Of a DNA stretch of 58,113 nt, positions 1-58,113 are shown piece by piece. The notes beneath the pieces were generated by a model. That model was not told the DNA's origin. It ran no database searches and saw nothing but the letters and a program-made list of their open reading frames with translations. The position numbers and the translations under genes are program-made. How positions within the stretch are numbered: the first letter of the stretch is position 1; each line of letters starts with the position of its first letter. This DNA is from Eubacteriales bacterium. GTDB taxonomy: Bacteria > Bacillota > Clostridia > Oscillospirales > CAG-272. The stretch covers positions 1-58,113 of the forward strand of contig JAZUAS010000046.1 of NCBI GenBank assembly GCA_045638125.1. Reading direction: 5' to 3'.

Positions 1-42
1 CAACTCCTTGGCTCACAGAACGACATGGCTACGATCCGACTT
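1..42 (-). other. Sequencing-adapter remnant at contig end (reverse complement of the 42-nt BGISEQ/MGI adapter AAGTCGGATCGTAGCCATGTCGTTCTGTGAGCCAAGGAGTTG)
   Basis: Bases 1-42 CAACTCCTTGGCTCACAGAACGACATGGCTACGATCCGACTT are the exact reverse complement of that adapter as I recall it. The first 23 nt of the same adapter recur in forward orientation at 58091-58113. Glutamine synthetase similarity stops at this junction. Confidence 0.9.
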
Positions 43-776
43 GTGTTGTGGATGATATACTTGATCATCATGGTCGCGTCAGCCATGTGGACGACCTCGC
101 CAAGCTGGGGCTCGATCTCGTACTGACCCGATGCCGCAACCTCGGGGTGGTGGTAGTTGATCTCGATGCCTGCGTCCTTCATAAGCATGCACATCTCGCT
201 ACGGCACTCGTATGAGGTGTCAAAGGGCTTAGCGATATGATAGTTCTTCTGCTTTTGAACGATAACACCCTTACCGTCGGTGTCACTGTTCCAGTAGGAC
301 TGACTTGCGTCAACGCTCGCTCCGATATAGTTAGGCTGTACGCTCCAAGTAACGTCGTCGAAAAGATAAAACTCGAACTCGGGGAGTATCTTCATCTCGT
401 CAGCAACGCCGCTGTCCTGCATATACTGAACCGCCGCCTTGATAATATTTCTGGGGTACTGCGCGAGAGGGCGGTTTTCGGGCGTGTCTATAATCATAGC
501 GTTGCCGGTCATGGAAAGGGTGGGGATAGAGCAGAAGGGATCGATAACGGCGGTGTCAGGGTCGGGAATGAACACCATGTCGCTCTTTTCAACTACCGCA
601 TAGCCGTAATTGGAAGCGTCAAATCCGATTCCGCTTTTCATCGTGTCCTCGGAGAAGTTCTCCGCAGGGATGGTAACGTGACGGTACTGACCGTTAATAT
701 CGACCATCTTAAAGTCGACCATTTTAACGTCGTTTTCTTTAATAAGTTTCAAAATGTCTTTGACGGTTTTAGCCAT
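43..776 (-). CDS. glnA: Glutamine synthetase, N-terminal ~245 codons (3' part lost at contig end)
   Basis: Absent from the ORF track because it runs off the window. Minus-strand ATG at 776-774 lies 9 nt after AGGAG. Translation is MAKTVKDILKLIKENDVKMVDFKMVDINGQYRHVTIP...EFEFYLFD...NYHHPEVAASGQYEIE (GS HHEV..GQ.E-type motif). The plus-strand ORF 237-824 is its antisense shadow. Confidence 0.85.
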
Positions 777-873
777 GATTATTTTCTCCTGTCCAGTGAA
801 TTTAGATTTCGTTTTAAATTATAACATTTTTAGTACTCTTTGTCAATCTTTATACGAAAAAAACACCTAAATA

Positions 874-914
874 ACACAAAATCCGAACCCTACCGTTTAC
901 GATAAGGTTCGGAT
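874..914 (-). terminator. Rho-independent terminator candidate downstream of the symporter gene
   Basis: ATCCGAACC (881-889) pairs with GGTTCGGAT (906-914). On the minus strand the hairpin is followed by TTTTGTGTTATTT. The loop is 16 nt, which is rather large. Confidence 0.45.
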
Positions 915-953
915 GTTTATTGTTACAGCCTAAAACGTGTGATAATACAGGGA

Positions 954-2411
954 TTAATTCTTTCTTTCGGGATTTTCGTGCTTTTTTGCAAAATGCTCAC
1001 GGGTTATCTTGACTACAAGACCCGAAAGACCGATGAGTGCTATAAGGTTAGGCAGAGCCATCAGTGCATTGAAGCAGTCGGCTACGAGCCAAACGATCTT
1101 TATATCGGCAATAGCGCCCACGAAAACGAAAATAACGTAGATCACTCTGTAAATGATGATGGCGGTCTTTGAGTGATTTTTGAAGAGATATCCAACGCTT
1201 ACCTCTCCGTAATATGCCCAGCCGAGGATAGTAGAGAGAGCAAAGAATACTGTTGAAAGTGCAATTCCTATTCCACCGACGTAGGGAATAGCCTCGTTGA
1301 ATGCGGCACTACTGAGTGCAGCTCCGCTTACGGAGGGCTCAACGCCTGCGTTGAATGCAGTTGAATAAATTCCGGAAGTAAGGATGACAAGCGCGGACAT
1401 GGTGCAAATGATTATTGTTGTGATAAACACCTCGAACACGCCCCAGACACCCTGCTTGACGGGGTCTTCGGTGCTTGATGCAGAGTGAGCGATAGGAGCG
1501 CTACCAAGTCCCGCCTCGTTTGAAAATACGCCTCTGCCGACGCCGTAGCGCATAGCCGCAAGTATGCCGTATCCCGCAACGCCACCAAAAGCAGACTTAA
1601 AGTTGAACGCTTCCTTAAAGATAAGCGCAAATGAATCGGGTATCCTGTTTATGTTGAAAATAAGAGCAACGATACAAGCAATGATAAAGAAAACAGCCAT
1701 AACGGGAACTAACTTTTCGTTAACCGTAGCAATTCTTTTTACGCCGCCGATAATAACCACTCCCACGATTGCGGTGAGCACTATTCCGGTTATCCAGGGA
1801 GCGATATTGAGATTAGAAGCAAGAACACCGGAAATTGAATTGGACTGAGTTGCATTTCCCGTACCGATACAAGCGATCATAGCAAAAGCCGCAAACAGTA
1901 CCGCAAGCCATTTTATACCCAATCCGTTTTTGATATAGTACATAGGACCGCCGGTATAAGCGCCGGTTTCGTTCTTCTCTCTGAATTTAAGTGCGAGGAC
2001 GATCTCGGAATATTTTGTCACCATACCGAGAAGGGCACTCACCCACATCCAGAACACGGCACCCGGGCCACCGAGTACCAGCGCGGTCGCAACACCTGCA
2101 ATACTTCCGGTACCGATAGTGCCGGCAAGGGCCGTAGTTACCGCCTGGAAGGGGCTTACACTTCCTTTGTCCCTTTGATGCATATTTTTGTTAAATAGGC
2201 TGCCGATCGTATTTTTCATAACGTAGCCAAAACGTCTGAACTGGAAGAATCCGGTTCTGACGCTTAAGAAAATGCCTGCAGCAATAAGAAGGATCATCAT
2301 AGCGATGCTCAGAATATTGTCGTACGCGAAGCTGAGAACTCCATTCAAGCCATTCATCCCGCTTTCAGCAAAGCCGAGAGCGGCGTTTAAAGCATTTGTC
2401 ACGTTTTCCAT
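954..2411 (-). CDS. alsT: Alanine/glycine:cation (sodium) symporter, AGCS family
   Basis: 485-aa polytopic membrane protein. It has GGPGAVFWMW and other AGCS-like blocks, and its N-terminus and length are typical of AlsT-like carriers. Confidence 0.85.
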   Translation of the reverse strand: MENVTNALNAALGFAESGMNGLNGVLSFAYDNILSIAMMILLIAAGIFLSVRTGFFQFRRFGYVMKNTIGSLFNKNMHQRDKGSVSPFQAVTTALAGTIGTGSIAGVATALVLGGPGAVFWMWVSALLGMVTKYSEIVLALKFREKNETGAYTGGPMYYIKNGLGIKWLAVLFAAFAMIACIGTGNATQSNSISGVLASNLNIAPWITGIVLTAIVGVVIIGGVKRIATVNEKLVPVMAVFFIIACIVALIFNINRIPDSFALIFKEAFNFKSAFGGVAGYGILAAMRYGVGRGVFSNEAGLGSAPIAHSASSTEDPVKQGVWGVFEVFITTIIICTMSALVILTSGIYSTAFNAGVEPSVSGAALSSAAFNEAIPYVGGIGIALSTVFFALSTILGWAYYGEVSVGYLFKNHSKTAIIIYRVIYVIFVFVGAIADIKIVWLVADCFNALMALPNLIALIGLSGLVVKITREHFAKKHENPERKN

Positions 2412-2506
2412 TTAAACCTCTTAATAATGCTAATATTTGAGAAATCAAAGACTATCTCATTATACGAATACAATTATACATAATGGGAAGAAATATTTCA
2501 ATGAAA

Positions 2507-2539
2507 AATCGATAAAATAAGTTGAATAATCGATAAAAT
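2507..2539. repeat. 12-nt direct repeat AATCGATAAAAT x2, spaced 21 bp, upstream of the symporter gene
   Basis: Exact copies at 2507-2518 and 2528-2539, about 100-130 nt upstream of the ATG at 2411. Possible operator half-sites. Confidence 0.3.
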
Positions 2540-2578
2540 TATTTAAAATACTTCAAGAATACGATACAAGCGTGTGGG

Positions 2579-2608
2579 AAAAAGAAAAAAGGAAGCGGTG
2601 GCTTCCTT
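2579..2608 (-). terminator. Rho-independent terminator directly after tRNA-Leu
   Basis: AAGGAAGC-GGTG-GCTTCCTT hairpin (2589-2608). On the minus strand it is followed by TTTTTTCTTTTT. Confidence 0.7.
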
Positions 2609-2610
2609 TT

Positions 2611-2697
2611 TGGTGCGGGTAACAGGACTTGAACCTGCACGAAGGTAACCTCACTAGAACCTGAATCTAGCGCGTCTGCCAATTCCGCCATACCCGC
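2611..2697 (-). tRNA. tRNA-Leu (anticodon CAG), class II with long variable arm, CCA encoded
   Basis: The reverse complement is GCGGGTATGGCGGAATTGGCAGACGCGCTAGATTCAGGTTCTAGTGAGGTTACCTTCGTGCAGGTTCAAGTCCTGTTACCCGCACCA. It folds by hand into a cloverleaf with anticodon stem CTAGA/TCTAG, loop TTCAGGT and T-loop TTCAAGT. Confidence 0.9.
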
Positions 2698-2719
2698 ATA
2701 TTAAGTTGACATAGAGGGT

Positions 2720-2820
2720 AGGTAACCTCACTAGAACCTGAATCTAGCGCAGTCTGCTCACGTAAGGCTTTCGCCTTACTTGCCGAGGTGCTACGCACCA
2801 TCGCAATTCGCCATACCCGC
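2720..2820 (-). pseudogene. Degenerate partial copy of tRNA-Leu(CAG): 5' acceptor to variable arm, ~47-nt structured insertion in the D-loop, no T-arm or 3' acceptor
   Basis: 2720-2750 is identical to 2643-2673, and 2805-2827 matches 2682-2704 (including 7 nt upstream of the tRNA). The insertion contains the hairpins GGTGC-GTA-GCACC and GTAAGGC-GAAA-GCCTTAC. Confidence 0.6.
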
Positions 2821-2853
2821 ATATTAAAATTCGCCACTTTAGGCGACCCTAAC

Positions 2854-2882
2854 ATTATACTATATAAAACAAATTTTGTCAA
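2854..2882 (-). promoter_or_regulatory. Sigma-70-type promoter for the tRNA-Leu transcription unit
   Basis: On the minus strand: TTGACA (2882-2877), 17-nt spacer, TATAAT (2859-2854). Confidence 0.6.
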
Positions 2883-2978
2883 TAGGTTTTTGAAAAATAT
2901 TAAAACATTAAAAAACAGGAACAAACCATTGAAGTGTTTACGATTTTTTTAGCATGATCATTTAAATATATCGGGAAT

Positions 2979-3009
2979 TAAAAAAATCCCACCCCCAAAG
3001 GGGCGGGAT
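2979..3009 (-). terminator. Rho-independent terminator ending the SipW/TasA-like operon
   Basis: ATCCCACCCC-CAAA-GGGGCGGGAT hairpin (2986-3009). On the minus strand it is followed by a T7 run. Confidence 0.8.
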
Positions 3010-3025
3010 AGATGGAATTAAAAAA

Positions 3026-4255
3026 TTACTTAATTGTAATGCCGTTCAATCCGTTGTAGAAGAATGTAGTTTCACCATTGCCCAGAGCTGTGGCGTTCTC
3101 ATCAGTGATCAGAGTATCACCGTAGTAGCAGTTGATGAAGACGATGTCAGAGGTTTTGGAGGTGTCAAATTCATAGCCCTCCTCGAATACGCAGTTCTCA
3201 AATACGGATGCATTATAGGGACGGCAGAATGCATAACTATAGCTACCGGTACCCTGACCGAAGTTACAGTTAGTGAAGACAACTTCCTTGTGAACGTCGG
3301 AGTAGCTGGTCCAACCGTTCAGAGTGGAGTTGCTGATGTACACACCGTAATCCTTACTACCACCGTCGGAGTTGAAGGTGTAGCATACTTTGTCGATAAT
3401 AACGTTGTCGATGTATACGTCACCGGTTGCACTGCCCATAAAGATGCCGCGGAAAGTTCCGCTAACGGTTGCGTTTTTGATCGTACCATTCTTCATGTTA
3501 ACCGCGCAGTCCCAGGTGCCGTTAGCGTCGGACACGGTAATGGTGTTGCCGTTTCCGTTAAAAGTGGCACCGTTGTCAATCTGAATACCGGTAGCACCGT
3601 AGCCACTGTTTGCGGTGGTATCGTTAGCGCTGAAGTCAAGGTCTTCGTTTATGATGATGTCACCGCCGTTTTTGAGATCGTCAAGATCTGCAACTTCATC
3701 AATGAGAGTGTTTGTATCAACGTTGCCCTGGATAGCTTCAACTGTGTAAGAGAAGGAGCAAGAGGTAGACATATATTCGTTGCCTGCGCTCTCGGGAAGA
3801 GTAATAGATACGGGAACGATAATGTCAGCGGAGCCGGGAGCTGCAACAGCCCAAGCCGCTCTTACGGTATTGCCGTCATATTCGGTACCGTCGACGGTAA
3901 CCTCAAGACCGTTCCAAAGACCGTCGTCAGCTACCATAGCAATAATTGTTCTGTAGCTGATGCTTACGTTGCTAATGTTTTTGATTATGATATCAAAAGT
4001 AAGAACGTCACCGGGAACTATCTGTGTAAGAGTCACAGTGTTGTCTACAATTGTGTAAGCGGTTTCGGGAACGTTGTTGCCGAGGGTAGAGGAGATCTGA
4101 TCGTTTTTAACAGTTGCTATAACTTCTACGTTACCTGCGGTAACAGCTACGTTAACGGTGCTTTCGCTGGTGAAGAGTGCGAAGGATGCGCCTGCGATGA
4201 TACTGATGCAAAGCGCGATGGTCAAAATGGAGGACACTAAAATTTTGGTTTTCAT
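3026..4255 (-). CDS. Secreted protein: SipW-type signal peptide and TasA/camelysin-like N-domain fused to a right-handed beta-helix-like C-domain
   Basis: 409 aa. The N-terminus is MKTKILVSSILTIALCISIIAGASFALFTSESTVNVAVTAGNVEV (A-x-F-T...AG pattern of SipW-cognate signals). The first ~180 aa are near-identical to the neighbour at 4278-5981. The C-terminus is rich in short N/G/T-containing beta-helix-like repeats (NGNGNTITVSD, NGTIKNATVSG, VYIDNVIID). Confidence 0.65.
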   Translation of the reverse strand: MKTKILVSSILTIALCISIIAGASFALFTSESTVNVAVTAGNVEVIATVKNDQISSTLGNNVPETAYTIVDNTVTLTQIVPGDVLTFDIIIKNISNVSISYRTIIAMVADDGLWNGLEVTVDGTEYDGNTVRAAWAVAAPGSADIIVPVSITLPESAGNEYMSTSCSFSYTVEAIQGNVDTNTLIDEVADLDDLKNGGDIIINEDLDFSANDTTANSGYGATGIQIDNGATFNGNGNTITVSDANGTWDCAVNMKNGTIKNATVSGTFRGIFMGSATGDVYIDNVIIDKVCYTFNSDGGSKDYGVYISNSTLNGWTSYSDVHKEVVFTNCNFGQGTGSYSYAFCRPYNASVFENCVFEEGYEFDTSKTSDIVFINCYYGDTLITDENATALGNGETTFFYNGLNGITIK

Positions 4256-4277
4256 TTTTTATTCCTTTCTGAAAAAA

Positions 4278-5981
4278 TTATTTGTTATTATAAATAACAG
4301 TTACGCCGTCATGGACAGGATTTCCGTAAACACCTTGACCGCCTCCGTAGAGCTGGTCAAATTCGCAAAGGATGAAGTGATCTTCGCCCTCGTTATGAAC
4401 GTGATTGTCGTCTACTACTTCATTTCCGTTTGCATCAGTAGGATGGCCGTATCTGGGGTTAGAGTAAGCAGAGTTGCTGACACCTGCCTGAACTCTTACG
4501 TAAGGCCAGCTTTTTCCTGCAAATTCGCAATAGGTGTAGTCAGCCCAATCACCGTAGATTACGGTTACGTTTTCGCATGTAAGCTGAGGAGCTGCTGCAA
4601 TAGTGTTTCCGTCTTCGGTGGTGGTTGTTTTTCCTGTGTTACCGATAAGCATACCGCATCTACGGTAAGCGTACCACTGGTAAGAAGAGGTTACGTCATT
4701 GTAAGCATCAATTCTACAGGCAACGGTACAATCTTTAATAAGGATTTCAGCGGTTGAGCCGCATCCGCCGATAATACCGCCGGTGGAGTTGTCAAAGTCG
4801 CCCCACTGAGCTGCAAGAGTAGTGCTTTCATCGACGATACAGTTGATAAACGTCTGTGTACCGCTTGCCCAACCTACGATGCCGCCTGCATAGTACTGAT
4901 AGTCAGCTCCTCTGGAGTTGCTTATAGTAATGTTTTCAAAAGTCGTTTCACCATACGAGCAACCTGCTATAATACCAACGATAGCAGATTCTCCGGAAAT
5001 ATTAGCATTGTCAATGTTGAGATTCTTTATGTGAGCATCTTCAACAAGGCCGAACAGACCCATTCCGAGATCGCCGTAGTAGTATCCGTTGTTGAGAGCC
5101 CAAGTGTTCTGATTCAGATTATAAATGGTGTGCCCCTGACCGTCAAAAGTGCCTGTGAATGCCTGATCGTTTCTGTAAGATCCGATAGGCTCGAAGCATA
5201 TAGGATCACCATTTTCATCTTCTGCATAGAGATCTACGTCGCTATCGAGCAAGAAGGTCTTTCCTTCCATAGTTATGGGAAGAGAAATTTCAACGTCAGC
5301 AGGAATGGGAGCGGTTCCGTCTATAAGAGCTGCAAGACCGGCGATCTGTTCTGCGGAAGAAAGTGTATATTCTGTTGCATCAGGATCGTCAAAGAACCAA
5401 TCGGCATCTATTGTTCCGTCCCACTCGTCCGGAATAGGAGCGTTACCCTGGAGAGCCTCTACGCTGTATGCAATACTACAAGTCTTGCTCATATACTCGT
5501 TACCTGCGTTTTCGGGAAGCGTGATGACAACGGGAACTATAATGTCAGCGGAGCCGGGAGCAGCTGTAGCCCAATCTGCTTTCTTGGTTGCGCCGTCATA
5601 CGCGACTCCGTCAATGGTAACCTCGAGACCGCTCCAAAGACCGTCGTCTGCAACCTTTTTGATAATAGTTCTGTAGTTGACGGTTACGTTGCTATTGTTC
5701 TTGATGACGATATCAAAGGAAACTGTATCACCGGGTACGATCTTGTCGAGGGTGATGGTGTTGTCGGTATCGTTGAAAGTAACGGAGGTCTCGGAAAGAT
5801 TTGTGCCGAGAGTGGAGTCGAGAATGACGTTTTCAACCGTAGCGATAACTTCAACATTACCCGCTGTAACGGCTACGTTAACGGTGCTTTCGCTGGTGAA
5901 GAGCGCGAAGGATGCGCCCGCGATGATGCTGATGCAAAGCGCGATGGTTAAAAGGGAAGAGACTAAAATTTTGGTTTTCAT
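4278..5981 (-). CDS. Secreted protein: SipW-type signal peptide and TasA/camelysin-like N-domain fused to a GLUG-like repeat C-domain
   Basis: 567 aa with the same N-terminal module as 3026-4255. The C-terminus has FTGTFDGQGHTIYNLN followed by GLFGLVE, GIIAGCS, GGIVGWASG and GGIIGGCG repeats typical of GLUG-motif adhesin or protease-like domains. Confidence 0.6.
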   Translation of the reverse strand: MKTKILVSSLLTIALCISIIAGASFALFTSESTVNVAVTAGNVEVIATVENVILDSTLGTNLSETSVTFNDTDNTITLDKIVPGDTVSFDIVIKNNSNVTVNYRTIIKKVADDGLWSGLEVTIDGVAYDGATKKADWATAAPGSADIIVPVVITLPENAGNEYMSKTCSIAYSVEALQGNAPIPDEWDGTIDADWFFDDPDATEYTLSSAEQIAGLAALIDGTAPIPADVEISLPITMEGKTFLLDSDVDLYAEDENGDPICFEPIGSYRNDQAFTGTFDGQGHTIYNLNQNTWALNNGYYYGDLGMGLFGLVEDAHIKNLNIDNANISGESAIVGIIAGCSYGETTFENITISNSRGADYQYYAGGIVGWASGTQTFINCIVDESTTLAAQWGDFDNSTGGIIGGCGSTAEILIKDCTVACRIDAYNDVTSSYQWYAYRRCGMLIGNTGKTTTTEDGNTIAAAPQLTCENVTVIYGDWADYTYCEFAGKSWPYVRVQAGVSNSAYSNPRYGHPTDANGNEVVDDNHVHNEGEDHFILCEFDQLYGGGQGVYGNPVHDGVTVIYNNK

Positions 5982-6090
5982 TTGCGAGTTTTTCCTCTCT
6001 GAAATATGTGCTTATTTATTTAGACTTTACGGTGGACAAATTACGTCCTAAGTCTTAAGTATCGTAATCTGTGTTTCTGCTTTAATGCAG

Positions 6091-6747
6091 TCAATCTTGC
6101 ACAGTTTCTTGAACAGCCGTCACTACAAGGTCAAATACTGCGGATTGATTTTTTGCCAAATCGTTGTCGATTGGTATCTCACCCTCGGCAAGATTGGCAT
6201 TTGCCACAATATCGTCGATGAATTCAACCTTTACGCTAAAGCTTTGCGACGTTTCGGTAGCCTTCATGGTACCGGTAAAGATAGAGGCGCCGTCAACCAG
6301 TTCGCTCAGTTTCTTTGTGGTCGTTGTTCCGTCAAAATGTGTCACCGTTACTATCAACTGTTCGGTCAGATCATTGGAGTCACTGATCAAAGCTATTCCA
6401 ACGCTGTAATCGAACGCAACGTTTCCGTTGTTTCTAATTTCCATATCTGCATCGAAATAGCTACAGGGCGCAAACTTGACATTTTCCGACTTAATTCCGA
6501 ATACGTTTTCTTCAGTTGAGCCGGAGAAATCGTAGTCGTCTGTAATTGTTGTGACTTCGAGATTTCCTTCCTCGTTCAGAATACAGTATTCCAGATCGGT
6601 CCTTATCAAGCTGATCTCAAGCTCTCCTGAATCTAAATGATTGCTTGTGTTTATTACATTAGTAAACAAACCAAATGTAGCACCGGCAATAATAGCAATG
6701 CACAAGAGAATGATCGGAATAGCTATAAAAAGAGCCTTTTTGTTCAC
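6091..6747 (-). CDS. Stand-alone TasA/CalY (camelysin, M73)-like protein with SipW-type signal peptide
   Basis: GTG start at 6747 lies 7 nt after AGGAGG (the ORF-track start at 6798 lacks an RBS). Translation is VNKKALFIAIPIILLCIAIIAGATFGLFTNVINTSNHLDSGELEISL, about 218 aa, the size of TasA-fold fibre subunits. Confidence 0.6.
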   Translation of the reverse strand: MNKKALFIAIPIILLCIAIIAGATFGLFTNVINTSNHLDSGELEISLIRTDLEYCILNEEGNLEVTTITDDYDFSGSTEENVFGIKSENVKFAPCSYFDADMEIRNNGNVAFDYSVGIALISDSNDLTEQLIVTVTHFDGTTTTKKLSELVDGASIFTGTMKATETSQSFSVKVEFIDDIVANANLAEGEIPIDNDLAKNQSAVFDLVVTAVQETVQD

Positions 6748-6804
6748 TGTTTTTCCTCCTTTCACACGGAATATATATTGAAAAGTTGTGAAAATCACAA
6801 CCGA

Positions 6805-7611
6805 TCAATCGGTGTCAGTAGTGTCTTCTTCTGTAACAGTGTCTTCTTCTGTAATTGTGTCATCTTTAGGAGGTTCTTTGGATTTGACTTTTTCAAGCAT
6901 GGCGAGTTTGGAGCGAAGTTCTTTGATCTCATTGTCCTTTTTCTCGTCTTCTTCAAACTGACGTTTCTTTTTTTCGGCTTTGTACAATCCCACGATCTTT
7001 AATACCTCTAACAAAATAATGATGAGGCAGGGTACAATGACCACCAAAATAATTCCAAGCGTTGTTTTCAGTAAGCTTACGATGAATCCAAGTATATATG
7101 ACTGCCCCGTGACCTTGCCGATCACATAGTTTTTGTTGTTGGGAGTAGAGGTGTTTATAGACTGATAAAGCTGATCTGAGTTAGAGCTTTTATTGTCTCC
7201 GGCAAGCTCTATTGAATAACCGCCGACATTGTTCCTTTCTATATCGGTTATTCGGTGAGTGATAGTCACTTGATGAGTATAAACGTATTTGAAGGTGAGA
7301 ACGTCGCCAACCTTTAAGTCAGCATACCATTCATCAGCTTCCTGCGGGTCTTCGGGAACAAGTTCAATAAAGACCATTGACCTCACGGGAATACTTTTGA
7401 TATTGTAATCGGAAACGTCGGTCAACTCACATTTCTCCATTGAATCCGACGTGATGACACGCATTTGATATCCGCCAATCTCCACTGTTCCGTCGATATC
7501 TCTTTTGGAAAACGCAGTAATCAATACGGCTATAATGCAAAGAGATAGAAAGAAAAACAACAGTACGTTGAGGGCAATATTGCCGATCTTTTTAAGTTTG
7601 ACTTTCTCCAT
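6805..7611 (-). CDS. sipW: Signal peptidase I, SipW (ER/archaeal) type, with C-terminal TM segment and long charged tail
   Basis: VITSDSMEK aligns to SipW VLSGSMEP (catalytic Ser). VTITHRITDIE aligns to VTHRIVDI (catalytic His). LAGDNKSSN aligns to KGDNN. These are followed by a C-terminal TM and a K/E-rich tail ending in TEEDTV/TEEDTT repeats. Confidence 0.85.
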   Translation of the reverse strand: MEKVKLKKIGNIALNVLLFFFLSLCIIAVLITAFSKRDIDGTVEIGGYQMRVITSDSMEKCELTDVSDYNIKSIPVRSMVFIELVPEDPQEADEWYADLKVGDVLTFKYVYTHQVTITHRITDIERNNVGGYSIELAGDNKSSNSDQLYQSINTSTPNNKNYVIGKVTGQSYILGFIVSLLKTTLGIILVVIVPCLIIILLEVLKIVGLYKAEKKKRQFEEDEKKDNEIKELRSKLAMLEKVKSKEPPKDDTITEEDTVTEEDTTDTD

Positions 7612-7637
7612 AAATTACTACCTACTTAAAATCTGTT

Positions 7638-7898
7638 CTATGATTTGTTTTTTGATTTAAAGAAATGAACGGTCAGATCTTTGCTGACAGAGCTTTTCTT
7701 TGCTTTCTGTCTGTCGCTGATAATACCGTGTATTTTCTTGTTTTGATTCTCAAGTTGATTTTCACATGCCCAGCAGATCATTCTCCCCTCAGAGACAACA
7801 GCTCCGCACGAAACACAAAAATCTGTATTATCAATAAATGTCATGTGCTTGTTGTTTAAAACTTGTAATACATCCATACTTTTCTTTGTCTTTTTCAT
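7638..7898 (-). CDS. Small zinc-ribbon protein (hypothetical), first gene of the operon
   Basis: 86 aa with CVSCG...16 residues...CWAC (a four-Cys ribbon) and a basic C-terminus. No family recognised. Confidence 0.45.
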   Translation of the reverse strand: MKKTKKSMDVLQVLNNKHMTFIDNTDFCVSCGAVVSEGRMICWACENQLENQNKKIHGIISDRQKAKKSSVSKDLTVHFFKSKNKS

Positions 7899-7976
7899 TG
7901 GCGTCTAATTGAGTGATTGAAACACGATTAATAATTGTCTTACGAACTCAACGCTATTTTCGTGCGCTTAATAATT

Positions 7977-8008
7977 AAAAGCAACATAACGAGAGTTATG
8001 TTGCTTTT
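7977..8008. repeat. Palindromic hairpin sharing a 19-nt core with the inverton repeats; bidirectional terminator-like
   Basis: AAAA-GCAACATAAC-GAGA-GTTATGTTGC-TTTT. Positions 7983-8001 are identical to 8016-8034. Confidence 0.6.
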
Positions 8009-8012
8009 AAAC

Positions 8013-8038
8013 AATAACATAACGAGAGTTATGTGATA
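8013..8038. repeat. Inverted repeat, left arm (IR-L) of candidate invertible element
   Basis: AATAACATAACGAGAGTTATGTGATA is the exact reverse complement of 8253-8278. It contains an internal 7-bp dyad ACATAAC/GTTATGT around the asymmetric spacer GAGA. Confidence 0.9.
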
Positions 8039-8094
8039 AACGGTGAAGTTTATTTTTCAAATCACTAAAATTAAAGGAAAAACAACAACACGGC

Positions 8095-8143
8095 AAAAAG
8101 CCTTTCGTCAATTTTTTAGAAAAATTATACGAAAGGCGTTTTT
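8095..8143. terminator. Terminator-like hairpin inside the invertible segment (insulator upstream of the promoter)
   Basis: AAAAA-GCCTTTCGT (8100-8108), 20-nt loop, ACGAAAGGC (8129-8137), GTTTTT. It has an A-run on one side and a T-run on the other. The large loop lowers confidence. Confidence 0.4.
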
Positions 8144-8189
8144 GGCGCGCAATAATTTATGTAATATGTTATGAAATTTTCGGAAAGAC

Positions 8190-8218
8190 TTGATTTTTTA
8201 ATTCGTTTATGGTATAAT
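8190..8218 (+). promoter_or_regulatory. Near-consensus sigma-70 promoter with extended -10 inside the invertible segment
   Basis: TTGATT (8190-8195), 17-nt spacer, TGg-TATAAT (8210-8218). In the assembled orientation it points into the 3' end of the recombinase gene (antisense). Confidence 0.65.
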
Positions 8219-8252
8219 TGATCTCACATCTTGATAAATATCAAATGACTAA

Positions 8253-8278
8253 TATCACATAACTCTCGTTATGTTATT
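8253..8278. repeat. Inverted repeat, right arm (IR-R) of candidate invertible element
   Basis: TATCACATAACTCTCGTTATGTTATT is the exact reverse complement of 8013-8038. Its spacer reads TCTC. Confidence 0.9.
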
Positions 8279-8313
8279 TTCATTCTCGGTGTATTCGCAT
8301 CGGGATTTTTTGT

Positions 8314-9156
8314 TTATATAATCAAACGCATGTGCTCCATTTTGCGCTTATGTTCCGCGCCAGTTGTAACAATATAAATACGCGTTGTGTTGATATTTGA
8401 ATGTCCGAGAATATCCGCAAGCTTGGCAATGTCCTTTTCAATTCCGTAAAAGGTGCGAGCAAACAGATGGCGCAGATTGTGAGGAAACACCTTACTCGAT
8501 GCAACCTGCGCCTGCTCACACAAGGATTTCATATCCTTCCATACATTGTTACGACTAATGGGTTTGCCATTTTTTGTAATAAATATCGCCCCTGAGGCTA
8601 TTTTCTGCTCCTTTACATAACGGAGTAGTTTTTTCTTTAGATTGGCAACAATAAAGATCTTTCGATTTTTGCCCTTGCATTTAACGACTGCCTCCCCCCT
8701 ACTTAGCGCTTCCACTGTTATATATTGGAGTTCACTCACGCGAATACCCGTTCCGCAGATCGTCTGAATGATAAGATTAAGCCGTTGATTGTGATTTTTG
8801 TTCGCTGCTTCAAGCAGACGGATATATTCTTCTCGCGTCAATTCCTTTTCTTCGGAGCAGTAAGCTTGCCTTTGTATGCGGAACTGCTTCACGCACAGAT
8901 CATGCCAACCGCAGAAACGCAGAAATGCGTTCAGTGCGGCAATCATAGAATTTGCACTGGTCACAGCGTAGGAATTTCCCAATTTTTGCTTATACTCCAT
9001 CACACTTTGTTTACAGACTTCATCCGTGCTGATAAAATTTGCAAAGCATCTTACGTCACGCATATATTTTTCAACCGTTGCTTGGCTCCGTTCTTCTTCT
9101 CTTAAATGAATTTCAAATTCTTGCATTTTGGAAAGATCTATAATCCTTTTATTCAT
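8314..9156 (-). CDS. Tyrosine site-specific recombinase (XerC/D / phage-integrase family), candidate invertase
   Basis: 280 aa. It has an N-terminal SAM-like core-binding domain (ATVEKYMRDVRCFANF) and a catalytic domain with GIRVSEL (Arg I), HNLRH (H-x-x-R) and LGHSNINTTRIY (His/Trp position and Tyr nucleophile). Confidence 0.85.
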   Translation of the reverse strand: MNKRIIDLSKMQEFEIHLREEERSQATVEKYMRDVRCFANFISTDEVCKQSVMEYKQKLGNSYAVTSANSMIAALNAFLRFCGWHDLCVKQFRIQRQAYCSEEKELTREEYIRLLEAANKNHNQRLNLIIQTICGTGIRVSELQYITVEALSRGEAVVKCKGKNRKIFIVANLKKKLLRYVKEQKIASGAIFITKNGKPISRNNVWKDMKSLCEQAQVASSKVFPHNLRHLFARTFYGIEKDIAKLADILGHSNINTTRIYIVTTGAEHKRKMEHMRLII

Positions 9157-9316
9157 AAAACACGCTCCTTATATTGGTTTTTGCTTTTATTATTTTACCA
9201 AATCTTTGCTAATAATACTTTAAAATTTTAACAAATATGGTCGTTAATCTGGAATTTTAAGAGAGATCGGATCATAGACGGAATAATATAGCAATAGCAC
9301 TTTTTTAGACAAGAAA

Positions 9317-9345
9317 TATCCCCTTGAAGCCAAGCCTCAAGGGGA
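9317..9345 (-). terminator. Terminator hairpin after giant lipoprotein gene 1
   Basis: ATCCCCTTGAAG...CTCAAGGGGAT, 10 nt past the stop. The same hairpin sequence follows the paralog (13996-14025). Confidence 0.6.
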
Positions 9346-9354
9346 TCAAATTAT

Positions 9355-12300
9355 TTATTCAGCTGTAATTGCGTCGCCCGTTTTGGGGTCGATCAACGTT
9401 GACTCTGTACGTCCTGTGGAAAGAGTAACCTTGCTCATATCGCTCTCAAGCTCGTAAATATCATCGAGATTATTGGAGAATCCGATGTAAGCGATGTCGA
9501 AATAGACGTCTTCATCGCACGCAAAGTTGAAGAAGTCAAAGCGGAAATATTTCGCCACATATACTCCATCCTCGTTCTTTGCGTAGGTGTCAAGCCCTCT
9601 CGCCTCAAGATCGATAATAAGTATCTGCCATTCGCCGTCGGCAATTACCTGAGTGCCTGCGCCCTCGCAGTTATAGCAGTTTGCGGAATTGCTCGCCGCG
9701 CCGCCGTCGGTATTAAGGTAGAACTGCCAATAGTAGAACATCTTGGGTATGTCAGCGGGAATACGATATTTCAAAACGAGATATCTGCCTGTTTCCTTGA
9801 AATTGTTACGGAAAAGCTCGATTCTTGTTTCTTCCTCCACAGAACCTGCCAAGCGGATGTAATCGCGCTCCTCGGAGAGGGTTACCGAGCCGAAGTGTAC
9901 CTTGCCACGTCCTATCATATCGTCAAGCTCTGCGGCGTCCATGTGGAAATTAAGCTCCTCGTTGTTGAGAGTGCTTCTGTACTCAAAGTGATAAGATTTT
10001 TCAAAGAGTGCAACGGTATTGAGGTCTTTGTTGTATTCGAGAATATCGTCGAGGGAATCGTGGTAACCGATGTAAGAAACGTCAATGTAAGCGTTGGGAT
10101 TGCCTGACTCGTTGAATACGTCGAAGCGGAGATATTTAGCGTAATAGTTTCCGTCCTCGCTCTTCTTGAAGCTATCGGTCTTGCCGTATGCCTCGAGGTC
10201 TATAACGATGGTGTGCCACTGTCCGTCCGAAAGAACGGCTGCATCTGCGATATAATCCTGACCAACTATGAGAATGTTGCCGTCAGCATCGTAAACCGTG
10301 TTTTCGGTGGAGGTGTAGAACTGCCAGTAGGTTATCATGGAGTCGAGACCCTGAGGAACGCGGAACTTAAACACAAAATATCTGCCTGCAAGAATACCTT
10401 CCTCGTCCTCGAACACGACCATGGTTGACTCCGCGTTCGTTCCGTTTCTGTTAACACGAACGAAGTTTACACCGTCCTCGGACATAATCGAGTATTCTCC
10501 GAATCTGCTTGCCGCGTATGTAAAGGAGGCGTTGAGATCCTGGGGATCAAACCAAGCGTTAAAGGGATCGGGCTCTTCTATTATCTCGGGCCAGCCCTCA
10601 AAATCCTCAGCCGCGGTCACGCGGAACTTTCTCGGGGCACCGTTATCCATTGTTGTGATGAATGAGTAAGAGAATGTGCCGTCGCCGTCGTAGTAGACAC
10701 CGTATCCGTCGTACTGATGGCCGTATCCGAAGTTATCGGGAGTGCTGAGGGAAGAGATGTCTACAAGCTTCCATTCGCCGTCAACGTATTCTTCGATAAC
10801 GGGTGCAGTCAGCTTTTCAAAGCCATAAATTCTAACAGCTACGTTGTTGTGACCGCCCGAAAGAGTAAATTCTGCACTCTTGCCGTTGGTAGTCTTGACC
10901 TTGGGGAGGAATACGCTATCCATGATCGTGCAATCCTTATCAGCGGTTGCCTTCAAGGGATCAAGCAGGGTGTTTTCTCTGACTCTGCGAACGTTTTTGT
11001 CGGGCTCTACCTCATCGTATTCCTCGTAGCACTGCCACGGCATGATGATCGCGTTGATTGTGAAAGTGTCGCCTTTCTTAAGCTCTACCGCATCAAGGTC
11101 AAGGGAGAGAGAAAGCTCGGCAAAGTTGTTGATGAGGAGGAAAGAGGGATTGATCTTGTCGCCGCCGATCGTGAACTCGGCATTGTAGATCATAAAGGAG
11201 AGATTGTTATATCCTCTTGCCGCATCTCCGCAGTTTTCCATATCAAAGAAAGAGAAGTAGGGGCATTCGTCACCGAGAACGTATTCAAAGCTCTGGTCAC
11301 GGTCGGCTGCCTTTACAACCTTGGACTCGTTGTTAGTGTCAAGATAGCCAACCTTGGTGTAGAGTCCGCTGTAGTCAAGAGATTTTACCGAGTAGAAGGA
11401 GAAATCGTGTCCGAAATCGGTGAAGCTGATGTCTTCAAGAACCTCATACTTCATTTCGTAGTATGCACGGTTTTCATCGGTCTGTGGGAACTCCATATGA
11501 TTGTACGAAACCTTGATCTTACCGTCGTCGGAGATGAAATCCATGGTAACGTCGGCATAGATAGGACCGTAAGAGCCAATCCTATCGAGGATGTTCTCGG
11601 TTGCCGAATAGTTTCCGTCAGCATCGGTGTACTGCAAGAAGGAGTGAACGCCTGCGTAGGTACGCTGACAAACGTTAAACTGAACGGGACCCGACATAGG
11701 ACGGTGATCGGGGAGCATATTGAGTGTCTCGCCAAATCTGCAGAAATAGTAGGGAATAATACAGTTACTCTCGTGAACTCCGGTTGAAAGATGGTAGTAA
11801 GGAGCGTAATACTGGATCCAGGAGATCTGCTTCAAGGGATATTTACCCCAGTTGTAGTAAAGATTGAGTATGGAGTAGGTGTTGTCGGTGTCAGAGTTGA
11901 CTATCATAGGAAGGATAGTTTCGCTATACGGAGCGTCACCCTCATAGAACATGGGAGAGTCGCCGCCCTCACCGTAGTTCTTGCCGACTTCAATAGGTAT
12001 AGGGAGCATCATCTGATTTCCGTCAAGAAGCGCGGCGGTTTCAAGCGCGCCACCGCCTGTATAACTGGTCAGAATGTATATCTTGCGGTCGTTTGCGCCG
12101 TCACCCTTAATGTTCAAGGTGATGCTGAAATGTCTGTTAGGATAGAACAAATACGGACGAGAAAATCCTGCGTCGCCGTCGATGCTAAAGGTATAGCAGC
12201 CTCGGAGAGCATTGTAGCCTATGAACCCTCCACCGGGAGATGTCTTGGTATCAATAATGAAGTTTTCTTCACCGAGAGGATTGACCTCAAGCTCTGCCTC

Positions 12301-13797
12301 GACTATAAAGCGATCAAAGGTGTGGTAACGGTCGGTGTAGATTCGGTGACCCATATAGAAGTCGTTTGCGTTATTGGTGCCCTTGGGAGAGGTGCGGAGA
12401 GTCTGACCGTCGGGAGCCTTGGACTGTTCTATCTTATAGACACCGTCTTCAAGGGTTACGCGGATCGTTCCGCTCAAGCCGTCGTAGGGAAGAATGTAAC
12501 CGTAGATACCTACGCCCTTGATGTCAAATCCGACGTACTGAACGGTGTTCCAAGCAATACCCTTAAGGTCGTAGTGCAGACCGTTTCTATCCTTTATAAC
12601 GAAGCCACCTACACGGCTTTCTGGAATTTCGGTGATCATACCCACTGCCTGAACGTTTTCAACGTCGCGGAGTGTGGTTACTTGTAGAGTTTGATGAAGC
12701 TTGTCGGAGTATGTGTTGAACATACGGTTGAGGTAAACTTCCTTAGTGGGGGTAGCGTTAAGGTCTGCTTTAAGCACGCGGAGATCCTTGATAGCAAAGG
12801 TAGCGTCGATAGCGCCCTGCATAGGCAGAAAGTCAAAACGAAGTCCCGTTACTTGTCCAAAGTATCCGCTAATTTGGTAAAGCGGTATGTAATATGTATG
12901 GAATTCTCCGTCGGGGATTATTTCAACACCTAACGACTGAGCACTTGAAAAACCGGTGTTAGCTCCTGCCGTGATATATACGACAAAGCTTGAGGAGAAG
13001 TTTGAGTCGGCTTTCATGGTGAGCGATAGAACGTTATACTCGGATGCCGAGAAATTGACTTTCTTATAGGATATCCAGGGGTCTTGGTTGTTGGTGGCTT
13101 TGATAGCAATAGCGCCGTCCTCAACTCCGATATATTCAGTCATGTTGTATCTGAGGATGTTGTTTGCACCGAAGTTGAGCTTTTTACCCTTTTCGTCTTC
13201 AAATACGTAACCGTTACCGAAGTTTAAGCCCTCGATGCGGTTTTCGTAAAAGTAGTAGCCCATACGGAAGATATTTGCGATGCCGTCCGCTTGGGAATCA
13301 GACGCATAGTAGGTAGTGCCATCGGTCATACGGACGAAAACGTCCATAGTATTTTCTATGTAGTTGGCACCTGCCTTGTTGTCGATCGAGGTGATCAGCT
13401 TGGTGTTTTGAAGATCGCATGTCACGCCAACGTTCTTGTTTTCAAAGAAATAAGAGGATCTTGTGGGATCAGTAAAGTATGCGTTGACTCCGTTTGCGAT
13501 GCGGTCTGCATACTCGATATACTCGGCATTTTCGCCCTCGAGGAGGGAAGGATAGGTCTCCTCAACGTATCCGTCGTCGGGATCAGAGGTGCTTTCCTCG
13601 GACTCGTCGCCGCTTTCTGTGCTTGAAGACTCTTGATTATTGGAAGATTCTTCGTTGCCTGACGAACTTCCGCTCTCGGATGAGCTTTCGGTCTCTGTCT
13701 CGGAGTCGCCGAAAAGCCACGCGCAGGACGAAAGAACACTCGCGAACATTATCAAAGCGATAAGTAGTGATAAGATTCGTATGCATTTGATTTTCAT
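9355..13797 (-). CDS. Giant surface lipoprotein, unrecognised family (paralog 1), with two C-terminal ~150-aa repeat modules
   Basis: 1480 aa. The signal peptide has a lipobox-like LSSC (MKIKCIRILSLLIALIMFASVLSSC), followed by an S/E/D-rich linker, then a large conserved body. It ends with two modules of pattern GRYLV(L/F)K(Y/F)R(I/V)P..YWQFY...DG(E/Q)W..(L/I)(I/V)IDLEA......Y(V/Y)AKY(F/L)RFD(F/V)FN. Confidence 0.75.
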   Translation of the reverse strand: MKIKCIRILSLLIALIMFASVLSSCAWLFGDSETETESSSESGSSSGNEESSNNQESSSTESGDESEESTSDPDDGYVEETYPSLLEGENAEYIEYADRIANGVNAYFTDPTRSSYFFENKNVGVTCDLQNTKLITSIDNKAGANYIENTMDVFVRMTDGTTYYASDSQADGIANIFRMGYYFYENRIEGLNFGNGYVFEDEKGKKLNFGANNILRYNMTEYIGVEDGAIAIKATNNQDPWISYKKVNFSASEYNVLSLTMKADSNFSSSFVVYITAGANTGFSSAQSLGVEIIPDGEFHTYYIPLYQISGYFGQVTGLRFDFLPMQGAIDATFAIKDLRVLKADLNATPTKEVYLNRMFNTYSDKLHQTLQVTTLRDVENVQAVGMITEIPESRVGGFVIKDRNGLHYDLKGIAWNTVQYVGFDIKGVGIYGYILPYDGLSGTIRVTLEDGVYKIEQSKAPDGQTLRTSPKGTNNANDFYMGHRIYTDRYHTFDRFIVEAELEVNPLGEENFIIDTKTSPGGGFIGYNALRGCYTFSIDGDAGFSRPYLFYPNRHFSITLNIKGDGANDRKIYILTSYTGGGALETAALLDGNQMMLPIPIEVGKNYGEGGDSPMFYEGDAPYSETILPMIVNSDTDNTYSILNLYYNWGKYPLKQISWIQYYAPYYHLSTGVHESNCIIPYYFCRFGETLNMLPDHRPMSGPVQFNVCQRTYAGVHSFLQYTDADGNYSATENILDRIGSYGPIYADVTMDFISDDGKIKVSYNHMEFPQTDENRAYYEMKYEVLEDISFTDFGHDFSFYSVKSLDYSGLYTKVGYLDTNNESKVVKAADRDQSFEYVLGDECPYFSFFDMENCGDAARGYNNLSFMIYNAEFTIGGDKINPSFLLINNFAELSLSLDLDAVELKKGDTFTINAIIMPWQCYEEYDEVEPDKNVRRVRENTLLDPLKATADKDCTIMDSVFLPKVKTTNGKSAEFTLSGGHNNVAVRIYGFEKLTAPVIEEYVDGEWKLVDISSLSTPDNFGYGHQYDGYGVYYDGDGTFSYSFITTMDNGAPRKFRVTAAEDFEGWPEIIEEPDPFNAWFDPQDLNASFTYAASRFGEYSIMSEDGVNFVRVNRNGTNAESTMVVFEDEEGILAGRYFVFKFRVPQGLDSMITYWQFYTSTENTVYDADGNILIVGQDYIADAAVLSDGQWHTIVIDLEAYGKTDSFKKSEDGNYYAKYLRFDVFNESGNPNAYIDVSYIGYHDSLDDILEYNKDLNTVALFEKSYHFEYRSTLNNEELNFHMDAAELDDMIGRGKVHFGSVTLSEERDYIRLAGSVEEETRIELFRNNFKETGRYLVLKYRIPADIPKMFYYWQFYLNTDGGAASNSANCYNCEGAGTQVIADGEWQILIIDLEARGLDTYAKNEDGVYVAKYFRFDFFNFACDEDVYFDIAYIGFSNNLDDIYELESDMSKVTLSTGRTESTLIDPKTGDAITAE

Positions 13798-13840
13798 AAA
13801 ATTCAGATCCTTTCAAAAAATTGATATTCTAACCAGTCAA

Positions 13841-13869
13841 TTATATCATATTTTCAAAAACAAGTCAAC
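13841..13869 (-). promoter_or_regulatory. Promoter of giant lipoprotein gene 1
   Basis: On the minus strand: TTGACT (13869-13864), 17-nt spacer, TATAAT (13846-13841). Confidence 0.6.
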
Positions 13870-13873
13870 AACA

Positions 13874-13904
13874 TGTCCGAAAGATATAAAAAGATGTCCG
13901 AATT
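13874..13904. promoter_or_regulatory. Tandem direct repeats abutting the -35 (candidate AraC-type activator site)
   Basis: Plus-strand ATGTCCGAAA (13874-13883) and ATGTCCGAAT (13895-13904), 21 bp apart and 4 nt from the -35. The same arrangement occurs upstream of the paralog. Confidence 0.45.
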
Positions 13905-13995
13905 TCATATAAGATTTTCAGCTTGTTGGCATTTGTCTCCCGTTCGTTGGATTTTGCGGCGGTTGCTTATTTTGCCCCATTTTGAAATAAAACGA

Positions 13996-14025
13996 GATCC
14001 CCTTGAAGAAATCCTCAAGGGGATC
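13996..14025 (-). terminator. Terminator hairpin after giant lipoprotein gene 2
   Basis: GATCCCCTTGAAG-AAAT-CCTCAAGGGGATC, with a T-rich tract following on the minus strand. Confidence 0.6.
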
Positions 14026-14048
14026 AAATTTTTATTCGATAGAACTAT

Positions 14049-17000
14049 TTATTCAGCCGTGATCTCATTACCCGTTTTGGGGTCGATCTTGGTGGATTCC
14101 TTTTGCGCTGAGGAAAGGGTAACGTAGCTCATATCTGCTTCGTACTCGTAAATATCCTCAAGACTGTTGCCAAACGCTATATACGCTACGTCGTAGGAGA
14201 CGTCCGCGCTAAATTGAGAGTTGAAGAAATCAAATCTGAAAAATTTTGCTATGTACCTTTCGTCGTCGTTCTTGACGTAGGTGTCAAGTCCTCTCGCTTC
14301 AAGGTCAACGATAAGTACCTGCCATTCGCCGTCGGCAATTACATGAGTGCCGTATCCCTCGCAGGAATAAGCGTTTGAGCTGCCTGCCGCGCCGCCGTCG
14401 GTGTTAAGGTAGAACTGCCAGTAACCGAAGGGAGGTTGATCCGCCTTGGGAATACGGTATTTCAGCACGAGATAGCGTCCGGTTTCACGGAGAGCGTTCT
14501 TGAAAAATTCTACGGTCGCTTCGTTGCCTGTGCATCCTGAAAGGGTGATGTAATCACCGTTTTCTGAAAGGGTAACAGAATGGAATTTTGACTTGCTGGG
14601 AGTGATCGCTGTGTTAAGCTTTTCTGCGTCATAAACGCAATTAAAAACAGGATTGGGTGTGTTGTCGCCATCGGTCGTATCATCACCATCGGTAGTGTTG
14701 TCACCACCGGTAGTATCATCACCGCCGGTAGTATTGTCGCCACCGGTAGTATCGTCACCGCCGGTTGTATCACCAACTATCTCACTACCCGTTTTGGGAT
14801 CGATCTTAGTAGATTCCTTCTGCGCCGTGGAGAGAGTAACGTAGCTCATATCTGCTTCGTATTCGTAAATATCCTTGATATCGTTGGAGAAACCGATATA
14901 GGCTATATCGTAGCTGACCTCCGCGCCAAATTGAGAGTTGAAGAAGTCGAAGCGGAAATATTTCGCGACGTATTTACCGTCTTCGTTCTTGGCGTAGGTG
15001 CTGAGCCCTCTCGCCTCAAGGTCAACGATAAGCACCTGCCATTCGCCGTCGGCAATTACCTGAGTACCGACTCCCTCACAGCTATAGGCGTTCTCTCCCG
15101 AAGCCTTGCCGCCGTCAGTATTAAGGTAGAACTGCCAATAGCCAAGCTTTCCGGGGTTATCTTCGGGGATACGGTATTTCAGAATGAGATAGCGTCCCGT
15201 TTCCTTGGTATTATTATGTAAAAGCTCAACGATAGCCTCGCTGCCCACAGAGCCTGCGAAAGTGATGTAATTACGGTCGCCGGAGAGGGTTACCGAATGG
15301 AATCTGCCCTTGTAGTAATCAACTATAGCATCAAGCTCGCCGGCATCAAAGTGAAGATTCAGCGCCTCGTTGTTCTTGGTGCTTACGTGATTGAGGGTAT
15401 TGTTTGTAAAGAGCGCAACGGTAGGCATATCCGTCTTGTTGTATTCAAGAATCTCGTCAAGAGAATCGTGCATGCCTACGTATGCAACATCGATTATCGC
15501 GTCAGTTGCGTATTCCGGATTGAATACGTCAAAACGGAGATATTTGATATAATAGTTGCCGTCCTCGTCCTGCTTGTAGCATTCGGTTCTGTTTGCGTAG
15601 GATGCGAGGTCGATGACAATAACGTGCCAGTCTCCGTCCGAGAGGTTGGGAGCCGAGGCATTGAAGTCCTGACCGACTATAAGAATGTTGCCGTCAGCGT
15701 CATACATCGTGTTTTCGGTGGAGGTGTAGAACTGCCATGTGCCGATCTTTGCGGCTGAGCCCTGAGGAACTCTGAACTTGTAGACCAAATATCTTCCTGC
15801 CAAAGCGCCCTCTGCGTCCTCAAACAGGGCGAGAGTCGCCTCGGTGTTCTTGCCGTTACGGTTGACACGGATGAAGTTTATTCCGTTCTCGGACATCATA
15901 GAGAACTCGCCGAATCTTGCCGCCGATACGGTGAATTTTGCATTCAGATCCTGAGGATCCATCCAGAAATTCATAGGATCGGGTTCTTTGATGATTTCGG
16001 GCCAGCCCTCAAAATCCTCGGCTGCACTCACGCGGAATTTTCTATCAGCACCGTTGTCCATTGTTGTAATAAATGAGTAGGAGTATGTTCCGTCGCTGTC
16101 GTAGTAGACGCCGTAGCCGTCGTACTGATAGCCGTAGCCGAATGCGTCGGGAGTGCTGAGCGACGAGAGGTCAACAAGCTTCCATTCGCCGTCAACGTAT
16201 TCTTCAACGACGGGAACGGTTAACTTCTCAAAACCGTAAATTCTGACTGCCACGTTGTTGTGACCGCCCGAAAGGGTGAACTCTGCGCTTTTGCCGTTAG
16301 TGGTCTTTACCTTGGGCAAAAAGACGCTCTCGATGATCTCGCAGTCCTTGTCTGCAGTTGCCTTCAAGGGGTCAAGCAGAGTGTTTTCACGAACTCTGCG
16401 AACGTTCTTGTCGGGTTCTGCCACGTCGTACTCGTCGTAGTACTGCCAAGGCATGATGATCGCGTTGATGGTGAAGGTGTCGCCCTTCTTCAGCTCTACC
16501 GCCTCAAGATCGAGGGAGAGAGAAAGCTCGGCGAAGTTGTTAACAAGCAGGAAAGAGGGAGTGACCTTTTCGCCGCCCATTGTAAACTCGGCATTATAGA
16601 TCAAGAAGGAAAGGTTGTTGTAGCCTCTTGCCGTGTCGCCGCAGTTTGTCATATCGAAGAAGGAGAAGTAGGGGCAATTATTGCCGAGAACGTATTCGAA
16701 GCTCTCGCCACGTCCCGCCGCGGTGGCAACCTGCGACGCATTGTTTGTATCAAGGTAACCGACCTTTGAGTACAGACCGCTGGGGTCGAGTGATTTTACC
16801 GAATAGAAGGAGAAATCACGTCCGAAATCGGCGAAGCTGATGTCCTCAAGAACCTCATACTTCATTTCGTAGTAAGCGCGGTTCTCGTCGGTCTGGGGGA
16901 ACTCCATATGATTGTAGGAAACCTTTATTTTACCGTCATCGGATATGAAATCCATAGTAACGTCAGCGTAGATAGGACCGTAAGAGCCTATGGTGTCGAG

Positions 17001-19229
17001 GATATTCTCGGTTGCCGCGTAGTTACCGTCAGCGTCAGTGTACTGCAGGAAAGAGTGAACTCCGGCATACGTGTGCTGGGGGTCGCCCTCCCAGAAGGGA
17101 CCCGACATAGGACGGTGGTCGGGAAGCATATTAAGCGTCTCGCCCCACTGACAGAAATAGTAGGGAATAATGCAGTTACTCTCGTGAACGCCCGTGGAAA
17201 GGTGATAGTAGGGAGAGTAATACTGAATGAACGAGATCTGCTTAAGGGGATATTTACCCCAGTTGTAATAAAGGTTTACTATGGAATAGGTGCTGTCGGT
17301 ATCAGCGCCCACTATCATAGGAAGAATGGTTTCGCTGTATACGGGGTCACCCTCATAGAATATGGGAGAGTCGCCGCCCTCGCCGAAGTTCTTACCTACC
17401 TCAAGAGGAATAGGAAGCATCATCTGCTTGCCGTCGAGAATCGCCGCACATTCAAGTGATCCACCGCCTCGGTACTGTGCAAGAACGTAGATCTTACGGT
17501 CGTTCACACCGTCGCCCTTGAGATTGAAGGTGACGTTATACTGACGGTTCTGGTGGAGCTTGTAGGGAGGGCCAAAGCCGCCTACACCGTCTATGTTAAG
17601 GGTATAGCAGCCGCGGAGAGCGTCGTAGCCGACGAACTCGCCAAAGGTGGAGGCTTCACCGTCGATGATGAAGTTTTCTGCACCAAGAGGATTGACCTCA
17701 AGCTCCGCCTCTACTATAAAGCGATCAAAGGTGTGGTAACGGTCGTTGTAAATACGGTGACCCATGTAGAAGTCGTTGGCATTATTTGTGCCCTTCAGTG
17801 ACGCGCGGAGCGTTTGACCGTCGGGAGCCTTGGTCTGTTCGATCTTGTAAACTCCGTCAACGAGTGTCACGCGGATTGTGCCGCCCGAACCGTCATAGGG
17901 CAGAATGTAACCGTAAATTCCAACGCCCTTGATGTCAAATCCGACGTACTGAACGGTATTCCAAGCAATACCCTTAAGGTCGTAGTGCAAGCCGTTTCTG
18001 TCCTTTATAACGAAGCTGCCCACACGATTTTCGGGAATCTCTGTAACTATACCAACTGCCTGAACGTTTTCAACGTCCTTTTGCGCGGCAAACTGGAGAG
18101 TCTGGTGGAGTTTGTCGGAGTATGTGTTGAACATACGGTTGAGATAAAGCTCCTGGGTGGGGGTGGCACTGAGGTCTGCCTTAAGCACGCGGAGGTCCTT
18201 GATTGCCAAGGTTGCGTCGATAGCGCCCTGCATAGTCATAAAGTCAAGACGAAGTCCGGTTACCTGACCTGCGAAGCCACTGATCTTATAGAGAGGGATG
18301 TAGTAAGTGTGATATTCGCCGTCGGGAATGATGTCATAGCCTAACGACTGCTCGCTTGAGAATGCAGTGTTGCTTCCCGAGTTCGCGCCCGCAACGATAT
18401 AGACCGCAAGATTCGAGGAGAAGTTCTGGTCTGCCTTCATGGTGATTGCCAGAACGTTGTATTCGGATGCCGAAAAAGAGATGTTTTTATAGGAGAACCA
18501 AGGGTCTTGGTTGTTGGTGACTTTGATCGCGATACCGCCGTCCTCAACTCCGATATATTCGGTCATGTTGTATCTGAGGATGTTGTTTGCGCCGCAGTTA
18601 AGCTTTTTCTCCTTACCGTCTACGAACTTGTAGCCATCGTTAAAGGAGAGACCCTCAATGCGGTTTTCGTAATAGTAGTAGCCCATACGGAAGATGTTGG
18701 CGATGGCATCCTTGTCGGAATCCGACGCATAGTATATAGTGCCGTCGGTCATGCGGACGAAAACATCCATAGTGTTTTCTATGTAGTTGCCTCCCGCCTT
18801 GTTACCGATCGAGCTTATCAGCTTGGTGTTTTCAAGGTCACAGGTCACGCAAACGTTCTTATTTTCAAAGTAATAAGAAGTTCTCGTGGGATCGGTAAAG
18901 TATGCGTTGACTCCGTTTGCGATACGATCTGCATACTCAATAAATTCTGCGTTATCGCCGTCTATTAGGGAAGGATTGGTTTCCTCAACGTATCCGTCAT
19001 CGGGATCAGAGGTGCTTCCCTCGGACTCGTCGCCGCCCTCGGTGTCGCTGCTCTCGGTTTTGTTGCTCTCAGAGGAGCTTTCAGAGCTTGACGAGCTGCC
19101 GCTCTCGGATGAGCTTTCGGTGCCGGTCTCAATCAGATCGCCAAAAAGATCTGCGCAAGACGAAAGAACGCCTGCCGCCATAATCAGTGCGATAAGAAGC
19201 GACAAGATTCGTGTGCTTTTGATTTTCAT
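14049..19229 (-). CDS. Giant surface lipoprotein, unrecognised family (paralog 2), with three C-terminal repeat modules and a T/G/D-rich linker
   Basis: The ORF-track frame 14049-19247 starts at TTG. The ATG at 19229 (MKIKSTRILSLLIALIMAAGVLSSC) aligns with the paralog start and follows AAAGGA. It is collinear with 9355-13797 at high amino-acid identity and has one extra C-terminal module. Confidence 0.75.
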   Translation of the reverse strand: MKIKSTRILSLLIALIMAAGVLSSCADLFGDLIETGTESSSESGSSSSSESSSESNKTESSDTEGGDESEGSTSDPDDGYVEETNPSLIDGDNAEFIEYADRIANGVNAYFTDPTRTSYYFENKNVCVTCDLENTKLISSIGNKAGGNYIENTMDVFVRMTDGTIYYASDSDKDAIANIFRMGYYYYENRIEGLSFNDGYKFVDGKEKKLNCGANNILRYNMTEYIGVEDGGIAIKVTNNQDPWFSYKNISFSASEYNVLAITMKADQNFSSNLAVYIVAGANSGSNTAFSSEQSLGYDIIPDGEYHTYYIPLYKISGFAGQVTGLRLDFMTMQGAIDATLAIKDLRVLKADLSATPTQELYLNRMFNTYSDKLHQTLQFAAQKDVENVQAVGIVTEIPENRVGSFVIKDRNGLHYDLKGIAWNTVQYVGFDIKGVGIYGYILPYDGSGGTIRVTLVDGVYKIEQTKAPDGQTLRASLKGTNNANDFYMGHRIYNDRYHTFDRFIVEAELEVNPLGAENFIIDGEASTFGEFVGYDALRGCYTLNIDGVGGFGPPYKLHQNRQYNVTFNLKGDGVNDRKIYVLAQYRGGGSLECAAILDGKQMMLPIPLEVGKNFGEGGDSPIFYEGDPVYSETILPMIVGADTDSTYSIVNLYYNWGKYPLKQISFIQYYSPYYHLSTGVHESNCIIPYYFCQWGETLNMLPDHRPMSGPFWEGDPQHTYAGVHSFLQYTDADGNYAATENILDTIGSYGPIYADVTMDFISDDGKIKVSYNHMEFPQTDENRAYYEMKYEVLEDISFADFGRDFSFYSVKSLDPSGLYSKVGYLDTNNASQVATAAGRGESFEYVLGNNCPYFSFFDMTNCGDTARGYNNLSFLIYNAEFTMGGEKVTPSFLLVNNFAELSLSLDLEAVELKKGDTFTINAIIMPWQYYDEYDVAEPDKNVRRVRENTLLDPLKATADKDCEIIESVFLPKVKTTNGKSAEFTLSGGHNNVAVRIYGFEKLTVPVVEEYVDGEWKLVDLSSLSTPDAFGYGYQYDGYGVYYDSDGTYSYSFITTMDNGADRKFRVSAAEDFEGWPEIIKEPDPMNFWMDPQDLNAKFTVSAARFGEFSMMSENGINFIRVNRNGKNTEATLALFEDAEGALAGRYLVYKFRVPQGSAAKIGTWQFYTSTENTMYDADGNILIVGQDFNASAPNLSDGDWHVIVIDLASYANRTECYKQDEDGNYYIKYLRFDVFNPEYATDAIIDVAYVGMHDSLDEILEYNKTDMPTVALFTNNTLNHVSTKNNEALNLHFDAGELDAIVDYYKGRFHSVTLSGDRNYITFAGSVGSEAIVELLHNNTKETGRYLILKYRIPEDNPGKLGYWQFYLNTDGGKASGENAYSCEGVGTQVIADGEWQVLIVDLEARGLSTYAKNEDGKYVAKYFRFDFFNSQFGAEVSYDIAYIGFSNDIKDIYEYEADMSYVTLSTAQKESTKIDPKTGSEIVGDTTGGDDTTGGDNTTGGDDTTGGDNTTDGDDTTDGDNTPNPVFNCVYDAEKLNTAITPSKSKFHSVTLSENGDYITLSGCTGNEATVEFFKNALRETGRYLVLKYRIPKADQPPFGYWQFYLNTDGGAAGSSNAYSCEGYGTHVIADGEWQVLIVDLEARGLDTYVKNDDERYIAKFFRFDFFNSQFSADVSYDVAYIAFGNSLEDIYEYEADMSYVTLSSAQKESTKIDPKTGNEITAE
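14655..14775 (-). repeat. In-frame 18-nt tandem repeat (~6.7 units) encoding a (TTGGD[D/N]) linker
   Basis: Units run GGTAGTATCATCACCGCC / GGTAGTATTGTCGCCACC and so on. Translation is GDTTGGDDTTGGDNTTGGDDTTGGDNTTDGDDTTDGDNT. Confidence 0.85.
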
Positions 19230-19268
19230 AAACTGAAATCCTTTCAAAATTGTTTTTGCTATGAATCA

Positions 19269-19297
19269 ATTATATCGTAATCTATAAATCAAGTCAA
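19269..19297 (-). promoter_or_regulatory. Promoter of giant lipoprotein gene 2
   Basis: On the minus strand: TTGACT (19297-19292), 17-nt spacer, TATAAT (19274-19269). Confidence 0.6.
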
Positions 19298-19301
19298 TAG
19301 G

Positions 19302-19331
19302 ATGTCCGAAAAGTATAATAATTGTCCCAAA
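19302..19331. promoter_or_regulatory. Tandem direct repeats abutting the -35 (candidate AraC-type activator site)
   Basis: Plus-strand ATGTCCGAAA (19302-19311) and TTGTCCCAAA (19322-19331), 20 bp apart and 4 nt from the -35. Confidence 0.45.
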
Positions 19332-19361
19332 AGTACAGTAAAAACACAAAAAAAGTCCGAT

Positions 19362-20225
19362 TTATGCATCGGACTTCTTGTCTTTATCTATGTTGCGACG
19401 GAAATCGCTGGGGGTCATTCCAGTATGTTTCATGAAAAATTTTCCAAAATAATTTGCGCTGGAAAAGCCTAATTTGTCGCTGATATCGTCTATAAACTCG
19501 TCGGTTTCCATCACCATTCGTTTAGCTTCCTCTATCTTTTGACCGTGAATGAACGACAAAAGCGAGGTGTTTTCATACAGGGAGAAGAGTCTGCCAAGCT
19601 GCTTTGAGCTGAGATTGCAGTAGCGAGCTACCTCGTCGCAGGAGAGAAACAGGTGGGGATTGTCTTCGATGTATTTTTTTGCCTTTATAAGACGCATATC
19701 GTATTCGTCGTTGTGTATGGTAGGGCGAATTCTCGTGCTTTCGGCTATGGCGTAAATGATCTCGCAAAGTCTGTTTTTTATCATCACATCCGAATAGGGA
19801 GTCTTGTTCGTTGCCTTACGAAGTATGAAAGATAAGGACTCTGTAAGCTCGTCGCCCATTTGTATTATACACTTATTTTTACTTTTGAGAATATCACGCA
19901 GCTCACTATCGCTTTTCAACTCAAATGCTACTGTTATTTTTTGGAAGTTGTCGCTTTCCTGGGGAATGCAGTGTATAGTGCGAGGAGAGATAAGCATAAT
20001 GCTGTTTTCACCGACGCTCACGTCACAGTTCTTAAAGCGGTAAACAATACTTCCGCTGGTTACGATGTGCATTTCAAAGAAGGTGTGATTGTGAGGCTTG
20101 GAGTTTAGATAAAATTTATTCTCGCTGCAAGCTGCATTCATCCAAAGGATTTCGGGATCGGATCCGAAAACGTTTTCGTTGGGCAAGTTTACCTTGTTTA
20201 TAGCATCAATAATTGCATTTTTCAA
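19362..20225 (-). CDS. AraC/XylS family transcriptional regulator (cupin sensor domain plus double HTH)
   Basis: 287 aa. The N-terminus has cupin-like HNHTFFEMHIVTSGSIVYRF. The C-terminus has an AraC-type HTH (LSCDEVARYCNLSSKQLGRLF...FSSANYFGKFFMKHTGMTPSDFR). Confidence 0.85.
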   Translation of the reverse strand: MKNAIIDAINKVNLPNENVFGSDPEILWMNAACSENKFYLNSKPHNHTFFEMHIVTSGSIVYRFKNCDVSVGENSIMLISPRTIHCIPQESDNFQKITVAFELKSDSELRDILKSKNKCIIQMGDELTESLSFILRKATNKTPYSDVMIKNRLCEIIYAIAESTRIRPTIHNDEYDMRLIKAKKYIEDNPHLFLSCDEVARYCNLSSKQLGRLFSLYENTSLLSFIHGQKIEEAKRMVMETDEFIDDISDKLGFSSANYFGKFFMKHTGMTPSDFRRNIDKDKKSDA

Positions 20226-20269
20226 TTTTCACCCTCCTTTCAACATTCTAATTTAATGAGACACTGTAC

Positions 20270-20298
20270 ATTGTATCATCGATATCGCAAAATGTCAA
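20270..20298 (-). promoter_or_regulatory. Promoter of the AraC-family gene, bracketed by a 9-bp inverted repeat
   Basis: On the minus strand: TTGACA (20298-20293), 17-nt spacer, TACAAT (20275-20270). It is flanked by GACACTGTA (20260-20268) and TACAGTGTC (20299-20307). Confidence 0.5.
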
Positions 20299-20366
20299 TA
20301 CAGTGTCCTAAATTTATCATTTTTTTGTTTTTGGCAAGCTCAAAAGCAAGTTGGTTATGAAAGATA

Positions 20367-20394
20367 GGGGGCATGATTTAATGAAATCAGCCCC
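20367..20394 (-). terminator. Terminator-like hairpin after the PL8-like gene
   Basis: GGGGC(A)TGATTT-AATG-AAATCAGCCCC, 11 bp with one bulge. The T-tract on the minus strand is weak. Confidence 0.4.
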
Positions 20395-20482
20395 ATATAA
20401 TCTTTAATGGAAAAACTCCGTAAAATAAACAACGTTGCTTTCACTGATTTTGCAATCCGAAATCAAGCAGTGTGAGCTCGCT

Positions 20483-22777
20483 TTAGATTATTTTGTATGC
20501 TTTTCCTCTCGCATTGTCGGTCTCAATCAAAAATTCTTTTCCACCAACAGAAAGTGCGATGTCGTTTCTTGTCTGGGTAGGGTCGCAGACCGTCATAGAG
20601 GTTGTTTTTCCGTCCTCGCCCCGTTTCATCATAGCAATAAGAGCGTGTTTCGCCTTAACACCGCACATTTCACCCGCTTCACGGAAGACTATGCCGTAAA
20701 GTGCGCTTGATTTTTCGCGCGCGGCGTGAATTTTGCCGTTTGACGAGAGAATTTCAACGTCGCTTGCATCATAGTCGGCAGTTTCTTGCTCGTTGGCGTT
20801 CAGAAGTATGAGGTAGACGTATTTTTCGTCCTCGGGGTCGATTCCGTGGTCAAGATAAATTGCTACGAAGCGAAGACCGTCCTTTTCGTAGAATTTCACC
20901 TTGATATTACCGCCCTCGGGGAAGATAAATCCGCCGACGTGTGGGATAAATATCTTTTGCGCCGTAAGGGTCATTTCGCCAACGGCAAAGGGGATTGCGA
21001 CTCCGTCTGCAAGGATGTTCTCATCCGCTTCAAGCACACGGTTTTCAACTATGGTGCGAACGGGGTAGCCGTCATGAGCCACGATATCTGTGCCGAGACA
21101 GAGAATTGCTCGATCAAAGAAGAAGTAGCTCTTATTTGCGGTCAGAGTGCAGTGATAAACGGGCAAGCTCCTACCGGCGCCCGTGTCGGGTCTGCCCTCG
21201 TCGATTTCGTTGTGGAATGATTCGTAGTCCATGCTTGCCGACAGATATTTGCCGTCAAGACAAACACCACCGACGAAATCTCGGTTGGGTCGCCATCCGC
21301 AGTTGAAGAACATTATCTCTCGCTCGCGGTCTTCGACGGTGGTGCCCGGGATCATAGTCTTGTCGGCGCCCTGCCACCATTCGGGGGAATATTCCTCAAA
21401 GCCCGTGGGGGTGTATAGATAAAGCGCACCGTCGCCCGTGTACCATCCGTCACCGTTGTCGCCGTTCATACATTCGTAGGCGATTGAGCGACGGGAAGGC
21501 ATACGGAGACCGATCATTGAGGAGTGGCGGTGCTGGACGCAGATGTCGCCCGAGTACCACATATAGGCATAGTCGGGGGAGTTTACGTCATATTTTTCGT
21601 TGGTCAACGCTTCGTAAAAATGAGCGTACGCGCAGATATTGGTTTTTGGACATTCTGCGGCGCGAGTGCCGGGCAAGGAGTTGATCTTTCGGTATTTCTC
21701 AAGGGTGGTGCCGCTGTCGTAGGTGGAGATAAGCTGCTCGCGAACCTCGGGGGAGTCATTACAACGGATCAGACGATTGATCTCGTGGTCAAACTCCTCG
21801 CCGAAAAGACCGTACAGATAGTGGACCTCACGGAGAATGCTTGCGGCGCAGTTATCGTACTGCATCGCTCTGCCGTTCATCGGCGCTAACGTGCGTCCAC
21901 GGTACATGACGGGAGCAAACGTATAGCGGAGCATTCCTTTAAGATTGTCCAGATTTTGCAAGGGATAGGCGAGAGGGGAACGGGAGAGTATCTGAACCGT
22001 CTTTCCTATGCGGGAGAGATTGATGACACCGTAGGCTACATTATATGGCATACCGTGGGTCATACAGCAAAAATCCCTTCGCATATTGTCTCCGCTGTCG
22101 TGGGCTTCAAGAAGCATTTCGCACTCTTCAAAAAGTTTTTGGAGAAGTTCTCTGTTCTCGGTTATGAGTGCAAGGGGAGTCAGAGTGACTATCCTTGACA
22201 TCGCCTCGGCGTTGGTGGGAGCGGTTCTCATTTTGTCACTTAGAAAGGCAACCGGTGTGATATATTTTTTAGTGAGATCAGGCGTGATCGAATCCTCTAC
22301 TATTATAAGAATGTCCATAAGAGGACAAGCCGCGCCTACGTACCAATCCCACCAATCGTAATCTTTCCAAGAACGGAAACTTGTGTCGGTGACCACGTTT
22401 TCGCCGTACATATTATCGTGCAGCCAATTGAGGGCGTAGAGGATGTCGGAGAGAAGCTCCTTTGACTGATAGGAACGGCAGCCGATAGTGCCAAATGGCA
22501 GAGCCATACGCAGAACGCGGTCGTATTGAAGCTTTAATTCGCCCGATGCGGTCGGTGCTTTATCGCCGAAAAGGATCGGGGCGTCAGGACCTCGGTTTAT
22601 CTCTTGACGCAGGCTCTCACTGTCCTTGTCACGCATGCGGAGCAATTCGCTCATTCCTTTTACAGATAGGGAATTATTCTTCTCGTCACCGCAGAGATCG
22701 AGTCGCCAGCTTGCCCTTGCTGATTTGAAATCATCGGCGGTAAAAAGGGCGGTGTCGTACGTTTTATTGTTGTTCAT
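20483..22777 (-). CDS. Polysaccharide lyase family 8-like protein (hyaluronate/chondroitin/xanthan lyase family), no signal peptide
   Basis: Start placed at ATG 22777 (MNNNKTYD), after AAGGAAAG. DYDWWDWYVGAACP resembles the PL8 WWDWEIG block. RRDFCCMTHGMPYNVAYGV resembles DGSF.QH...Y.G.YG. Its ~765-aa size fits an alpha-toroid plus beta-sandwich fold. Confidence 0.6.
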   Translation of the reverse strand: MNNNKTYDTALFTADDFKSARASWRLDLCGDEKNNSLSVKGMSELLRMRDKDSESLRQEINRGPDAPILFGDKAPTASGELKLQYDRVLRMALPFGTIGCRSYQSKELLSDILYALNWLHDNMYGENVVTDTSFRSWKDYDWWDWYVGAACPLMDILIIVEDSITPDLTKKYITPVAFLSDKMRTAPTNAEAMSRIVTLTPLALITENRELLQKLFEECEMLLEAHDSGDNMRRDFCCMTHGMPYNVAYGVINLSRIGKTVQILSRSPLAYPLQNLDNLKGMLRYTFAPVMYRGRTLAPMNGRAMQYDNCAASILREVHYLYGLFGEEFDHEINRLIRCNDSPEVREQLISTYDSGTTLEKYRKINSLPGTRAAECPKTNICAYAHFYEALTNEKYDVNSPDYAYMWYSGDICVQHRHSSMIGLRMPSRRSIAYECMNGDNGDGWYTGDGALYLYTPTGFEEYSPEWWQGADKTMIPGTTVEDREREIMFFNCGWRPNRDFVGGVCLDGKYLSASMDYESFHNEIDEGRPDTGAGRSLPVYHCTLTANKSYFFFDRAILCLGTDIVAHDGYPVRTIVENRVLEADENILADGVAIPFAVGEMTLTAQKIFIPHVGGFIFPEGGNIKVKFYEKDGLRFVAIYLDHGIDPEDEKYVYLILLNANEQETADYDASDVEILSSNGKIHAAREKSSALYGIVFREAGEMCGVKAKHALIAMMKRGEDGKTTSMTVCDPTQTRNDIALSVGGKEFLIETDNARGKAYKII

Positions 22778-22779
22778 AT

Positions 22780-23796
22780 TTACTTTCCTTGCGCCATAGC
22801 GAGGCATTCTTCAAACAAAATTTCGTGCATACGCATGATTTCTTCGTATGTTCGGGGTGTGCCGACGGGATCGTCGAGTATGCCCTCGTTGCTCTCATAG
22901 CATGCCGAAACTGCACCGCAGACGTGGTGAGTTGCACTGATGAGATTGAATGACAGAGGATTTTCGCCCGAGGGGATTCCGGGTATTGCTCCACGGAAGA
23001 ATTCAAGTCCTTCATTGTCACCAACTCTTTGGCAACGCTGATAAAGCTCGTCGATAGCGAGTGAGCATTCTTTTGTTACGTAGTCGGTGGGGAGCATACC
23101 GCCCTTTATATTTCCACCGCCGTGCAAATTGAGTACAAAATCGGCGCATTCGTCCTCGCAAATGTCGAGTATCGCCTGCGTTTCACGAGCCTTTGGGTGG
23201 AAGAAGTTGTCGTGCATAAGGTTTATGCCGTCATCATTGTAGTAGCCGCCGAGAAAGCCTGCCGCGTCCTTTATGGGATGGATCTTTTTACAGTCGGGCC
23301 ATCCGCAAAGCGAGCCGTCTGCCCAAGTGCCTTGACCCCAATAGCGGAACTCCTCAAAGCTTTTGCCTATCATCGAATCGGGCTTGACTCTTGCGCGTCC
23401 GTCGGGATTGGCAATGGGAACTATGACTAAACGGACGCCTTTTACGAGCGAAAGCAGCTTTTCGTTGGTCTTTCCCATAAGGTCGACTCCGGTTTCGAGG
23501 AGGGAGATCAGATTTGTGATCGCCGCAACGCCCTCGGTCTCCTGTCCGTGGACTGCACCTATAAGTATAACGCAGGGCTTTTGTCCCCTGGGCGAAAAGC
23601 AACCCTTATCTCTGCCGCCGAGAGCGGAGGAGTAGTTTGCGGTGCCGTGAGCTTTTTTTTCGCCGTAAGCCAGCATATATACGGGTCGGTCGCCCGCGCT
23701 TTGGCATAAAATGCGCTTTTCCGAGCAGTTTTTGGCATTCGTATAAATGTCCTTGATGTATTCAAGATCTGTTTTCCAGAAATCGGGAATAAACAT
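22780..23796 (-). CDS. M14 metallocarboxypeptidase-like protein (zinc carboxypeptidase fold), cytoplasmic
   Basis: 338 aa. It has IGAVHGQETEG (H-x-x-E zinc motif), ANPDGR and LNLHGGG (second His region). There is no signal peptide. Confidence 0.55.
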   Translation of the reverse strand: MFIPDFWKTDLEYIKDIYTNAKNCSEKRILCQSAGDRPVYMLAYGEKKAHGTANYSSALGGRDKGCFSPRGQKPCVILIGAVHGQETEGVAAITNLISLLETGVDLMGKTNEKLLSLVKGVRLVIVPIANPDGRARVKPDSMIGKSFEEFRYWGQGTWADGSLCGWPDCKKIHPIKDAAGFLGGYYNDDGINLMHDNFFHPKARETQAILDICEDECADFVLNLHGGGNIKGGMLPTDYVTKECSLAIDELYQRCQRVGDNEGLEFFRGAIPGIPSGENPLSFNLISATHHVCGAVSACYESNEGILDDPVGTPRTYEEIMRMHEILFEECLAMAQGK

Positions 23797-24039
23797 AACG
23801 ATGTCTCCTTTTAAAAAGTTGAATGATAACTCAAAGTTATTCTAACATAAAATTTTAGGGAATAACAGTCAATTTTGAACGAAAATATTGCAAATTTCAC
23901 CATCTTTTGGTGTCGATCCCTATAGCTATGTTCCAAAACCGAAAATTACCCCCTTTCTATATGAACTGTGAGGTCGTGGTTATGTCAAAAGATTGGATAA
24001 GTAGGAGGGGTTGCACGACAAAATACGGACTTTTGATTT

Positions 24040-24333
24040 TTGCAAAATGTATTCACTTGGCACAAGCAGAGAAGAACACCTTTTGTTTGTGCGATAAGCC
24101 GAGATAAGGGTGAGTTGTTTACAACGCCCTACAAAAATTCCGCCAATCCCGCTGAAACGAAATATTTCACAAGAGCCTGCTACTATCTTGAGGACGACGT
24201 TACGAATAGCTACTGTTATCCCACGGTTCTTGCGGTAAATGACGGAATTCTGATATCGTATTATCATAGCAACGGCACCGATTTTAGCCTCAACAGTGCA
24301 AAGGTAACGAAGGTGTATTTTGACGAGTTGTAA
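24040..24333 (+). pseudogene. Possible 3' remnant of a BNR/sialidase-like (beta-propeller) gene
   Basis: The 97-aa frame has ISRDKGELFT (Asp-box-like S-x-D-x-G) and a C-terminal YCYPTVLAVNDGILISYYHSNG motif typical of last propeller blades. Upstream frames (23907-24107) are broken, and no RBS or full-length ORF is present. Confidence 0.3.
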
Positions 24334-24457
24334 GACTGTGGTCGATTTTTTACCTCGCATTATATGTGATTTTCGCGTAAAATAAATTTTTCAACTCTGG
24401 CTCAAAACTCTTTTGTGAAAAAAACACCGTAATTTTTAGCAAAAATTTTGAAATCCT

Positions 24458-24486
24458 CTTGACAAATCGATTTTTTTGTTATATAA
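24458..24486 (+). promoter_or_regulatory. Promoter of the glycerol-3-phosphate oxidoreductase operon
   Basis: TTGACA (24458-24463), 17-nt spacer, TATAAT (24481-24486). Confidence 0.7.
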
Positions 24487-24514
24487 TCTCGTGTGGTACA
24501 GAGATTTGGAGACG

Positions 24515-24565
24515 TATCAAAACGGGACACCCAAGGGTGGCTCTTGTTTTGATATGTTATTTTTT
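24515..24565 (+). terminator. Leader terminator/attenuator (candidate GlpP antitermination target)
   Basis: ATCAAAAC...(CACC-CAAG-GGTG inner stem)...GTTTTGAT, followed by ATGTTATTTTTTT. It lies between the promoter and the ATG at 24612. Confidence 0.5.
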
Positions 24566-24611
24566 TGCCCAAAATTGATTTGAAAATATAATTATAAAAG
24601 GAAAAGATTAG

Positions 24612-26045
24612 ATGTTTGACGTAGTTGTTATTGGCGGCGGCGTTATCGGCGGTATGATCGCTCGCGAGCTGTCCAAGTATGAGCTTAGCATCTGCATTCT
24701 GGAAAAAGAAAACGACGTTGCAATGGGTGCAACAAAGGCAAATTCCGCAATCGTTCACGCGGGATTCGACGCAAAAGAGGGAAGCCTCAAGGCACTGCTG
24801 AACGTTCGCGGCTCCAAAATGATGGAGAAGGTTTGCTCCGAGCTTGGCGTTAAGTACCAGAGAAACGGCTCTCTCGTTATCGGATTTAACGATGAGGACA
24901 GAGCAACAGTTTTGTCGCTGGTTGAGAGAGGTATCACTAACGGTGTTGAGGGTGTTCGCCTGGTTGAAAAGGACGAGCTTAAGGCTCTTGAGCCCAACAT
25001 TTCGGATAACGCGACCTGCGCGCTTTATGCTCCCACCGGCGCTATCGTTTGCCCCTACGAGCTTTGCATCGCGTCCATCGGTAACGCTATGGATAACGGC
25101 GCTGCTCTTGAACTTGACTTTGAGGTAGCAAGCATCGAAAGAAAAGACGGCGAGTACGTTATCACAAGCAAGGACGGCAAGACCGTAACTGCAAAGTACA
25201 TCGTTAACGCGGCAGGTATCTTCTCCGATAAGATCGCAAAGATGGTCGGTGACAACTCTTTCGACGTTCATCCCCGTCGCGGCGAGTACATTCTTCTCGA
25301 CCGTGAGTGCGGCAATATAATCAAGCACACTATCTTCCGTACCCCCTCCAAGATGGGTAAGGGAATACTCGTTACCCCCACCGTAGACGGCAACCTCCTT
25401 CTCGGCCCTACCTCCGTTGATATGGAGGACAAGGACGACAAGTCCACCACTCCCGAGGGTCTTGGCAGAGTTATCCGTGAGTGCGGTGAGAACATCGAGG
25501 GCGGTCTTCCCGTTGGCGGTAAGTCCATTACCTCCTTCTGCGGTCTCCGTTCCGTAGGCAGCACCGGCGACTTCATCATCAACGTAAACGTAGAGAACGT
25601 AGTTAACGTTGCAGGTATCGAGTCTCCCGGACTTTCCTCCGCTCCCGCAATTGCAGAGTACGTTCGTGACCTTCTCGCAGAGAACGGTCTCGCACTCAAT
25701 GCTAAGAGCGGCTTCAACCCCATCCGTGAGCCCAAGCATCACTTCCGTGAGGCAAGTGTAGAAGAGAAGAACGAGATCATCAAGCGCGATCCCGCATACG
25801 GACGTATTATCTGCCGTTGCGAGACCGTCAGTGAGGGTGAGATCATCGACGCTATAAGATCCAATCCCCCCGCAAGAGATATCGACGGCGTTAAGAGAAG
25901 AACCCGTAGCGGTATGGGTCGTTGCCAGGGCGGATTCTGCGGTCCTTACGTAATGGAGCTTATCGCAAAAGAGAGAAACGTAGCATTTGAGAGCGTAACC
26001 AAGGCGGGCGGCGCGTCCGTAATGGTTTACGGCAAAACCAAGTAA
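24612..26045 (+). CDS. FAD-dependent glycerol-3-phosphate dehydrogenase/oxidase-like protein with C-terminal BFD-like [2Fe-2S] domain
   Basis: 477 aa. It has the dinucleotide-binding motif VVVIGGGVIGG and the C-terminal motif ICRCETVSEGEI...GRCQGGFC. It sits next to glpP. Confidence 0.75.
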   Translation: MFDVVVIGGGVIGGMIARELSKYELSICILEKENDVAMGATKANSAIVHAGFDAKEGSLKALLNVRGSKMMEKVCSELGVKYQRNGSLVIGFNDEDRATVLSLVERGITNGVEGVRLVEKDELKALEPNISDNATCALYAPTGAIVCPYELCIASIGNAMDNGAALELDFEVASIERKDGEYVITSKDGKTVTAKYIVNAAGIFSDKIAKMVGDNSFDVHPRRGEYILLDRECGNIIKHTIFRTPSKMGKGILVTPTVDGNLLLGPTSVDMEDKDDKSTTPEGLGRVIRECGENIEGGLPVGGKSITSFCGLRSVGSTGDFIINVNVENVVNVAGIESPGLSSAPAIAEYVRDLLAENGLALNAKSGFNPIREPKHHFREASVEEKNEIIKRDPAYGRIICRCETVSEGEIIDAIRSNPPARDIDGVKRRTRSGMGRCQGGFCGPYVMELIAKERNVAFESVTKAGGASVMVYGKTK

Positions 26046-26060
26046 TAGGAGGATAAGAAG

Positions 26061-27302
26061 ATGATAACTAAGGAACTTGTAATTATCGGCGGCGGCCCTG
26101 CGGGCATGAGCGCTGCGGTTGCGGCTTACGAGAGCGGCATTCGCGATATTCTTATTCTTGAAAGAGACGTAGCGCTTGGCGGTATTCTCCGTCAGTGCAT
26201 ACATAACGGCTTCGGACTCCACCGCTTCGGCGAGGAGCTTACCGGCCCCGAGTACGCTTGGAGATACGAGCAGAAGGTTAGAGAGCTTGAGATCCCCTTT
26301 AAGCTCAATACCATGGTTCTCGACATCACCCCCGATAAGGTTGTAACTGCAACCAACACCGAGGACGGTATCTTTATGATTCAGGCAAAGGCAATCATTC
26401 TCGCAATGGGTTGCCGTGAAAGACCCAAGGGAGCGCTCAACATCGCAGGCGACCGCCCCGCAGGTATTTACAGCGCAGGTATGGCGCAGAAGCTTGTTAA
26501 CATGAAGGGCTATATGCCCGGTAAGAACGTAGTTATCCTCGGTTCGGGTGACATCGGTCTTATTATGGCAAGAAGAATGACCCTTGAGGGCGCAAAGGTT
26601 CACGCAGTTTGCGAGCTTATGCCTTACTCGAGCGGACTTGCAAGAAATATTGAGCAGTGCCTTAACGACTTCGGTATCCCGCTCCGTCTTTCCCACACCG
26701 TTGTTGAGATCCACGGACGTGAGAGAGTTGAGGGCGTTACCATCGCAAAGGTAGACGAGAGAAGACGTCCCATCGAGGAGACCCGTGAGTACATTCCTTG
26801 CGATACTCTCCTTTTGTCGGTTGGTCTTATTCCTGAGAACGAGCTTACCAGATCTGCCGACGTTTCTATCGACAGAATTACCAACGGCGCATACGTTGAC
26901 CAGGACAGACAGACCGAGGTAGAGGGTATCTACTCCTGCGGTAACGTTCTCCATGTTCATGACCTCGTTGACTTCGTTTCCGAGGAAGCGGAGATCGCAG
27001 GACGCGGCGCGGCTGAATACATCAAGGGCGAGGTTGCAAAGAGCGACGTTAACATCACCGTAAAGGCTGACGGTAAGGTTCGCTACACCGTTCCCCAGAG
27101 AATTACCGCAGAGAAGGACGTTAGCGTTTACTTCAGAGTTGCTGACGTGTTCAGAGATAAGAAGGTCACCGTTAAGAGCGGCGACACCGTAATATACTCG
27201 AAGAAGCACCAGAAGCTCGCTCCCGGTGAGATGGAGTGCGTCAAAATCACCGCAGATAAGCTTGTGGGTGTAACTGAACTTACTTTCGGATTGGAGGATT
27301 AA
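26061..27302 (+). CDS. FAD/NAD(P)-binding pyridine nucleotide-disulfide oxidoreductase-like subunit
   Basis: 413 aa. It has LVIIGGGPAGMSAA and a second Rossmann motif VVILGSGDIGL. This is the usual partner of the preceding gene in clostridial glp clusters. Confidence 0.7.
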   Translation: MITKELVIIGGGPAGMSAAVAAYESGIRDILILERDVALGGILRQCIHNGFGLHRFGEELTGPEYAWRYEQKVRELEIPFKLNTMVLDITPDKVVTATNTEDGIFMIQAKAIILAMGCRERPKGALNIAGDRPAGIYSAGMAQKLVNMKGYMPGKNVVILGSGDIGLIMARRMTLEGAKVHAVCELMPYSSGLARNIEQCLNDFGIPLRLSHTVVEIHGRERVEGVTIAKVDERRRPIEETREYIPCDTLLLSVGLIPENELTRSADVSIDRITNGAYVDQDRQTEVEGIYSCGNVLHVHDLVDFVSEEAEIAGRGAAEYIKGEVAKSDVNITVKADGKVRYTVPQRITAEKDVSVYFRVADVFRDKKVTVKSGDTVIYSKKHQKLAPGEMECVKITADKLVGVTELTFGLED

Positions 27303-27389
27303 CGCGAAATATATTTCGCGTTTGGTGCTTTTTACGTCTTTGCGCTTTAAACAAGCGCAATTTCGTTCCGAAACCACGTAAAAATCACC
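27303..27389 (+). other. Highly structured intergenic RNA element (palindrome plus a long stem enclosing two hairpins)
   Basis: CGCGAAATATATTTCGCG (27303-27320). GGTGCTTTTTACGT (27324-27337) pairs 13/14 with ACGTAAAAATCACC (27376-27389). That stem encloses TTGCGCTT/AAGCGCAA (27339-27360) and TTTCG-TTC-CGAAA (27361-27373). Confidence 0.5.
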
Positions 27390-27411
27390 TTTATTTTAAG
27401 GAGTGAAAATT

Positions 27412-27771
27412 ATGAATAAGAGAGAATTAACTTGTATCGTTTGCCCCAGAGGTTGCCAGCTCGTAGTTGAGCTTGAAGGCAAGAACGTCCTCTCGGTCAG
27501 CGGAAATATTTGTAAGCGCGGCGCGGCTTACGCAGAAAACGAATGCACCAACCCAATGAGAACCGTTACCACCACCGCAAAGACCAACGATGGCGGCGTT
27601 GTTGCGGTTAAGACCGAAACCACCATCCCCAAGGAGAAGATGTTCGAGTGCATGGAGATGATCAACTCCGTAACCCTTGAGCTTCCCGTAAAGGTTGGCG
27701 ACGTTGTTCTTGAGGACGTGTTCGGTAGCCGTGTAGTTGTTTGCCAAAACAAGGAAATCGGCGAGAATTGA
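27412..27771 (+). CDS. DUF1667-like small Cys-rich protein (third member of the glp oxidoreductase trio)
   Basis: ATG 27412 lies 8 nt after AAGGAG (the ORF-track GTG at 27403 overlaps the RBS). Translation is MNKRELTCIVCPRGCQLVVE...NICKRG. Confidence 0.65.
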   Translation: MNKRELTCIVCPRGCQLVVELEGKNVLSVSGNICKRGAAYAENECTNPMRTVTTTAKTNDGGVVAVKTETTIPKEKMFECMEMINSVTLELPVKVGDVVLEDVFGSRVVVCQNKEIGEN

Positions 27772-27783
27772 TAAAATACCCAC

Positions 27784-27812
27784 TTGCAATTTTTTTGAAA
27801 ACAGTGTATAAT
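27784..27812 (+). promoter_or_regulatory. Promoter upstream of glpP
   Basis: TTGCAA (27784-27789), 17-nt spacer, TATAAT (27807-27812). Confidence 0.55.
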
Positions 27813-27816
27813 TAAT

Positions 27817-27850
27817 ACGTCCCATCACAGTGGTGGGGCGTATCCGTTTT
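27817..27850 (+). terminator. 5'-proximal hairpin plus U-tract in the glpP leader
   Basis: ACGTCCCATCAC-AG-TGGTGGGGCGT (with G-U pairs), followed by ATCCGTTTT. Confidence 0.35.
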
Positions 27851-27875
27851 AATTAAACGCCGCAGGACGGCTTAA

Positions 27876-28454
27876 ATGGAGATTTTTATGAAAGATTTGG
27901 CAGAGTTTTTCAGCAGTGGCAGAGTAATTTCCGCAACTCGCTCCGACGAGGAGTTTTTGCGCGCAGTAAAGGCGGAGCCTCAGATCATTTTCGATCTTGA
28001 TCCTGACCTTATGAACATTTCCGCAAAGGTGAAAAAAGCACACGATGCAGGCAAGAAATATCTGCTTCACGTCGATCTTGCCAAAGGACTTGGCAAGGAT
28101 GAGAGTGGCATTAGATTTCTCGGACGAGTCGGCGTAGACGGAGTAATCAGTGCCAAGGTTGGTATTATTAAGCTTGCCAGAGAGCAGGGACTCCATACGG
28201 TACAACGCTTTTTTATCGTGGATTCGCATTCAATATCCACCACGGTAGACGCAGTAAAATCGGCTAAACCCGAAATGATCGAGATCATGCCCGGAACGCT
28301 TTGTAAGGTAATAGAAAGAATAAAAGGTAGTGTGGATATTCCGATAATTGCAGGCGGTCTTATCGAGACCGAGACCGAGGTTGCAGAAATCTTGGCAAGT
28401 GGCGCGACTGCAGTATCTACTGCAAGACATGAGCTTTGGAACATAAAAAAATGA
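27876..28454 (+). CDS. glpP: Glycerol-3-phosphate-responsive antiterminator GlpP
   Basis: About 190 aa. It has VISATRSDEEFLRAV...IIFDL...LHVDLAKGLGKDESGIRFL...DGVISAKVGIIKLAREQGL..VQRFFIVDS...IEIMPG...IPIIAGGLI, collinear with the GlpP family. An alternative start is ATG 27888 (after GGAG). Confidence 0.85.
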   Translation: MEIFMKDLAEFFSSGRVISATRSDEEFLRAVKAEPQIIFDLDPDLMNISAKVKKAHDAGKKYLLHVDLAKGLGKDESGIRFLGRVGVDGVISAKVGIIKLAREQGLHTVQRFFIVDSHSISTTVDAVKSAKPEMIEIMPGTLCKVIERIKGSVDIPIIAGGLIETETEVAEILASGATAVSTARHELWNIKK

Positions 28455-28511
28455 GTTTTGTGCGTTAAAAATCCTCCGTGGCTTTAAATTCACAAAATCG
28501 TTACAAATTTC

Positions 28512-28540
28512 AAAAAGACCGCTTCGGCGGTCTTTTTTTT
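28512..28540 (+). terminator. Rho-independent terminator after glpP
   Basis: GACCGC-TTCG-GCGGTC followed by T8. Confidence 0.85.
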
Positions 28541-28737
28541 GCGTTTTCAACGTGTTTAATTAAGTCTTGACGCGAGGGACAAGCCCTGCTTGCAGGTGTT
28601 TTTGCATGAAAATTGTCATATGCCGAAAATGCGAAGTTTGCTCCATAAATTCTAATTTATACAAGGCAAAAAGTTTGAAAAGTGCGAATTTTTTGGCAAT
28701 AATTATTTAAATATATAAGATATATTACAAAGTTTGC

Positions 28738-28766
28738 TTGACAAAGATACCATTGGATGTTATAAT
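28738..28766 (+). promoter_or_regulatory. Strong promoter of the surface-polysaccharide locus
   Basis: TTGACA (28738-28743), 17-nt spacer, TGt-TATAAT (28758-28766). Confidence 0.7.
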
Positions 28767-28840
28767 ATAATTTGCATGATTGCGCACACTAACATTTTTT
28801 AATACATTTTTAATTAGCCACAGAAAGGTGAAGAGCAGAT

Positions 28841-30046
28841 ATGAACATCAAGTTTTCCCCCCCGGATATTTCCGAGATCGAGATAGAAGAGGTTGCCGCG
28901 GCACTGCGCTCCGGTTGGATAACCACCGGTCCCAGAACCAAGAAGCTGGAAGCTCAAATTGCCGAATACGTTGGCACAAATAAGTGCGTATGCCTCAATT
29001 CCCAGACCGCCTGTGCGGAGATGGCGCTTCGTGTTCTCGGCATTGGCGAGGGCGACGAGGTCATAACCAGTGCCTATACCTACACTGCGTCTGCTTCGGT
29101 CATTTGTCACACCGGAGCAAAGCTTGTGCTTGTGGATACCGCCCCAAATTCATACGAAATGGACTACTCAAAGCTTGAGGCGGCTATAAACGAGAAAACA
29201 AAGGCAATAATCCCCGTCGATCTTGGCGGCGTACCCTGTGATTACGATAAAATTTTTGAGATAGTCAATAAAAAGCGCAATATGTTCAAGCCCGCAAACG
29301 AGATTCAGGCGGCTATGGGCAGAGTTGCGGTTATGGCAGATACCGCTCACGCTTTCGGTGCGTCTTGGCACGGAAAGATGCTCGGCTCGGTTGCCGATTT
29401 CTCCAGCTTTTCATTCCATGCGGTAAAGAATCTTACTACCGCAGAGGGGGGGGCTTTGACTTGGAGAACAATTGAGGGCATTTCCGACGAGGATATATAC
29501 AAAAAGCTCCAGCTCCTCTCACTGCACGGCCAGTCCAAGGACGCTTTGGCAAAGACTCAGCTTGGCGCGTGGGAATATGACATCGTAGGCCCGTTCTTCA
29601 AGTGCAATATGACCGATATTATGGCGGCTATCGGGCTTGGTCAGATGCAGAGATACCCCGCAATGCTTGAAAGAAGACGCGAGATAATCGCAAAGTACGA
29701 TGCGGCACTCACGCCCCTCGGAGTTGAGGTGCTTGATCATTACAAAGATAATCACACCTCGTCAGGTCACCTCTATCTCACCAGAATTCCGGGTGTTAGC
29801 ATCGAGGAGAGAAACGAGATCATAATAAAGATGGCAGAGCGTGGAATCGCCTGCAACGTCCACTATAAGCCCCTGCCCATGCACACGGCTTATAAAAATC
29901 TCGGCTTTGACATAGCAGATTACCCCAATGCATACGATAGATTTAAAAACGAGATCACTTTACCCCTCCACACCTGTCTTACCGACGAAGAGGTGGACTA
30001 CGTGATCGAAAATTACGTTGAGATAGTTAAGGAGCACATAAGATAA
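28841..30046 (+). CDS. DegT/DnrJ/EryC1/StrS-family PLP-dependent sugar aminotransferase
   Basis: 401 aa. It has FSPPDISEIEIEEVAAALRSGWITTGPRTKKLE...SFHAVKNLTTAEGGA (the Lys of the SFH.(X)K motif). Confidence 0.85.
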   Translation: MNIKFSPPDISEIEIEEVAAALRSGWITTGPRTKKLEAQIAEYVGTNKCVCLNSQTACAEMALRVLGIGEGDEVITSAYTYTASASVICHTGAKLVLVDTAPNSYEMDYSKLEAAINEKTKAIIPVDLGGVPCDYDKIFEIVNKKRNMFKPANEIQAAMGRVAVMADTAHAFGASWHGKMLGSVADFSSFSFHAVKNLTTAEGGALTWRTIEGISDEDIYKKLQLLSLHGQSKDALAKTQLGAWEYDIVGPFFKCNMTDIMAAIGLGQMQRYPAMLERRREIIAKYDAALTPLGVEVLDHYKDNHTSSGHLYLTRIPGVSIEERNEIIIKMAERGIACNVHYKPLPMHTAYKNLGFDIADYPNAYDRFKNEITLPLHTCLTDEEVDYVIENYVEIVKEHIR

Positions 30047-30708
30047 TGACTTACCGTTTTTTTAAGAGATTTTTTGACATTGTGCTGTCCTTGGCGGCAT
30101 TGCCCTTTGTGCTTTTGATAATTGTGATCTTCGCGCCCATCATCTATTTTACCGATAAGGGCCCCGTGTTTTATAACGCAGAGCGTCTCGGATACAAAGG
30201 AAAGACCTTTAAAATGTATAAGCTTCGCTCAATGAAGGTCAATTCTCCCAATCTCAAAAACGCCGACGGTTCTACATACAACGGTGCAAATGACCCCAGA
30301 GTTACCAAGGTCGGTCGCTTTATGAGAAAGACAAGCATAGACGAGTTCCCCCAGTTTATCAACGTGCTCAAGGGTGATATGAGCTTGATAGGCCCTCGCG
30401 CACACCTTACTACCAACTACAAGGGCTATGAGCTGCTTGACGAGCCTCACCAAAAGCGTCTTGACGTGCGCCCCGGTATCACAGGATACAGTCAGGCATA
30501 CTACCGCAACTCGGCAACAAGTCAGCAGAAGATGGAGCACGACGTTTATTATGCAGAGAATGTTTCGCTGTCGCTTGACGTAAAGATCCTCTTCAAAACC
30601 GTGGCATCTGTATTAAAGCGTGAAAATATATACGTTACCGAAGCCTCCACACAGGGCAAGGAGGCAACCGTGGTAGAAGAAAAGCAGACCACCGAGGCAG
30701 GTAAATGA
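30046..30708 (+). CDS. Undecaprenyl-phosphate sugar phosphotransferase (small PglC/WbaP-C-type priming enzyme)
   Basis: 220 aa with one N-terminal TM. It has GPVFY..ERLG..GK.F.MYKLRSM, DPRVTKVGRFMRKTSIDEFPQFINVLKGDMSLIGPR and PGITG. Confidence 0.85.
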   Translation: MTYRFFKRFFDIVLSLAALPFVLLIIVIFAPIIYFTDKGPVFYNAERLGYKGKTFKMYKLRSMKVNSPNLKNADGSTYNGANDPRVTKVGRFMRKTSIDEFPQFINVLKGDMSLIGPRAHLTTNYKGYELLDEPHQKRLDVRPGITGYSQAYYRNSATSQQKMEHDVYYAENVSLSLDVKILFKTVASVLKRENIYVTEASTQGKEATVVEEKQTTEAGK

Positions 30709-31892
30709 TGAAAAAATTATTGATTATCGGCGCGTCAATTCTTCAGCTCCCCGCAATAAAGAGGGCGAAGGAAATGGGATTTTACGTTGGCGTGGTCGAT
30801 TACAACCCGCAGGCGGTGGGAATACCGCTTTCCGACGAGTTCTTTTGCGTCAGCACCATTGACGTGGAGGGAGTTGTGGCAGTTGCCGAGGCGTTTAAAC
30901 CTGACGGCATAATGACCCTTGCCACCGATATGCCAATGCGCTCAATCGCGGCGGCTTGCGAGAGGCTGGGATTGCCCGGAATCTCCCGCGATACCGCCCT
31001 CAAGTCCACCGACAAGGGCGAGATGATAAAATGCTTTGAGGAAAATGGCGTGGAGCACCCCTGGTATTTCATTCTATCCTCAAAGGACGAGCTTAATAAA
31101 ATAAGCGAGAAAATTACCTATCCCTGCATTACAAAGCCTACCGATAATTCGGGTAGCCGAGGAGTGATGCTGGTACATAGCGAAAAGGAGCTTCTCGATG
31201 CCGTTGCTTACAGCTCCGAAAACGGACGCTCGGGCGGTGTCATCGTTGAAGAATATATGAGAGGTCCTGAGGTCAGCGTTGAGATCATCGTGGCAGAGGG
31301 AGAGCCTCATGTGCTTCAGGTCACCGACAAGCTGACTACCGGTGCGCCCCACTTCGTTGAGATGGGTCACAGTCAGCCCAGCCGACTTGGGGATGAAAAT
31401 CTTGAAAAGATACGCGACCTTGCAAGCCGCGCGGTAAAGGCGGTGGGTATTAAAAACGGCCCCGCCCACGTTGAGATCATTTTGACTGAAAACGGACCGA
31501 AAATGGTTGAGCTTGGCGCGAGAATGGGCGGAGATTGCATCACCACCCACCTGGTTCCCCTGTCAACGGGAATTGATATGATCGAGGCGACGATACGCAT
31601 AGCCTGCGGAGAAATGCCCGATCTTGAACCGAAATTCAGGAAGGGAAGTGCAATACGCTTCCTTGACGCGCCCTGCGGAACAATTACCGCAATAGAGGGC
31701 GCAGAGCAAGCCGCAAAGCTTGAGGGTGTCCGCGAGATCTCCTTTACCAAGGGCGTGGGCGACACCGTGGGCGAGATCGGTTCGTCTACCGACCGCGTAG
31801 GCTTCGTTATCGCACAGGCTGAGGACGCCGCAGAGGCGGTCAAGGTCTGCGAGAGGGCGAAGGACGTTTTAAATGTAAAAACTAATATTTGA
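30705..31892 (+). CDS. ATP-grasp carboxylate-amine ligase (CPSase-like ATP-grasp)
   Basis: 395 aa. It has KPTDNSGSRGV, VEEYMRGPEVSVE and VELGARMGG. Confidence 0.7.
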   Translation: MMKKLLIIGASILQLPAIKRAKEMGFYVGVVDYNPQAVGIPLSDEFFCVSTIDVEGVVAVAEAFKPDGIMTLATDMPMRSIAAACERLGLPGISRDTALKSTDKGEMIKCFEENGVEHPWYFILSSKDELNKISEKITYPCITKPTDNSGSRGVMLVHSEKELLDAVAYSSENGRSGGVIVEEYMRGPEVSVEIIVAEGEPHVLQVTDKLTTGAPHFVEMGHSQPSRLGDENLEKIRDLASRAVKAVGIKNGPAHVEIILTENGPKMVELGARMGGDCITTHLVPLSTGIDMIEATIRIACGEMPDLEPKFRKGSAIRFLDAPCGTITAIEGAEQAAKLEGVREISFTKGVGDTVGEIGSSTDRVGFVIAQAEDAAEAVKVCERAKDVLNVKTNI

Positions 31893-31915
31893 TTTTACGA
31901 AAGGAAGAACCGGTA

Positions 31916-33019
31916 ATGAATTATATAAAGATGATGAATGCTTACTTTGGCTTTTATAATTATATGCGAAAAAAAGCTATTAAACGCTCTGATAGATATA
32001 ACTGTATGCAACGTTTGAGTGCTGAGGCTACGAAACTTACCAAAGAGCAAGAAAAAAAGATCAAAGACTTTTGGGCTCCGTATGAGAACGTTACTACCAT
32101 ATTTCATCAGATGTACTATGAAAAAACCGGTGTTTTTTCCGAAAAGTACATTCCAATAGATGTTTACACTAATGTCATTGACGAGTATTTTAATCCCAGA
32201 AATGAAGGCAAATATATTGATAACAAATGTTATTATAATGCTTTTTTCGGAAAAATCAGACAGCCTGAATTTGCGGTGTTGCGAAGTGGTGGTTTTTGGT
32301 ACAACGAACAGATGCAAATGGTAAATGAAGAAGATGTTGCCAATATAGTAGCAAATGAAAACGAACTTTTCGTAAAGGTCGCAACTGAATCTTATGGTGG
32401 AAAAGGCGTAAAATACATAAATAAAGACAACAACATCGTCGAAGAATTTTTTGATTTTGTTAAAAAAACAAATTGTGATATAATTGCGCAAAGAGCTGTT
32501 AAGCAGCATAAGGATATTGCGGCAGTAAACGAAAGCTCTGTGAATACCGTAAGAATGATATCACTGCTCTCCAAAGATGGTCCCAAAATTTACTCCAGTA
32601 TCTTCCGAGTTGGTATGAAAGGGAAAAAAGTTGATAACTACACCAGTGGTGGACTTACTGTTGGAATCAACGAAAACGGTTTACTTAATAAGTATGCTTA
32701 TAACGATAAAGGAGAACGCTTTGATAAGCATCCTTCTAATGGATTTGTGTTTGAAGGATATGAAATTCCCGGATATAAAAAAGCGAGAGAGCTTGTTATG
32801 AAGGCACATCCTATGATCCCTCATTTTAGATTGGTTTCTTTTGATGTTGCAATTGACGAGAATGGTGAACCGATATTTATAGAAGCAAATCTTTGTAAGG
32901 GTTCAGTTGAAATTCACGAGTTCAACAATGGTCCACTTTTTGGAGAAGACACTAAAATGGTTCTCGATGAAGTCTACGGTATTAAGGATAAAAATATTGA
33001 GGGGTCAGCTAAATTATGA
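31916..33019 (+). CDS. ATP-grasp protein, sugar-transfer-associated type (ATPgrasp_ST/TupA-like), paralog A
   Basis: ATG 31916 follows AAAGGAAG. It has LFVKVATESYGGKGV, TVRMISL and a C-terminal PIFIEANLCKGS (E-x-N). It is collinear with 33016-34086. Confidence 0.6.
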   Translation: MNYIKMMNAYFGFYNYMRKKAIKRSDRYNCMQRLSAEATKLTKEQEKKIKDFWAPYENVTTIFHQMYYEKTGVFSEKYIPIDVYTNVIDEYFNPRNEGKYIDNKCYYNAFFGKIRQPEFAVLRSGGFWYNEQMQMVNEEDVANIVANENELFVKVATESYGGKGVKYINKDNNIVEEFFDFVKKTNCDIIAQRAVKQHKDIAAVNESSVNTVRMISLLSKDGPKIYSSIFRVGMKGKKVDNYTSGGLTVGINENGLLNKYAYNDKGERFDKHPSNGFVFEGYEIPGYKKARELVMKAHPMIPHFRLVSFDVAIDENGEPIFIEANLCKGSVEIHEFNNGPLFGEDTKMVLDEVYGIKDKNIEGSAKL

Positions 33020-34086
33020 GTTTTTACCGTTTAAAAAAGTGTTGTTTTGAATTTTATCACAAGTGCAGAAGAATAGGTATAAAGCGTTTATGGAGAAAAA
33101 GATATAAGGCTCGTTTGAGAAACACTGCCCGCCTTACTGCTGAACATAAAATAAGATTAAAAGAGTTTTATGCGCCATATGCCAAAGTTTCACCTGTTTT
33201 TCATCAAGTATACTATGAGAGCACAGGGAATTTTTCTGAAAAGTATTTACCGGCAGACTTGTATTTTAATGTGATTGACGAGTATTTTAATGACCGATCA
33301 GAAGCCAAATATCTTGACAATAAGTGCTATTACAAAAAGCTTTTTCCCGGTATAAGACAGCCCGAATATGCAATAGCGCGAGTTGGAAAATATTGGTTCG
33401 ACGAAAATGATAATGTGATCAGTTATGAAAAGGTAAAAGAGATAATTTCCAAAGAGAGTGAACTTTTTATTAAAGTGGCAACCGATTCTTGCGGTGGCAG
33501 TGGCGTATCTTATATAAGTCGCGAAAAAGGCGATATGGTTAATCAGTTCGAGAAATTTGAATGCAAAACTGATTTCATTGCTCAAAGAGCTTTGCACCAG
33601 CATAAGGATATGTCGGCTATTAACGAAAGCTCGGTTAATACAATACGTGTTATATCATTTTTGACTGAAGATGAAGTAAAAATATATTCTTCGATTGTTC
33701 GAGCAGGTCAAAAAGGATCAAAATGCGACAATTCCACCGGCGGTGGTGTGTCAATAGGAATTGACGATAACGGAAATCTGAAAAAATATGGATATGAAAT
33801 TTCCGGAAAAAGATATGATAGGCATCCTACAAATGATTTTGTTTTTGAAGGACATCCTATTCCTTCGTTTAACAAAGTAACGGAGTTGGTAAAGAAAGTT
33901 CATCCAATGGTATCCCACTTTAGACTTGTTTCTTGGGATATTTGTATTGCCGAAGATGGTGAACCTGTTTTATTGGAGGCTAATTTGTGCCGAGGCAGTC
34001 TTGACGTTCACCAATATAACAACGGTCCTCTTTTTGGAGAGGATACCAAGAAAATATTGGATGAAGTTTTTGGTAAAAACAAGTAA
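33016..34086 (+). CDS. ATP-grasp protein, sugar-transfer-associated type, paralog B
   Basis: 356 aa. It has LFIKVATDSCGGSGV, TIRVISF and PVLLEANLCRGS. The start overlaps the previous stop (ATGA). Confidence 0.6.
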   Translation: MSFYRLKKCCFEFYHKCRRIGIKRLWRKRYKARLRNTARLTAEHKIRLKEFYAPYAKVSPVFHQVYYESTGNFSEKYLPADLYFNVIDEYFNDRSEAKYLDNKCYYKKLFPGIRQPEYAIARVGKYWFDENDNVISYEKVKEIISKESELFIKVATDSCGGSGVSYISREKGDMVNQFEKFECKTDFIAQRALHQHKDMSAINESSVNTIRVISFLTEDEVKIYSSIVRAGQKGSKCDNSTGGGVSIGIDDNGNLKKYGYEISGKRYDRHPTNDFVFEGHPIPSFNKVTELVKKVHPMVSHFRLVSWDICIAEDGEPVLLEANLCRGSLDVHQYNNGPLFGEDTKKILDEVFGKNK

Positions 34087-34109
34087 AATGGTTAAATATG
34101 AGGTAACTT

Positions 34110-35201
34110 ATGGCAATTCTTTCAATAAAATTCAAAAGTTTTCTTAAGGGAACAAAATTAGGAACATTTTTGAGAAGACAACGCTGGAATAAAGGGATCT
34201 TGTCGGAATCCGGAATTCATAAAAGTATTTCACGATATATGGGCGAAATTTCAGATGTTGAACGAGAGAAAATTTTTAGTGATATAGTATCTATGGCCAA
34301 AAAATATCGTTTTAGTGCTGAAGAGTACTTTTGCTATCACTTTCAAGAAAAATCTGAAGATGAAAGAAAGACCTTTATCTCTGATTTGAATCGAATTGAT
34401 TTTTGCGAAAAGTTAAATAAGGCTACCAATTTGCCGTATTTCGACGATAAAATGCAAAGTGCCCAAACATTCGGACGTTATTATGGCCGAGATGTTTGCG
34501 GTGTGAAAAGCAATAGTGATATTGATGATTTGAAGGCGTTTTTGAAAAAACATCCTCGATTTATGTTTAAGCCGCTTACCGGAACATGTGGACAAGGAAT
34601 TTCTATTATGACGATTTCTCACAATGAAACCGAAAAAATAGAGCAACTTATTCGTGAGAATTGTTCATCCGGTAAAGATGGATTCATTGTAGAAGAATTA
34701 ATAATTCAAGTACCTGAGATGGCACAGTTCCATCCGTCCTCGCTTAATACTATCCGCGTTGCAACCGTGAAATTTGATGATGGAGTTGAGGTTATTGAGG
34801 CGTTTTTCAGAACTGGCAGAGGTGGCAACATTGTTGACAACGCCGGTGCCGGAGGTGTATTCGGAACCATTGACATTGAAACCGGTATCATTGATGCCGC
34901 TGGCGACGAATATGGAAATCTTTATGAGGTTCATCCCGATTCCGGCTTACCTATTAAGGGCTTTGCTATCCCGCGCTGGGAGGAAGCAAAAGCTATGGCA
35001 ATAGAGCTTGCTGATATAGTTAAGGGAAATCGTTATTCGGGTTGGGATCTTGCTTTGACTGAAAACGGTTGGATCATGATTGAAGGAAATGCGCGCGGAC
35101 AGTTTGTTTGGCAGATGCCTCGTCAAAAAGGTTGGCTGTCTGAAGCAAATGCAATTCTCAGAAGACTTGGATTAAATGAAATGAAAAAACTTTCTATATA
35201 A
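34110..35201 (+). CDS. ATP-grasp protein, sugar-transfer-associated type, paralog C (more divergent)
   Basis: 363 aa. It has FMFKPLTGTCGQGI, VEELIIQ, TIRVATV, NAGAGGVFG and WIMIEGNARG. Confidence 0.6.
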   Translation: MAILSIKFKSFLKGTKLGTFLRRQRWNKGILSESGIHKSISRYMGEISDVEREKIFSDIVSMAKKYRFSAEEYFCYHFQEKSEDERKTFISDLNRIDFCEKLNKATNLPYFDDKMQSAQTFGRYYGRDVCGVKSNSDIDDLKAFLKKHPRFMFKPLTGTCGQGISIMTISHNETEKIEQLIRENCSSGKDGFIVEELIIQVPEMAQFHPSSLNTIRVATVKFDDGVEVIEAFFRTGRGGNIVDNAGAGGVFGTIDIETGIIDAAGDEYGNLYEVHPDSGLPIKGFAIPRWEEAKAMAIELADIVKGNRYSGWDLALTENGWIMIEGNARGQFVWQMPRQKGWLSEANAILRRLGLNEMKKLSI

Positions 35202-35216
35202 AATTTAGGAGATTTT

Positions 35217-36521
35217 ATGAAATTAAAGAACAAAACCCTTCTTCTTATGGGCGGTGGCGCATACGTTAAGGATATTGTAAAATATAAGAACGAAAAGGAT
35301 TTTCGCATCGTGGCTCTCGGCAGAGATGCCAACACTCCTATTGCAAGGATAGCGGATGCCTTTTATCAGATCGACACACAGAACGTTGACGCGGTCTGTG
35401 AGGTAGTAGAAAAAGAGGGAGTAAACGGTATTTTCGTAGGCGCGTCCGAGGTAAATATCGCCCCCGCCATCACTGTAAGCGAGAGAACAGGATGTAATTT
35501 CTATACAAACAGAAAGCAGTGGGATATTCTTGCCAACAAGGCAAAATTTAAGGAATACTGCCGCAAATACGGAGTTCCGGTAGTGCCCGAGTTTGATATT
35601 AAGCCCGGATATACCAAGGCAGACGTGGAAAAGCTTCAGTTTCCCGTACTCCTTAAGCCTACCGATAGCTCGGGAGCGAGAGGAATGAATGCTTGTTACC
35701 GCGCTGAGGACTTTGATGCCCTTTATGAAGAAGCTTTGCGTTGGTCGCCTAAAAAGGAAGTCATTGTTGAGGAATTGATAACAGGTGCTGACGAGGTCTT
35801 CTTCCAGTACACTCTGCAGGACGGGGAGTGCTCGCTTACCTCTTGCTTTACCAAGGTGTTCGTTAAGACCGAGAACAAGTCCTTGATACTTCCCATTTTC
35901 CACATGTATCCCAGCCAATATATCGAAAACTATTTCTCGGAGGTTCACGAGAGCGTTAAGGCGATGTTTCGCGCCATAGACGTGAGAGATGGTGTTATGA
36001 CTCTCCAAAGCTTCTATAGAAACGGACGATTCTATGTGTTTGAGGCCGGATTCAGAATGGGCGGCGCGCAGAATTACATATTCTCCGAGTACCAGAACGG
36101 AAATAATTCACTTAACTATATGATCAATTACGCTCTTACGGGCAGCATGAACGATAGACCCATTGTTGAGAGCGATAATGCTCGATTCCGCCACCCCTGC
36201 TGCAACTATTATGTTGGTTTGAAGGCAGGTGTTATTGCCAAAATGGGCGGTGTTGCAGAGGCGGAAAAACTGCCGGGTGTCCTTAATGTAACGGTTATGG
36301 CACATGAGGGTGAGGAAATATTGGATACCAACGCTCTTGAGCGTGTTTGCTTGAGAATTCACGTGGTTGGTGAAACGCCCGAAAAGCTTGCTGAAAATCT
36401 TGTGCGTATCAGTGACACGCTTAATATAATCTCCACCGAAGGAGAGGATATGCAGCTTGAACCCCTTTCTTATGATCGTTGTCTTGATGCCATTCACGGC
36501 GCGACATCATTTAACAAATAA
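35217..36521 (+). CDS. ATP-grasp carboxylate-amine ligase (second CPSase-like ATP-grasp)
   Basis: 434 aa. It has LLMGGGAY, LKPTDSSGARGM, VEELITG and VFEAGFRMGG. Confidence 0.7.
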   Translation: MKLKNKTLLLMGGGAYVKDIVKYKNEKDFRIVALGRDANTPIARIADAFYQIDTQNVDAVCEVVEKEGVNGIFVGASEVNIAPAITVSERTGCNFYTNRKQWDILANKAKFKEYCRKYGVPVVPEFDIKPGYTKADVEKLQFPVLLKPTDSSGARGMNACYRAEDFDALYEEALRWSPKKEVIVEELITGADEVFFQYTLQDGECSLTSCFTKVFVKTENKSLILPIFHMYPSQYIENYFSEVHESVKAMFRAIDVRDGVMTLQSFYRNGRFYVFEAGFRMGGAQNYIFSEYQNGNNSLNYMINYALTGSMNDRPIVESDNARFRHPCCNYYVGLKAGVIAKMGGVAEAEKLPGVLNVTVMAHEGEEILDTNALERVCLRIHVVGETPEKLAENLVRISDTLNIISTEGEDMQLEPLSYDRCLDAIHGATSFNK

Positions 36522-36532
36522 GGAGAAAATCA

Positions 36533-37897
36533 ATGCCAATTGAATTTTTGTATTTGGCTGTCGTGTTTGCGGTAGCGATCATTGGATTTATGGTGATCAA
36601 GCGTCCTCTTTATGAGTGTATGTTTGCTTCATTCATAGTGTTGGTTGCTATAACAGGTACGTGGGCTAATATTGGAAATTATATATGGGATGCGCTCAAA
36701 GAGCCCACGATGTACATAATTTTTGTGTTCATTATTTCAGCTCATTTGCTTTCAAAAACCAGTGTTATCGATGATTGTATTGCTATAATACTTTCTATCT
36801 TCGGCAAGCTGCCCGGAGGAGCCGGCTTCGTTTCAATTATAGGAAGCTCATATATGGGCTCTCTTTCGGGAAGCGGCCCCGGTAACGTGGCAACCACAGG
36901 TGTATTCACCATCCCCGCGATGATCAAATCGGGATTTCCCCCACACCTTGCCGCAAATGTTGAGGCACACGCATCAACTATGGGTAATATGATCCCTCCC
37001 GCAGGTATGATCGGTATAGCTTTTGCCGCACTGAATACCCTGTATCCCGGGAAATATACCGAGTCCCAGTATTGGATCCTTCTTTGGGGAGTGGCGCTCT
37101 GGTTTATTCTTCAGCGTATAGTAACCCTTTATTTCATGTGCCTTTACTACAAGGTAAAGCCTATGTCTAAGGAAGACGTTCCGCCCGTTTGGCAGTCGAT
37201 CAAAAAGGGATGGAAGGCGATATTTTTGCCTATCATCGTATTTGTACCGTTCCTGCTTACCAGTAATTTTGATGAATTTCTCAAGTCGCGCATAGGCGAT
37301 GCGGGCACAAAGGCGCTCAATAATAGCCTGCTTCTCTTGATTCCATCTATTATCGTTATTGCGGGTATTTTGCTTTCGGGTAGAAAGGGAATCAAGAGTG
37401 TTACTCCCCGCGTGCTTTATGAGGGAATTGAAAAGGGTATGCTTAAAGTTGTGCCCACCGCATCATTGGTGCTCTTTGCATATTTCGTAAGCAATGTTTT
37501 TGCGGATCTTAACGTAGAGGTTGCCATTGGTGAGTTTATCAGCTCGCTTAATATGAGCCATTGGTTGCTTTGTCTGACTATCCCGCTTTTTACGGCGATT
37601 CTCGGTATGCTTCTGCCCGGCTCTACTCAGGTCAAGATCTTTGGCGGAATTATTATTTCCATTATGGCGGCTGCCGGAGGTAATCCTATGCTTGCGGCTG
37701 CTATGCTCCCTTGCATTTGCGGTGCTATGCATGGCGTAACCCCACCTTATTGCGCATGTGTTTATACGGGAATGGGTATTGCTCAATCCGAGCTTAAGCC
37801 GACACTCAAAAACTGTATGATCTGGGTAGCGCTTCACTATATTATGTCGGTTATTATCTGGCTCGAATGGCTCCCCATCTGGGGATTGATAAAGTAA
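36533..37897 (+). CDS. DctM-like (TRAP large-subunit / ion-transporter superfamily) permease, orphan
   Basis: 454-aa polytopic protein. GSLSGSGPGNVATTGVFTIPAMIKSGF...GNMIPPAG resembles the DctM signature (GS..A...A.G....P.M...G...........IPPS). No DctP or DctQ gene is nearby. Confidence 0.5.
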   Translation: MPIEFLYLAVVFAVAIIGFMVIKRPLYECMFASFIVLVAITGTWANIGNYIWDALKEPTMYIIFVFIISAHLLSKTSVIDDCIAIILSIFGKLPGGAGFVSIIGSSYMGSLSGSGPGNVATTGVFTIPAMIKSGFPPHLAANVEAHASTMGNMIPPAGMIGIAFAALNTLYPGKYTESQYWILLWGVALWFILQRIVTLYFMCLYYKVKPMSKEDVPPVWQSIKKGWKAIFLPIIVFVPFLLTSNFDEFLKSRIGDAGTKALNNSLLLLIPSIIVIAGILLSGRKGIKSVTPRVLYEGIEKGMLKVVPTASLVLFAYFVSNVFADLNVEVAIGEFISSLNMSHWLLCLTIPLFTAILGMLLPGSTQVKIFGGIIISIMAAAGGNPMLAAAMLPCICGAMHGVTPPYCACVYTGMGIAQSELKPTLKNCMIWVALHYIMSVIIWLEWLPIWGLIK

Positions 37898-37907
37898 GGA
37901 GGTTGCC

Positions 37908-38192
37908 ATGAGAAAAAAGATATTTGCAATTCTCAACAAAATATACGGTGTTATGATGACCGTATCATTCTTTGGCGGCTGCTTGCCTCTTATACCTTTT
38001 ATCGTTGCACTCTGTGTTGGCGGAGAGACGGGGGAAAGTATTGCGGTGTTCCTTAAAGATCAGTACTACCCTTGGGTTATCGTTATCGGATGTGTTGCGA
38101 TCCTTGTAGGTCTTGTAGCTATGTATATAGGCAAGATGGAGGGGCTTTCGGTGAAGAAGATCAACACCGATAATAATGAGAAAAAGGATTGA
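37908..38192 (+). CDS. Small membrane protein (hypothetical), possibly a permease accessory subunit
   Basis: 94 aa with 2-3 hydrophobic segments. AAGGAGG RBS, 10 nt after the permease stop. Confidence 0.45.
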   Translation: MRKKIFAILNKIYGVMMTVSFFGGCLPLIPFIVALCVGGETGESIAVFLKDQYYPWVIVIGCVAILVGLVAMYIGKMEGLSVKKINTDNNEKKD

Positions 38193-38227
38193 CCATTTAT
38201 TAAAATAACGAGGAGCTTTACTGTTTT

Positions 38228-39445
38228 ATGAAAATATTGTTTTTAGCAAGTTCATTGAGAGTACCTAATCCGTCGTGGCATCTTATGAAGGCACTTATGG
38301 AGGATGTTCTTGATGCGGGAATAGAGATTCATGCAATACAACGTCATCGTTCCGATGCTACTATGCCTCCTTTTCCCGACAGTATATTGAACCATAAGAA
38401 TTTCTCATATACGGAAGTGACGTGCAAGCCAATTAATAAAAAGAAATTTGTTAAGCGTTATCTTGAGGCAATGGGATACTCTTGGAAGTTGCGTAAACAT
38501 ATAAGAAAGAATAACGATTACGACGCGATCTTTATGCAATCGTCGATCAATTCTTTCTATACTATGTGCTATGCCCGTCATTTTGCAAAGAAGCGTCCTG
38601 TGATCTTCAACAGTCAGGATATGTTCCCTGGAAGTGCTATTGCCAACGGCTCTATGCCCCAAAAGTGGATGCAGAAGATATTTTATACGATGCAGCGTTA
38701 CGCATACAAAAAGGTAACTATATTCACCGCAATATCCGAGGATATGAAGATCAAATTGATGGAGCAGGGAGTTCCCGAGGAGAAGATCAAGGTCATCGTC
38801 AACTGGTACGACGATGCCGCCGTAAAGGAGATCTCTTGGGAGGATAACCGCTTCGTCAAGCAGGAAAATATGTCGCGCGATAAGTTCTACGTGCAATATG
38901 CGGGAACTATGGGTACAAACTTTAATCCTGACGTTATTCTCGATGCCGCAGCGCGGTTGAAGGATAAAAAGGACATAATTTTCCAGATGATCGGAAATGG
39001 TGTTCGCCGCGACAATTTTGAGAAAAACGCCAAGGAGCGTGGGCTTGACAACATCATATTTTTGCCGCTTCAGCCCCAGGATATGGTTGCCGACGTTTAT
39101 AGCGCTTGCTCTGTGTGTCTCATACCCTTGAAACGCGGAGTTATCGGAAATTCCGTGCCCAGCAAGGCGGGACTTCTTATGGCTTGTCGCCGCGTTATCG
39201 TCAATTCTGTTGACTCGGGAAGCGATTACGGCGATATGTTCGAGCGAGAGAAGATAGGCTTCTCTGCAGACATTGAGGACGGAGAAAAGATCGCTCGTGA
39301 CATTCTCTATCTCTATGAAAATCCCGACGTGCGCGAGGAATATGCAAATAGAGCCAAGGAATACGGAGAAAAAGAGTATTCCAGAACTGTTAACACTAAA
39401 AAGTATATAGAATTATTTAAAAGCTTTGAAAAACAGGAGAATTAA
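38228..39445 (+). CDS. Glycosyltransferase family 4 (WbuB-like)
   Basis: 405 aa with a GT-B fold pattern. The C-terminal half has the EX7E-like region PSKAGLLMACRRVIVNS. Confidence 0.7.
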   Translation: MKILFLASSLRVPNPSWHLMKALMEDVLDAGIEIHAIQRHRSDATMPPFPDSILNHKNFSYTEVTCKPINKKKFVKRYLEAMGYSWKLRKHIRKNNDYDAIFMQSSINSFYTMCYARHFAKKRPVIFNSQDMFPGSAIANGSMPQKWMQKIFYTMQRYAYKKVTIFTAISEDMKIKLMEQGVPEEKIKVIVNWYDDAAVKEISWEDNRFVKQENMSRDKFYVQYAGTMGTNFNPDVILDAAARLKDKKDIIFQMIGNGVRRDNFEKNAKERGLDNIIFLPLQPQDMVADVYSACSVCLIPLKRGVIGNSVPSKAGLLMACRRVIVNSVDSGSDYGDMFEREKIGFSADIEDGEKIARDILYLYENPDVREEYANRAKEYGEKEYSRTVNTKKYIELFKSFEKQEN

Positions 39446-39448
39446 TTA

Positions 39449-40504
39449 ATGAAGGGTAAGTATAAGATCGGTGTATGGGGACAGTTTGGCGGCGGCAAGC
39501 AGGTCGCGGACGGTCAGGCGGTCAAAACCATCATTTTTGCCGAGGAATTGAGAAAAAAATACGGCGCCGATAAGGTATTCACAGTTGATACCAATAATTG
39601 GCGCAAGCATCCCTTCAGATTGTTCTTTAACACCTTAAAAATGAACGCAAAATGCGAAAACGTCTGCATTTTGCCTGCGGATAACGGATTTAAGATCTGT
39701 GTTCCACTGCTTAATTTTACTAACGCGTTCTTCCGCAGAACCATGTATTACGTTGTAATAGGCGGATTTTTGCCGGCTCTTCTCAAGCGTGAGCCGAAAT
39801 ACTTAAAAATGCTGAAAAAGTACAGAGCGCATTTTCCCGAGACCGAAAACCTCAAGAAGGATATGGAGGATGCGGGACTGGAGAATGTTCACGTGCTCCA
39901 CAACCTCAAGCGTTTGAATACGCTGTCGCCCTCTGAAGTCGAGGTCTGTCAAGAAAAAGAGGTAAAGGTTTGTACCTTTGCCCGTATAACCGAAACCAAG
40001 GGAGTTGCCTACGCTATCGATGCGGTCAAATTGGCAAACGAAAAGCTTGGCGGTAATTATATAAAATTGGATATGTACGGCATCTGCCCGCCATCATATC
40101 AGCCTACTTATGATAAGCTTTTGGCGGAAAACGGTGATTTTGTAACCTACGGCGGCGTGGTTGATTTCAACAAAACCACCGAGGTGCTGAGAAATTATTT
40201 TGCAATGTTGTTTCCCACCTTTTATCACGGAGAAGGCTTCCCGGGAACCGTTATCGATGCTTATAATGCGGCGCTTCCTATGATAGCGACCCGTTGGAAT
40301 TACAATGCCGACGTAATCGAGGACGGAGTTAACGGGATTTTGGTTCCCATCAAGGATGCTGAGGCAATGTGTAACGCCTTGCTTGAGCTTTATAACGATC
40401 GTGATAGAGCGCATAAGATCGCTATTAACAATCTGAACTCCGCGGCACAGTATACCCCCGACAGAGTGTTGGAAAAGTTTTATAAGTTTGTTGATCAAGC
40501 TTAA
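39449..40504 (+). CDS. Glycosyltransferase (GT4/GT1-like)
   Basis: 351 aa. It has GEGFPGTVIDAYNAALPMIATRWNYNADVIEDGVNGILV (GT4 E-x7-E region). Confidence 0.7.
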   Translation: MKGKYKIGVWGQFGGGKQVADGQAVKTIIFAEELRKKYGADKVFTVDTNNWRKHPFRLFFNTLKMNAKCENVCILPADNGFKICVPLLNFTNAFFRRTMYYVVIGGFLPALLKREPKYLKMLKKYRAHFPETENLKKDMEDAGLENVHVLHNLKRLNTLSPSEVEVCQEKEVKVCTFARITETKGVAYAIDAVKLANEKLGGNYIKLDMYGICPPSYQPTYDKLLAENGDFVTYGGVVDFNKTTEVLRNYFAMLFPTFYHGEGFPGTVIDAYNAALPMIATRWNYNADVIEDGVNGILVPIKDAEAMCNALLELYNDRDRAHKIAINNLNSAAQYTPDRVLEKFYKFVDQA

Positions 40505-40521
40505 TTTAAGGAGTAAATCGC

Positions 40522-41589
40522 ATGAAAAAACTGCTAATTGTCATTCCGTCACTTCAACAGGGCGGAGGTCAAAAGTTTGTTATGGATCTTGCCAAAGGTA
40601 TTGATGCCACTAAATATCAAGTTAAGATATTAGTGTATTATCCAAAGAGTGATTCTATTTTTGATCGTTTTGCAGAAGAGAATCAAATGGATATGGTTTA
40701 TCTTGATAAAAGAGTTGGTTTGGACATATCCTTTTTCAAGAAAGTGCGCGCAGTTGTAAGAGAATATCGTCCCGATGTTATTCACACCCATCTCGACAGT
40801 ATGCTTTATCTCCTTCCGGTTTACAAAAGGAAACAGATTAAGTTGCACACGGTTCATACACTTGCTGAAAAGGAGACGGGCGGCTTGCAGGGAGTAGTGA
40901 GATTCTTTGCATATAAAATTCTCGGTGTTCTTCCTGTGGGTATAAGCGACACGGTTGCTGACAGTATTGCGCGTGAGCATAAGATCAAGCGCGACAAGGT
41001 TCCCGTGGTTTACAACGGTGTTGATTGCAGGCGTTACGATCTTCCCAAAATTAAATCAGATAAAATCCGTTTTGTTACGGTTGGTAACATATATTATGTT
41101 AAAAATTACTCGTTTTTAGTCGATTGCTTCGCCGAGGTTGCCCGTGAAATTGAAAACGTATCTCTCACTATCGTTGGGGATGGCGTGCTTCGCGGTAAGA
41201 TAGAGGAGCTATCGCGAAGATTGGGAGTTGCCGATAAGGTTCGTGTAACCGGTGTGGTTTCTGACGTAGAAAATTATCTGGCAGATGCCGATATATATGT
41301 AGCTTCGTCAAAATTTGAGGGGTTGCCTATTTCAATGTTAGAGGCTATGTCTGCCGGACTCCCGGTTATTTCAACGAATGTTGGCGGTGTTCCCGATATT
41401 ATAAAAACCGGTGAAAATGGTATTCTTGTTGCTTCAGGTGATAGGGAAGGATACGTTAAAGCTCTTCGTGAGCTGATAACCGATGCGGAAAAGAGAAGCG
41501 AGTACTCGAGAAGAGCAAAGATTTTTTCTGCAAAATATGATGAAACTGTAACAATTGCTGGGTATCAGGCCCTCTATGACGGTGTTTGA
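40522..41589 (+). CDS. Glycosyltransferase family 4
   Basis: 355 aa. It has N-terminal GGGQKFV and C-terminal FEGLPISMLEAMSAGLPVISTNVGGVPDIIKTGENGILV. Confidence 0.8.
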   Translation: MKKLLIVIPSLQQGGGQKFVMDLAKGIDATKYQVKILVYYPKSDSIFDRFAEENQMDMVYLDKRVGLDISFFKKVRAVVREYRPDVIHTHLDSMLYLLPVYKRKQIKLHTVHTLAEKETGGLQGVVRFFAYKILGVLPVGISDTVADSIAREHKIKRDKVPVVYNGVDCRRYDLPKIKSDKIRFVTVGNIYYVKNYSFLVDCFAEVAREIENVSLTIVGDGVLRGKIEELSRRLGVADKVRVTGVVSDVENYLADADIYVASSKFEGLPISMLEAMSAGLPVISTNVGGVPDIIKTGENGILVASGDREGYVKALRELITDAEKRSEYSRRAKIFSAKYDETVTIAGYQALYDGV

Positions 41590-41603
41590 AAAAGGAGAAA
41601 ACA

Positions 41604-42791
41604 ATGCGTATTTTGTTATATAGCGATTTTGCGCTTCCGGATAGTTGTGCAGATGCTACACGAGTAATTAATTTTGCAAAACTTTTGCGTGATCTTGGAC
41701 ATGATGTGACGCTTCAGGGGGTTCAGTATAAAGCCGACGGAGAATTAGAGGGAAACTATGATGGTTTGTCATTCAAAATGTTTCGTGCAGGTCAGTGGTT
41801 TGGTTTCCAGGCTCCCCGGCGTGTTCGCGGTCTTGAGCGTGATATTACGAATTATTTGCATGAACACTTGGGAGACCGAGCCTTCGATGTGATTTTTCTT
41901 TCGGGGATTTATTATGATTTTACGAAGCCTTTCCTCAAATATTCCAAGCGTTGCGGAGCAAAATTGATCGTTAATTCTTTGGAGTGGTACGACAAGAAGA
42001 ACACGTATTTTATTGGATTGCGCGGTAAGATCACTTTTGTGAAAAATCGTATAGCACTTAGGCATATATTTGTAAAAATGAAGAATATTTTTGCAATCAG
42101 CTCGCTTTTGGATGATTATTACAAGTCGAGAGGCTGCAATACTGTGACGGTGCCCACTATTGTGGATATGAGGGAATACGAAAGTGTAGCAAATACTGAA
42201 AAATCACGCGATGGAATAGTACGTATCGCCTATGCCGGTACGCCGGAAAGAAAGGATTATGTGGTTAATGCAATTCGCTCACTTTCTCTTCTTTCCAAGG
42301 AAGAAAGAGAGAGGATAGAGCTTCATTTTTACGGCCCGAGCCAACAATATCTGACTAAGCTTGCGCTTACACCCGAAGAGCTTGAGGCTTGTAGAGAACG
42401 TGTCATTTGCCACGGCAGAATTCCTTATCAAGAAGTAAAGGAAAGGATCGCCGCGGCAGACTTTACAGTGCTTTTGCGCCCCAATAAGCGTTATGCAAAC
42501 GCGGGATTCCCCACGAAGGTGGGCGAGAGTATGGCTTGCGGCACACCGGTGATAGCTAATATTACCAGTGATCTCGGAAGGTATATTTTAGACGGCAAGA
42601 CGGGTATAGTATGCAAAGACGAGACTCCCGAGGCTTGCGCCGAGGCATTTCGACGCGCGATTGCGATGAGTGAGGATGAGCGCAAGGAAATGCATGCGGC
42701 GACTCTTGCTATGGCAAAAAAAGCCTTTGATTACAGAGCCTATAACGAGGCTATAGAAAAATTTTTACAAGCTTGTTTGACAAGAGGATAA
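41604..42791 (+). CDS. Glycosyltransferase family 4
   Basis: ATG 41604 follows AAAGGAG. It has NAGFPTKVGESMACGTPVIANITSDLGRYILDGKTGIV. Confidence 0.7.
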   Translation: MRILLYSDFALPDSCADATRVINFAKLLRDLGHDVTLQGVQYKADGELEGNYDGLSFKMFRAGQWFGFQAPRRVRGLERDITNYLHEHLGDRAFDVIFLSGIYYDFTKPFLKYSKRCGAKLIVNSLEWYDKKNTYFIGLRGKITFVKNRIALRHIFVKMKNIFAISSLLDDYYKSRGCNTVTVPTIVDMREYESVANTEKSRDGIVRIAYAGTPERKDYVVNAIRSLSLLSKEERERIELHFYGPSQQYLTKLALTPEELEACRERVICHGRIPYQEVKERIAAADFTVLLRPNKRYANAGFPTKVGESMACGTPVIANITSDLGRYILDGKTGIVCKDETPEACAEAFRRAIAMSEDERKEMHAATLAMAKKAFDYRAYNEAIEKFLQACLTRG

Positions 42792-42794
42792 TTT

Positions 42795-43961
42795 ATGAAA
42801 AAATGTTTGTTTGTGATGCACGCTCTGGATATGGGCGGCTCGGGCACGTCACTGCTCAACCTTCTTTCTCTTTATCAGGATAGAGGAGAGACCTGCGATC
42901 TGTTTTTAATGGCGCAGGAAGGAGCTTTGTTAGATAGAGCAAGAGCAGTTGCAAATCTTTTGCCTGAGGACAAGCTCCTGTCGTCGGTAATGGTTTCCAA
43001 AAAAGGCCTGAAGAAGCGAGGATTTTCCGCTTTCTTTATTCGCGCCTGCTTTGTCGTTGCCCGCCGTTTGTTCGGAACGGGACGCACTGTTAGATGGGTG
43101 TATAAAAAAAGTGCCAAGCGTTTTGAGGGCAAGTACGATACGGTTATCGCTTATCAGGAGTCGTTGCCTACCGAGTACGCGCAGTATATTCCCGCCAAAC
43201 GCCGAGTTGCGTGGTGTCACTCAAACTATGATGCTTTTTCATCAGGTAAAAGCGACGAGATGCAAAAGTCACTTTATGAAAAATACGACCATATTGTCTG
43301 TGTAACAAATGTGATCAAGCAGGCTTTGATTGATAGACTTGGATGTTCGCCGGATTCCGTTTCCGTTGTATATAACACCATCCCATCCAAATTCATCAAT
43401 AATCGTGCAGATGCAGAGAAGGTAGATATTGTGAAAAAGCAGTTTGTTTTCGTTTCCATGGGGCGCTTTTCAAACGAGAAACGTTTTGAACGCGCGGTGC
43501 TTGCCGCAGAAGCTCTTAAGAGCCGCGGTGTTGATTTTGCGTGGTATATCCTTGGTAACGGACCGCTTTTTGAAGACATAAATAAAATGGTAGAGGAAAA
43601 GAATCTATCGGCTGAAGTCATCCTCACAGGTTTGAAAATAAACCCCTTTCCATATCTCAAGCAATCGGATTGCTTTGTTATGACATCGGAAAACGAGGGA
43701 CAGCCAATGGTGCTTAACGAGGCGTTGACTCTCGGTGTTCCTACCATAACCACGGGATTTCCTTCAGCGTGCGAGGTAGTAAACGACGGAGTAAACGGTA
43801 TTATCGTGCCGAATACCGACGAGGGCGTGATTGAAGGTGTTATTCGTTTTACCGAGGATGCGGTTCTTCGCGAGCAAATCAGGCGCGGAGCGAATGATTT
43901 TTTATATGATAATGAAAGTATTTTGAGCCAAGTTTCTCAAATTGCTACTTTGGAGAATTGA
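42795..43961 (+). CDS. Glycosyltransferase family 4
   Basis: 388 aa. It has GGSGTSLLNLL and SENEGQPMVLNEALTLGVPTITTGFPSACEVVNDGVNGIIV. Confidence 0.8.
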   Translation: MKKCLFVMHALDMGGSGTSLLNLLSLYQDRGETCDLFLMAQEGALLDRARAVANLLPEDKLLSSVMVSKKGLKKRGFSAFFIRACFVVARRLFGTGRTVRWVYKKSAKRFEGKYDTVIAYQESLPTEYAQYIPAKRRVAWCHSNYDAFSSGKSDEMQKSLYEKYDHIVCVTNVIKQALIDRLGCSPDSVSVVYNTIPSKFINNRADAEKVDIVKKQFVFVSMGRFSNEKRFERAVLAAEALKSRGVDFAWYILGNGPLFEDINKMVEEKNLSAEVILTGLKINPFPYLKQSDCFVMTSENEGQPMVLNEALTLGVPTITTGFPSACEVVNDGVNGIIVPNTDEGVIEGVIRFTEDAVLREQIRRGANDFLYDNESILSQVSQIATLEN

Positions 43962-43969
43962 TTTCGATT

Positions 43970-45520
43970 ATGAGTTTAAGAAGTAAAAGCATATCCCGTA
44001 ATATGATCGTCTCGCTGATAAATCAGGTGGTGACGTTGGTTGCGGGATTGGTAGTTCAACGATATATTTTGGTCGCTTACGGTTCTACCTATAACGGTCT
44101 TACCTCCCTTGTGACTCAGATAATGTCCTATCTGGTGCTTTTGGAGGCGGGGCTTGGCGCGGCATCTACTCAAGCGTTGTATAAGCCCTTAGGTGAAAAA
44201 GATTGGAAACGTGCAAGCGGAATAATGAGCGCTACCGCTATCTCTTACCGCAACGTAGGATTTATGTTCTCAGGACTTCTTGTGGGAGGAGCATTGCTGG
44301 TTCCCATTATTGCCAGCGGAGAGGTCGATTTTATTTTGGCGGCATTGCTTACTCTGTTGACGGGAGGAAGCTATGTCTTTACTTATTTGGTCAGTGGAAA
44401 ATATGCGGCTTTTCTTACTGCTGATCGTAAGAGCTATGTTCGTTCGCTAATTTCGACCGTAACGACCATTATGTCTGCGGTTTTGCGTATTATTGCTCTC
44501 AATAATGGGCAGGATATTCTTTTTGTGCAGTCGATAGGGTTGGGATGTTCAATTCTTCACGGTGTAGTAACTATACTATATGTAAAAAGAAAATATCCAC
44601 TGTTAAATTTGCGAGAAAAACCCGATTTCGGTGCAATTGGAAAGAGGTGGAACGTTTTTGTCCATCAAATTGCAGGTATTGTTGTCAATCACACCGATAT
44701 TCTCATACTTTCTGTTGTAGATACACTTAAACAAGTAAGCGTTTACAGCGCTTATAATATGATTTACTCTCATTTGGGGACCTTTGTTCAGTCAACCTTT
44801 ATGCAAGCGCCACAGGGTGACTTTGGACAGCTGTATAATACGGATAAAAAAGCTTTTGAAAAGCTTTATGCCTTTTATGAGACAATGTTTACTGTGATCT
44901 TGTTTATCATTGCCACATTGGCGCTGCTTTTGACTTTGCCATTTATCCGTCTTTATACCGCGAACGTCGCCGATGTCGAGTACATCGACATATGGCTTCC
45001 TGTTCTGTTTGTTGCCATCTTTATTATGAATCAGGTACGAGCATCTGCTATAATTACCGTCAATGCGGCGGGAGCATTCAAGGAGACTCAATGGGGAGCT
45101 ATAGTTGAGGCAGTGATAAATATAGTAGTGTCGTTGTCACTATTCTTCTTTACCGATCTCGGTATGAAGGGACTTTTGCTGGGAACCGTGGCATCTTATC
45201 TCTTCCGAACAGTTGACGTTATATCTTACGTTTACCGAAAGCTTATAGACCGTTCAATAGGTAGATTTTTGCGTCTTGTGTTTGCAAACGTGGTTGCTCT
45301 CGGTGTTCTTGTGTTAGTGTTTTATATATGGCATCCCATAGAGGCCACGTCTTATTTTGACTGGTTTGTACGTGCGGTTGTTTTAGGTATCATTACCGTA
45401 TTTACTTACGTAGTATTTAATTTTCTTATAAATTTCCGCGATACTCGTGATATGCTTGCGAGAATCATTAATAAATTTTATAAAAAAAGAAGAATAAAAG
45501 GGAAGGAGGATAACAGATGA
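43970..45520 (+). CDS. wzx: Wzx-type oligosaccharide flippase (MOP/polysaccharide biosynthesis protein family)
   Basis: About 516 aa with roughly 12-14 TM segments and the N-terminal pattern typical of Wzx. The start is chosen at ATG 43970; the ORF-track TTG at 43958 overlaps the upstream stop. Confidence 0.7.
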   Translation: MSLRSKSISRNMIVSLINQVVTLVAGLVVQRYILVAYGSTYNGLTSLVTQIMSYLVLLEAGLGAASTQALYKPLGEKDWKRASGIMSATAISYRNVGFMFSGLLVGGALLVPIIASGEVDFILAALLTLLTGGSYVFTYLVSGKYAAFLTADRKSYVRSLISTVTTIMSAVLRIIALNNGQDILFVQSIGLGCSILHGVVTILYVKRKYPLLNLREKPDFGAIGKRWNVFVHQIAGIVVNHTDILILSVVDTLKQVSVYSAYNMIYSHLGTFVQSTFMQAPQGDFGQLYNTDKKAFEKLYAFYETMFTVILFIIATLALLLTLPFIRLYTANVADVEYIDIWLPVLFVAIFIMNQVRASAIITVNAAGAFKETQWGAIVEAVINIVVSLSLFFFTDLGMKGLLLGTVASYLFRTVDVISYVYRKLIDRSIGRFLRLVFANVVALGVLVLVFYIWHPIEATSYFDWFVRAVVLGIITVFTYVVFNFLINFRDTRDMLARIINKFYKKRRIKGKEDNR

Positions 45521-46827
45521 CGGATAAAACCATTTTGCCCAACCCAAAATCGAGAAGTACAGTTATAGATCTTAATCATTTACTATTGATCGCTCTGTAT
45601 GTATGTGCGTTTTTTGCATTCCTTTCAAAAGATTTGTGGATATTTACTGGCCCGGTTATGGCGGTGCTTTGCGTGTATCTGTATTTTAAGGGATTTGCAG
45701 AATACGTTACTGCGCTTATTGTTATAGCTAATGATGCAATGGGAACTATATTCCTCGGCTCTGTGTCATTCCCATACCTGCTCATAGTGCTTGCATTGAT
45801 TCGTTTTGTTTTAGTCAAGCGGCGCATAAGCATACAGGAAATTGTGTTCTTTGCGGTTTCGCTGCTTTTGCTTATAGAGCTTATGGCGGTTGAACTGATA
45901 GATGGTCGAGCGGTATTTTATTCTATGACGTACATCGTCGGATTTTTGGCGCTTTCTCGAGGTGATGAATGGACTCATCGTCTTTTGCGCGGTATTACCG
46001 TTGCCGTTGCGCTTATTTCGCTGCATGCTGTTGTCACAGGCGGTGTACCGTACGTTGAGATCGATGTTTCCGGATCGTCATCTATCATATCTGTGATTCG
46101 TTATGGCGTTTTAGGTACTGGAAACGGCGACCCTAATTTCTCTGCTTTTTTGATAAACGTGGGATTAGCTTGTACATTGGGAGACCCAAAGCTTCGATGG
46201 TTAACAAAGCTTCTATTATCCTTGCTGTACTTCTTTGCGCTCGGTGTTACGGTTTCGATATCGGGACTTTTGGCGGCAGCTTGTATCTTGATAATTTTTT
46301 TGCTTTTGCGAAACAAACCCAGCAAGGGATTGTTGATTCTATGTATTTCAATTTTTGCATTGATTGTTGCTTTCCAGTTATATATTAATCTGCCGGATAC
46401 TATGCGTAATGCGACAATTGACGGATACATTTTGCGTATTGAGGAAGCATTGGGTATGGCATCCGACGGAGATATTTCGGGTGCTACCACAAACCGATCA
46501 GAAATTCTTTTGGGATACATTTATTATATCTTTGATCAGCCTATATTAGGATTGCTATTTGGCGGAAATTCACTTAAGGTTGACGGCAGAGGAATGCCTC
46601 ACAATACTTTTATAGGTATTATACTACAAATAGGCTGTATTGGTTTTTTGTGCCTTATGTTTTGGATGGGATTGCAAGTTTTCCAAAATATCAAAAAGCC
46701 AAAGGATGATCTTTGTCGCAAACAAAATCTGCTTTTAAAGGCACTCTGTATTTTTATGGCATTTACGTTAAGCTTCTATCAGGGAAGTCTTTGGGCACTT
46801 TGGATGTTCTTCATTTTTCTGTTGTAG
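45517..46827 (+). CDS. wzy: O-antigen ligase/polymerase-like (Wzy) membrane protein
   Basis: 436-aa polytopic protein with a large loop containing PHNTFIGIILQIGCIGF (Wzy_C-like H-N motif). Confidence 0.65.
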   Translation: MTDKTILPNPKSRSTVIDLNHLLLIALYVCAFFAFLSKDLWIFTGPVMAVLCVYLYFKGFAEYVTALIVIANDAMGTIFLGSVSFPYLLIVLALIRFVLVKRRISIQEIVFFAVSLLLLIELMAVELIDGRAVFYSMTYIVGFLALSRGDEWTHRLLRGITVAVALISLHAVVTGGVPYVEIDVSGSSSIISVIRYGVLGTGNGDPNFSAFLINVGLACTLGDPKLRWLTKLLLSLLYFFALGVTVSISGLLAAACILIIFLLLRNKPSKGLLILCISIFALIVAFQLYINLPDTMRNATIDGYILRIEEALGMASDGDISGATTNRSEILLGYIYYIFDQPILGLLFGGNSLKVDGRGMPHNTFIGIILQIGCIGFLCLMFWMGLQVFQNIKKPKDDLCRKQNLLLKALCIFMAFTLSFYQGSLWALWMFFIFLL

Positions 46828-46892
46828 AGTGATTACAAAATCCCCAAGATTACCAAAATTTAAATATAGAAATATAATTAAGGAACTAAAAA

Positions 46893-48902
46893 ATGAAAGC
46901 CCTAATACTCAATTCCGGTCTTGGTCGCAGAATGGGAGTGCTGACAAGCGAGCATCCCAAGTGCATGACCGAGATATCGGCAAAGGATACTATACTTTCC
47001 CGTCAGCTTCGCTTGATCGCAGAGGCGGGAATAAGTGAAGTGGTTATGACCACGGGATATTTCGACGAGGTGCTGGTAAATTACTGCCACTCGCTGAATC
47101 TTCCCCTGCATTATACCTTTGTAAACAACCCTGTTTACGACACTACTAACTACATTTATTCTATATACTGCGCTCGTGACACTCTTGTGGGCGAGGACAT
47201 CGTGCTTATGCACGGTGACCTTGTGTTTGAAAGCGAGGTATTTGACAAGGTTATTGCAAGTGACGTAAGCTGCATGACGGTCAGCTCGACTTTGCCCCTG
47301 CCCGAAAAGGATTTCAAGGCGGTGATAGGCGAGGGAAGAGTCAAGGCGGTAGGCATCGAGTTCTTTACCGACGCTCTGGCGGCTCAGCCTCTTTATAAGC
47401 TTTGCCAAAATGATTGGAAGGTCTGGCTCGACGAGATAATCGCTTTCTGCGAGAGCGACAACAGAAAGTGCTACGCTGAGAACGCTTTCAACAAGGTATC
47501 GGACAAGTGTCTCATCTATCCTCTTGACGTTGCTAACGCCCTTTGCGGCGAGATCGACACGCCCGAAGATCTGGCAGTTGTAGCATCGAGAATTGCCGAG
47601 CTTGAGAGACGCACCGTTTATATGTGTTTCTCCACCGATATGATCCACGGCGGACATATTGCCATCATCAAGAAGGCGCAGAAGTTAGGTAAGCTTATTA
47701 TCGGCGTACTTTCCGACGAGGCGGTTGCTTCCTACAAGCGTTTTCCGCTTATGCCTTATGCCGAAAGGAAATCTCTTGTGGAGAACATCAACGGTGTTTA
47801 CTCTGTTGTCGAGCAAAGGGAGCTGAGCTACGCCGAGAACATCAGAGCCTTGAAGCCGACTTATGTCGTCCACGGCGACGACTGGCGCGAGGGCTTTCAG
47901 AAGCCTATCCGCGACGAGGTGGTTGAGCTTCTTTCCGAATATGGCGGCAAGCTTGTTGAGTACCCCTACTCCAAGACCGAAACCTACCTTGAAATGGAAA
48001 AGATCTCCCGAGCGCAGCTTTCTATGCCCGATGTCCGTCGCGGCAGATTGAAGAAGCTTATCTCTATGAAGGGTCTCGTCACGGCTATGGAAGCGCACAG
48101 CGGCATCACGGGTCTTATCGTTGAGCAGACCAAGGTGTTGCAGGACGGCAAGACCTATCAGTTCGACGCAATGTGGGTATCATCGCTTTGCGACAGTACG
48201 GCAAAGGGCAAGCCCGACATCGAGCTTGTTGACATGACGTCACGTTTCCGCACCATCGACGATATTATGGAGGTCACCACCAAGCCGATAATTTTTGACG
48301 GCGACACGGGAGGACTGACCGAGCATTTCGTTTATACCGTCAAGAGCCTTGAGAGAATGGGCGTTTCCATGGTCATCATCGAGGACAAGACCGGACTTAA
48401 AAAGAACTCGCTCTTCGGTACCGAGGTCGAGCAGACCCAGGACAGCATCGAGAACTTCTGTGAGAAGATCAGAGCTGGCAAAAAGGCGCAAAAAACCAAG
48501 GAATTTATGATCTGCGCGCGCATCGAGTCGCTTATCCTTGAAAGAGGAATGGAGGACGCGCTGGAAAGAGCCTTTGCGTTCTCGGATGCCGGGGCCGACG
48601 CTATTATGATCCATAGCCGCAAGAAGGACCCTGCGGAGATCTTCGAGTTTGTTGAAAAATTCCGTCAGCAGAACAAGGCGACTCCCATCGTGGTAGTTCC
48701 TACCTCTTTCAATGCCGTTACCGAGCAGGAGTTTAAGGACAGGGGCGTTAACGTGGTCATCTACGCGAACCAGCTGACAAGAAGCGGTTTCCCCGCAATG
48801 CAAAAGACCGCCCTTACCATCCTTGAAAATCACCGCGCCAAGGAAGCGGATGATATGTGTATGTCCATCAAAGACATCATTACCCTTATTCCGGAGGAAT
48901 AA
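46893..48902 (+). CDS. pepM: Tri-domain fusion: LicC-like nucleotidyltransferase, TagD-like cytidylyltransferase and phosphoenolpyruvate mutase
   Basis: 669 aa. Residues 1-240 have MKALILNSGLGRRMG (NTP-transferase G-loop). The middle has VYMCFSTDMIHGGHIAIIKKA (H-x-G-H cytidylyltransferase motif). The C-terminus has FDAMWVSS, IIFDGDTGG and VIIEDKTGLKKNSLFG (PEP mutase EDK..K.NS motif). Confidence 0.8.
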   Translation: MKALILNSGLGRRMGVLTSEHPKCMTEISAKDTILSRQLRLIAEAGISEVVMTTGYFDEVLVNYCHSLNLPLHYTFVNNPVYDTTNYIYSIYCARDTLVGEDIVLMHGDLVFESEVFDKVIASDVSCMTVSSTLPLPEKDFKAVIGEGRVKAVGIEFFTDALAAQPLYKLCQNDWKVWLDEIIAFCESDNRKCYAENAFNKVSDKCLIYPLDVANALCGEIDTPEDLAVVASRIAELERRTVYMCFSTDMIHGGHIAIIKKAQKLGKLIIGVLSDEAVASYKRFPLMPYAERKSLVENINGVYSVVEQRELSYAENIRALKPTYVVHGDDWREGFQKPIRDEVVELLSEYGGKLVEYPYSKTETYLEMEKISRAQLSMPDVRRGRLKKLISMKGLVTAMEAHSGITGLIVEQTKVLQDGKTYQFDAMWVSSLCDSTAKGKPDIELVDMTSRFRTIDDIMEVTTKPIIFDGDTGGLTEHFVYTVKSLERMGVSMVIIEDKTGLKKNSLFGTEVEQTQDSIENFCEKIRAGKKAQKTKEFMICARIESLILERGMEDALERAFAFSDAGADAIMIHSRKKDPAEIFEFVEKFRQQNKATPIVVVPTSFNAVTEQEFKDRGVNVVIYANQLTRSGFPAMQKTALTILENHRAKEADDMCMSIKDIITLIPEE

Positions 48903-48938
48903 GAGTATCCCCGAAGAATAATTTTTGAGGAATAAAAA

Positions 48939-50048
48939 GTGAAACAAAAAATTATTAAAGGAAGTGCATCCTATAGGGAGCTTGGAGAAGCGCTCTGCTC
49001 CCTTGGGGTCACCAAATATATGCTGGTCTATAGCGGATCGGCAAAAAGACTCCCCGTGTGGGAGTATCTTGCAGAGCTTGACGTCCCCCGCGTGCTCTTT
49101 TCAAACTTTACTCCCAATCCCAAGTATGAGGAGATCGTGGGCGGTGTTGACCTGTTTCGTGCCGAGAAGTGCGACGGAATCCTTGCCATAGGTGGCGGAA
49201 GTGCCATCGACGTGGCAAAATGCATCAAGCTCTACTCAAAAATGAGCAAGGACAAGCTTTACCTTGATCAAGAGTGTACCGACACGGGTATTCCGCTTAT
49301 CGCTCTGCCCACAACTGCGGGAACGGGAAGCGAATCCACTCCTTTTTCGGTTATATACTATAAAGGAGAGAAACAGTCGGTCAAGCACCCGAGCATTTTG
49401 CCCGACGTGGCGATTTTGGACGGTGACGTGCTTGAAAATCTGCCCACATATCAGAAAAAATGCACCGTGCTGGATGCTTACTGTCAAGCTATCGAGGCTT
49501 GGTGGAGCGTAAATTCCGGTGACGAGAGCAAGGCTTGCTCAAAGGCCGCTATCGAGCTGATAAGAGACTATATTTTCGAATACGTGGAGCAAAACACCCC
49601 CATCGCTCGCGACAAAATTATGACGGCATCAAATCTTGCAGGTCAGGCGATAGCGTACACCGCTACTACCGCTCCCCACGCTATGAGCTATAAGCTGACT
49701 ACCACCTACGGTTATCCCCATGGTCATTCTGTAGGAATCAGCCTGCCTAGAGTGTGGAAATATATGATTGAAAATTATGAGAGCTGCAACGACCGTCGAG
49801 GAGCAGATTACGTTCTTGCAACCTTTGACGAGATAGCCAATGCTATGGGCTACGCCACCGCCAGAGATGCGGCAGAGGGCTTTGAGGCTATGCTTTCAAG
49901 GCTTGAAATAGCCTATCCTCACGATGAAAACAGGGAAGAGATGGCACGCTATCTTGCCGCTTCGGTCAACGTAGAGCGACTTGGCAATAATCCTGTCTCG
50001 CTCGATAACGAAGCTCTTTACAATCTTTATCTGGAGATGTTTATATAA
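48939..50048 (+). CDS. Group III iron-containing alcohol dehydrogenase (candidate phosphonoacetaldehyde reductase)
   Basis: 369 aa with a GTG start after GAGGAA. It has GGGSAIDVAKCIK and His-rich metal-site regions (HAMSY, HGHSVG). It lies between pepM and ppd. Confidence 0.7.
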   Translation: MKQKIIKGSASYRELGEALCSLGVTKYMLVYSGSAKRLPVWEYLAELDVPRVLFSNFTPNPKYEEIVGGVDLFRAEKCDGILAIGGGSAIDVAKCIKLYSKMSKDKLYLDQECTDTGIPLIALPTTAGTGSESTPFSVIYYKGEKQSVKHPSILPDVAILDGDVLENLPTYQKKCTVLDAYCQAIEAWWSVNSGDESKACSKAAIELIRDYIFEYVEQNTPIARDKIMTASNLAGQAIAYTATTAPHAMSYKLTTTYGYPHGHSVGISLPRVWKYMIENYESCNDRRGADYVLATFDEIANAMGYATARDAAEGFEAMLSRLEIAYPHDENREEMARYLAASVNVERLGNNPVSLDNEALYNLYLEMFI

Positions 50049-51157
50049 TGAAGCTTGATTTTTTAAAGGAATTTGAATTTTTTGCGGGAGTTCCCGATTC
50101 ACTCCTCAAGCCTCTCTGCAATTACCTTATGGCGACCTACGGCATTTCAAGTAAGCACGTGATTGCCGCCAACGAGGGCAACGCCGTGGGACTTGCGGCA
50201 GGCTACCACTTGGCAACGGGCAAGGTTCCGGTGGTTTATATGCAGAACAGCGGTCTTGGTAATATCATCAACCCCGTGGCGTCGCTTATGAACGATAAGG
50301 TTTACGGTATTCCTTGCCTCTTTATCGTAGGCTGGCGAGGCGAGCCGGGAGTTCACGACGAGCCCCAGCATATCTATCAAGGCGGGGTTACCGTGCGTCT
50401 TCTTGAGGACATGGATATTGCTACCTTTGTAGTAAGCAAGGATACAGCCGCCGCGGAGCTTGAAGAGAAGATGACGGAGTTCCGTCAACTTTGGGCCATC
50501 GGTAAGCAGACCGCCCTCGTTATCCGCAAAGGCGCGCTTGAATTTGACGGAAAGGTCAAGTATTCAAACGACAATAAAATGGTGCGCGAGGAGATAATCG
50601 AGCATATTGCAGCTGCAAGTGAGGGCGACGTAGTGGTTTCCACCACGGGCAAGGCCTCCAGAGAGCTTTTTGAGATCAGAGAGAGAAGAGGGCAGACACA
50701 CGGCTCGGATTTCCTCACCGTGGGCTCTATGGGACATTCCTCGTCGATAGCTCTTGCCATCGCCAATGAAAAGCCCGACCGCAAGATCTGGATAATCGAC
50801 GGCGACGGTGCGTTGCTTATGCACATGGGATCTATGGCACTACTCGGTGTCAATGCGCCCCCAAATGTGGTTCACGTCGTTATAAATAACGGCGCGCACG
50901 AAACAGTTGGTGGTCTCCCCACCGTGGCAGAGAAGATAGATCTTATGAAGATTGCAGAGGGATGCGGCTACCCCTCATTTGAGAGTGTCGATAGCTTCGA
51001 GGCGCTGGATAAGGCGCTTGTAGCGGCAAAGGCAGCCGACCACCTCTCGTTTATTGAGGTCAAGTGCTCCATCGGAGCGAGAGACGACCTCGGCAGACCC
51101 ACGACCACAGCGAAAGAAAATAAAGAGAACTTTATGAAGTACTTGGAGGATAAATAA
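50048..51157 (+). CDS. ppd: Phosphonopyruvate decarboxylase (ThDP-dependent)
   Basis: 369 aa. It has FAGVPDSLLKPLCNY...ANEGNAVGLAAGY and the ThDP motif IDGDGALLMHMGSMA...NNGAHETVGG. Confidence 0.85.
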   Translation: MKLDFLKEFEFFAGVPDSLLKPLCNYLMATYGISSKHVIAANEGNAVGLAAGYHLATGKVPVVYMQNSGLGNIINPVASLMNDKVYGIPCLFIVGWRGEPGVHDEPQHIYQGGVTVRLLEDMDIATFVVSKDTAAAELEEKMTEFRQLWAIGKQTALVIRKGALEFDGKVKYSNDNKMVREEIIEHIAAASEGDVVVSTTGKASRELFEIRERRGQTHGSDFLTVGSMGHSSSIALAIANEKPDRKIWIIDGDGALLMHMGSMALLGVNAPPNVVHVVINNGAHETVGGLPTVAEKIDLMKIAEGCGYPSFESVDSFEALDKALVAAKAADHLSFIEVKCSIGARDDLGRPTTTAKENKENFMKYLEDK

Positions 51158-51158
51158 A

Positions 51159-52205
51159 ATGGGACTTTTTACAGGTAAAACACTTTTGATCACAGGCGGT
51201 ACAGGCTCTTTTGGTAACGCCGTACTTAACAGATTTCTTGACACTGACATCGGTGAGATCAGAATCTTCTCTCGCGATGAAAAGAAGCAGGACGATATGC
51301 GTCACTACTTCCAGGTGACAAAGCCCGAGGTTTCCGAGAAGATCAAATTCTATATCGGTGACGTACGCGACATCGCAAGCGTGCGCAACGCTATGCACGG
51401 AGTTGACTACATATTCCACGCGGCGGCGCTGAAGCAGGTGCCCTCTTGTGAGTTTTTCCCCATTGAGGCGGTAAAGACCAACGTGCTTGGTACCGAGAAC
51501 GTACTTACTGCCGCAATCGACGCGGGAGTTAAGAACATCGTCTGCCTCTCCACCGACAAGGCGGCTTACCCCGTAAACGCTATGGGAACAAGTAAGGCTA
51601 TGATGGAGAAGGACATCGTGGCGAAGTCGAGAACAGTCTGCCCCGAAAAGACCAAGATCTGCTGCACCCGTTACGGTAACGTAATGTGCTCTCGCGGCTC
51701 TGTAATTCCGCTTTGGATCGACCAGATCCGCGCAGGTAACCCCATAACCGTTACCGACCCCACAATGACCAGATTTATTATGTCACTTGACGAAGCGGTG
51801 GATCTCGTTCTCTTCGCATTTGAGCACGGTGAGAGCGGTGATATTCTTGTTCAGAAAGCGCCTGCTTGCACCATCAAGACCCAGGCAGAGGCTGTTTGCG
51901 AGCTTTTCGGCGGCGACAAGAACGCTATCAAGGTCATCGGCATCCGTCACGGTGAGAAGATGTACGAAACTCTCCTTACCAACGAGGAGTGCGCTAATGC
52001 AATCGACCTTGGCAACTTCTACCGCGTACCCTGCGATAAGCGCGGACTCAACTACGATAAGTACTTCAACAAGGGCGATACCGAAAGAAATCCCCTCACC
52101 GAGTTCAACTCTCACAATACCCAGCTCCTTAACGTTGAGGAGACCAAGGCGAAAATCGCGTCTCTTGCCTATATTCAGGAAGAATTGGCGAAATCGGGTA
52201 AATAA
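51159..52205 (+). CDS. fnlA: UDP-N-acetylglucosamine 4,6-dehydratase/5-epimerase (CapE/FnlA/WbjB type)
   Basis: 348 aa. KTLLITGGTGSFGNAVLNRFLDTDIGEIRIFSRDEKKQDDMR is nearly the S. aureus CapE N-terminus as I recall it. Confidence 0.9.
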   Translation: MGLFTGKTLLITGGTGSFGNAVLNRFLDTDIGEIRIFSRDEKKQDDMRHYFQVTKPEVSEKIKFYIGDVRDIASVRNAMHGVDYIFHAAALKQVPSCEFFPIEAVKTNVLGTENVLTAAIDAGVKNIVCLSTDKAAYPVNAMGTSKAMMEKDIVAKSRTVCPEKTKICCTRYGNVMCSRGSVIPLWIDQIRAGNPITVTDPTMTRFIMSLDEAVDLVLFAFEHGESGDILVQKAPACTIKTQAEAVCELFGGDKNAIKVIGIRHGEKMYETLLTNEECANAIDLGNFYRVPCDKRGLNYDKYFNKGDTERNPLTEFNSHNTQLLNVEETKAKIASLAYIQEELAKSGK

Positions 52206-52207
52206 TT

Positions 52208-53407
52208 ATGAAAATACTTATAACAGGAGCTTGCGGCTTCGTAGGTAAAAACCTTACCGAGGCTCTCAAAAACATAAAAGACGGCAAGGATAGACGTTTT
52301 CCGTCTCTCGCTATCGACGAGCTCTATCTCTACGACATCGACACCGACGAGAGCGTCCTTGAGGAAGGCTGCAAAAATGCCGATTTCGTCTTTAATCTTG
52401 CGGGCGTTAACCGCCCTCAAAACCCCGAGGAATTTATGCAGGGCAACTTCGGCTTTGCGTCAAAGCTGCTTGAGACGCTGAAAAAATATAACAACACCTG
52501 CCCCGTAATGATCTCGTCCTCAATTCAGGCGACCTGCATCGGTCGCTACGACAGCGATTACGGACGAAGCAAAAAGGCAGGCGAGGAGCTTGTTTTCGCT
52601 TACGGCGAGGAGACGGGCGCGAAGGTTCTTGTATATCGCTTCCCGAACCTTTTCGGCAAGTGGTGCAGACCTAATTACAACAGCGCGGTGGCAACCTTCT
52701 GCAACAATATTGCAAATGACCTGCCAATAACCGTCAACGACCCCTCGGTTCAGCTTGAATTGCTCTATATCGACGATCTCGTTGACGAAATGATCGCCGC
52801 ACTTGAAGGTAGCGAGCATCGTTGCGAGTTCAACGGCATTGAAACCGTGCTTTGCGAGGGCGGACATTATTGTGCCGCTCCCGTGACCCATAAGGTCACT
52901 CTTGGTGAGATCGTGTCTCTTCTTGAGAGCTTCCGCGCCCAGCCAAATACACTTGTTATGCCCGAAATCCCCGAAAACAGCTTTTCGAAGAAGCTGTATA
53001 GCACTTATTTGTCTTATTTGCCAAGGGAGAAGGTGTTTTTCCCTTTGAAGATGAACGTGGATGCGAGAGGCAGCTTCACCGAGCTGTTAAAGACTGAAAA
53101 ATGCGGTCAGTTCTCGGTAAATATCTCAAAGCCCGGCATCACCAAGGGTCAGCATTGGCACAATACCAAGTGGGAGTTCTTTATAGTTGTAAGCGGCAAG
53201 GGACTTATTCAGATGCGCAAGATCGGAAGCGACGAGGTTCTCAATTTCGAGGTCTCGGGCGAGAAAATCGAGGCGATACATATGCTCCCGGGTTATACCC
53301 ATAATATAATCAATCTGTCGGATACAGACGATCTTGTGACCCTTATGTGGGCAAACGAGCAGTTCGATCCCGCGCGTCCCGATACTTTTTTTGAGGTGGT
53401 GGAATAA
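52208..53407 (+). CDS. fnlB: UDP-2-acetamido-2,6-dideoxy-L-talose-forming reductase/epimerase (CapF/FnlB/WbjC type; SDR plus cupin)
   Basis: 399 aa. It has ILITGACGFVGKNL, YRFPNLFGKWCRPNYNSAVATFC, LYSTYLSYLP, ARGSFTE and ISKPGITKGQHWH, matching CapF blocks. Confidence 0.9.
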   Translation: MKILITGACGFVGKNLTEALKNIKDGKDRRFPSLAIDELYLYDIDTDESVLEEGCKNADFVFNLAGVNRPQNPEEFMQGNFGFASKLLETLKKYNNTCPVMISSSIQATCIGRYDSDYGRSKKAGEELVFAYGEETGAKVLVYRFPNLFGKWCRPNYNSAVATFCNNIANDLPITVNDPSVQLELLYIDDLVDEMIAALEGSEHRCEFNGIETVLCEGGHYCAAPVTHKVTLGEIVSLLESFRAQPNTLVMPEIPENSFSKKLYSTYLSYLPREKVFFPLKMNVDARGSFTELLKTEKCGQFSVNISKPGITKGQHWHNTKWEFFIVVSGKGLIQMRKIGSDEVLNFEVSGEKIEAIHMLPGYTHNIINLSDTDDLVTLMWANEQFDPARPDTFFEVVE

Positions 53408-54597
53408 TGGAAATGAACATAAAACTTGATTACAGCGACGTTTCTTTTAAGAACGACGGCAGACTTAAGCTTCTTATCATCGTTGGCACTCGCCCCGAGA
53501 TCATCCGTCTTGCGGCGGTAATAAACAAGTGCCGTAAGTATTTCGATTGCGTTCTCGCCCACACGGGTCAGAACTACGACTACAACCTCAACGGCGTGTT
53601 CTTCAAGGATCTGAAGCTCGACGCTCCCGAGGTCTATATGGATGCCGTGGGTGACGATCTTGGCGCGACGGTCGGCAATATCATCAACTGCTCATATAAG
53701 CTGATGAACACGATCAAGCCCGACGCTCTCCTTATTCTCGGCGACACCAACTCCTGTCTTTCCGCTATCGCGGCAAAGAGACTTCACCTCCCAATCTTCC
53801 ACATGGAGGCGGGCAACCGTTGCAAGGACGAGTGCTTACCTGAGGAGACCAACCGCCGCATAGTTGACATCATTTCCGACGTTAACCTTGCATACTCCGA
53901 GCAGGCGAGAACCTATCTCCACGATTGCGGTCTCCCCAAGGAGAGAACCTACGTTACAGGCTCTCCTATGGCAGAGGTGCTTCACGAAAATCTTGACGAG
54001 ATCAGAGCCAGCGACGTTCACGCGCGCCTTGGACTTGAAAAGAAGAAGTACATTCTCCTCTCGGCGCATAGAGAAGAGAATATCGACACCGAAAAGAACT
54101 TTTTGTCGCTCTTTACGGCGATAAACAAGATGGCAGAGAAGTACGATATGCCCGTTCTTTATTCCTGTCACCCAAGAAGTAAAAAGAGACTTGAAGCAAG
54201 CGGATTTCAGCTTGACAAAAGAGTTATTTGCAACCAGCCTCTCGGCTTCCACGACTACAACTGCTTGCAGATGAACGCCTTTGCGGTGGTGTCCGATAGC
54301 GGCACTCTCCCCGAGGAAAGCTCCTTCTTTACAAGCGTAGGCAATCCTTTCCCTGCGGTCTGCATAAGAACATCTACCGAGCGTCCCGAAGCGCTTGACA
54401 AGGCCTGCTTTATCCTTGCGGGTATTGACGAAAACTCACTGCTTCAGGCGGTAGATACCGCAGTTTCCATGACCGAGGCAGGCGACCACGGCATCCCCGT
54501 GCCTACCTACGTTGACGAAAACGTTTCCACCAAGGTGGTTAAAATCATTCAGTCCTACACGGGCGTAGTAAATAAGATGGTCTGGAGAAAATTCTGA
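53407..54597 (+). CDS. fnlC: UDP-N-acetylglucosamine 2-epimerase, non-hydrolysing (CapG/FnlC/WbjD type)
   Basis: 396 aa. It has KLLIIVGTRPEIIRLA, HTGQNYD, GDTNS, HMEAGNR and PEE.NRR. Confidence 0.9.
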   Translation: MEMNIKLDYSDVSFKNDGRLKLLIIVGTRPEIIRLAAVINKCRKYFDCVLAHTGQNYDYNLNGVFFKDLKLDAPEVYMDAVGDDLGATVGNIINCSYKLMNTIKPDALLILGDTNSCLSAIAAKRLHLPIFHMEAGNRCKDECLPEETNRRIVDIISDVNLAYSEQARTYLHDCGLPKERTYVTGSPMAEVLHENLDEIRASDVHARLGLEKKKYILLSAHREENIDTEKNFLSLFTAINKMAEKYDMPVLYSCHPRSKKRLEASGFQLDKRVICNQPLGFHDYNCLQMNAFAVVSDSGTLPEESSFFTSVGNPFPAVCIRTSTERPEALDKACFILAGIDENSLLQAVDTAVSMTEAGDHGIPVPTYVDENVSTKVVKIIQSYTGVVNKMVWRKF

Positions 54598-54620
54598 TTT
54601 TTTTGAGAAAGGAGCGCAGA

Positions 54621-55805
54621 ATGAACGAATTAAATAATATGTTTTTCGCGCTTTTGCGCTCGGTCTTATGCGGAGCGACGCTTGACAAGAGCCTTTTCCG
54701 CGACTTAGACGAGGAAAAGCTCGAAAGGCTTTATGAAATATCCAAAAGCCATGATCTTGCTCACCTTGTGGGCGCGGCGTTAGATGTCGCGGGTCTTCTT
54801 AAGCTCGGTGAAACATCTGAAAAGTTTGCAAATCAGCAGTACATGGCTGTTTTTCGTTATGAAAATATCAAATACGAGCAAGATAGAATACGCAAAGCGC
54901 TGGATGAAGCAGGAATAGCGTATGTTCCTCTTAAGGGTATGGTCATTCGCGACCTATATCCCGAGCCTTGGATGAGAACGAGCTGCGATATCGATGTTCT
55001 GGTTAGAGATAGCGAAGTAGATAAGGCAGCAGAAGCTCTCGTGAGCGCCCTCGGTTACGTTCTAGATCCGAGAAGGAGTTTTCATGATGTTTTGCTCCAT
55101 TCTGAGAGTGGTGTGCATCTTGAACTTCATTACAATATTAATGAAAATATTCCCGCAATAGATCAAGTGCTTACGCGAGTGTGGGAATATGCTTATCCTT
55201 TAGCCGAAGACAGAAGTGAGTATAGGCTCACAAAGGAATTTTTCATTTTCCATTTGGTAACCCATGCGTCCTATCATTTTGTAAACGGCGGATGCGGAAT
55301 TCGACCGATATATGATATTTGGCTTATGACCAAGGACGGCAGATATGATAGAAATAAGGTTTTATCGTTGTGCCGTGAAGGAAATTTGGAAAGATTTTTC
55401 TGCGCATTGGAAGAATTGGGCAAGGTTTGGTTTGAAGATCTCAAGCATGACGACGTAACACTAAATGTCGAAAGATACATCCTTTCGGGTGGTGTATATG
55501 GCACACAAGAGGCTAAGATTGCAGTGGTGCGCAAGTCCAAAGGCGGTAAGATCAGATATGTTTTTTCGAGAATGTTCGTATCATATGAGCATTTAAAATT
55601 CAAATATCCGTCTTTGAAATGCAAGGCTTTAGTGCCGATATATCAAGTACGTCGATGGTTTTCAGTTATCAAAGAAGGGAAGCTTTCAAGTTCTCTGACA
55701 GAGTATCGAATTAATCAAAATTTGAATAAGGATAAAGTAGATGAAATCGGAGCTCTTATGGATGAACTGGAATTAGAAAATTTGATAAAAAGAAAACAGC
55801 GTTAA
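54621..55805 (+). CDS. Uncharacterised nucleotidyltransferase-like protein (NTP_transf_5-like)
   Basis: ATG 54621 follows AAAGGAG. It has LKGMVIRDLYPEPWMRTSCDIDVLVRDSEVDKAAEAL..LGY and LHSESGVHLELHY (Pol-beta-type NTase pattern). Confidence 0.55.
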   Translation: MNELNNMFFALLRSVLCGATLDKSLFRDLDEEKLERLYEISKSHDLAHLVGAALDVAGLLKLGETSEKFANQQYMAVFRYENIKYEQDRIRKALDEAGIAYVPLKGMVIRDLYPEPWMRTSCDIDVLVRDSEVDKAAEALVSALGYVLDPRRSFHDVLLHSESGVHLELHYNINENIPAIDQVLTRVWEYAYPLAEDRSEYRLTKEFFIFHLVTHASYHFVNGGCGIRPIYDIWLMTKDGRYDRNKVLSLCREGNLERFFCALEELGKVWFEDLKHDDVTLNVERYILSGGVYGTQEAKIAVVRKSKGGKIRYVFSRMFVSYEHLKFKYPSLKCKALVPIYQVRRWFSVIKEGKLSSSLTEYRINQNLNKDKVDEIGALMDELELENLIKRKQR

Positions 55806-55832
55806 CGCATTTGCGTTAACGCTGTTTTCTTC
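55793..55832 (+). terminator. Rho-independent terminator closing the polysaccharide locus
   Basis: AAAACAGCGTTAACGC-ATTT-GCGTTAACGCTGTTTT, a 16-bp perfect stem. The stop codon lies within the stem. Confidence 0.8.
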
Positions 55833-55863
55833 AAAAAAAGGCAGTCGCCCTGGCGACTGCCTT
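55832..55863 (-). terminator. Rho-independent terminator of the permease gene
   Basis: AAGGCAGTCGCC-CTG-GCGACTGCCTT. On the minus strand it is followed by T7. Confidence 0.8.
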
Positions 55864-55875
55864 AAATATTTTTTA

Positions 55876-57303
55876 TCAATTATTATTTGATTCTTTGTCA
55901 GCGTTCTCGTCGCTGTTCTTTCTCGCCTTGTTAACCAAGAGGTTGGTAAGGATACCGAGAATAAGAGCGCAAGCGATAGCGGTGATAGTAACCTGACCAA
56001 AAGTAAGGGCAAGTCCACCGATACCGGAGATAAGGATTACCGAAACGGTAAAGAGATTTGCGTTCTGCTCGAGGTCTACCTTCTGGGTCATCTTAAGACC
56101 GGAAACTGCGATGAATCCGTAAAGAGCCATACAAACGCCACCCATTACGCAAGAGGGAATGGAGTTAACGAATGCAACAAAGGGAGCGAGGAAGGAGATA
56201 GCAATTGCTACGATTGCGGTGGTAACGATAGTGACAACAGATGCATTACCGGTAATAGCTACACAACCAACGCTCTCGCCGTATGTGGTATTGGGGCATC
56301 CGCCGAAAAATGCTCCTGCCATAGAACCAATACCGTCACCAAGAAGGGTTCTGTGAAGACCGGGATCCTCAAGAAGGTCGTGCTCGATGATGGAGGAGAT
56401 GTTCTTGTGGTCTGCAAGGTGCTCTGCGAATACAACGAAAGCAACGGGAGCATATGCAACGGCAACTGTCGCGATGTAAGGACCATTGATCTCCTTAAAT
56501 CCACCAAGTGCATTGAGGAAGGAGAACTCGGGGAGAGTTATAAAGGTGCTGAAGTTAACTCCCTCTGCAACAAGATTCTGGAAAGGAGCGAAGTTTATAA
56601 TCTTAAGGGCATCGATACCGGAAACGTTACCGATGACGGTGAAAATGGTTGCAACTGTATATCCTGCAAGAATGCCGAAAATGAAAGGGATGAGCTTAAG
56701 CATCTTTTTGCCGTAAACCGAGCAAATAATTGTAACGGCAAGGGTTACGAGACCGCAAACAAGAGCGATCTTGGGGTCGCCTCCTGCGGGAGCGGTCTGG
56801 AGGTCACCAACTGCATTTCCCGCGAGGGAAAGACCGATAATGGTAACTGTGGGACCGATAACAACAGCGGGCATAAGCTTATTGATCCACTTAACGCCTG
56901 CGAACTTAACGATAATGGCAATAACAACGTACACGAGACCTGCGATGATAGCACCGAGGATAAGTCCAACATAACCAAGAGCCATAGAGGATGCACCGGC
57001 GAATGCCGCTGTCATAGAGCCGAGGAATGCGAAGGAAGAGCCAAGGAATACGGGGCTACGGAATTTGGTGAAGAGAAGGTACACGAGAGTACCAATACCT
57101 GCACCAAAGAGAGCAACAGTTGAACTCATAGGAGCTGTAAGCTGCCAAGAGATGTTGCCATTGGTAATCATTTCGGCAACGTTGCTGTTGATGATTACGG
57201 GAACAACGAGAGTCGCCGCCATAATTGCGAGGAGCTGCTGGATTGCAAAGACGATAACCTGTCCAAATTTAGGCTTGTCCTTTACACCGTAGATAAGTTT
57301 CAT
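55876..57303 (-). CDS. Nucleobase:cation symporter-2 (NCS2) family uracil/xanthine permease
   Basis: 475-aa polytopic protein. The N-terminus KPKFGQVIVFAIQQLLAIMAATLVVPVI and the block NTTYGESVGCVAITG are typical of UraA/PyrP-type carriers. Confidence 0.8.
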   Translation of the reverse strand: MKLIYGVKDKPKFGQVIVFAIQQLLAIMAATLVVPVIINSNVAEMITNGNISWQLTAPMSSTVALFGAGIGTLVYLLFTKFRSPVFLGSSFAFLGSMTAAFAGASSMALGYVGLILGAIIAGLVYVVIAIIVKFAGVKWINKLMPAVVIGPTVTIIGLSLAGNAVGDLQTAPAGGDPKIALVCGLVTLAVTIICSVYGKKMLKLIPFIFGILAGYTVATIFTVIGNVSGIDALKIINFAPFQNLVAEGVNFSTFITLPEFSFLNALGGFKEINGPYIATVAVAYAPVAFVVFAEHLADHKNISSIIEHDLLEDPGLHRTLLGDGIGSMAGAFFGGCPNTTYGESVGCVAITGNASVVTIVTTAIVAIAISFLAPFVAFVNSIPSCVMGGVCMALYGFIAVSGLKMTQKVDLEQNANLFTVSVILISGIGGLALTFGQVTITAIACALILGILTNLLVNKARKNSDENADKESNNN

Positions 57304-57376
57304 AAAGAATCCTCCATTATGAAAATTTTATTTTAACAGAATGTCATTTGACAAAAAACGACACCTATCAAAAAAT

Positions 57377-57405
57377 ATTTTAACATATAGGTAAGAATTT
57401 GTAAA
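57377..57405 (-). promoter_or_regulatory. Candidate promoter of the permease gene
   Basis: On the minus strand: TTTACA (57405-57400), 17-nt spacer, TAAAAT (57382-57377). Confidence 0.4.
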
Positions 57406-57509
57406 TACTTTTTTATCAAATTGCCTATTGCTCATTTGTAGAAAAACGCTCTCGGAAACTGTGCATAATCGACAAAAAACAAAAATTGCCGTCAAAGCAC
57501 AATATTTTG

Positions 57510-57538
57510 ATTGACAATCTTGTTAAAAAGGTTTATAA
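57510..57538 (+). promoter_or_regulatory. Promoter of the RpiR-family gene
   Basis: TTGACA (57510-57515), 17-nt spacer, TATAAT (57533-57538). Confidence 0.6.
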
Positions 57539-57592
57539 TATAAGATGTATCATTTTGCGCTAAAGTTTTGACCGAAAGGTAAGGTTTTTGCT

Positions 57593-58090
57593 TTGAAAAC
57601 AGATATTTTGAAATATATTGACGAGAATTATTCGAGTTTTTCTAAAGGACAGAAGCAGATCGCATCATACATTGGCGAGCATTACGACAAGGCGGCTTAT
57701 ATGACCGCGGCAAAACTCGGACGAGAGGTTGGTGTCAGTGAATCAACTGTCGTGCGATTTGTTATCGAGCTTGGTTTTGATGGTTATCCCGATTTTCAGC
57801 GCTCTCTAAAGGAGCTTATACGCGCCAAGCTGACCGCGGTGCAAAGAGTGGAGGTTACCAATAGCCTTATCGGCGAGGGTGACGTGCTTGAAAAGGTCCT
57901 CTGTTCGGATATGGACAAGATAAAAAGAACTCTTGAGGGTATCGACAAGGAGGCATTTGATGCCGCTGTCAAGAATATAATCGACGCGAAAACCGTATAT
58001 ATTTTGGGTATGCGTGCGTCCTCTTATCTTGCAGGATTCCTCAATTATAGCTTCAGAATGATCTCTGATAACGTGCGTCTTATTCAGACC
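57593..58090 (+). CDS. MurR/RpiR-family transcriptional regulator (HTH plus start of SIS domain), 3' truncated at contig end
   Basis: Absent from the ORF track (no stop in the window). TTG start at 57593 lies 8 nt after AAAGGTAAGG. Translation is MKTDILKYIDENYSSFSKGQKQIASYIGEHYDKAAYMTAAKLGREVGVSESTVVRFVIELGFDGYPDF...TVYILGMRASSYLAGFL. The frame runs into adapter at 58091. Confidence 0.75.
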
Positions 58091-58113
58091 AAGTCGGATC
58101 GTAGCCATGTCGT
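58091..58113 (+). other. Sequencing-adapter remnant at contig end (first 23 nt of the BGISEQ/MGI adapter)
   Basis: AAGTCGGATCGTAGCCATGTCGT is the 5' part of the same adapter whose full reverse complement occupies 1-42. Confidence 0.85.

What the first reader, a model, noticed from the sequence alone, without database searches (positions are those of the whole stretch)
3026..7898. SipW-dependent operon in which TasA/camelysin-like N-domains are fused to different large C-terminal payload domains
The operon encodes a Zn-ribbon protein, a clear SipW-type signal peptidase, one ~218-aa stand-alone TasA-like protein, and two larger proteins. The first ~180 residues of the two larger proteins are almost identical: the same SipW-cognate-type signal (IIAGASFALFTSESTVNVAVTAGNVEV) and the same TasA-like domain. 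Their C-termini differ completely. One is a beta-helix-like domain and the other a GLUG-repeat domain of the kind seen in adhesins and IgA-protease-like proteins. In Bacillus, SipW processes TasA, which polymerises by donor-strand exchange into biofilm fibres. Here the same fold appears to be used as a polymerisation or anchoring module for displaying enzymatic or adhesive domains (major subunit plus decorated subunits). I do not recognise this modular arrangement as a described system.
Basis: partly seen in the sequence, partly recalled or inferred. Interest (0 to 1): 0.7.

Follow-up and report, generated by a model that had tools for sequence, protein, structure and literature searches.

The report
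Phase-variable TasA-like fibre operon with payloads
A gut Clostridia operon encodes a dedicated signal peptidase and three TasA-type fibre subunits, two carrying beta-helix adhesin-like domains, and sits behind a flippable promoter that is OFF in this sequence; the arrangement is widespread but unnamed.

Summary
Five co-directional genes on the minus strand (7898-3026) encode a 4-Cys zinc-ribbon protein, a divergent SipW/archaeal-type signal peptidase, a 218-aa stand-alone subunit, and 567-aa and 409-aa proteins. The N-domains of the two large proteins are 71% identical (98% over the first 49 residues), not "almost identical". Their C-termini are unrelated.

A profile of the N-domain family hits TasA (E 9e-7) and archaeal AbpX in the PDB. 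49 of 53 relatives match Pfam Peptidase_M73. Fold search alone was unspecific.

The 567-aa payload is a GLUG/IgA1-protease-N-like beta-helix, about 74% conserved across hundreds of proteins whose N-domains are only about 26% identical. N-domains resemble their operon neighbours, not their payload orthologues. The same payload also occurs on SLH- and dockerin-anchored proteins. This supports a display-module reading. Polymerisation itself is untested.

A tyrosine recombinase gene (9156-8314) and perfect 26-nt inverted repeats (8253-8278 and 8013-8038) flank a 214-nt promoter segment. The promoter points away from the operon here (OFF). Related contigs show both orientations.

Verdict: a new variant of a known kind.

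The parts
8314..9156 (-). Tyrosine recombinase (280 aa), the putative invertase of the adjacent switch
   Evidence: Pfam Phage_integrase 96 bits plus Phage_int_SAM_1. Homologues at 49-99% identity sit in the same place in 8 related loci, each followed by the same kind of inverted repeat.
8284..8305 (+). Terminator-like hairpin with its T-run on the + strand. It would stop transcripts from the OFF-oriented promoter before they run antisense into the recombinase gene.
   Evidence: 9-pair stem, TTTTTTGTTT tail.
8253..8278 (.). Recombinase-proximal inverted-repeat arm (core ACATAAC-GAGAG-TTATGT)
   Evidence: 26 nt, 100% complementary to 8013-8038.
8039..8252 (.). 214-nt invertible segment. It carries a promoter-like site at 8190-8218 (+ strand; TTGATT-17-TATAAT with a TG extension; points away from the operon, i.e. 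OFF) and a conserved two-way hairpin at 8095-8142.
   Evidence: Homologous segments occur in both orientations in related contigs.
8013..8038 (.). Operon-proximal inverted-repeat arm
7978..8001 (.). Third copy of the recombinase site, direct with respect to 8013-8038. It arises from a 33-nt duplication that is absent from the 99%-identical contig L004.
7638..7898 (-). 86-aa 4-Cys zinc-ribbon protein with a basic tail and no signal peptide; role unknown (possibly regulatory)
   Evidence: Only weak, sub-threshold HMM hits. Conserved in L004 and L005; a 71-aa gene occupies the same position in L001.
6805..7611 (-). SipW/archaeal-type signal peptidase I (268 aa) with N- and C-terminal transmembrane segments, an insertion between the Ser and His boxes, and an acidic repeat tail
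   Evidence: SipW model E 7e-14, below the cut-off. Motifs S55-D-S57-M, T-H119-R and G-D139-N are aligned with homologues.
6091..6747 (-). Stand-alone TasA-like subunit (218 aa, GTG start), the putative shaft subunit
   Evidence: HMM of the N-domain family, E 2.4e-24.
5442..5981 (-). 567-aa protein, residues 1-180: SipW-cognate-type signal (predicted cleavage ASFA|LFTS), a mature N-terminal strand and a TasA-like beta-sandwich
4278..5432 (-). 567-aa protein, residues 184-567: conserved GLUG / IgA1-protease-N-like beta-helix payload with an invariant Cys/His/Asp-rich C-terminal part
3722..4255 (-). 409-aa protein, residues 1-178: the same signal and TasA-like N-domain
3026..3706 (-). 409-aa protein, residues 184-409: right-handed beta-helix payload of the 'pectate-lyase-like adhesive domain' kind
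2986..3009 (-). Intrinsic terminator ending the operon

Best explanation
This is a phase-variable operon for a TasA-superfamily extracellular fibre with interchangeable heads.

Switch. The adjacent tyrosine recombinase flips a 214-nt promoter cassette between 26-nt inverted repeats. In this assembly the promoter faces the recombinase gene, so the operon is OFF. After inversion the promoter would lie about 170 nt upstream of the zinc-ribbon gene and drive all five genes.

Assembly. The three secreted proteins share a SipW-cognate-type signal. The operon's own SipW-type peptidase is inferred to cut it after Ala26 (ASFA|LF, with Phe at P2' as in TasA). This would free an N-terminal strand that is unstructured in the monomer model. 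By analogy with TasA, AbpA and AbpX, that strand is inferred to insert into the beta-sandwich of a neighbouring subunit, with no chaperone needed. The 218-aa protein would form the shaft.

Display. The 567-aa and 409-aa proteins would join through the same N-domain and display their beta-helix payloads, most likely as adhesins. Whether they sit at the tip or along the shaft is unresolved.

Shown: gene order, homologies, domain boundaries, the switch anatomy, and both switch orientations in nature. Inferred: cleavage by this peptidase, co-polymerisation, and the adhesive function.
For: N-domain and peptidase:
- TasA-superfamily membership of the N-domain comes from profile searches.
- The peptidase best matches SipW models and keeps the catalytic motifs.
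- A26, L27 and F28 are invariant across 53 relatives.
- The mature N-terminal strand (residues 27-44) is more conserved than the sandwich core: 58% against 35% mean pairwise identity.
- That strand has low confidence in both AF2 monomer models, while the sandwich is confident.
- Stand-alone relatives end where the payloads begin.

Modularity:
- More than 815 proteins carry the 567-type payload behind varied N-domains. Mean pairwise identity is 74% for the payload and 26% for the N-domain.
- In 50 genome loci, 66 of 97 N-domain ORFs have extensions of at least 150 aa. Up to 6 N-domain genes occur per locus.
- Fused N-domains are 50% identical within a locus and 32% identical between loci.
- The same payload is found with SLH, dockerin and MBG domains. 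Relatives of the 409-aa payload match an 'adhesive domain' Pfam family.

Switch:
- The inverted repeats are perfect and the segment holds a promoter-like site.
- All 9 loci that have the recombinase have the same ACATAAY-N4-6-RTTATGT repeat pair, 214-360 nt apart.
- Homologous segments occur in both orientations. L076 is complete, with the promoter facing a TasA-like gene. L070 and L068 share that orientation. The window, L004, L057, L011 and L006 have the opposite one. L041 and L043 are also mutually inverted.
Against: - No experiment or multimer model shows polymerisation or co-assembly.
- The window proteins score below the curated cut-offs for PF12389 (13-20 bits against 22.5), TIGR04088 (17-18 against 19) and the SipW models.
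- Foldseek with the N-domain model returns generic CBM/jelly-roll hits, and TasA is not in the top 50. TasA ranks only 27th with the full-length model.
- The stand-alone subunit is only 29% identical to the fused N-domains, so their compatibility is not obvious.
- No cell-wall anchor or TapA-like protein was recognised.
- Both switch orientations were seen between related strains or species, not within one population's reads. The near-identical contig L004 has the same orientation as the window.
- The payload's function is unknown. Its invariant Cys/His/Asp-rich segment could indicate an enzyme rather than an adhesin.
Confidence: 0.6

Rival explanations
1. The N-domain is not a polymerising unit. 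It is a SipW-dependent export and carbohydrate- or wall-binding (CBM-like) module. The 567-aa and 409-aa proteins would be monomeric secreted or wall-associated adhesins or enzymes. The stand-alone protein would be a separate matrix protein.
For: Foldseek top hits for the N-domain are carbohydrate-binding modules and a glycan-binding protein (1gui, 7kwb). No anchor or chaperone gene was found. Polymerisation was not tested.
Confidence: 0.2
2. The fusions are strictly terminal subunits, one per fibre (a tip adhesin like FimH, or a TapA-like nucleator or base), rather than decorations along the shaft. The two fusions would give alternative tips.
For: Predicted two-domain tip proteins occur in archaeal Tafi and AbpX loci. 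A bulky C-terminal payload directly after the last strand may block further subunit addition. Several alternative payload genes occur per locus.
Against: Both fusions keep the donor strand and a complete sandwich, so nothing in the sequence prevents internal incorporation. No stoichiometric data exist.
Confidence: 0.3
3. The recombinase and repeats are remnants of an integrated mobile element (att or dif-like sites), not an expression switch.
For: The recombinase belongs to the phage-integrase family. A tRNA-Leu gene and a truncated tRNA-like copy lie just beyond the other end of the operon. The module sits in different genomic neighbourhoods in the window and in L001.
Against: The repeats are inverted, only 214-360 nt apart, and lie between the recombinase and the first operon gene in 9 of 9 loci. 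They enclose a conserved promoter-like site plus a hairpin. The enclosed segment is found in both orientations with unchanged flanks. An integrating element would leave direct repeats at its two ends.
Confidence: 0.05
4. The proteins are enzymes named by their weak Pfam hits: camelysin-type (M73) or IgA1-protease-type (M26) metallopeptidases.
For: Weak hits to Peptidase_M73 and Peptidase_M26_N. IgA1 protease is the top Foldseek hit.
Against: There is no HExxH motif in either protein (read from the sequence). The M26 match covers only the non-catalytic N-terminal beta-helix region (profile positions 195-248 of the N-region model). PF12389 includes TasA, a fibre subunit (PMC9245690).
Confidence: 0.03

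Closest known systems
Bacillus subtilis tapA-sipW-tasA (and B. cereus sipW-tasA-calY) biofilm fibre operons
   Same: A dedicated SipW-type signal peptidase is encoded with its substrates. The subunits belong to the Peptidase_M73/TasA superfamily. The signal has Phe at P2'. An N-terminal strand is available for donor-strand exchange.
   Different: Here two subunits carry large beta-helix payloads (226 and 384 aa) directly after the TasA-like domain. No TapA homologue was found. A zinc-ribbon gene leads the operon. Control is by an invertible promoter, whereas the Bacillus operon is known to be under SinR-type repression (my own knowledge; not checked here). The peptidase has an insertion and an acidic tail.
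Clostridium perfringens sipW-bsaABCRSD operon (PMC7395162)
   Same: A clostridial operon led by sipW, with several secreted proteins. The main one (BsaA) forms SipW-dependent extracellular polymers.
   Different: BsaA is about 23 kDa and no payload fusions are described. Regulation is by temperature and a two-component system, not by DNA inversion. Homology to the proteins here was not tested.
Archaeal Tafi and AbpX/ABP loci with predicted minor and tip subunits (PMC12337348; bioRxiv 10.64898/2026.01.04.697558)
   Same: TasA-superfamily donor-strand filaments encoded with a dedicated signal peptidase I, minor subunits and two-domain 'tip' proteins whose outer domain varies between lineages.
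   Different: Those are mostly archaeal, the tip roles are themselves predictions, and the accessory DUF5305 protein and membrane anchors have no counterpart here. No conserved GLUG-type payload family and no recombinase switch are reported in the passages I read.
Two-domain tip adhesins of chaperone-usher pili (e.g. FimH), and fimS phase variation in E. coli
   Same: The logic is the same: a pilin-like assembly domain plus a binding domain, with an invertible promoter flipped by tyrosine recombinases encoded next to it.
   Different: The protein families, the cell envelope and the assembly machinery (chaperone and usher) are unrelated. This comparison rests on my own knowledge, not on a test run here.
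Streptococcus pneumoniae IgA1 protease N-terminal GLUG beta-helix region (PDB 7uvl; Pfam PF05342/PF07581)
   Same: It is the best structural and HMM neighbour of the 567-aa payload. The payload shows the repeated G-G-[IV]-[IV]-G-type beta-helix rungs.
   Different: There is no M26 catalytic domain or HExxH motif. The similarity is weak (Foldseek E 3.8e-4, TM 0.24; Pfam below the cut-off). The payload has its own invariant Cys/His/Asp-rich C-terminal part.

Membership tests
TasA/camelysin superfamily (Pfam PF12389 Peptidase_M73) | Sequence match to the family model or to solved TasA | tested here: met
   The window proteins alone score 13.4-19.6 bits against a cut-off of 22.5. However, 49 of 53 relatives at 27-75% identity match (best E 9.7e-13). 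The family profile hits TasA 8aur at E 9.2e-7 and 5of1 at E 1.2e-6 as the top PDB sequences.
TasA/camelysin superfamily (Pfam PF12389 Peptidase_M73) | Jelly-roll beta-sandwich fold specifically similar to TasA | tested here: inconclusive
   The AF2 N-domain model (pLDDT 89) is a beta-sandwich. Foldseek gives generic CBM/jelly-roll hits without TasA in the top 50. The TasA fibre ranks 27th (probability 0.99, E 0.022) with the full-length model.
TasA/camelysin superfamily (Pfam PF12389 Peptidase_M73) | Polymerisation by donor-strand exchange | not testable with these tools
   Only monomer prediction was available. Indirect support: the conserved mature N-terminal strand has low confidence in the monomer models.
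SipW-cognate signal peptide (NCBIfam TIGR04088) | Score at or above the curated cut-off of 19 bits | tested here: not met
   The scores are 17.2 and 17.8 bits for the two fusions, and there is no hit for the stand-alone protein. The A-x-A|x-F pattern with Phe at P2' is present and invariant in relatives (P2' Phe in TasA per PMC10269814).
SipW / archaeal-ER-type signal peptidase I (NF046067, TIGR02228) | Model match plus the catalytic Ser and His (and Asp) boxes | tested here: inconclusive
   These are the best hits, at 51.8 bits (cut-off 190) and 34.6 bits (cut-off 51.85). SDSM, THR and GDN are present and conserved in close homologues. Activity and substrate dependence were not tested.
GLUG / Peptidase_M26 N-terminal beta-helix region (PF07581, PF05342) | Match to the Pfam models at the gathering score | tested here: not met
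   The window protein scores 17.6 bits against a cut-off of 27.7. 32 of 62 relatives match M26_N and 6 of 62 match Glug, all weakly. The structural neighbour is IgA1 protease at E 3.8e-4. It is GLUG-like, not a certified member.
Right-handed beta-helix / Pectate_lyase_5 'adhesive domain' (PF13229, PF20585) | Match to the Pfam models at the gathering score | tested here: inconclusive
   The window 409-aa protein has no hit. Relatives of its payload at 43-78% identity pass: P0184 Beta_helix 27.4 bits (cut-off 25.9), P0185 25.6 bits and P0264 24.5 bits for Pectate_lyase_5 (cut-off 24.3).
Invertible promoter switch (inverton) with a dedicated tyrosine recombinase | Inverted repeats flanking a promoter, next to a recombinase gene | tested here: met
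   The arrangement is conserved in 9 of 9 loci that have the recombinase.
Invertible promoter switch (inverton) with a dedicated tyrosine recombinase | Both orientations exist in nature | tested here: met
   Homologous segments occur in opposite orientation relative to identical flanks. L076, L070 and L068 differ from the window, L057, L011 and L006. L041 differs from L043. This is seen between related strains or species, not yet within one population's reads.
Invertible promoter switch (inverton) with a dedicated tyrosine recombinase | Orientation controls transcription of the operon | not testable with these tools
   This needs RNA data or reporter constructs.

The most novel reading that the evidence does not exclude
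Gut Clostridia carry a widespread, undescribed class of chaperone-free 'modular display fibres'. A fast-evolving, locus-specific TasA-like assembly domain acts as a universal socket. Through it, conserved surface modules are mounted on a fibre and switched ON or OFF by a dedicated inverton. One such module is a roughly 380-aa GLUG-type beta-helix with an invariant Cys/His/Asp site that may be a new enzyme or host-ligand binder. The system would be a Gram-positive functional counterpart of chaperone-usher tip adhesins.
Probability: 0.35. Interest if true: 0.8.

Novelty: new variant of a known kind. Interest (0 to 1): 0.66.

Why it matters
TasA-type fibres are known mainly as plain matrix scaffolds in Bacillus and, recently, in archaea. 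Here the same assembly domain appears to serve as a mounting module for conserved adhesin-like heads in hundreds of uncultured gut and rumen Clostridia, under ON/OFF control by DNA inversion.

If confirmed, this would:
- give function to a large set of 'hypothetical proteins' (more than 815 clusters for one payload alone);
- identify a new surface-adhesion organelle in abundant but uncultured Oscillospiraceae and Christensenellaceae;
- add a Firmicutes example of inverton-controlled surface variation relevant to host colonisation;
- offer a natural template for engineering TasA fibres that display cargo.

The highly conserved payload with invariant Cys, His and Asp residues is itself an uncharacterised domain worth a structure.

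Tried and rejected
- Direct sequence searches of the three proteins against the PDB found nothing useful. A profile of the full-length family (A1) also found nothing. Only the N-domain profile worked.
- Foldseek with the N-domain-only model gave unspecific jelly-roll/CBM hits. I do not use it as evidence for or against TasA homology.
- The exact 567-aa protein is not on record in the assembly index. Its 99% relative P0059 gave contigs L004 and L005, both with the same switch orientation or truncated. I therefore have no same-strain ON example.
- Rfam scans found no riboswitch or other RNA family in the leader or elsewhere in 2400-8400, apart from tRNA-Leu.
- I first looked for a promoter reading towards the operon in the present orientation. 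None passed the scan. This led to the OFF interpretation.
- A metallopeptidase function (M73 or M26) is rejected because there is no HExxH motif and only non-catalytic regions match.
- A mobile-element reading of the recombinase is rejected because the repeats are inverted, close together and enclose a promoter.
- Literature searches for inverton together with TasA, SipW or camelysin returned no paper containing 'inverton'.
- A multimer (donor-strand) prediction could not be run.

Full report
OBSERVATION

The region 7898-3026 holds five head-to-tail ORFs on the minus strand:
- an 86-aa protein with CxxC-11-CxxC;
- a 268-aa membrane protein;
- a 235-aa ORF whose real start is probably the GTG at 6747 (218 aa, as called in the 99%-identical contigs L004 and L005);
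- a 567-aa protein;
- a 409-aa protein.

Gaps between genes are 22-109 nt. A 10-pair GC-rich hairpin with a T-run follows the last gene (3009-2986).

The two large proteins are 71% identical over their first 194 residues (E 5e-86) and 98% identical over residues 1-49. Beyond about residue 183 they share nothing. The stand-alone protein is a distant paralogue of these N-domains: 29% identity, E 2e-8, and hhalign probability 98.7%. The description is therefore correct, except that 'almost identical' applies only to the signal peptide and the first mature strand.

WHAT THE PARTS ARE

Direct HMM scans of the window proteins are weak:
- Peptidase_M73 scores 13-20 bits against a cut-off of 22.5.
- The SipW-cognate signal model TIGR04088 scores 17.2 and 17.8 against 19.
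- The SipW model scores 51.8 bits against 190, and the archaeal SPase I model 34.6 against 51.85.

Family-level evidence is much stronger. A search with the N-domain found 58 relatives. Nearly all are stand-alone proteins of 185-240 aa, and most carry a precomputed PF12389 hit. In their alignment the stand-alone proteins end at the ..VEAxQGN strand, exactly where the payloads begin in the window proteins. 49 of 53 members match PF12389 (best E 9.7e-13). A profile of this alignment finds TasA (8aur E 9.2e-7; 5of1 E 1.2e-6) and then archaeal AbpX (E 8e-4) as the best PDB sequences.

The peptidase keeps S-D-S57-M, T-H119-R and G-D139-N, aligned with close homologues from other loci.

PAYLOADS

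The C-terminal 384 residues of the 567-aa protein have more than 815 relatives at 67-77% identity. Almost all are proteins of 550-660 aa whose N-termini are TasA-like, and all that carry a name are called 'hypothetical protein'. Among 62 aligned members, 44 match PF12389, 32 match Peptidase_M26_N weakly, and 6 match Glug.

The AF2 model (pLDDT 80) is a beta-helix whose best PDB neighbour is pneumococcal IgA1 protease (E 3.8e-4). There is no HExxH motif and no catalytic domain. An invariant Cys/His/Asp-rich stretch (residues about 482-539) is modelled with low confidence.

In a library of 1.84 billion representative proteins the payload has 452 relatives at E<=1e-30. They lie at varying positions in proteins of up to 5,076 aa. 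Some of these carry SLH, dockerin, MBG or Beta_helix domains. In locus L041 the payload sits behind an ordinary signal peptide in a 993-aa protein that ends in a dockerin-like repeat, judged from its sequence and not HMM-tested. It is thus an autonomous surface module mounted on different anchoring devices.

The 409-aa protein's payload is a right-handed beta-helix. Its relatives pass the Pfam Beta_helix and 'pectate-lyase-like adhesive domain' thresholds and occur behind many different N-termini. One of them is a PF12389 + SipW-cognate protein from Pradoshia eiseniae.

MODULARITY

Across the 62-member family, mean pairwise identity is 26% in the N-domain and 74% in the payload.

A scan of one genome per species found 50 loci, all from uncultured Clostridia (Oscillospiraceae, Christensenellaceae, Eubacteriales, Coprobacillus and others; mostly animal gut). 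In these loci 97 ORFs carry the N-domain, and 66 of them have extensions of at least 150 aa. Loci hold up to six N-domain genes, and many have a SipW homologue upstream.

Fused N-domains with different payloads in the same locus are on average 50% identical (up to 98%). Between loci the figure is 32%, even though the between-locus pairs often share the payload. The N-domain therefore follows the locus and the payload does not. This is what one expects if the N-domain must fit its neighbours.

Within the N-domain family, the mature N-terminal strand (residues 27-44) is better conserved than the sandwich core, at 58% against 35%.

THE SWITCH (not in the original finding)

Upstream of the operon lies a 280-aa tyrosine recombinase gene (9156-8314; Pfam Phage_integrase 96 bits). 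Between it and the zinc-ribbon gene there are perfect 26-nt inverted repeats (8253-8278 and 8013-8038), 214 nt apart, plus a third site copy at 7978-8001.

The only good promoter-like site in this region is inside the segment: 8190-8218 on the + strand, TTGATT-17-TATAAT with a TG extension. It points away from the operon. A terminator-like hairpin with a + strand T-run (8284-8305) lies in its path. A conserved two-way hairpin (8095-8142) sits in the middle of the segment.

All nine loci with a recombinase homologue have the same ACATAAY-N4-6-RTTATGT inverted pair right after the recombinase stop codon, 214-360 nt apart.

A metagenome scan with the 18-nt core returned related contigs in both states. 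L057 has the window's orientation. L076 shows recombinase, repeat, hairpin, then TTGATT-17-TATAAT facing downstream, then repeat, ribosome-binding site and a TasA-like gene. The partial contigs L070 and L068 share L076's orientation. L076's segment aligns with L057's only after reverse-complementing (score 83 against 21). The same holds for L070 (110 against 56) and for L041 against L043 (48 against 18).

I conclude that this is an invertible promoter and that the window shows the OFF state. The near-identical contig L004 has the same orientation and lacks the 33-nt duplication. Inversion within one strain is therefore still unproven.

MECHANISM AND RIVALS

Best reading (confidence 0.6): this is a phase-variable, SipW-processed, donor-strand fibre of the TasA superfamily. 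The 218-aa protein forms the shaft. The two fusions join through the shared N-domain and display beta-helix, probably adhesive, heads.

Rivals:
- The N-domain is a monomeric export or binding module (0.2).
- The fusions are strictly terminal subunits (0.3; this is a sub-variant of the best reading).
- The recombinase and repeats are a mobile-element remnant (0.05).
- The proteins are metallopeptidases (0.03).

COMPARISON WITH KNOWN SYSTEMS AND NOVELTY

The closest systems are Bacillus tapA-sipW-tasA, C. perfringens sipW-bsaABC, and archaeal Tafi and AbpX loci, where two-domain tip proteins have been predicted. Invertons with adjacent tyrosine recombinases are well known in gut bacteria. No retrieved paper combined 'inverton' with TasA, SipW or camelysin.

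I could not find the following described together: a conserved GLUG-type payload family on hypervariable TasA-like domains, multi-payload operons, and control by inversion. I rate the finding as a new variant of a known kind, with interest about 0.66.

Noticed in passing
window 2700-2830 (minus strand), next to tRNA-Leu(CAG) at 2611-2697: There is a truncated tRNA-Leu-like copy: a 5' acceptor/D-arm, a ~55-nt insert, and the anticodon-arm sequence shared with the intact gene, but no T-arm. ARAGORN and Rfam call only the intact tRNA. It may be a scar of an old recombination or integration event.
   Followed up: no
window 6805-6870 (3' end of the signal-peptidase gene); L005 1100-1330: The peptidase ends in acidic T-E-E-D-T-V-type repeats. 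Their copy number differs between near-identical strains: L005 has many more copies and an assembly gap there.
   Followed up: no
window 7978-8038; L057 74-122; L068; L011 2748-2800: The number and side of recombinase-site copies vary. The window has two direct copies on the operon side. L057 has two on the recombinase side. L068 has three direct copies. L011 has 53-nt arms with two cores each. Multiple sites could allow more than two switch states.
   Followed up: partly
567-aa protein residues ~482-539 (window ~4365-4538): The most conserved stretch of the payload has low AF2 confidence. It contains invariant C485, R496, D516, D525, H527, H529 and H535, and the motif DDNHVHNEGEDH. This would fit a metal- or ligand-dependent site.
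   Followed up: no
L041 4400-10808: The same recombinase and inverton type, here with a perfect TTGACA-17-TATAAT facing downstream, precedes a different gene set: a 185-aa ORF that looks like a small TetR-type regulator, a 675-aa surface protein with SLH- and Fn3-like sequence, and a 993-aa protein with an ordinary signal + the GLUG-type payload + a dockerin-like C-terminal repeat. These labels are read from the sequences and were not HMM-tested. The switch family is thus not tied to TasA-like operons.
   Followed up: partly
window 20483-22807 (minus): A family-8 polysaccharide lyase is encoded here (Pfam Lyase_8_N, Lyase_8 and Lyase_8_C). In my knowledge this family includes hyaluronate and chondroitin lyases, which would suggest an organism that degrades host glycans.
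   Followed up: no
window 9355-13797 and 14049-19247 (minus): Two very large proteins (1480 and 1732 aa) have no Pfam hit at E<=1e-4. The first has a lipoprotein-like N-terminus (..LLSSCAW) and Ser/Glu-rich linker.
   Followed up: no
window 28841-55805 (plus): A long co-directional gene cluster includes a DegT-type aminotransferase, a sugar-transfer ATP-grasp, another ATP-grasp ligase, and a PEP mutase fused to nucleotidyltransferase domains. This looks like a phosphonate-decorated glycan cluster. It contains a low-GC stretch at 32-34 kb (GC 0.36).
   Followed up: no
L052 (contig binned as Alistipes sp.): One payload-family locus is assigned to a Bacteroidota MAG, while all the others are Clostridia. 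This is either mis-binning or horizontal transfer.
   Followed up: no

Follow-up and report, generated by a model that had tools for sequence, protein, structure and literature searches.

A short invertible promoter segment very probably switches a secreted TasA-like fibre operon on and off in a member of the Clostridia

The invertible segment fimS of Escherichia coli comprises 314 bp, carries the promoter of a surface-fibre operon between inverted repeats, and lies next to the genes for the tyrosine invertases FimB and FimE. In Clostridioides difficile, the tyrosine recombinase RecV acts on short invertible segments positioned 5' of surface and motility operons (cwpV, flgB, cmrRST); this one recombinase serves several switches, most of which are not next to its gene. 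The Bacteroides recombinases Mpi and Tsr serve invertible promoters of capsule and fimbrial loci. In Bacillus biofilms, fibres of the TasA type form the protein scaffold, and archaeal bundling pili include relatives of these fibres. TasA expression is heterogeneous in populations of Bacillus subtilis, and this all-or-none expression in Bacillus comes from a regulatory circuit, SinI/SinR/SlrR. Invertible promoters of Bacteroides have been found at scale with PhaseFinder (PMC11892184), and a 2025 screen of the hCom2 gut community assigned 33 invertons from 17 Clostridia strains to inverton group 139 / invertase group 35 (PMC11892184). Nearly all invertons of group 139 lie beside a tyrosine-type recombinase, the examples given have repeats of 26 bp or 14 bp with 205 or 227 bp between them, and one changes its orientation on mucin carriers (PMC11892184).

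Here we analyse a stretch of DNA of 58,113 nucleotides from a Eubacteriales bacterium (contig JAZUAS010000046.1; hereafter called the window). A first-pass annotation had proposed that it contains a promoter-carrying invertible segment next to a recombinase gene and a SipW/TasA-like operon, with the operon OFF as assembled. Flipped copies of the segment in related loci support this central reading, and we regard a phase-variation switch of a TasA-like fibre operon as a well-founded and likely interpretation of the locus; a promoter segment of about 240 bp very probably turns the operon for the secreted fibre on and off. The predicted elements of the switch and its recombinase are as follows.

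7968-8017 (core 7984-8001), no strand assigned: third, outer distal crossover site, within a palindrome with 23-nt arms
8013-8038 (core 8017-8034), no strand assigned: IR-L, inner distal crossover site, from repeat and core scans
8095-8142, both strands: bidirectional intrinsic terminator in the segment (AAAAAGCCTTTCG...CGAAAGGCGTTTTT), from folding and conservation
8190-8218, plus strand: invertible promoter TTGATT-17-TGgTATAAT with extended -10, from a consensus scan (10/12)
8227-8247, plus strand: small palindrome 3' of the -10 (CATCTTGATA..TATCAAATG), weak in the window
8253-8278 (core 8257-8274), no strand assigned: IR-R, recombinase-proximal crossover site, ACATAAC-TCTC-GTTATGT on the plus strand
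8284-8315, plus strand: outer intrinsic terminator that faces the switch, with TTTTTTGTTT after its hairpin (8284-8305), from a terminator scan
8314-9156, minus strand: 280-aa Xer-like tyrosine recombinase, the presumed invertase (Pfam Phage_integrase 2.8e-27, Phage_int_SAM_1 6.2e-8)
9285-9312, minus strand: candidate promoter of the recombinase gene, TTGTCT-16-TATATT with TG, from a consensus scan

The inverted repeat had been described correctly: positions 8013-8038 and 8253-8278 are 26 nt long, 100% complementary and separated by 214 nt, each arm consists of ACATAAC-GAGA-GTTATGT with four nucleotides added per side, and the DNA between the arms holds no ORF of 50 aa or more. Among pairs within 1.5 kb across the 58-kb window, no second repeat is equally long and perfect. 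A possible second inverton at 32131-32258 was rejected, as its repeat is intragenic and only 79% complementary. The two-site picture, however, needs correction. A third identical 18-nt core, previously unreported, is present at 7984-8001 in direct orientation to the core at 8017-8034 and at a spacing of 33 bp from it; three copies in the window compare with 0.04 expected, and none of 100 shuffles gave three. Three crossover sites make four isomers possible, and all four of those predicted were found among related loci. The central spacer varies by lineage (GAGA, AGGA, GGGA, AAGA, GCGA) and is identical across the partner sites of each locus, a co-variation that is expected if strand exchange requires homology at the spacer. 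When JGI metagenome contigs were scanned with the 18-nt core, 27 stretches were recovered, five of which belong to the switch family (L041, L052, L054, L055, L060) and four of which are low-GC contigs of ambiguous status (L044, L045, L057, L066); the remainder, many of which come from high-GC soil contigs, appear to match by chance. These 27 stretches gave no evidence of additional sites distant from the recombinase.

The assembly index contained no exact match to the recombinase of the window, and close homologues were used for the comparison of loci. Among contigs that share an identical recombinase, the segment occurs in opposite orientations (L005 versus L004, L072 versus L073, L082 versus L085, and L076 versus L068, L069 and L075): its identity is 98.6-100% when one copy is flipped versus 56-66% when it is not, the flanks are 99-100% identical, and the boundaries of the flipped segments fall precisely at the core sites. 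If the window is inverted in silico between 8257-8274 and 7984-8001, a 75-nt junction is predicted, and L002, a contig from a strain with a 99% identical recombinase, contains an exact copy of it. This junction, together with the 2+1 arrangement of sites in L005, shows that the third site is used in crossover. More than 70 loci of animal-gut Clostridia, from 33 species-representative genomes and about 40 metagenome contigs, share the same layout: the recombinase gene, which in every case lies about 31-59 bp before the first core site, is followed by the switch-facing terminator, one to three phased core sites, the bidirectional terminator, the TTGATT/TGnTATAAT promoter and one or two inverted sites. 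Genes 3' of the switch are always co-oriented with the recombinase gene and are of the SipW/TasA type in most close relatives; distant relatives carry other surface or defence cargo. Many lineages with differing cargo have kept the cassette, among them the cultured Monoglobus (M. pectinilyticus) and Pusillibacter (P. faecalis MM59). A TetR-like first gene found in most relatives is absent from the window, where regulation may differ from that of the relatives.

The best-surviving alternative, though we give it only a small chance, is that the inversions are real but rare, historical and fixed in each strain, so that the locus would be polymorphic and not a fast, reversible switch. It accommodates the finding that every orientation difference seen lies between samples and none within one, and also the eight contigs of the mobile-element relative (L088-L094 complete, L095 cut), all of which show one orientation or are uninformative. 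A seeming same-sample pair, L015 and L039 from one MAG, was discarded because the 3' ends of their recombinase genes differ by SNPs; these are different strains or loci. Against a historical polymorphism, both orientations recur in many independent lineages with 99-100% identical flanks, and the loci divide almost 50:50, with the promoter directed at the operon in 19 and at the recombinase gene in 20. Moreover, contig breaks recur at the switch: at least 13 contigs end inside it or within 200 bp of it, as is expected from populations of mixed orientation. Recombinase, sites and spacer identity have stayed intact across lineages in which the recombinase shares 47-57% identity with that of the window, which implies ongoing selection for recombination.

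Turning to what the segment would control, the promoter proposed at 8190-8218 is present on the plus strand with its TG, and its -35 TTGATT and TGnTATAAT elements are near-invariant across 24 aligned segments. It lies 37-39 nt from one segment end in all loci apart from one, in which the distance is 49 nt. As assembled, the promoter is aimed at the 3' end of the recombinase gene, and the window represents the OFF state for the operon. A scan of the minus strand at 7899-7980 found no promoter-like site, in agreement with the earlier observation that the operon lacks a convincing promoter there. The annotation had left open which state is ON, in view of a minus-strand candidate at 8152-8124. This candidate fails the scan (its TTGCGC matches only 3/6 positions), and its -10 lies inside a hairpin and is not conserved in relatives; the question is settled in favour of the TTGATT/TGgTATAAT promoter. 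The small palindrome at 8227-8247 is weak in the window (dG only -2.6, z -0.15). Among relatives its stem letters differ with the pairing kept (for example GTATCTGA/TCGGATAC and GTATCAA/TTGATAC), and it may serve as an operator or form a stem-loop at the 5' end of the ON transcript.

The terminator-like hairpin that had been noted within the segment (8095-8142) folds at -23.8 kcal/mol on the plus strand and -27.6 kcal/mol on the minus strand, with z-scores of -5.3 and -6.3, respectively; it is strongly conserved, and L014 and L019 carry a compensatory GC-to-AT change. It stands between the recombinase gene and the operon whichever way the segment faces, and would thus block read-through in either orientation. 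The outer hairpin (dG -10.9 kcal/mol, z -4.6) and its T-run persist in nearly all of the related loci examined, where compensatory changes are seen. The promoter had been described as firing antisense into the recombinase gene; its direction is as stated, but the transcripts are probably halted by the conserved terminator at 8284-8305. RNAalifold, run on slices of the segment alignment, did not recover the hairpins owing to alignment gaps, and they were judged by eye and by single-sequence folding. Consensus and conservation together suggest that the promoter and the terminators function as such.

The operon that the inverted promoter would serve is made up of the following features.

2986-3009, minus strand: strong intrinsic terminator closing the operon, a 10-bp stem with 7 GC pairs followed by TTTTTTAATT
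3026-4255, minus strand: 409-aa paralogue of the 567-aa protein, with an N-terminal domain 71-75% identical and a different C-terminal domain
4278-5981, minus strand: 567-aa protein with a SipW-type signal peptide, a TasA-like N-terminal domain and a 375-aa C-terminal extension
6091-6798, minus strand: 235-aa TasA/camelysin-family protein with a SipW-type signal peptide, from profile and homologue matches
6805-7611, minus strand: 268-aa SipW-like (ER/archaeal-type) signal peptidase I (NCBIfam SipW 6.9e-14, sigpep_I_arch 1.6e-8, both scores under the cut-offs)
7638-7898, minus strand: 86-aa zinc-ribbon protein, operon gene 1 (Pfam DZR_2 0.0017, sub-threshold)

Profile and fold matches bear out the earlier description of a SipW/TasA-like operon, which encodes a signal peptidase and three proteins of the TasA/camelysin family. 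An 82-aa homologue of the zinc-ribbon protein in relatives matches DZR_2 at 9e-7. In the signal peptidase, Ser57 and His119 are invariant, and a profile built from 15 relatives matches human SEC11A/C at 3.8e-15; its score of 51.8 misses the NCBIfam SipW equivalog cut-off of 190, and the 268-aa protein is hence a member of the SipW-type family and not an orthologue. The 235-aa protein is probably 218 aa long, with its start at 6747. Its profile matches TasA of B. subtilis (5of1/8aur) at 7e-5 over nearly the full length and archaeal AbpX at 4.6e-4, and in an alignment with homologues that are 44-66% identical, 23 of the 28 members match Pfam Peptidase_M73 (E<=0.01, best 3e-8). Its AF2 model (pLDDT 80.9) has the TasA fibre 8aur as its top PDB fold match, with a probability of 0.99 and a TM-score of only 0.37. 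The 567-aa protein reaches 17.2 bits with TIGR04088 cognate_SipW (cut-off 19), 17.4 bits with Peptidase_M73 at its N-terminus only, and 0.0012 with Peptidase_M26_N at its C-terminus. Profiles and homologues were required for this assignment. Pfam scans of the window proteins alone gave no significant TasA match, their TIGR04088 scores are 17-18 bits (cut-off 19), those with Peptidase_M73 are 17.4-19.5 bits (N-terminus only; gathering threshold 22.5) or there is no match, and a phmmer search of the PDB with the 235-aa protein returned nothing significant. No TapA homologue was identified in the operon. The neighbouring genes in the window look chromosomal and encode surface proteins. Judged from these sequences, the operon product would be a TasA-like surface fibre, expressed by part of the population.

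It might be argued that the segment inverts but that its main target is not the fibre operon, either because the promoter acts antisense on the recombinase gene or because the operon has a promoter that is independent of orientation. The convergence of the assembled promoter with the recombinase gene would fit such a role, as would the promoter-like matches within the operon (for example 5146-5118; such sites are not commoner than in shuffles) and the weak candidate at 8152-8124. Yet a conserved terminator that faces the switch is placed precisely between the switch and the stop codon of the recombinase gene, conservation is lacking at the -10 of the weak minus-strand candidate, and co-oriented downstream genes, mostly of the SipW/TasA type in close relatives, always follow the switch. 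We therefore consider another main target slightly less probable still than a historical polymorphism from rare inversions, and the fibre operon remains the preferred target.

It is very improbable that the inverted repeats misled the assemblers and that the flips are artefacts. One contig, L004, does fold back on itself through the repeats at its end, with a coverage of 1.7x. At 26 nt (about 51 nt with a tandem copy), however, the repeats do not reach the length of the final assembler k-mers, as judged from the contig names (k141_ for MEGAHIT, NODE for SPAdes), so that the junctions would have to have been read through. Moreover, independent samples and independent assemblers yielded the flips, and these show exactly the redistribution of tandem sites that is expected of a crossover at the core.

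A tyrosine recombinase gene does lie adjacent to the segment, as had been claimed: the ORF runs from 9156 to 8314 on the minus strand, and its stop codon is 35 nt from IR-R. The protein has the full R-K-H-R-H-Y catalytic set, with R139 (GIRVSEL), K161/K163 (KGKNRK), H226 and R229 (HNLRH), H252 (GHS) and Y261 (RIY). XerA (4a8e, 3.9e-21) is its best solved relative, and PsrA is a detectable relative at 31% identity. The recombinase is Xer-like in fold only: it scores 145.9 with the XerA_Arch equivalog (cut-off 220), 122.4 with XerD (cut-off 329.6) and 117.2 with XerC (cut-off 335), and 35.4 and 28.7 bits with the FimB/FimE family models NF007370 and NF007371 (cut-offs 221 and 222), all below the respective cut-offs. 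Its candidate promoter (9285-9312) lies just 3' of the terminator (9346-9318) of the preceding 1480-aa gene. The recombinase was assigned as the catalyst by adjacency only, and we infer that it catalyses the inversion. Sites of attachment or dif-like dimer resolution for a mobile-element Xer protein or integrase would suit the recombinase's highest scores being on Xer models and the HTH_3, resolvase-like, TnpV, ParB and relaxase genes adjoining relatives, but this notion hardly deserves credence given Xer equivalog scores far under their cut-offs, sites inverted around a conserved promoter and terminator, natural products that are inversions and not excisions or integrations, and the chromosomal-looking surroundings of the window's locus.

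For the phase-variation switch that we favour, the following course of events can be proposed. The Xer-like recombinase would join the proximal core (8257-8274) to that at 8017-8034 or at 7984-8001. The distal sites are oppositely oriented to the proximal one, and the predicted outcome is inversion of the segment with its bidirectional terminator and extended -10 promoter. In the OFF state the promoter would be aimed at the recombinase gene, with its transcripts ended by the outer terminator (8284-8305) and read-through from the recombinase gene ended by the internal one, and the operon (7898 to 3026) would be silent. After inversion to ON, the terminator would lie beside the recombinase gene and the promoter would fire into the operon. 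In the isomer formed by inversion at the inner site, the ON leader crosses the strong palindrome of the outer site and then a U-rich tract; the folding energy of its leader is -38.8, versus -19.9 in the other ON isomer. The outer-site palindrome might attenuate expression in the inner-site ON isomer.

A more far-reaching and tentative proposal, which we hold to be possible but doubtful, is that of a multi-site device with two to four identical sites that sets graded fibre levels and belongs to a cassette reused across gut Clostridia and mobile elements. With sites about three helical turns apart, one recombinase could generate several isomers that differ in promoter direction and in the number of site hairpins in the 5' leader. 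The graded output of the TasA-like adhesive fibre would then be OFF, attenuated ON and full ON, and the reused modular cassette, composed of recombinase, terminator, sites and promoter, would confer phase variation on S-layer-type (SLH-domain) surface proteins, exopolysaccharide, dockerin proteins and restriction/defence genes.

The pairing of an ON/OFF inverton with a fibre operon had been put forward as undescribed. This looks right for the TasA-like fibre but not for the class of switch, which is widespread in Clostridia and probably already listed as inverton group 139 (PMC11892184); the mechanism is familiar and the TasA-like fibre cargo looks new. Our literature search found nothing that links SipW to invertible DNA or invertons to TasA, returned only incidental co-mentions for phase-variable TasA, and did not find the 18-nt core sequence in print. 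Uncultured animal-gut Clostridia appear to reach heterogeneity of fibre expression by a flip of DNA, and TasA-like fibres would join the phase-variable surface structures. Segment orientation would provide a marker of fibre expression that can be read from sequence in metagenomes. Compactness, good insulation by terminators that flank a near-consensus promoter on both sides, and conservation make the cassette a tractable model for Firmicutes invertons and a possible part for synthetic biology.

Among the described systems, group 139 agrees with the switch in its dimensions and its adjacent tyrosine recombinase, its repeat motif being given in a figure only; unlike the account presented here, that study does not treat the regulated genes, terminators or tandem sites of the group (PMC11892184). 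A homologue search with a 56%-identical relative found no Intestinimonas or Clostridium sp. D5 isolate. With fimS the locus shares a short segment bearing the promoter of a surface-fibre operon, flanking inverted repeats and an adjacent recombinase. The recombinase, however, is unlike FimB and FimE in being a full-length Xer-like protein with an N-terminal SAM-like domain, the core repeats comprise 18-26 nt at two to four sites (9 bp at two sites in fimS), terminators insulate the switch on both sides, and the cargo is of the TasA type instead of chaperone-usher pili. As in the RecV switches of C. difficile, a tyrosine recombinase would drive phase variation of surface operons in a Clostridial organism; here, in contrast, it is always encoded adjacent to the switch, the sites are found only beside it in the data examined, and, unlike the leader terminator mechanism of cwpV, the promoter itself is moved. 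The capsule and fimbrial switches of Bacteroides likewise place a promoter in the segment for ON/OFF control of surface structures in gut commensals, but they belong to another phylum and differ in recombinase family (serine Mpi; tyrosine 'cluster 3b'), repeat motif and promoter type. More than two sites in both orientations, one tyrosine recombinase and several isomers recall the R64 shufflon (Rci) and the PsrA/CreX hsdS inversions. Those systems shuffle coding segments (the shufflon and type I RM hsdS), whereas the extra tandem sites here alter only site position and the 5' leader. The operon resembles tapA-sipW-tasA of B. subtilis in encoding an ER-type signal peptidase with TasA-family proteins that bear the cognate signal peptide, although two of its three TasA-like proteins have large C-terminal extensions, and heterogeneity would arise by DNA inversion and not through SinI/SinR/SlrR.

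The region between the recombinase gene and the fibre operon contains two 26-nt inverted-repeat arms (8013-8038 and 8253-8278) with perfect complementarity and a separation of 214 nt, and no rival pair of repeats within 1.5 kb of each other equals them in length and perfection in the window. Each arm has the structure ACATAAC-GAGA-GTTATGT, extended by four additional matched bases per side, and no ORF of at least 50 aa is present between the arms. The first-pass annotation had read these features directly from the sequence, together with a near-consensus promoter, a terminator-like hairpin and the adjacent 280-aa tyrosine recombinase, and all of them were recovered in our analysis. Its two-site layout was incomplete: while both arms were confirmed, a third identical copy of their 18-nt core had been overlooked. 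Three copies of this core are present in the window, where 0.04 would be expected; the additional copy is positioned 33 bp from the inner distal one in the same orientation and is embedded in a longer palindrome (7968-8017).

9346-9318 (-), terminator of the gene for a 1480-aa protein, the first in minus-strand order, followed by the recombinase gene and then the switch
9156-8314 (-), 280-aa recombinase of the Phage_integrase family (family match)
8284-8315, further hairpin followed by a T-run, located between switch and recombinase stop codon and oriented to stop transcripts leaving the switch
8257-8274, core of the proximal site
8190-8218 (+), promoter TTGATT-17-TGgTATAAT (sequence match)
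8095-8142 (both strands), hairpin inside the segment (folding)
8017-8034, core of the inner distal site
7984-8001, core of the outer (third) distal site

That the segment inverts, as had been proposed from the window alone, is borne out by contigs from independent assemblies that encode exactly the same recombinase protein. For P0002, a protein 92% identical to the window recombinase, the segment of one contig (L005) is flipped with respect to two others (L004 and L006), and two further recombinases (P0090 and P0017) are each again found with the segment in both orientations. Segments of same-recombinase pairs are 98.6-100% identical when compared flipped versus 56-66% when compared unflipped, and their flanks are 99-100% identical. 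In contig L002, whose recombinase is 99% identical to that of the window, the proximal site is followed by the 15-nt spacer in reverse complement and, after that, by a second site. We computed the product of an inversion of the window with 8257-8274 and 7984-8001 as crossover sites, and the 75-nt junction that it predicts was found exactly in L002; hence, the outer third site serves as a crossover point. A single distal site is present in L001, a contig of the same lineage as the window and L002. The distal end of L004 was excluded from the evidence because it is an assembly chimera: at 1.7x coverage, the contig end folds back through the repeats (L004:3602-3630) and continues as the recombinase-proximal flank in reverse complement.

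Scanning a single genome for each species yielded 33 loci, all of them in MAGs of animal-gut Clostridia (for the most part from faecal samples of sheep, deer and others) that belong to the Eubacteriales, Oscillospiraceae, Acutalibacteraceae, Monoglobaceae and Ca. Flemingiibacterium. The order of elements is constant: the recombinase stop codon is followed after about 31-59 bp by one to three tandem core sites, a segment of 221-245 bp and one or two inverted sites, with the promoter 37-39 nt (49 in one locus) from one segment end. Across all loci, the promoter faces the operon in 19 cases and the recombinase in 20, and the four isomers expected from three sites (1+2 or 2+1 sites, promoter either way) were all observed. 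The central spacer is altered in five lineages, within each of which every partner site shares the same change, the signature expected where the strands overlap in tyrosine-recombinase exchange. Aligning 24 segments with the promoter forward revealed four conserved blocks besides the cores: a hairpin (AAAAAGCCTTTCG...CGAAAGGCGTTTTT) preceded by an A-run and followed by a T-run, an AT-rich tract, the TTGATT and TGnTATAAT elements, and a small palindrome directly after the -10 region. In almost every locus examined, the outer hairpin and T-run by the recombinase stop codon are retained and show compensatory changes. A variant switch (L026:6998-7359; JAZRUP010000004.1) has a 318-bp segment with two outward-facing promoters, one near each end, so that either orientation would place a different promoter before the operon.

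The window recombinase possesses an N-terminal SAM-like domain and a complete set of catalytic motifs. It scores highest against Xer models, yet far under their cut-offs, and an identity as a FimB/FimE-type invertase was rejected on model scores. The annotated invertase PsrA is a relative (31% identity), and homologues are very abundant (8000 candidates at E<=1e-30). By its adjacency, the enzyme is presumed to catalyze the inversion.

From the conserved promoter and terminator anatomy follows an ON/OFF logic. The hairpin within the segment is very stable on both strands (dG -23.8 and -27.6 kcal/mol; z -5.3 and -6.3) and so ought to act as a terminator for transcription arriving from either side. 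In the assembled orientation, the promoter would fire toward the recombinase gene with its transcripts stopped at 8284-8315, read-through from that gene would be stopped at 8142-8095, and the operon would be silent (OFF). Inversion would bring the terminator beside the recombinase and let the promoter drive the operon (ON), the latter as the first-pass annotation had envisaged. Its reservation that a weaker minus-strand promoter leaves the ON state uncertain does not hold, since the -10 region of that candidate lies inside the hairpin and is not conserved among the aligned segments; at the level of sequence, we consider the question of which state is ON settled.

The tandem sites (e.g., window 7984-8034, L018:8878-8957 and L034:6313-6414) are spaced by 30-33 bp in 20 of 23 distinct cases and by 42 or 63 bp in the remainder, each spacing an integral number of helical turns; near-identical strains differ in how many copies of the core they have, from two to four. 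This helical phasing suggests an architectural role besides crossover use. Inversion at the inner site of the window would leave two sites in the 5' leader, including the 16-bp-stem palindrome of the outer site followed by a U-rich tract (predicted leader dG -38.8 kcal/mol); the outer-site ON isomer would retain one weak hairpin (predicted dG -19.9). Because the leaders differ in this way, one might speculate that the two ON isomers differ in output. The extended outer-site palindrome is specific to the lineage of the window.

The operon that the switch would control comprises five genes, listed in the order of transcription.

(-), 86-aa zinc-ribbon protein, first gene after the switch
(-), 268-aa signal peptidase
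(-), 235-aa protein
4278-5981 (-), 567-aa protein
3026-4255 (-), 409-aa protein, a paralogue of the 567-aa protein
3009-2986 (-), strong terminator ending the operon

Taken singly, these proteins fall under the curated thresholds for SipW/TasA-type families. A profile of 15 peptidase relatives matches human SEC11A/C (3.8e-15), with one Ser and one His invariant; a profile of 14 fibre-protein relatives matches B. subtilis TasA (5of1, 8aur; 7e-5) and archaeal AbpX (4.6e-4); and Pfam Peptidase_M73 is matched by 23 of the 28 members of an alignment of the 235-aa protein and its homologues. For an AlphaFold model (pLDDT 80.9), the closest PDB structure is the TasA fibre (probability 0.99, TM-score only 0.37). 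Given these profile, homologue and predicted-fold matches, the label "SipW/TasA-like" appears justified at the family level, in agreement with the initial reading. The two paralogues share a TasA-like N-terminal domain (71-75% identical) but are unrelated in their C-terminal domains (375 and 217 aa), and one of them weakly matches the N-terminal region of M26 IgA1 protease (0.0012); the pair resembles fibre subunits that bear alternative tip or adhesin modules.

The operon of most relatives opens with the gene for a 204-aa TetR-like regulator (e.g., L019:9342-9956, L067:4376-4990; TetR_N 24.8 bits, cut-off 24), which is absent from the window (7899-7983), where the operon begins directly with the zinc-ribbon gene. 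Relatives also encode, between the signal peptidase and the TasA-like genes, a small membrane protein (L019:11569-12096; L067:6597 onwards) with a C-terminal Ribosomal_L27A (uL15-like) domain (1.3e-14), odd for this setting and likewise absent from the window. Directly downstream of the operon terminator lies tRNA-Leu(CAG) (2611-2697 (-)), preceded by a perfect TTGACA-17-TATAAT match (2854-2882 (-)). Upstream of the recombinase, two very large ORFs (9355-13797 (-), 1480 aa; 14049-19247 (-), 1732 aa) contain no Pfam domains; among the relatives, only the closest (L001-L004 and L006) have a homologue of the former (67-83% identical) ahead of the recombinase. A long co-directional cluster (28841-55805 (+)), with genes for ATP-grasp enzymes, for a DegT-type aminotransferase and for a fused nucleotidyltransferase/PEP mutase, points to a glycan decorated with phosphonate; close by are an AraC regulator and a gene of polysaccharide lyase family 8, and 20483-22807 (-) was noted with the cluster.

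The same cassette (recombinase, terminator, site, promoter, inverted site) recurs in more distant relatives, where its cores have diverged and its cargo is different.

L035:8845-9174, recombinase 56% identical to that of the window, exopolysaccharide-like cluster
L087, dockerin/Big_3 protein
L088-L094 (e.g., L088:7843-8165), recombinase 62% identical, Eco57I-like methyltransferase and T5orf172/ResIII helicase
L096:7832-8127, cultured isolate Monoglobus pectinilyticus (NZ_OY725740.1), recombinase 52% identical, 22-nt perfect repeat ACATAATTTTGATTATGTTGTA with 252 nt between arms
L097:7839-8158, cultured isolate Pusillibacter faecalis MM59 (NZ_AP023421.1), recombinase 48% identical, 26-nt repeat and a tandem copy

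Since in L088-L094 the cassette precedes methyltransferase and helicase genes, within an element carrying ParB, relaxase, NikA, ALP_N and TnpV genes, defence genes on mobile elements may be phase-variable too. The switch of P. faecalis MM59 is located ahead of the gene for a 1500-aa SLH-domain (S-layer homology) protein, and either this strain or M. pectinilyticus could serve as an experimental model.

Collectively, the switch first noticed in the window is real and the model put forward for it essentially right. Its mechanism is of the same type as that of fimS, RecV and the Bacteroides invertible promoters, and this kind of system is already known. A survey from 2025 on a defined human gut community described an "inverton group 139", whose 33 invertons are spread over 17 Clostridia strains and almost all adjoin a tyrosine recombinase, with examples having 26-bp or 14-bp repeats and 205 or 227 bp between them; the orientation of one was biased on mucin carriers, and the regulated genes were not described (PMC11892184). 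Judged by this published description, the window switch probably belongs to the same class. Our literature search found no paper that pairs SipW and "invertible", none that pairs TasA and "inverton", and none printing the core sequence. Compared with the known systems, the cargo of a SipW-type peptidase and TasA-family proteins looks new, and the tandem, helically phased crossover sites and the insulation by two predicted terminators are new.

What the first reader, a model, noticed from the sequence alone, without database searches (positions are those of the whole stretch)
9355..19229. Tandem pair of giant (1480 and ~1726 aa) paralogous surface lipoproteins of unrecognised family with repeated C-terminal modules
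Both proteins start with a lipoprotein-type signal (VLSSC), then an S/E/D-rich low-complexity tether. A ~1100-aa body follows, in which I recognise no catalytic or binding family (conserved blocks include YNWGKYPLKQIS.IQYY.PYYHLSTGVHESNCIIPYYF and LNMLPDHRPMSGP). They end in 2 or 3 copies of a ~150-aa module (GRYLVLKYRIP..YWQFYLNTDGG...IADGEWQVLIVDLEARGL.TY.KN.D..Y.AK.FRFDFFN) that looks like a jelly-roll or CBM-type unit. The genes are collinear with high identity, have duplicated promoters and terminators, and together occupy about 17% of the contig. They sit next to an AraC regulator and a PL8-like lyase, which suggests a cell-surface glycan capture or degradation apparatus of a new type.
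Basis: partly seen in the sequence, partly recalled or inferred. Interest (0 to 1): 0.65.

Follow-up and report, generated by a model that had tools for sequence, protein, structure and literature searches.

The report
New giant surface glycan-processing lipoproteins
Two neighbouring genes encode 1480- and 1726-residue lipid-anchored surface proteins of a rare family that no database describes; it is multiplied up to about 20 times per genome in uncultured herbivore-gut Clostridia, and gene neighbourhoods link it to the breakdown of rhamnose- and uronic-acid-containing polysaccharides.

Summary
Genes A (9355-13797, -) and B (14049-19229, -) encode 1480- and 1726-aa lipoproteins that are 78% identical. 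Each has its own near-consensus promoter and hairpin terminator. A carries 2 and B carries 3 C-terminal ~190-aa modules.

No Pfam, NCBIfam or PDB sequence profile matches the body or the modules. AlphaFold2 gives a confident all-beta body (pLDDT 89.8). Foldseek finds only partial similarity: OpgG/OpgD (GH186), the GH36 N-domain, GalM and CBM86/28. The most conserved 320-aa central domain, with about 30 residues invariant across Clostridia, Paenibacillus and a Spirochaetota MAG, has no significant PDB match.

The family is small (279 clusters among 1.84 billion representatives) but expanded to at least 13-20 copies in single ruminant-gut MAGs, often in tandem arrays. A GH78 rhamnosidase gene lies directly next to family genes in at least 6 independent lineages across three bacterial groups. 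Rare relatives carry CBM4_9 or dockerin.

Orthologues of A/B keep the block M14 - PL8 (xanthan-lyase-like, no signal peptide) - AraC - lipoprotein. They also keep a TTTCGGACA motif that abuts the -35 box.

Best reading: a new family of AraC-induced surface proteins that act on carbohydrates, probably depolymerases. Catalysis, substrate and expression are not shown.

The parts
9355..13797 (-). Gene A: 1480-aa lipoprotein, the more diverged paralogue (75-76% identical to orthologues in other species)
14049..19229 (-). Gene B: 1726-aa lipoprotein, the copy closest to the single-copy orthologues (84-87% identity to L011 and L007)
13723..13797 (-). A aa 1-25: signal peptide and lipobox (VLSSC). The Cys is invariant in 28 relatives.
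13546..13722 (-). A aa 26-84: S/E/D-rich low-complexity tether
12331..13545 (-). A aa 85-489: N-terminal beta-sandwich region, interrupted by a variable inserted module (aa about 205-350, nt 12748-13185, LRFDF motif). By elimination, this is the part that gives the OpgG, GH36 N-domain and GalM Foldseek hits.
11371..12330 (-). A aa 490-809: the most conserved central all-beta domain. It holds about 30 invariant, mostly polar residues (WG..PLKQ.S, YYH.STG..E..C, D.R..S, E.PQ.DE.R). No significant PDB fold match.
10573..11370 (-). A aa 810-1075: two conserved beta-sandwich domains
9988..10566 (-). A C-terminal module 1 (aa 1078-1270)
9403..9957 (-). A C-terminal module 2 (aa 1281-1465)
15393..15977 (-). 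B C-terminal module 1 (aa 1085-1279)
14814..15365 (-). B C-terminal module 2 (aa 1289-1472)
14659..14772 (-). 18/36-nt tandem repeat that encodes the TTGGDD/TTGGDN linker between B modules 2 and 3
14097..14651 (-). B C-terminal module 3 (aa 1527-1711), 66% identical to module 2
13840..13868 (-). Promoter of A (TTGACT-17-TATAAT, with a TG extension)
13873..13902 (-). Two direct TTCGGACAT repeats 21 bp apart that abut the -35 box of A. Candidate operator for the AraC-type activator.
19269..19297 (-). Promoter of B (TTGACT-17-TATAAT)
19302..19331 (-). TTCGGACAT at 19302-19310 plus a degenerate distal copy, abutting the -35 box of B. The motif is conserved upstream of orthologues in four other MAG species.
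13996..14025 (-). Intrinsic terminator of B
9318..9346 (-). Intrinsic terminator of A, with the same stem sequence as that of B
19362..20225 (-). AraC-family regulator (AraC_binding + HTH_18) with its own promoter (20298-20270) and terminator (19379-19350). It is conserved immediately upstream of the orthologues.
20483..22807 (-). PL8 lyase with all three PL8 domains. Closest solved relatives are the xanthan lyases. The catalytic Asn/His/Tyr are conserved. No signal peptide.
22780..23796 (-). M14-like peptidase gene that overlaps the PL8 start. It is conserved in the syntenic locus L011.

Best explanation
A and B are cell-surface lipoproteins of a previously undescribed family of proteins that act on carbohydrates. 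The family is extracytoplasmic, multi-modular and all-beta.

Proposed mechanism, with each step marked:
1. (Inferred) A sugar-derived signal is sensed by the adjacent AraC-type regulator.
2. (Inferred) The regulator binds the TTTCGGACA repeats that abut the -35 boxes and activates both monocistronic genes.
3. (Shown by sequence) Each protein is exported and lipid-anchored at the invariant Cys, and is held away from the membrane by an acidic Ser-rich tether.
4. (Inferred) The fast-evolving jelly-roll-like modules bind the polymer. These are one inserted module and 2-3 C-terminal ones, with 0-9 C-terminal modules across the family.
5. (Inferred) The conserved core, namely a GalM/OpgG-like N-terminal sandwich plus the invariant central domain, binds and most likely cleaves a complex glycan that contains uronic acid and/or rhamnose.
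6. (Inferred) The fragments are imported and finished by cytoplasmic enzymes. For this subfamily that enzyme is the linked PL8, which is xanthan-lyase-like. For other subfamilies it is a GH78 alpha-L-rhamnosidase.

Neither the substrate nor the chemistry (hydrolase or lyase) is known.
For: Surface location: signal peptide and lipobox with an invariant Cys. 189 of 259 relatives have a lipobox-like N-terminus, and the rest have variant lipoboxes, plain signal peptides or TM anchors.

Functional genes: dN/dS is 0.14.

Fold: the body model is confident (pLDDT 89.8, pTM 0.87). It gives Foldseek probability-1.0 hits to OpgG/OpgD (GH186, in which the all-beta OpgD is itself the catalytic enzyme; PMC10514313), GH36, GalM, CBM86 and CBM28.

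Active-site-like conservation: about 30 mostly polar residues of the central domain are invariant between Clostridia, Paenibacillus and a Spirochaetota MAG at 34-40% overall identity. Peripheral modules evolve fastest: 29-33% mean pairwise identity against 45-57% for the core, and 67% against 81-91% between A and B.

Fusions: one relative has 2x CBM4_9 plus a dockerin-like segment (P0258). Another has Dockerin_1 at E 5e-9 (P0157).

Neighbourhoods: 15 GH78-type ORFs occur among 646 non-family ORFs. A GH78 gene lies immediately adjacent, 86-431 bp away on the same strand, in 7 loci. These loci represent at least 3 sub-lineages. The same adjacency is seen in L076 (with RhaM, a GDSL esterase, GH4 and melibiase), in Paenibacillus senegalensis (with ABC permeases) and in a Spirochaetota MAG (with AraC and sulfatases).

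AraC regulators are the most frequent flanking family (8 of 130 flanking ORFs).

For A/B specifically: the M14-PL8-AraC-lipoprotein order is conserved in other species. The PL8 catalytic residues are intact. The promoter and TTTCGGACA motif are conserved, and this motif occurs only three times in the window, all at these two promoters (0.42 expected).
Against: - There is no sequence or significant structural match to any known catalytic domain. The central domain's best PDB hit has E 4.7e-3 and TMq 0.20.
- The OpgG and GH36 similarity is low in TM-score (0.15-0.38) and involves a fold that is often non-catalytic.
- The conserved block holds no transporter. Many paralogues sit alone among housekeeping genes.
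- No RNA data set containing the genes was found.
- The C-terminal module fold was not modelled.
- CAZy/dbCAN models could not be searched, so membership of a recent CAZy family that lacks a Pfam model or a structure is not excluded.
- The invariant residues could not be mapped onto the model, because no coordinates were available.
Confidence: 0.55

Rival explanations
1. The proteins are non-catalytic surface glycan-binding or capture proteins, or adhesins. They would be analogous to Bacteroides SGBPs or Gram-positive substrate-tethering proteins: they hold polysaccharide or plant particles at the cell surface, and other enzymes do the cutting.
For: All recognisable structural neighbours other than OpgG/OpgD are binding or accessory beta-sandwiches: CBM86, CBM28, the GH36 N-domain, reelin repeats, and tail-fibre-like strings in the viral library. 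No catalytic family was detected. The module copy number varies from 0 to 9, as in avidity-driven binders.
Against: About 30 mostly polar residues are invariant across distant bacterial groups in one domain. That is unusual for binders that diversify towards different ligands. Fusion of the body to CBM4_9 would be redundant for a pure binder. The loci with GH78, RhaM and esterase contain only exo-acting or debranching enzymes and no recognisable endo-acting enzyme. No transporter is consistently adjacent.
Confidence: 0.25
2. The proteins serve the cell's own envelope. They would anchor, trim or remodel the bacterium's own exopolysaccharide, capsule or wall polymer and would not act on nutrients.
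For: The A/B block lies about 5 kb from a large EPS biosynthesis cluster (28841-55805). In the orthologous loci L011 and L007 the block abuts a divergent Bac_transf/acyltransferase cluster. The paralogue P0025 sits between the glp operon and the head of a homologous EPS cluster. Lyases are common companions of EPS loci (established knowledge, for example AlgL).
Against: EPS genes are not enriched among the 130 nearest neighbours, whereas GH78 and AraC are. 13-20 paralogues per genome is far more than the number of EPS loci one would expect. Induction by an AraC-type activator and linkage to a cytoplasmic PL8 fit catabolism better.
Confidence: 0.1
3. The proteins are a variable surface-coat or decoy family. 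They would be antigenic or phage-receptor variants, or an S-layer-like coat, whose multiplication reflects an arms race and not substrate diversity.
For: Tandem arrays of up to six paralogues and at least 13-20 copies per genome. The outer modules evolve fast. Some arrays lie next to TerB/BrxC-type defence genes. A recombinase gene lies beside gene A.
Against: No inverted repeats flank the A or B promoter, so there is no inverton. Each copy has its own strong promoter and terminator. dN/dS is 0.14, with no sign of diversifying selection even in the modules (0.17-0.22). The core is strongly conserved across distant groups. The links to GH78, CBM and dockerin are unexplained by this reading.
Confidence: 0.07

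Closest known systems
OpgG/OpgD (MdoG superfamily, GH186 beta-1,2-glucanases; PDB 1txk, 8ip1, 8ip2; PMC10514313)
   Same: These are the best enzyme hits for the body model (Foldseek probability 1.0, 440-607 aligned columns). They are all-beta proteins that act on a glycan outside the cytoplasm. They show that a protein of this all-beta type can itself carry the active site.
   Different: TM-scores are only 0.16-0.20 on the query and 0.31-0.38 on the target, with 7-9% identity. No sequence or profile hit was found in Pfam or PDB. The similarity lies outside the family's most conserved domain. OpgG/D are about 500-aa periplasmic proteins of Gram-negative bacteria that work in glucan biosynthesis.
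Multi-modular surface-attached or cellulosomal CAZymes of Gram-positive polysaccharide degraders (catalytic core plus CBMs, anchored by lipid, sortase, SLH or dockerin; established knowledge)
   Same: The overall logic matches: an exported giant protein, a tether, a conserved core and a variable number of beta-sandwich modules. Genes are monocistronic and scattered in the genome, and there are many paralogues. Some relatives carry CBM4_9 or dockerin.
   Different: The core belongs to no known GH, PL or CE family detectable here. The repeated module is family-specific and matches no CBM model.
Bacillus sp. GL1 and Paenibacillus xanthan and gellan degradation schemes: an extracellular depolymerase followed by PL8 xanthan lyase or GH78 rhamnosidase (PDB 1j0m, 6f2p; PMC7953866 for the gellan pathway)
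   Same: The downstream enzymes are of the same kind. The linked PL8 is closest to xanthan lyases (E 4e-39) with its catalytic residues conserved. GH78 is linked to other family members.
   Different: Known xanthanases (GH5, GH9) and gellan lyases (PL33) are unrelated folds. The PL8 here is cytoplasmic. No GH88/GH105, GH38 or transporter genes lie in the block.
Accessory beta-sandwich domains of GH36 and GH38, GalM, and PL26 exo-rhamnogalacturonan lyase
   Same: They recur as Foldseek neighbours of the body (GH36 N-domain, GalM). GH38 and PL26 are weak neighbours of the central domain.
   Different: In those enzymes catalysis lies in a separate TIM-barrel or other domain that is absent here. 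The hits to the central domain are not significant (E of at least 4.7e-3, TMq about 0.2).

Membership tests
Bacterial lipoproteins (Lgt/LspA substrates) | An N-terminal signal peptide that ends in a lipobox [LVI][ASTVI][GAS]-C | tested here: met
   A has ...FASVLSSC and B has ...AAGVLSSC. The Cys is invariant in 28 aligned relatives. 189 of 259 family proteins fit a lipobox pattern.
GH186 / MdoG superfamily (OpgG, OpgD) | Sequence membership, meaning a match to the MdoG family model or to OpgG/D sequences | tested here: not met
   No Pfam hit for A, B or 28 relatives. The family profile against PDB sequences, which include OpgG and OpgD, gives nothing.
GH186 / MdoG superfamily (OpgG, OpgD) | The same fold, with the catalytic acid (D388 of EcOpgD) and the substrate pocket conserved | tested here: inconclusive
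   Foldseek probability 1.0 but TMt 0.31-0.38 and rmsd about 20 A. No residue-level superposition was available, so the catalytic position could not be checked.
Known CBM families (e.g. CBM4_9, CBM86, CBM28) for the inserted and C-terminal modules | A match to a CBM sequence model | tested here: not met
   There are only sporadic sub-threshold hits: Agarase_CBM at E 0.049, and Laminin_G_2 and SGBP_B_XBD in 1-2 members. The module profile against PDB gives nothing.
Known CBM families for the C-terminal modules | A beta-jelly-roll fold with a ligand-binding face | not tested
The only support is an hhalign link to the internal module (probability 58.6%, E 9.5e-5 over 50 columns) and CBM86/CBM28 hits somewhere in the body model.
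Known GH/PL/CE catalytic families (Pfam-covered, including PL4 Rhamnogal_lyase and GH78) | A match to the family model | tested here: not met
   CAZy/dbCAN-only families could not be searched.
Polysaccharide lyase family 8 (neighbouring gene 20483-22807) | Lyase_8_N, Lyase_8 and Lyase_8_C domains, and the catalytic Asn/His/Tyr | tested here: met
   Pfam E-values are 1.3e-25, 1.8e-43 and 8.7e-08. Asn194, His246 and Tyr255 of Bacillus GL1 xanthan lyase align with identical residues.
AraC/XylS transcription activators (neighbouring gene 19362-20225) | An N-terminal cupin ligand-binding domain and a C-terminal double HTH | tested here: met
   AraC_binding at E 6.3e-07 and HTH_18 at E 5.2e-19. Binding to the TTTCGGACA repeats is inferred only.
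Gram-positive polysaccharide utilisation locus | A regulator, a transporter and degradative enzymes co-localised | tested here: not met
   The conserved block M14-PL8-AraC-lipoprotein has no transporter. The Paenibacillus locus L081 does have ABC permeases.
Phase-variable surface protein loci (invertons) | Inverted repeats that flank the promoter, with an invertase nearby | tested here: not met
   No inverted repeat flanks either promoter. The inverted-repeat pair near the recombinase (8013-8278) belongs to a different, downstream gene set.

The most novel reading that the evidence does not exclude
The invariant central domain, possibly together with the OpgG-like N-terminal sandwich, is the catalytic module of a wholly new all-beta family of polysaccharide-cleaving enzymes (a new CAZy GH or PL family). 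This family, multiplied to 13-20 or more surface-anchored paralogues per genome, would be the main depolymerase arsenal of a group of uncultured herbivore-gut Clostridia for rhamnose- and uronic-acid-containing glycans such as pectic RG-I, gums or microbial EPS.
Probability: 0.35. Interest if true: 0.75.

Novelty: new variant of a known kind. Interest (0 to 1): 0.58.

Why it matters
If the core is catalytic, it defines a new carbohydrate-active enzyme family with a fold not represented among solved structures. That would assign a function to hundreds of giant 'hypothetical proteins' that take up several percent of the coding capacity of abundant but uncultured ruminant and pig gut Clostridia.

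It would also fill a gap. Loci that contain only exo-acting or debranching enzymes (GH78, RhaM, esterases, a cytoplasmic PL8) currently lack a recognisable endo-acting partner.

Two cultured Paenibacillus species carry homologues, so the hypothesis can be tested directly.

If the proteins only bind glycans, they would still be a new class of Gram-positive surface glycan-binding proteins.

Tried and rejected
- Sequence and profile searches found nothing. These covered Pfam, NCBIfam, PDB by phmmer and PDB by profile, for the whole proteins, 28 relatives and the C-terminal module.
- Foldseek of the isolated central domain found no significant hit. Foldseek of the body against the viral library gave only generic tail-fibre-like strings of beta-sandwiches with TM of at most 0.16. 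A phage-derived origin is rejected.
- Gellan lyase was considered because of the GH78 link. It belongs to PL33 (PMC7953866), and nothing here matches a known lyase model. Rejected.
- An inverton or phase-variation mechanism for A/B is rejected, because no inverted repeats flank the promoters.
- Recent duplication or gene conversion is rejected (dS about 1.0).
- The 991-aa ORF at 24402-27377 (-), which could be read as part of the operon, is an antisense artefact of glpA-like genes.
- The search for RNA-seq runs found none.
- Literature searches for a description of the family found none.
- The attempt to see inversion of the inverted-repeat-flanked segment near the recombinase in metagenome contigs was inconclusive.
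- One Pfam scan of the 78-sequence alignment failed on a size limit and was redone with 28 sequences.
Full report
1. THE OBSERVATION

The two ORFs exist as described. A is 9355-13797 (-), 1480 aa. B is 14049-19229 (-), 1726 aa from the ATG that follows an AAAGGA ribosome-binding site.

Both start with a signal peptide that ends in the lipobox L-S-S-C, followed by an S/E/D-rich tether. They are 78% identical over their whole length.

A Nei-Gojobori comparison gives dN 0.14, dS 1.04 and dN/dS 0.14. The duplication is therefore old, and both copies are kept by purifying selection.

A module HMM finds two C-terminal modules in A and three in B (E of 1e-55 to 1e-63). The modules are about 190 aa. 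The extra module of B follows an 18/36-nt tandem repeat that encodes a TTGGDD linker.

Each gene has a near-consensus sigma-70-type promoter (TTGACT-17-TATAAT) and a nearly identical hairpin terminator.

Pfam confirms the neighbouring AraC regulator and the three-domain PL8 lyase.

2. AN UNRECOGNISED FAMILY

A, B, 28 diverse relatives and the family profile match nothing meaningful in Pfam, NCBIfam or the sequences of solved structures. The same holds for a profile of the C-terminal module.

All relatives found are unnamed or called 'hypothetical protein'. The two from cultured Paenibacillus are named only after an appended fn3 domain.

An exhaustive phmmer search with the central domain against 1.84 billion representative proteins finds only 279 clusters, 180 of them at E of 1e-30 or better. 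The family is compact and rare.

3. ARCHITECTURE

AlphaFold2 with a 78-sequence alignment gives a confident all-beta model of aa 75-1100 (pLDDT 89.8, pTM 0.87).

Foldseek against the PDB gives probability-1.0 but low-TM hits to:
- OpgG/OpgD (GH186 beta-1,2-glucanases)
- GH36 alpha-galactosidases (255-337 aligned columns of their roughly 720 residues)
- GalM mutarotase
- CBM86 and CBM28
- reelin repeats

The region with the densest invariant residues (aa 490-809) was modelled alone (pLDDT 85.6). It has no significant PDB neighbour. The best hits are E 4.7e-3 and TMq 0.20, to GH38 and PL26 beta-domains.

By elimination, the OpgG/GH36/GalM-like part is the N-terminal region (aa about 85-489). That region is interrupted by a variable inserted module (aa about 205-350).

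The inserted module shares an ...LRFDF... motif with the C-terminal modules. A weak profile link connects them (hhalign probability 58.6%).

Conservation is layered:
- The core domains average 45-57% pairwise identity.
- The inserted and C-terminal modules average 29-33%.
- Between A and B the values are 81-91% for the core and 67-68% for the modules.

About 30 mostly polar residues of the central domain stay invariant between Clostridia, Paenibacillus and a Spirochaetota MAG. They fall in the motifs WG..PLKQ.S, YYH.STG..E..C, D.R..S and E.PQ.DE.R. This is the signature of an active or ligand site, but I could not map it onto coordinates.

4. DISTRIBUTION

A scan of one genome per species returned 184 relatives on 69 loci. 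All are from MAGs labelled Eubacteriales, Clostridia, Oscillospiraceae or Clostridium sp.; the records that name a host are from sheep, cattle and roe deer. The window itself is found in bovine, pig and manure metagenomes.

Single MAGs carry many copies:
- at least 20 in SGB_4764
- about 17 in fecal_MAG_346
- about 13 in SGB_2190

Tandem arrays of two to six genes are common.

The C-terminal module number ranges from 0 to 9, and proteins reach 4372 aa.

Most members are lipoproteins. Some have plain signal peptides or TM anchors. Two carry dockerins, and one of these also has two CBM4_9 domains.

5. GENOMIC CONTEXT

Many paralogues stand alone among housekeeping genes. This is usual for secreted CAZymes of Clostridia and argues against a PUL-type operon.

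Two associations recur.

(i) AraC-family regulators are the commonest flanking family (8 of 130 flanking ORFs).

(ii) GH78 alpha-L-rhamnosidase genes are enriched about ten-fold over the roughly 0.2-0.3% of genes that I would expect by rule of thumb (my own estimate, not a tool result):
- 15 occur among 646 non-family ORFs.
- In seven loci they lie 86-431 bp downstream on the same strand. These loci fall in three sub-lineages that are only about 42% identical to each other.
- The pairing recurs in L076, together with RhaM, a GDSL esterase, GH4 and melibiase.
- It recurs in Paenibacillus senegalensis, with four ABC permeases.
- It recurs in a Spirochaetota MAG, in the order AraC-GH78-member, flanked by sulfatase genes.

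For A/B themselves, the orthologues of at least 62% identity in four other MAG species keep the AraC gene immediately upstream. Two of them keep the PL8 and one keeps the M14 gene as well.

Their promoters share ATAT-TTTCGGACA directly against the -35 box. In the window, TTCGGACAT occurs three times, and only at these two promoters (0.42 expected). Upstream of A it forms two direct repeats 21 bp apart, the geometry of a class II AraC-type activator site (inference).

The PL8 is closest to xanthan lyases (E 4e-39) and keeps the catalytic Asn, His and Tyr. It has no signal peptide. It is therefore a cytoplasmic enzyme that would act on imported oligosaccharides.

In the syntenic locus L011 there is one lipoprotein gene, 84% identical to B. 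The region between it and the Na:Ala symporter gene differs from the window. B is therefore the ancestral-position orthologue and A is the extra, more diverged copy.

6. INTERPRETATION

The best-supported reading is a new family of surface-exposed proteins that act on carbohydrates. A and B would be AraC-induced, lipid-anchored and tethered by an acidic linker. They would use their variable jelly-roll-like modules to hold a polymer and their invariant core to bind it and probably cleave it. Products would go to cytoplasmic PL8 (this subfamily) or GH78 (other subfamilies).

Shown:
- the export and lipid-anchoring signals
- purifying selection
- the all-beta modular architecture
- the conserved polar constellation
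- the gene-neighbour associations
- the promoter and motif conservation

Inferred:
- regulation by AraC
- glycan binding
- catalysis
- the substrate class

The main rival is a non-catalytic glycan-binding role. Less likely rivals are a role on the cell's own EPS (EPS clusters lie near the A/B-type loci) and a variable surface coat. There are no invertons at the A/B promoters and no diversifying selection.

7. NOVELTY

No database model, no solved relative and no paper describe the family. Its most conserved domain lacks a structural neighbour in the PDB.

The kind of system is familiar: a giant modular surface protein for glycans in a Gram-positive gut bacterium. I therefore rate it a new variant of a known kind, with a 0.35 chance that it is a genuinely new catalytic family.

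The main caveats are that CAZy-specific models and AlphaFold DB could not be searched, and that there is no expression or biochemical evidence.

Noticed in passing
window 7978-8278 (with the recombinase gene 8314-9156 and genes 3026-7900, minus strand): A 214-nt segment (8039-8252) is flanked by perfect 26-nt inverted repeats (8013-8038 / 8253-8278), with a third partial copy at 7978-8001. It lies directly beside a XerC/D-like tyrosine recombinase gene. It looks like an invertible switch in front of a minus-strand operon: a small Cys-rich ORF, a SipW-like signal peptidase (6805-7611, NCBIfam E 7e-14), and 235-, 567- and 409-aa proteins with no family. Metagenome unitigs break exactly at the repeat borders, but no inverted joint was seen.
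   Followed up: partly
window 3026-9300: This low-GC block (0.39-0.40) is absent from the syntenic locus L011. There, a 571-aa and a 202-aa ORF lie between the lipoprotein gene and the Na:Ala symporter gene. The site is a variable island next to gene A.
   Followed up: partly
window 24402-27377 (-): The 991-aa ORF on the minus strand is an antisense artefact. The real genes are on the plus strand: a glpA-like FAD oxidoreductase (24612-26045), a Pyr_redox protein (26061-27302) and the GlpP antiterminator (27876-28454).
   Followed up: yes
window 28841-55805 (+): The ORFs scanned up to 40504 mark a polysaccharide-biosynthesis cluster: DegT aminotransferase, Bac_transf priming transferase, GT4 transferases and, unusually, five ATP-grasp ligases (three of the 'sugar-transfer associated' type). 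This suggests an amino-acid-decorated acidic polymer. The same-strand ORF run continues to 55805 but was not scanned. A homologous cluster follows the family paralogue P0025 in L078.
   Followed up: no
window 20483-23796 (-): The PL8 lyase has no signal peptide, and its start overlaps by 28 nt the end of an M14-like peptidase gene. The pair is conserved in L011. A cytoplasmic M14 + PL8 pair is unusual and unexplained.
   Followed up: partly
L001 (GCA_965333495.1, contig CBDPTM010000021.1): Six family genes stand head-to-tail (1679, 1491, 1665, 1457, 1466 and 1505 aa). Together they fill at least 25 kb with nothing else between them.
   Followed up: partly
P0177 (4372 aa), P0184 (2970 aa), P0180 (2896 aa): These family members carry 5-9 C-terminal modules and no Pfam domain at all. 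They are among the largest 'dark' bacterial surface proteins seen here.
   Followed up: partly
L082 (Spirochaetota MAG JACRPF010000019.1) 5217-14918: The gene order is sulfatase - AraC - GH78 - family member - sulfatase. This hints at a sulfated rhamnose-containing substrate (ulvan- or rhamnan-sulfate-like) for that distant member.
   Followed up: no
L002, L003/L004, L080: In several MAGs a 2-3-gene family array sits at a fixed site between radA and a TerB / BrxC-like ATPase / DEAD-helicase set that looks like a defence island.
   Followed up: no
flanks of family genes in L007-L075: TMEM164/YwaF-family membrane proteins (6 of 130 flanking ORFs) and xylose-isomerase-like TIM-barrel proteins (4 of 130) also recur beside family genes. 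Their relation to the family is unknown.
   Followed up: no
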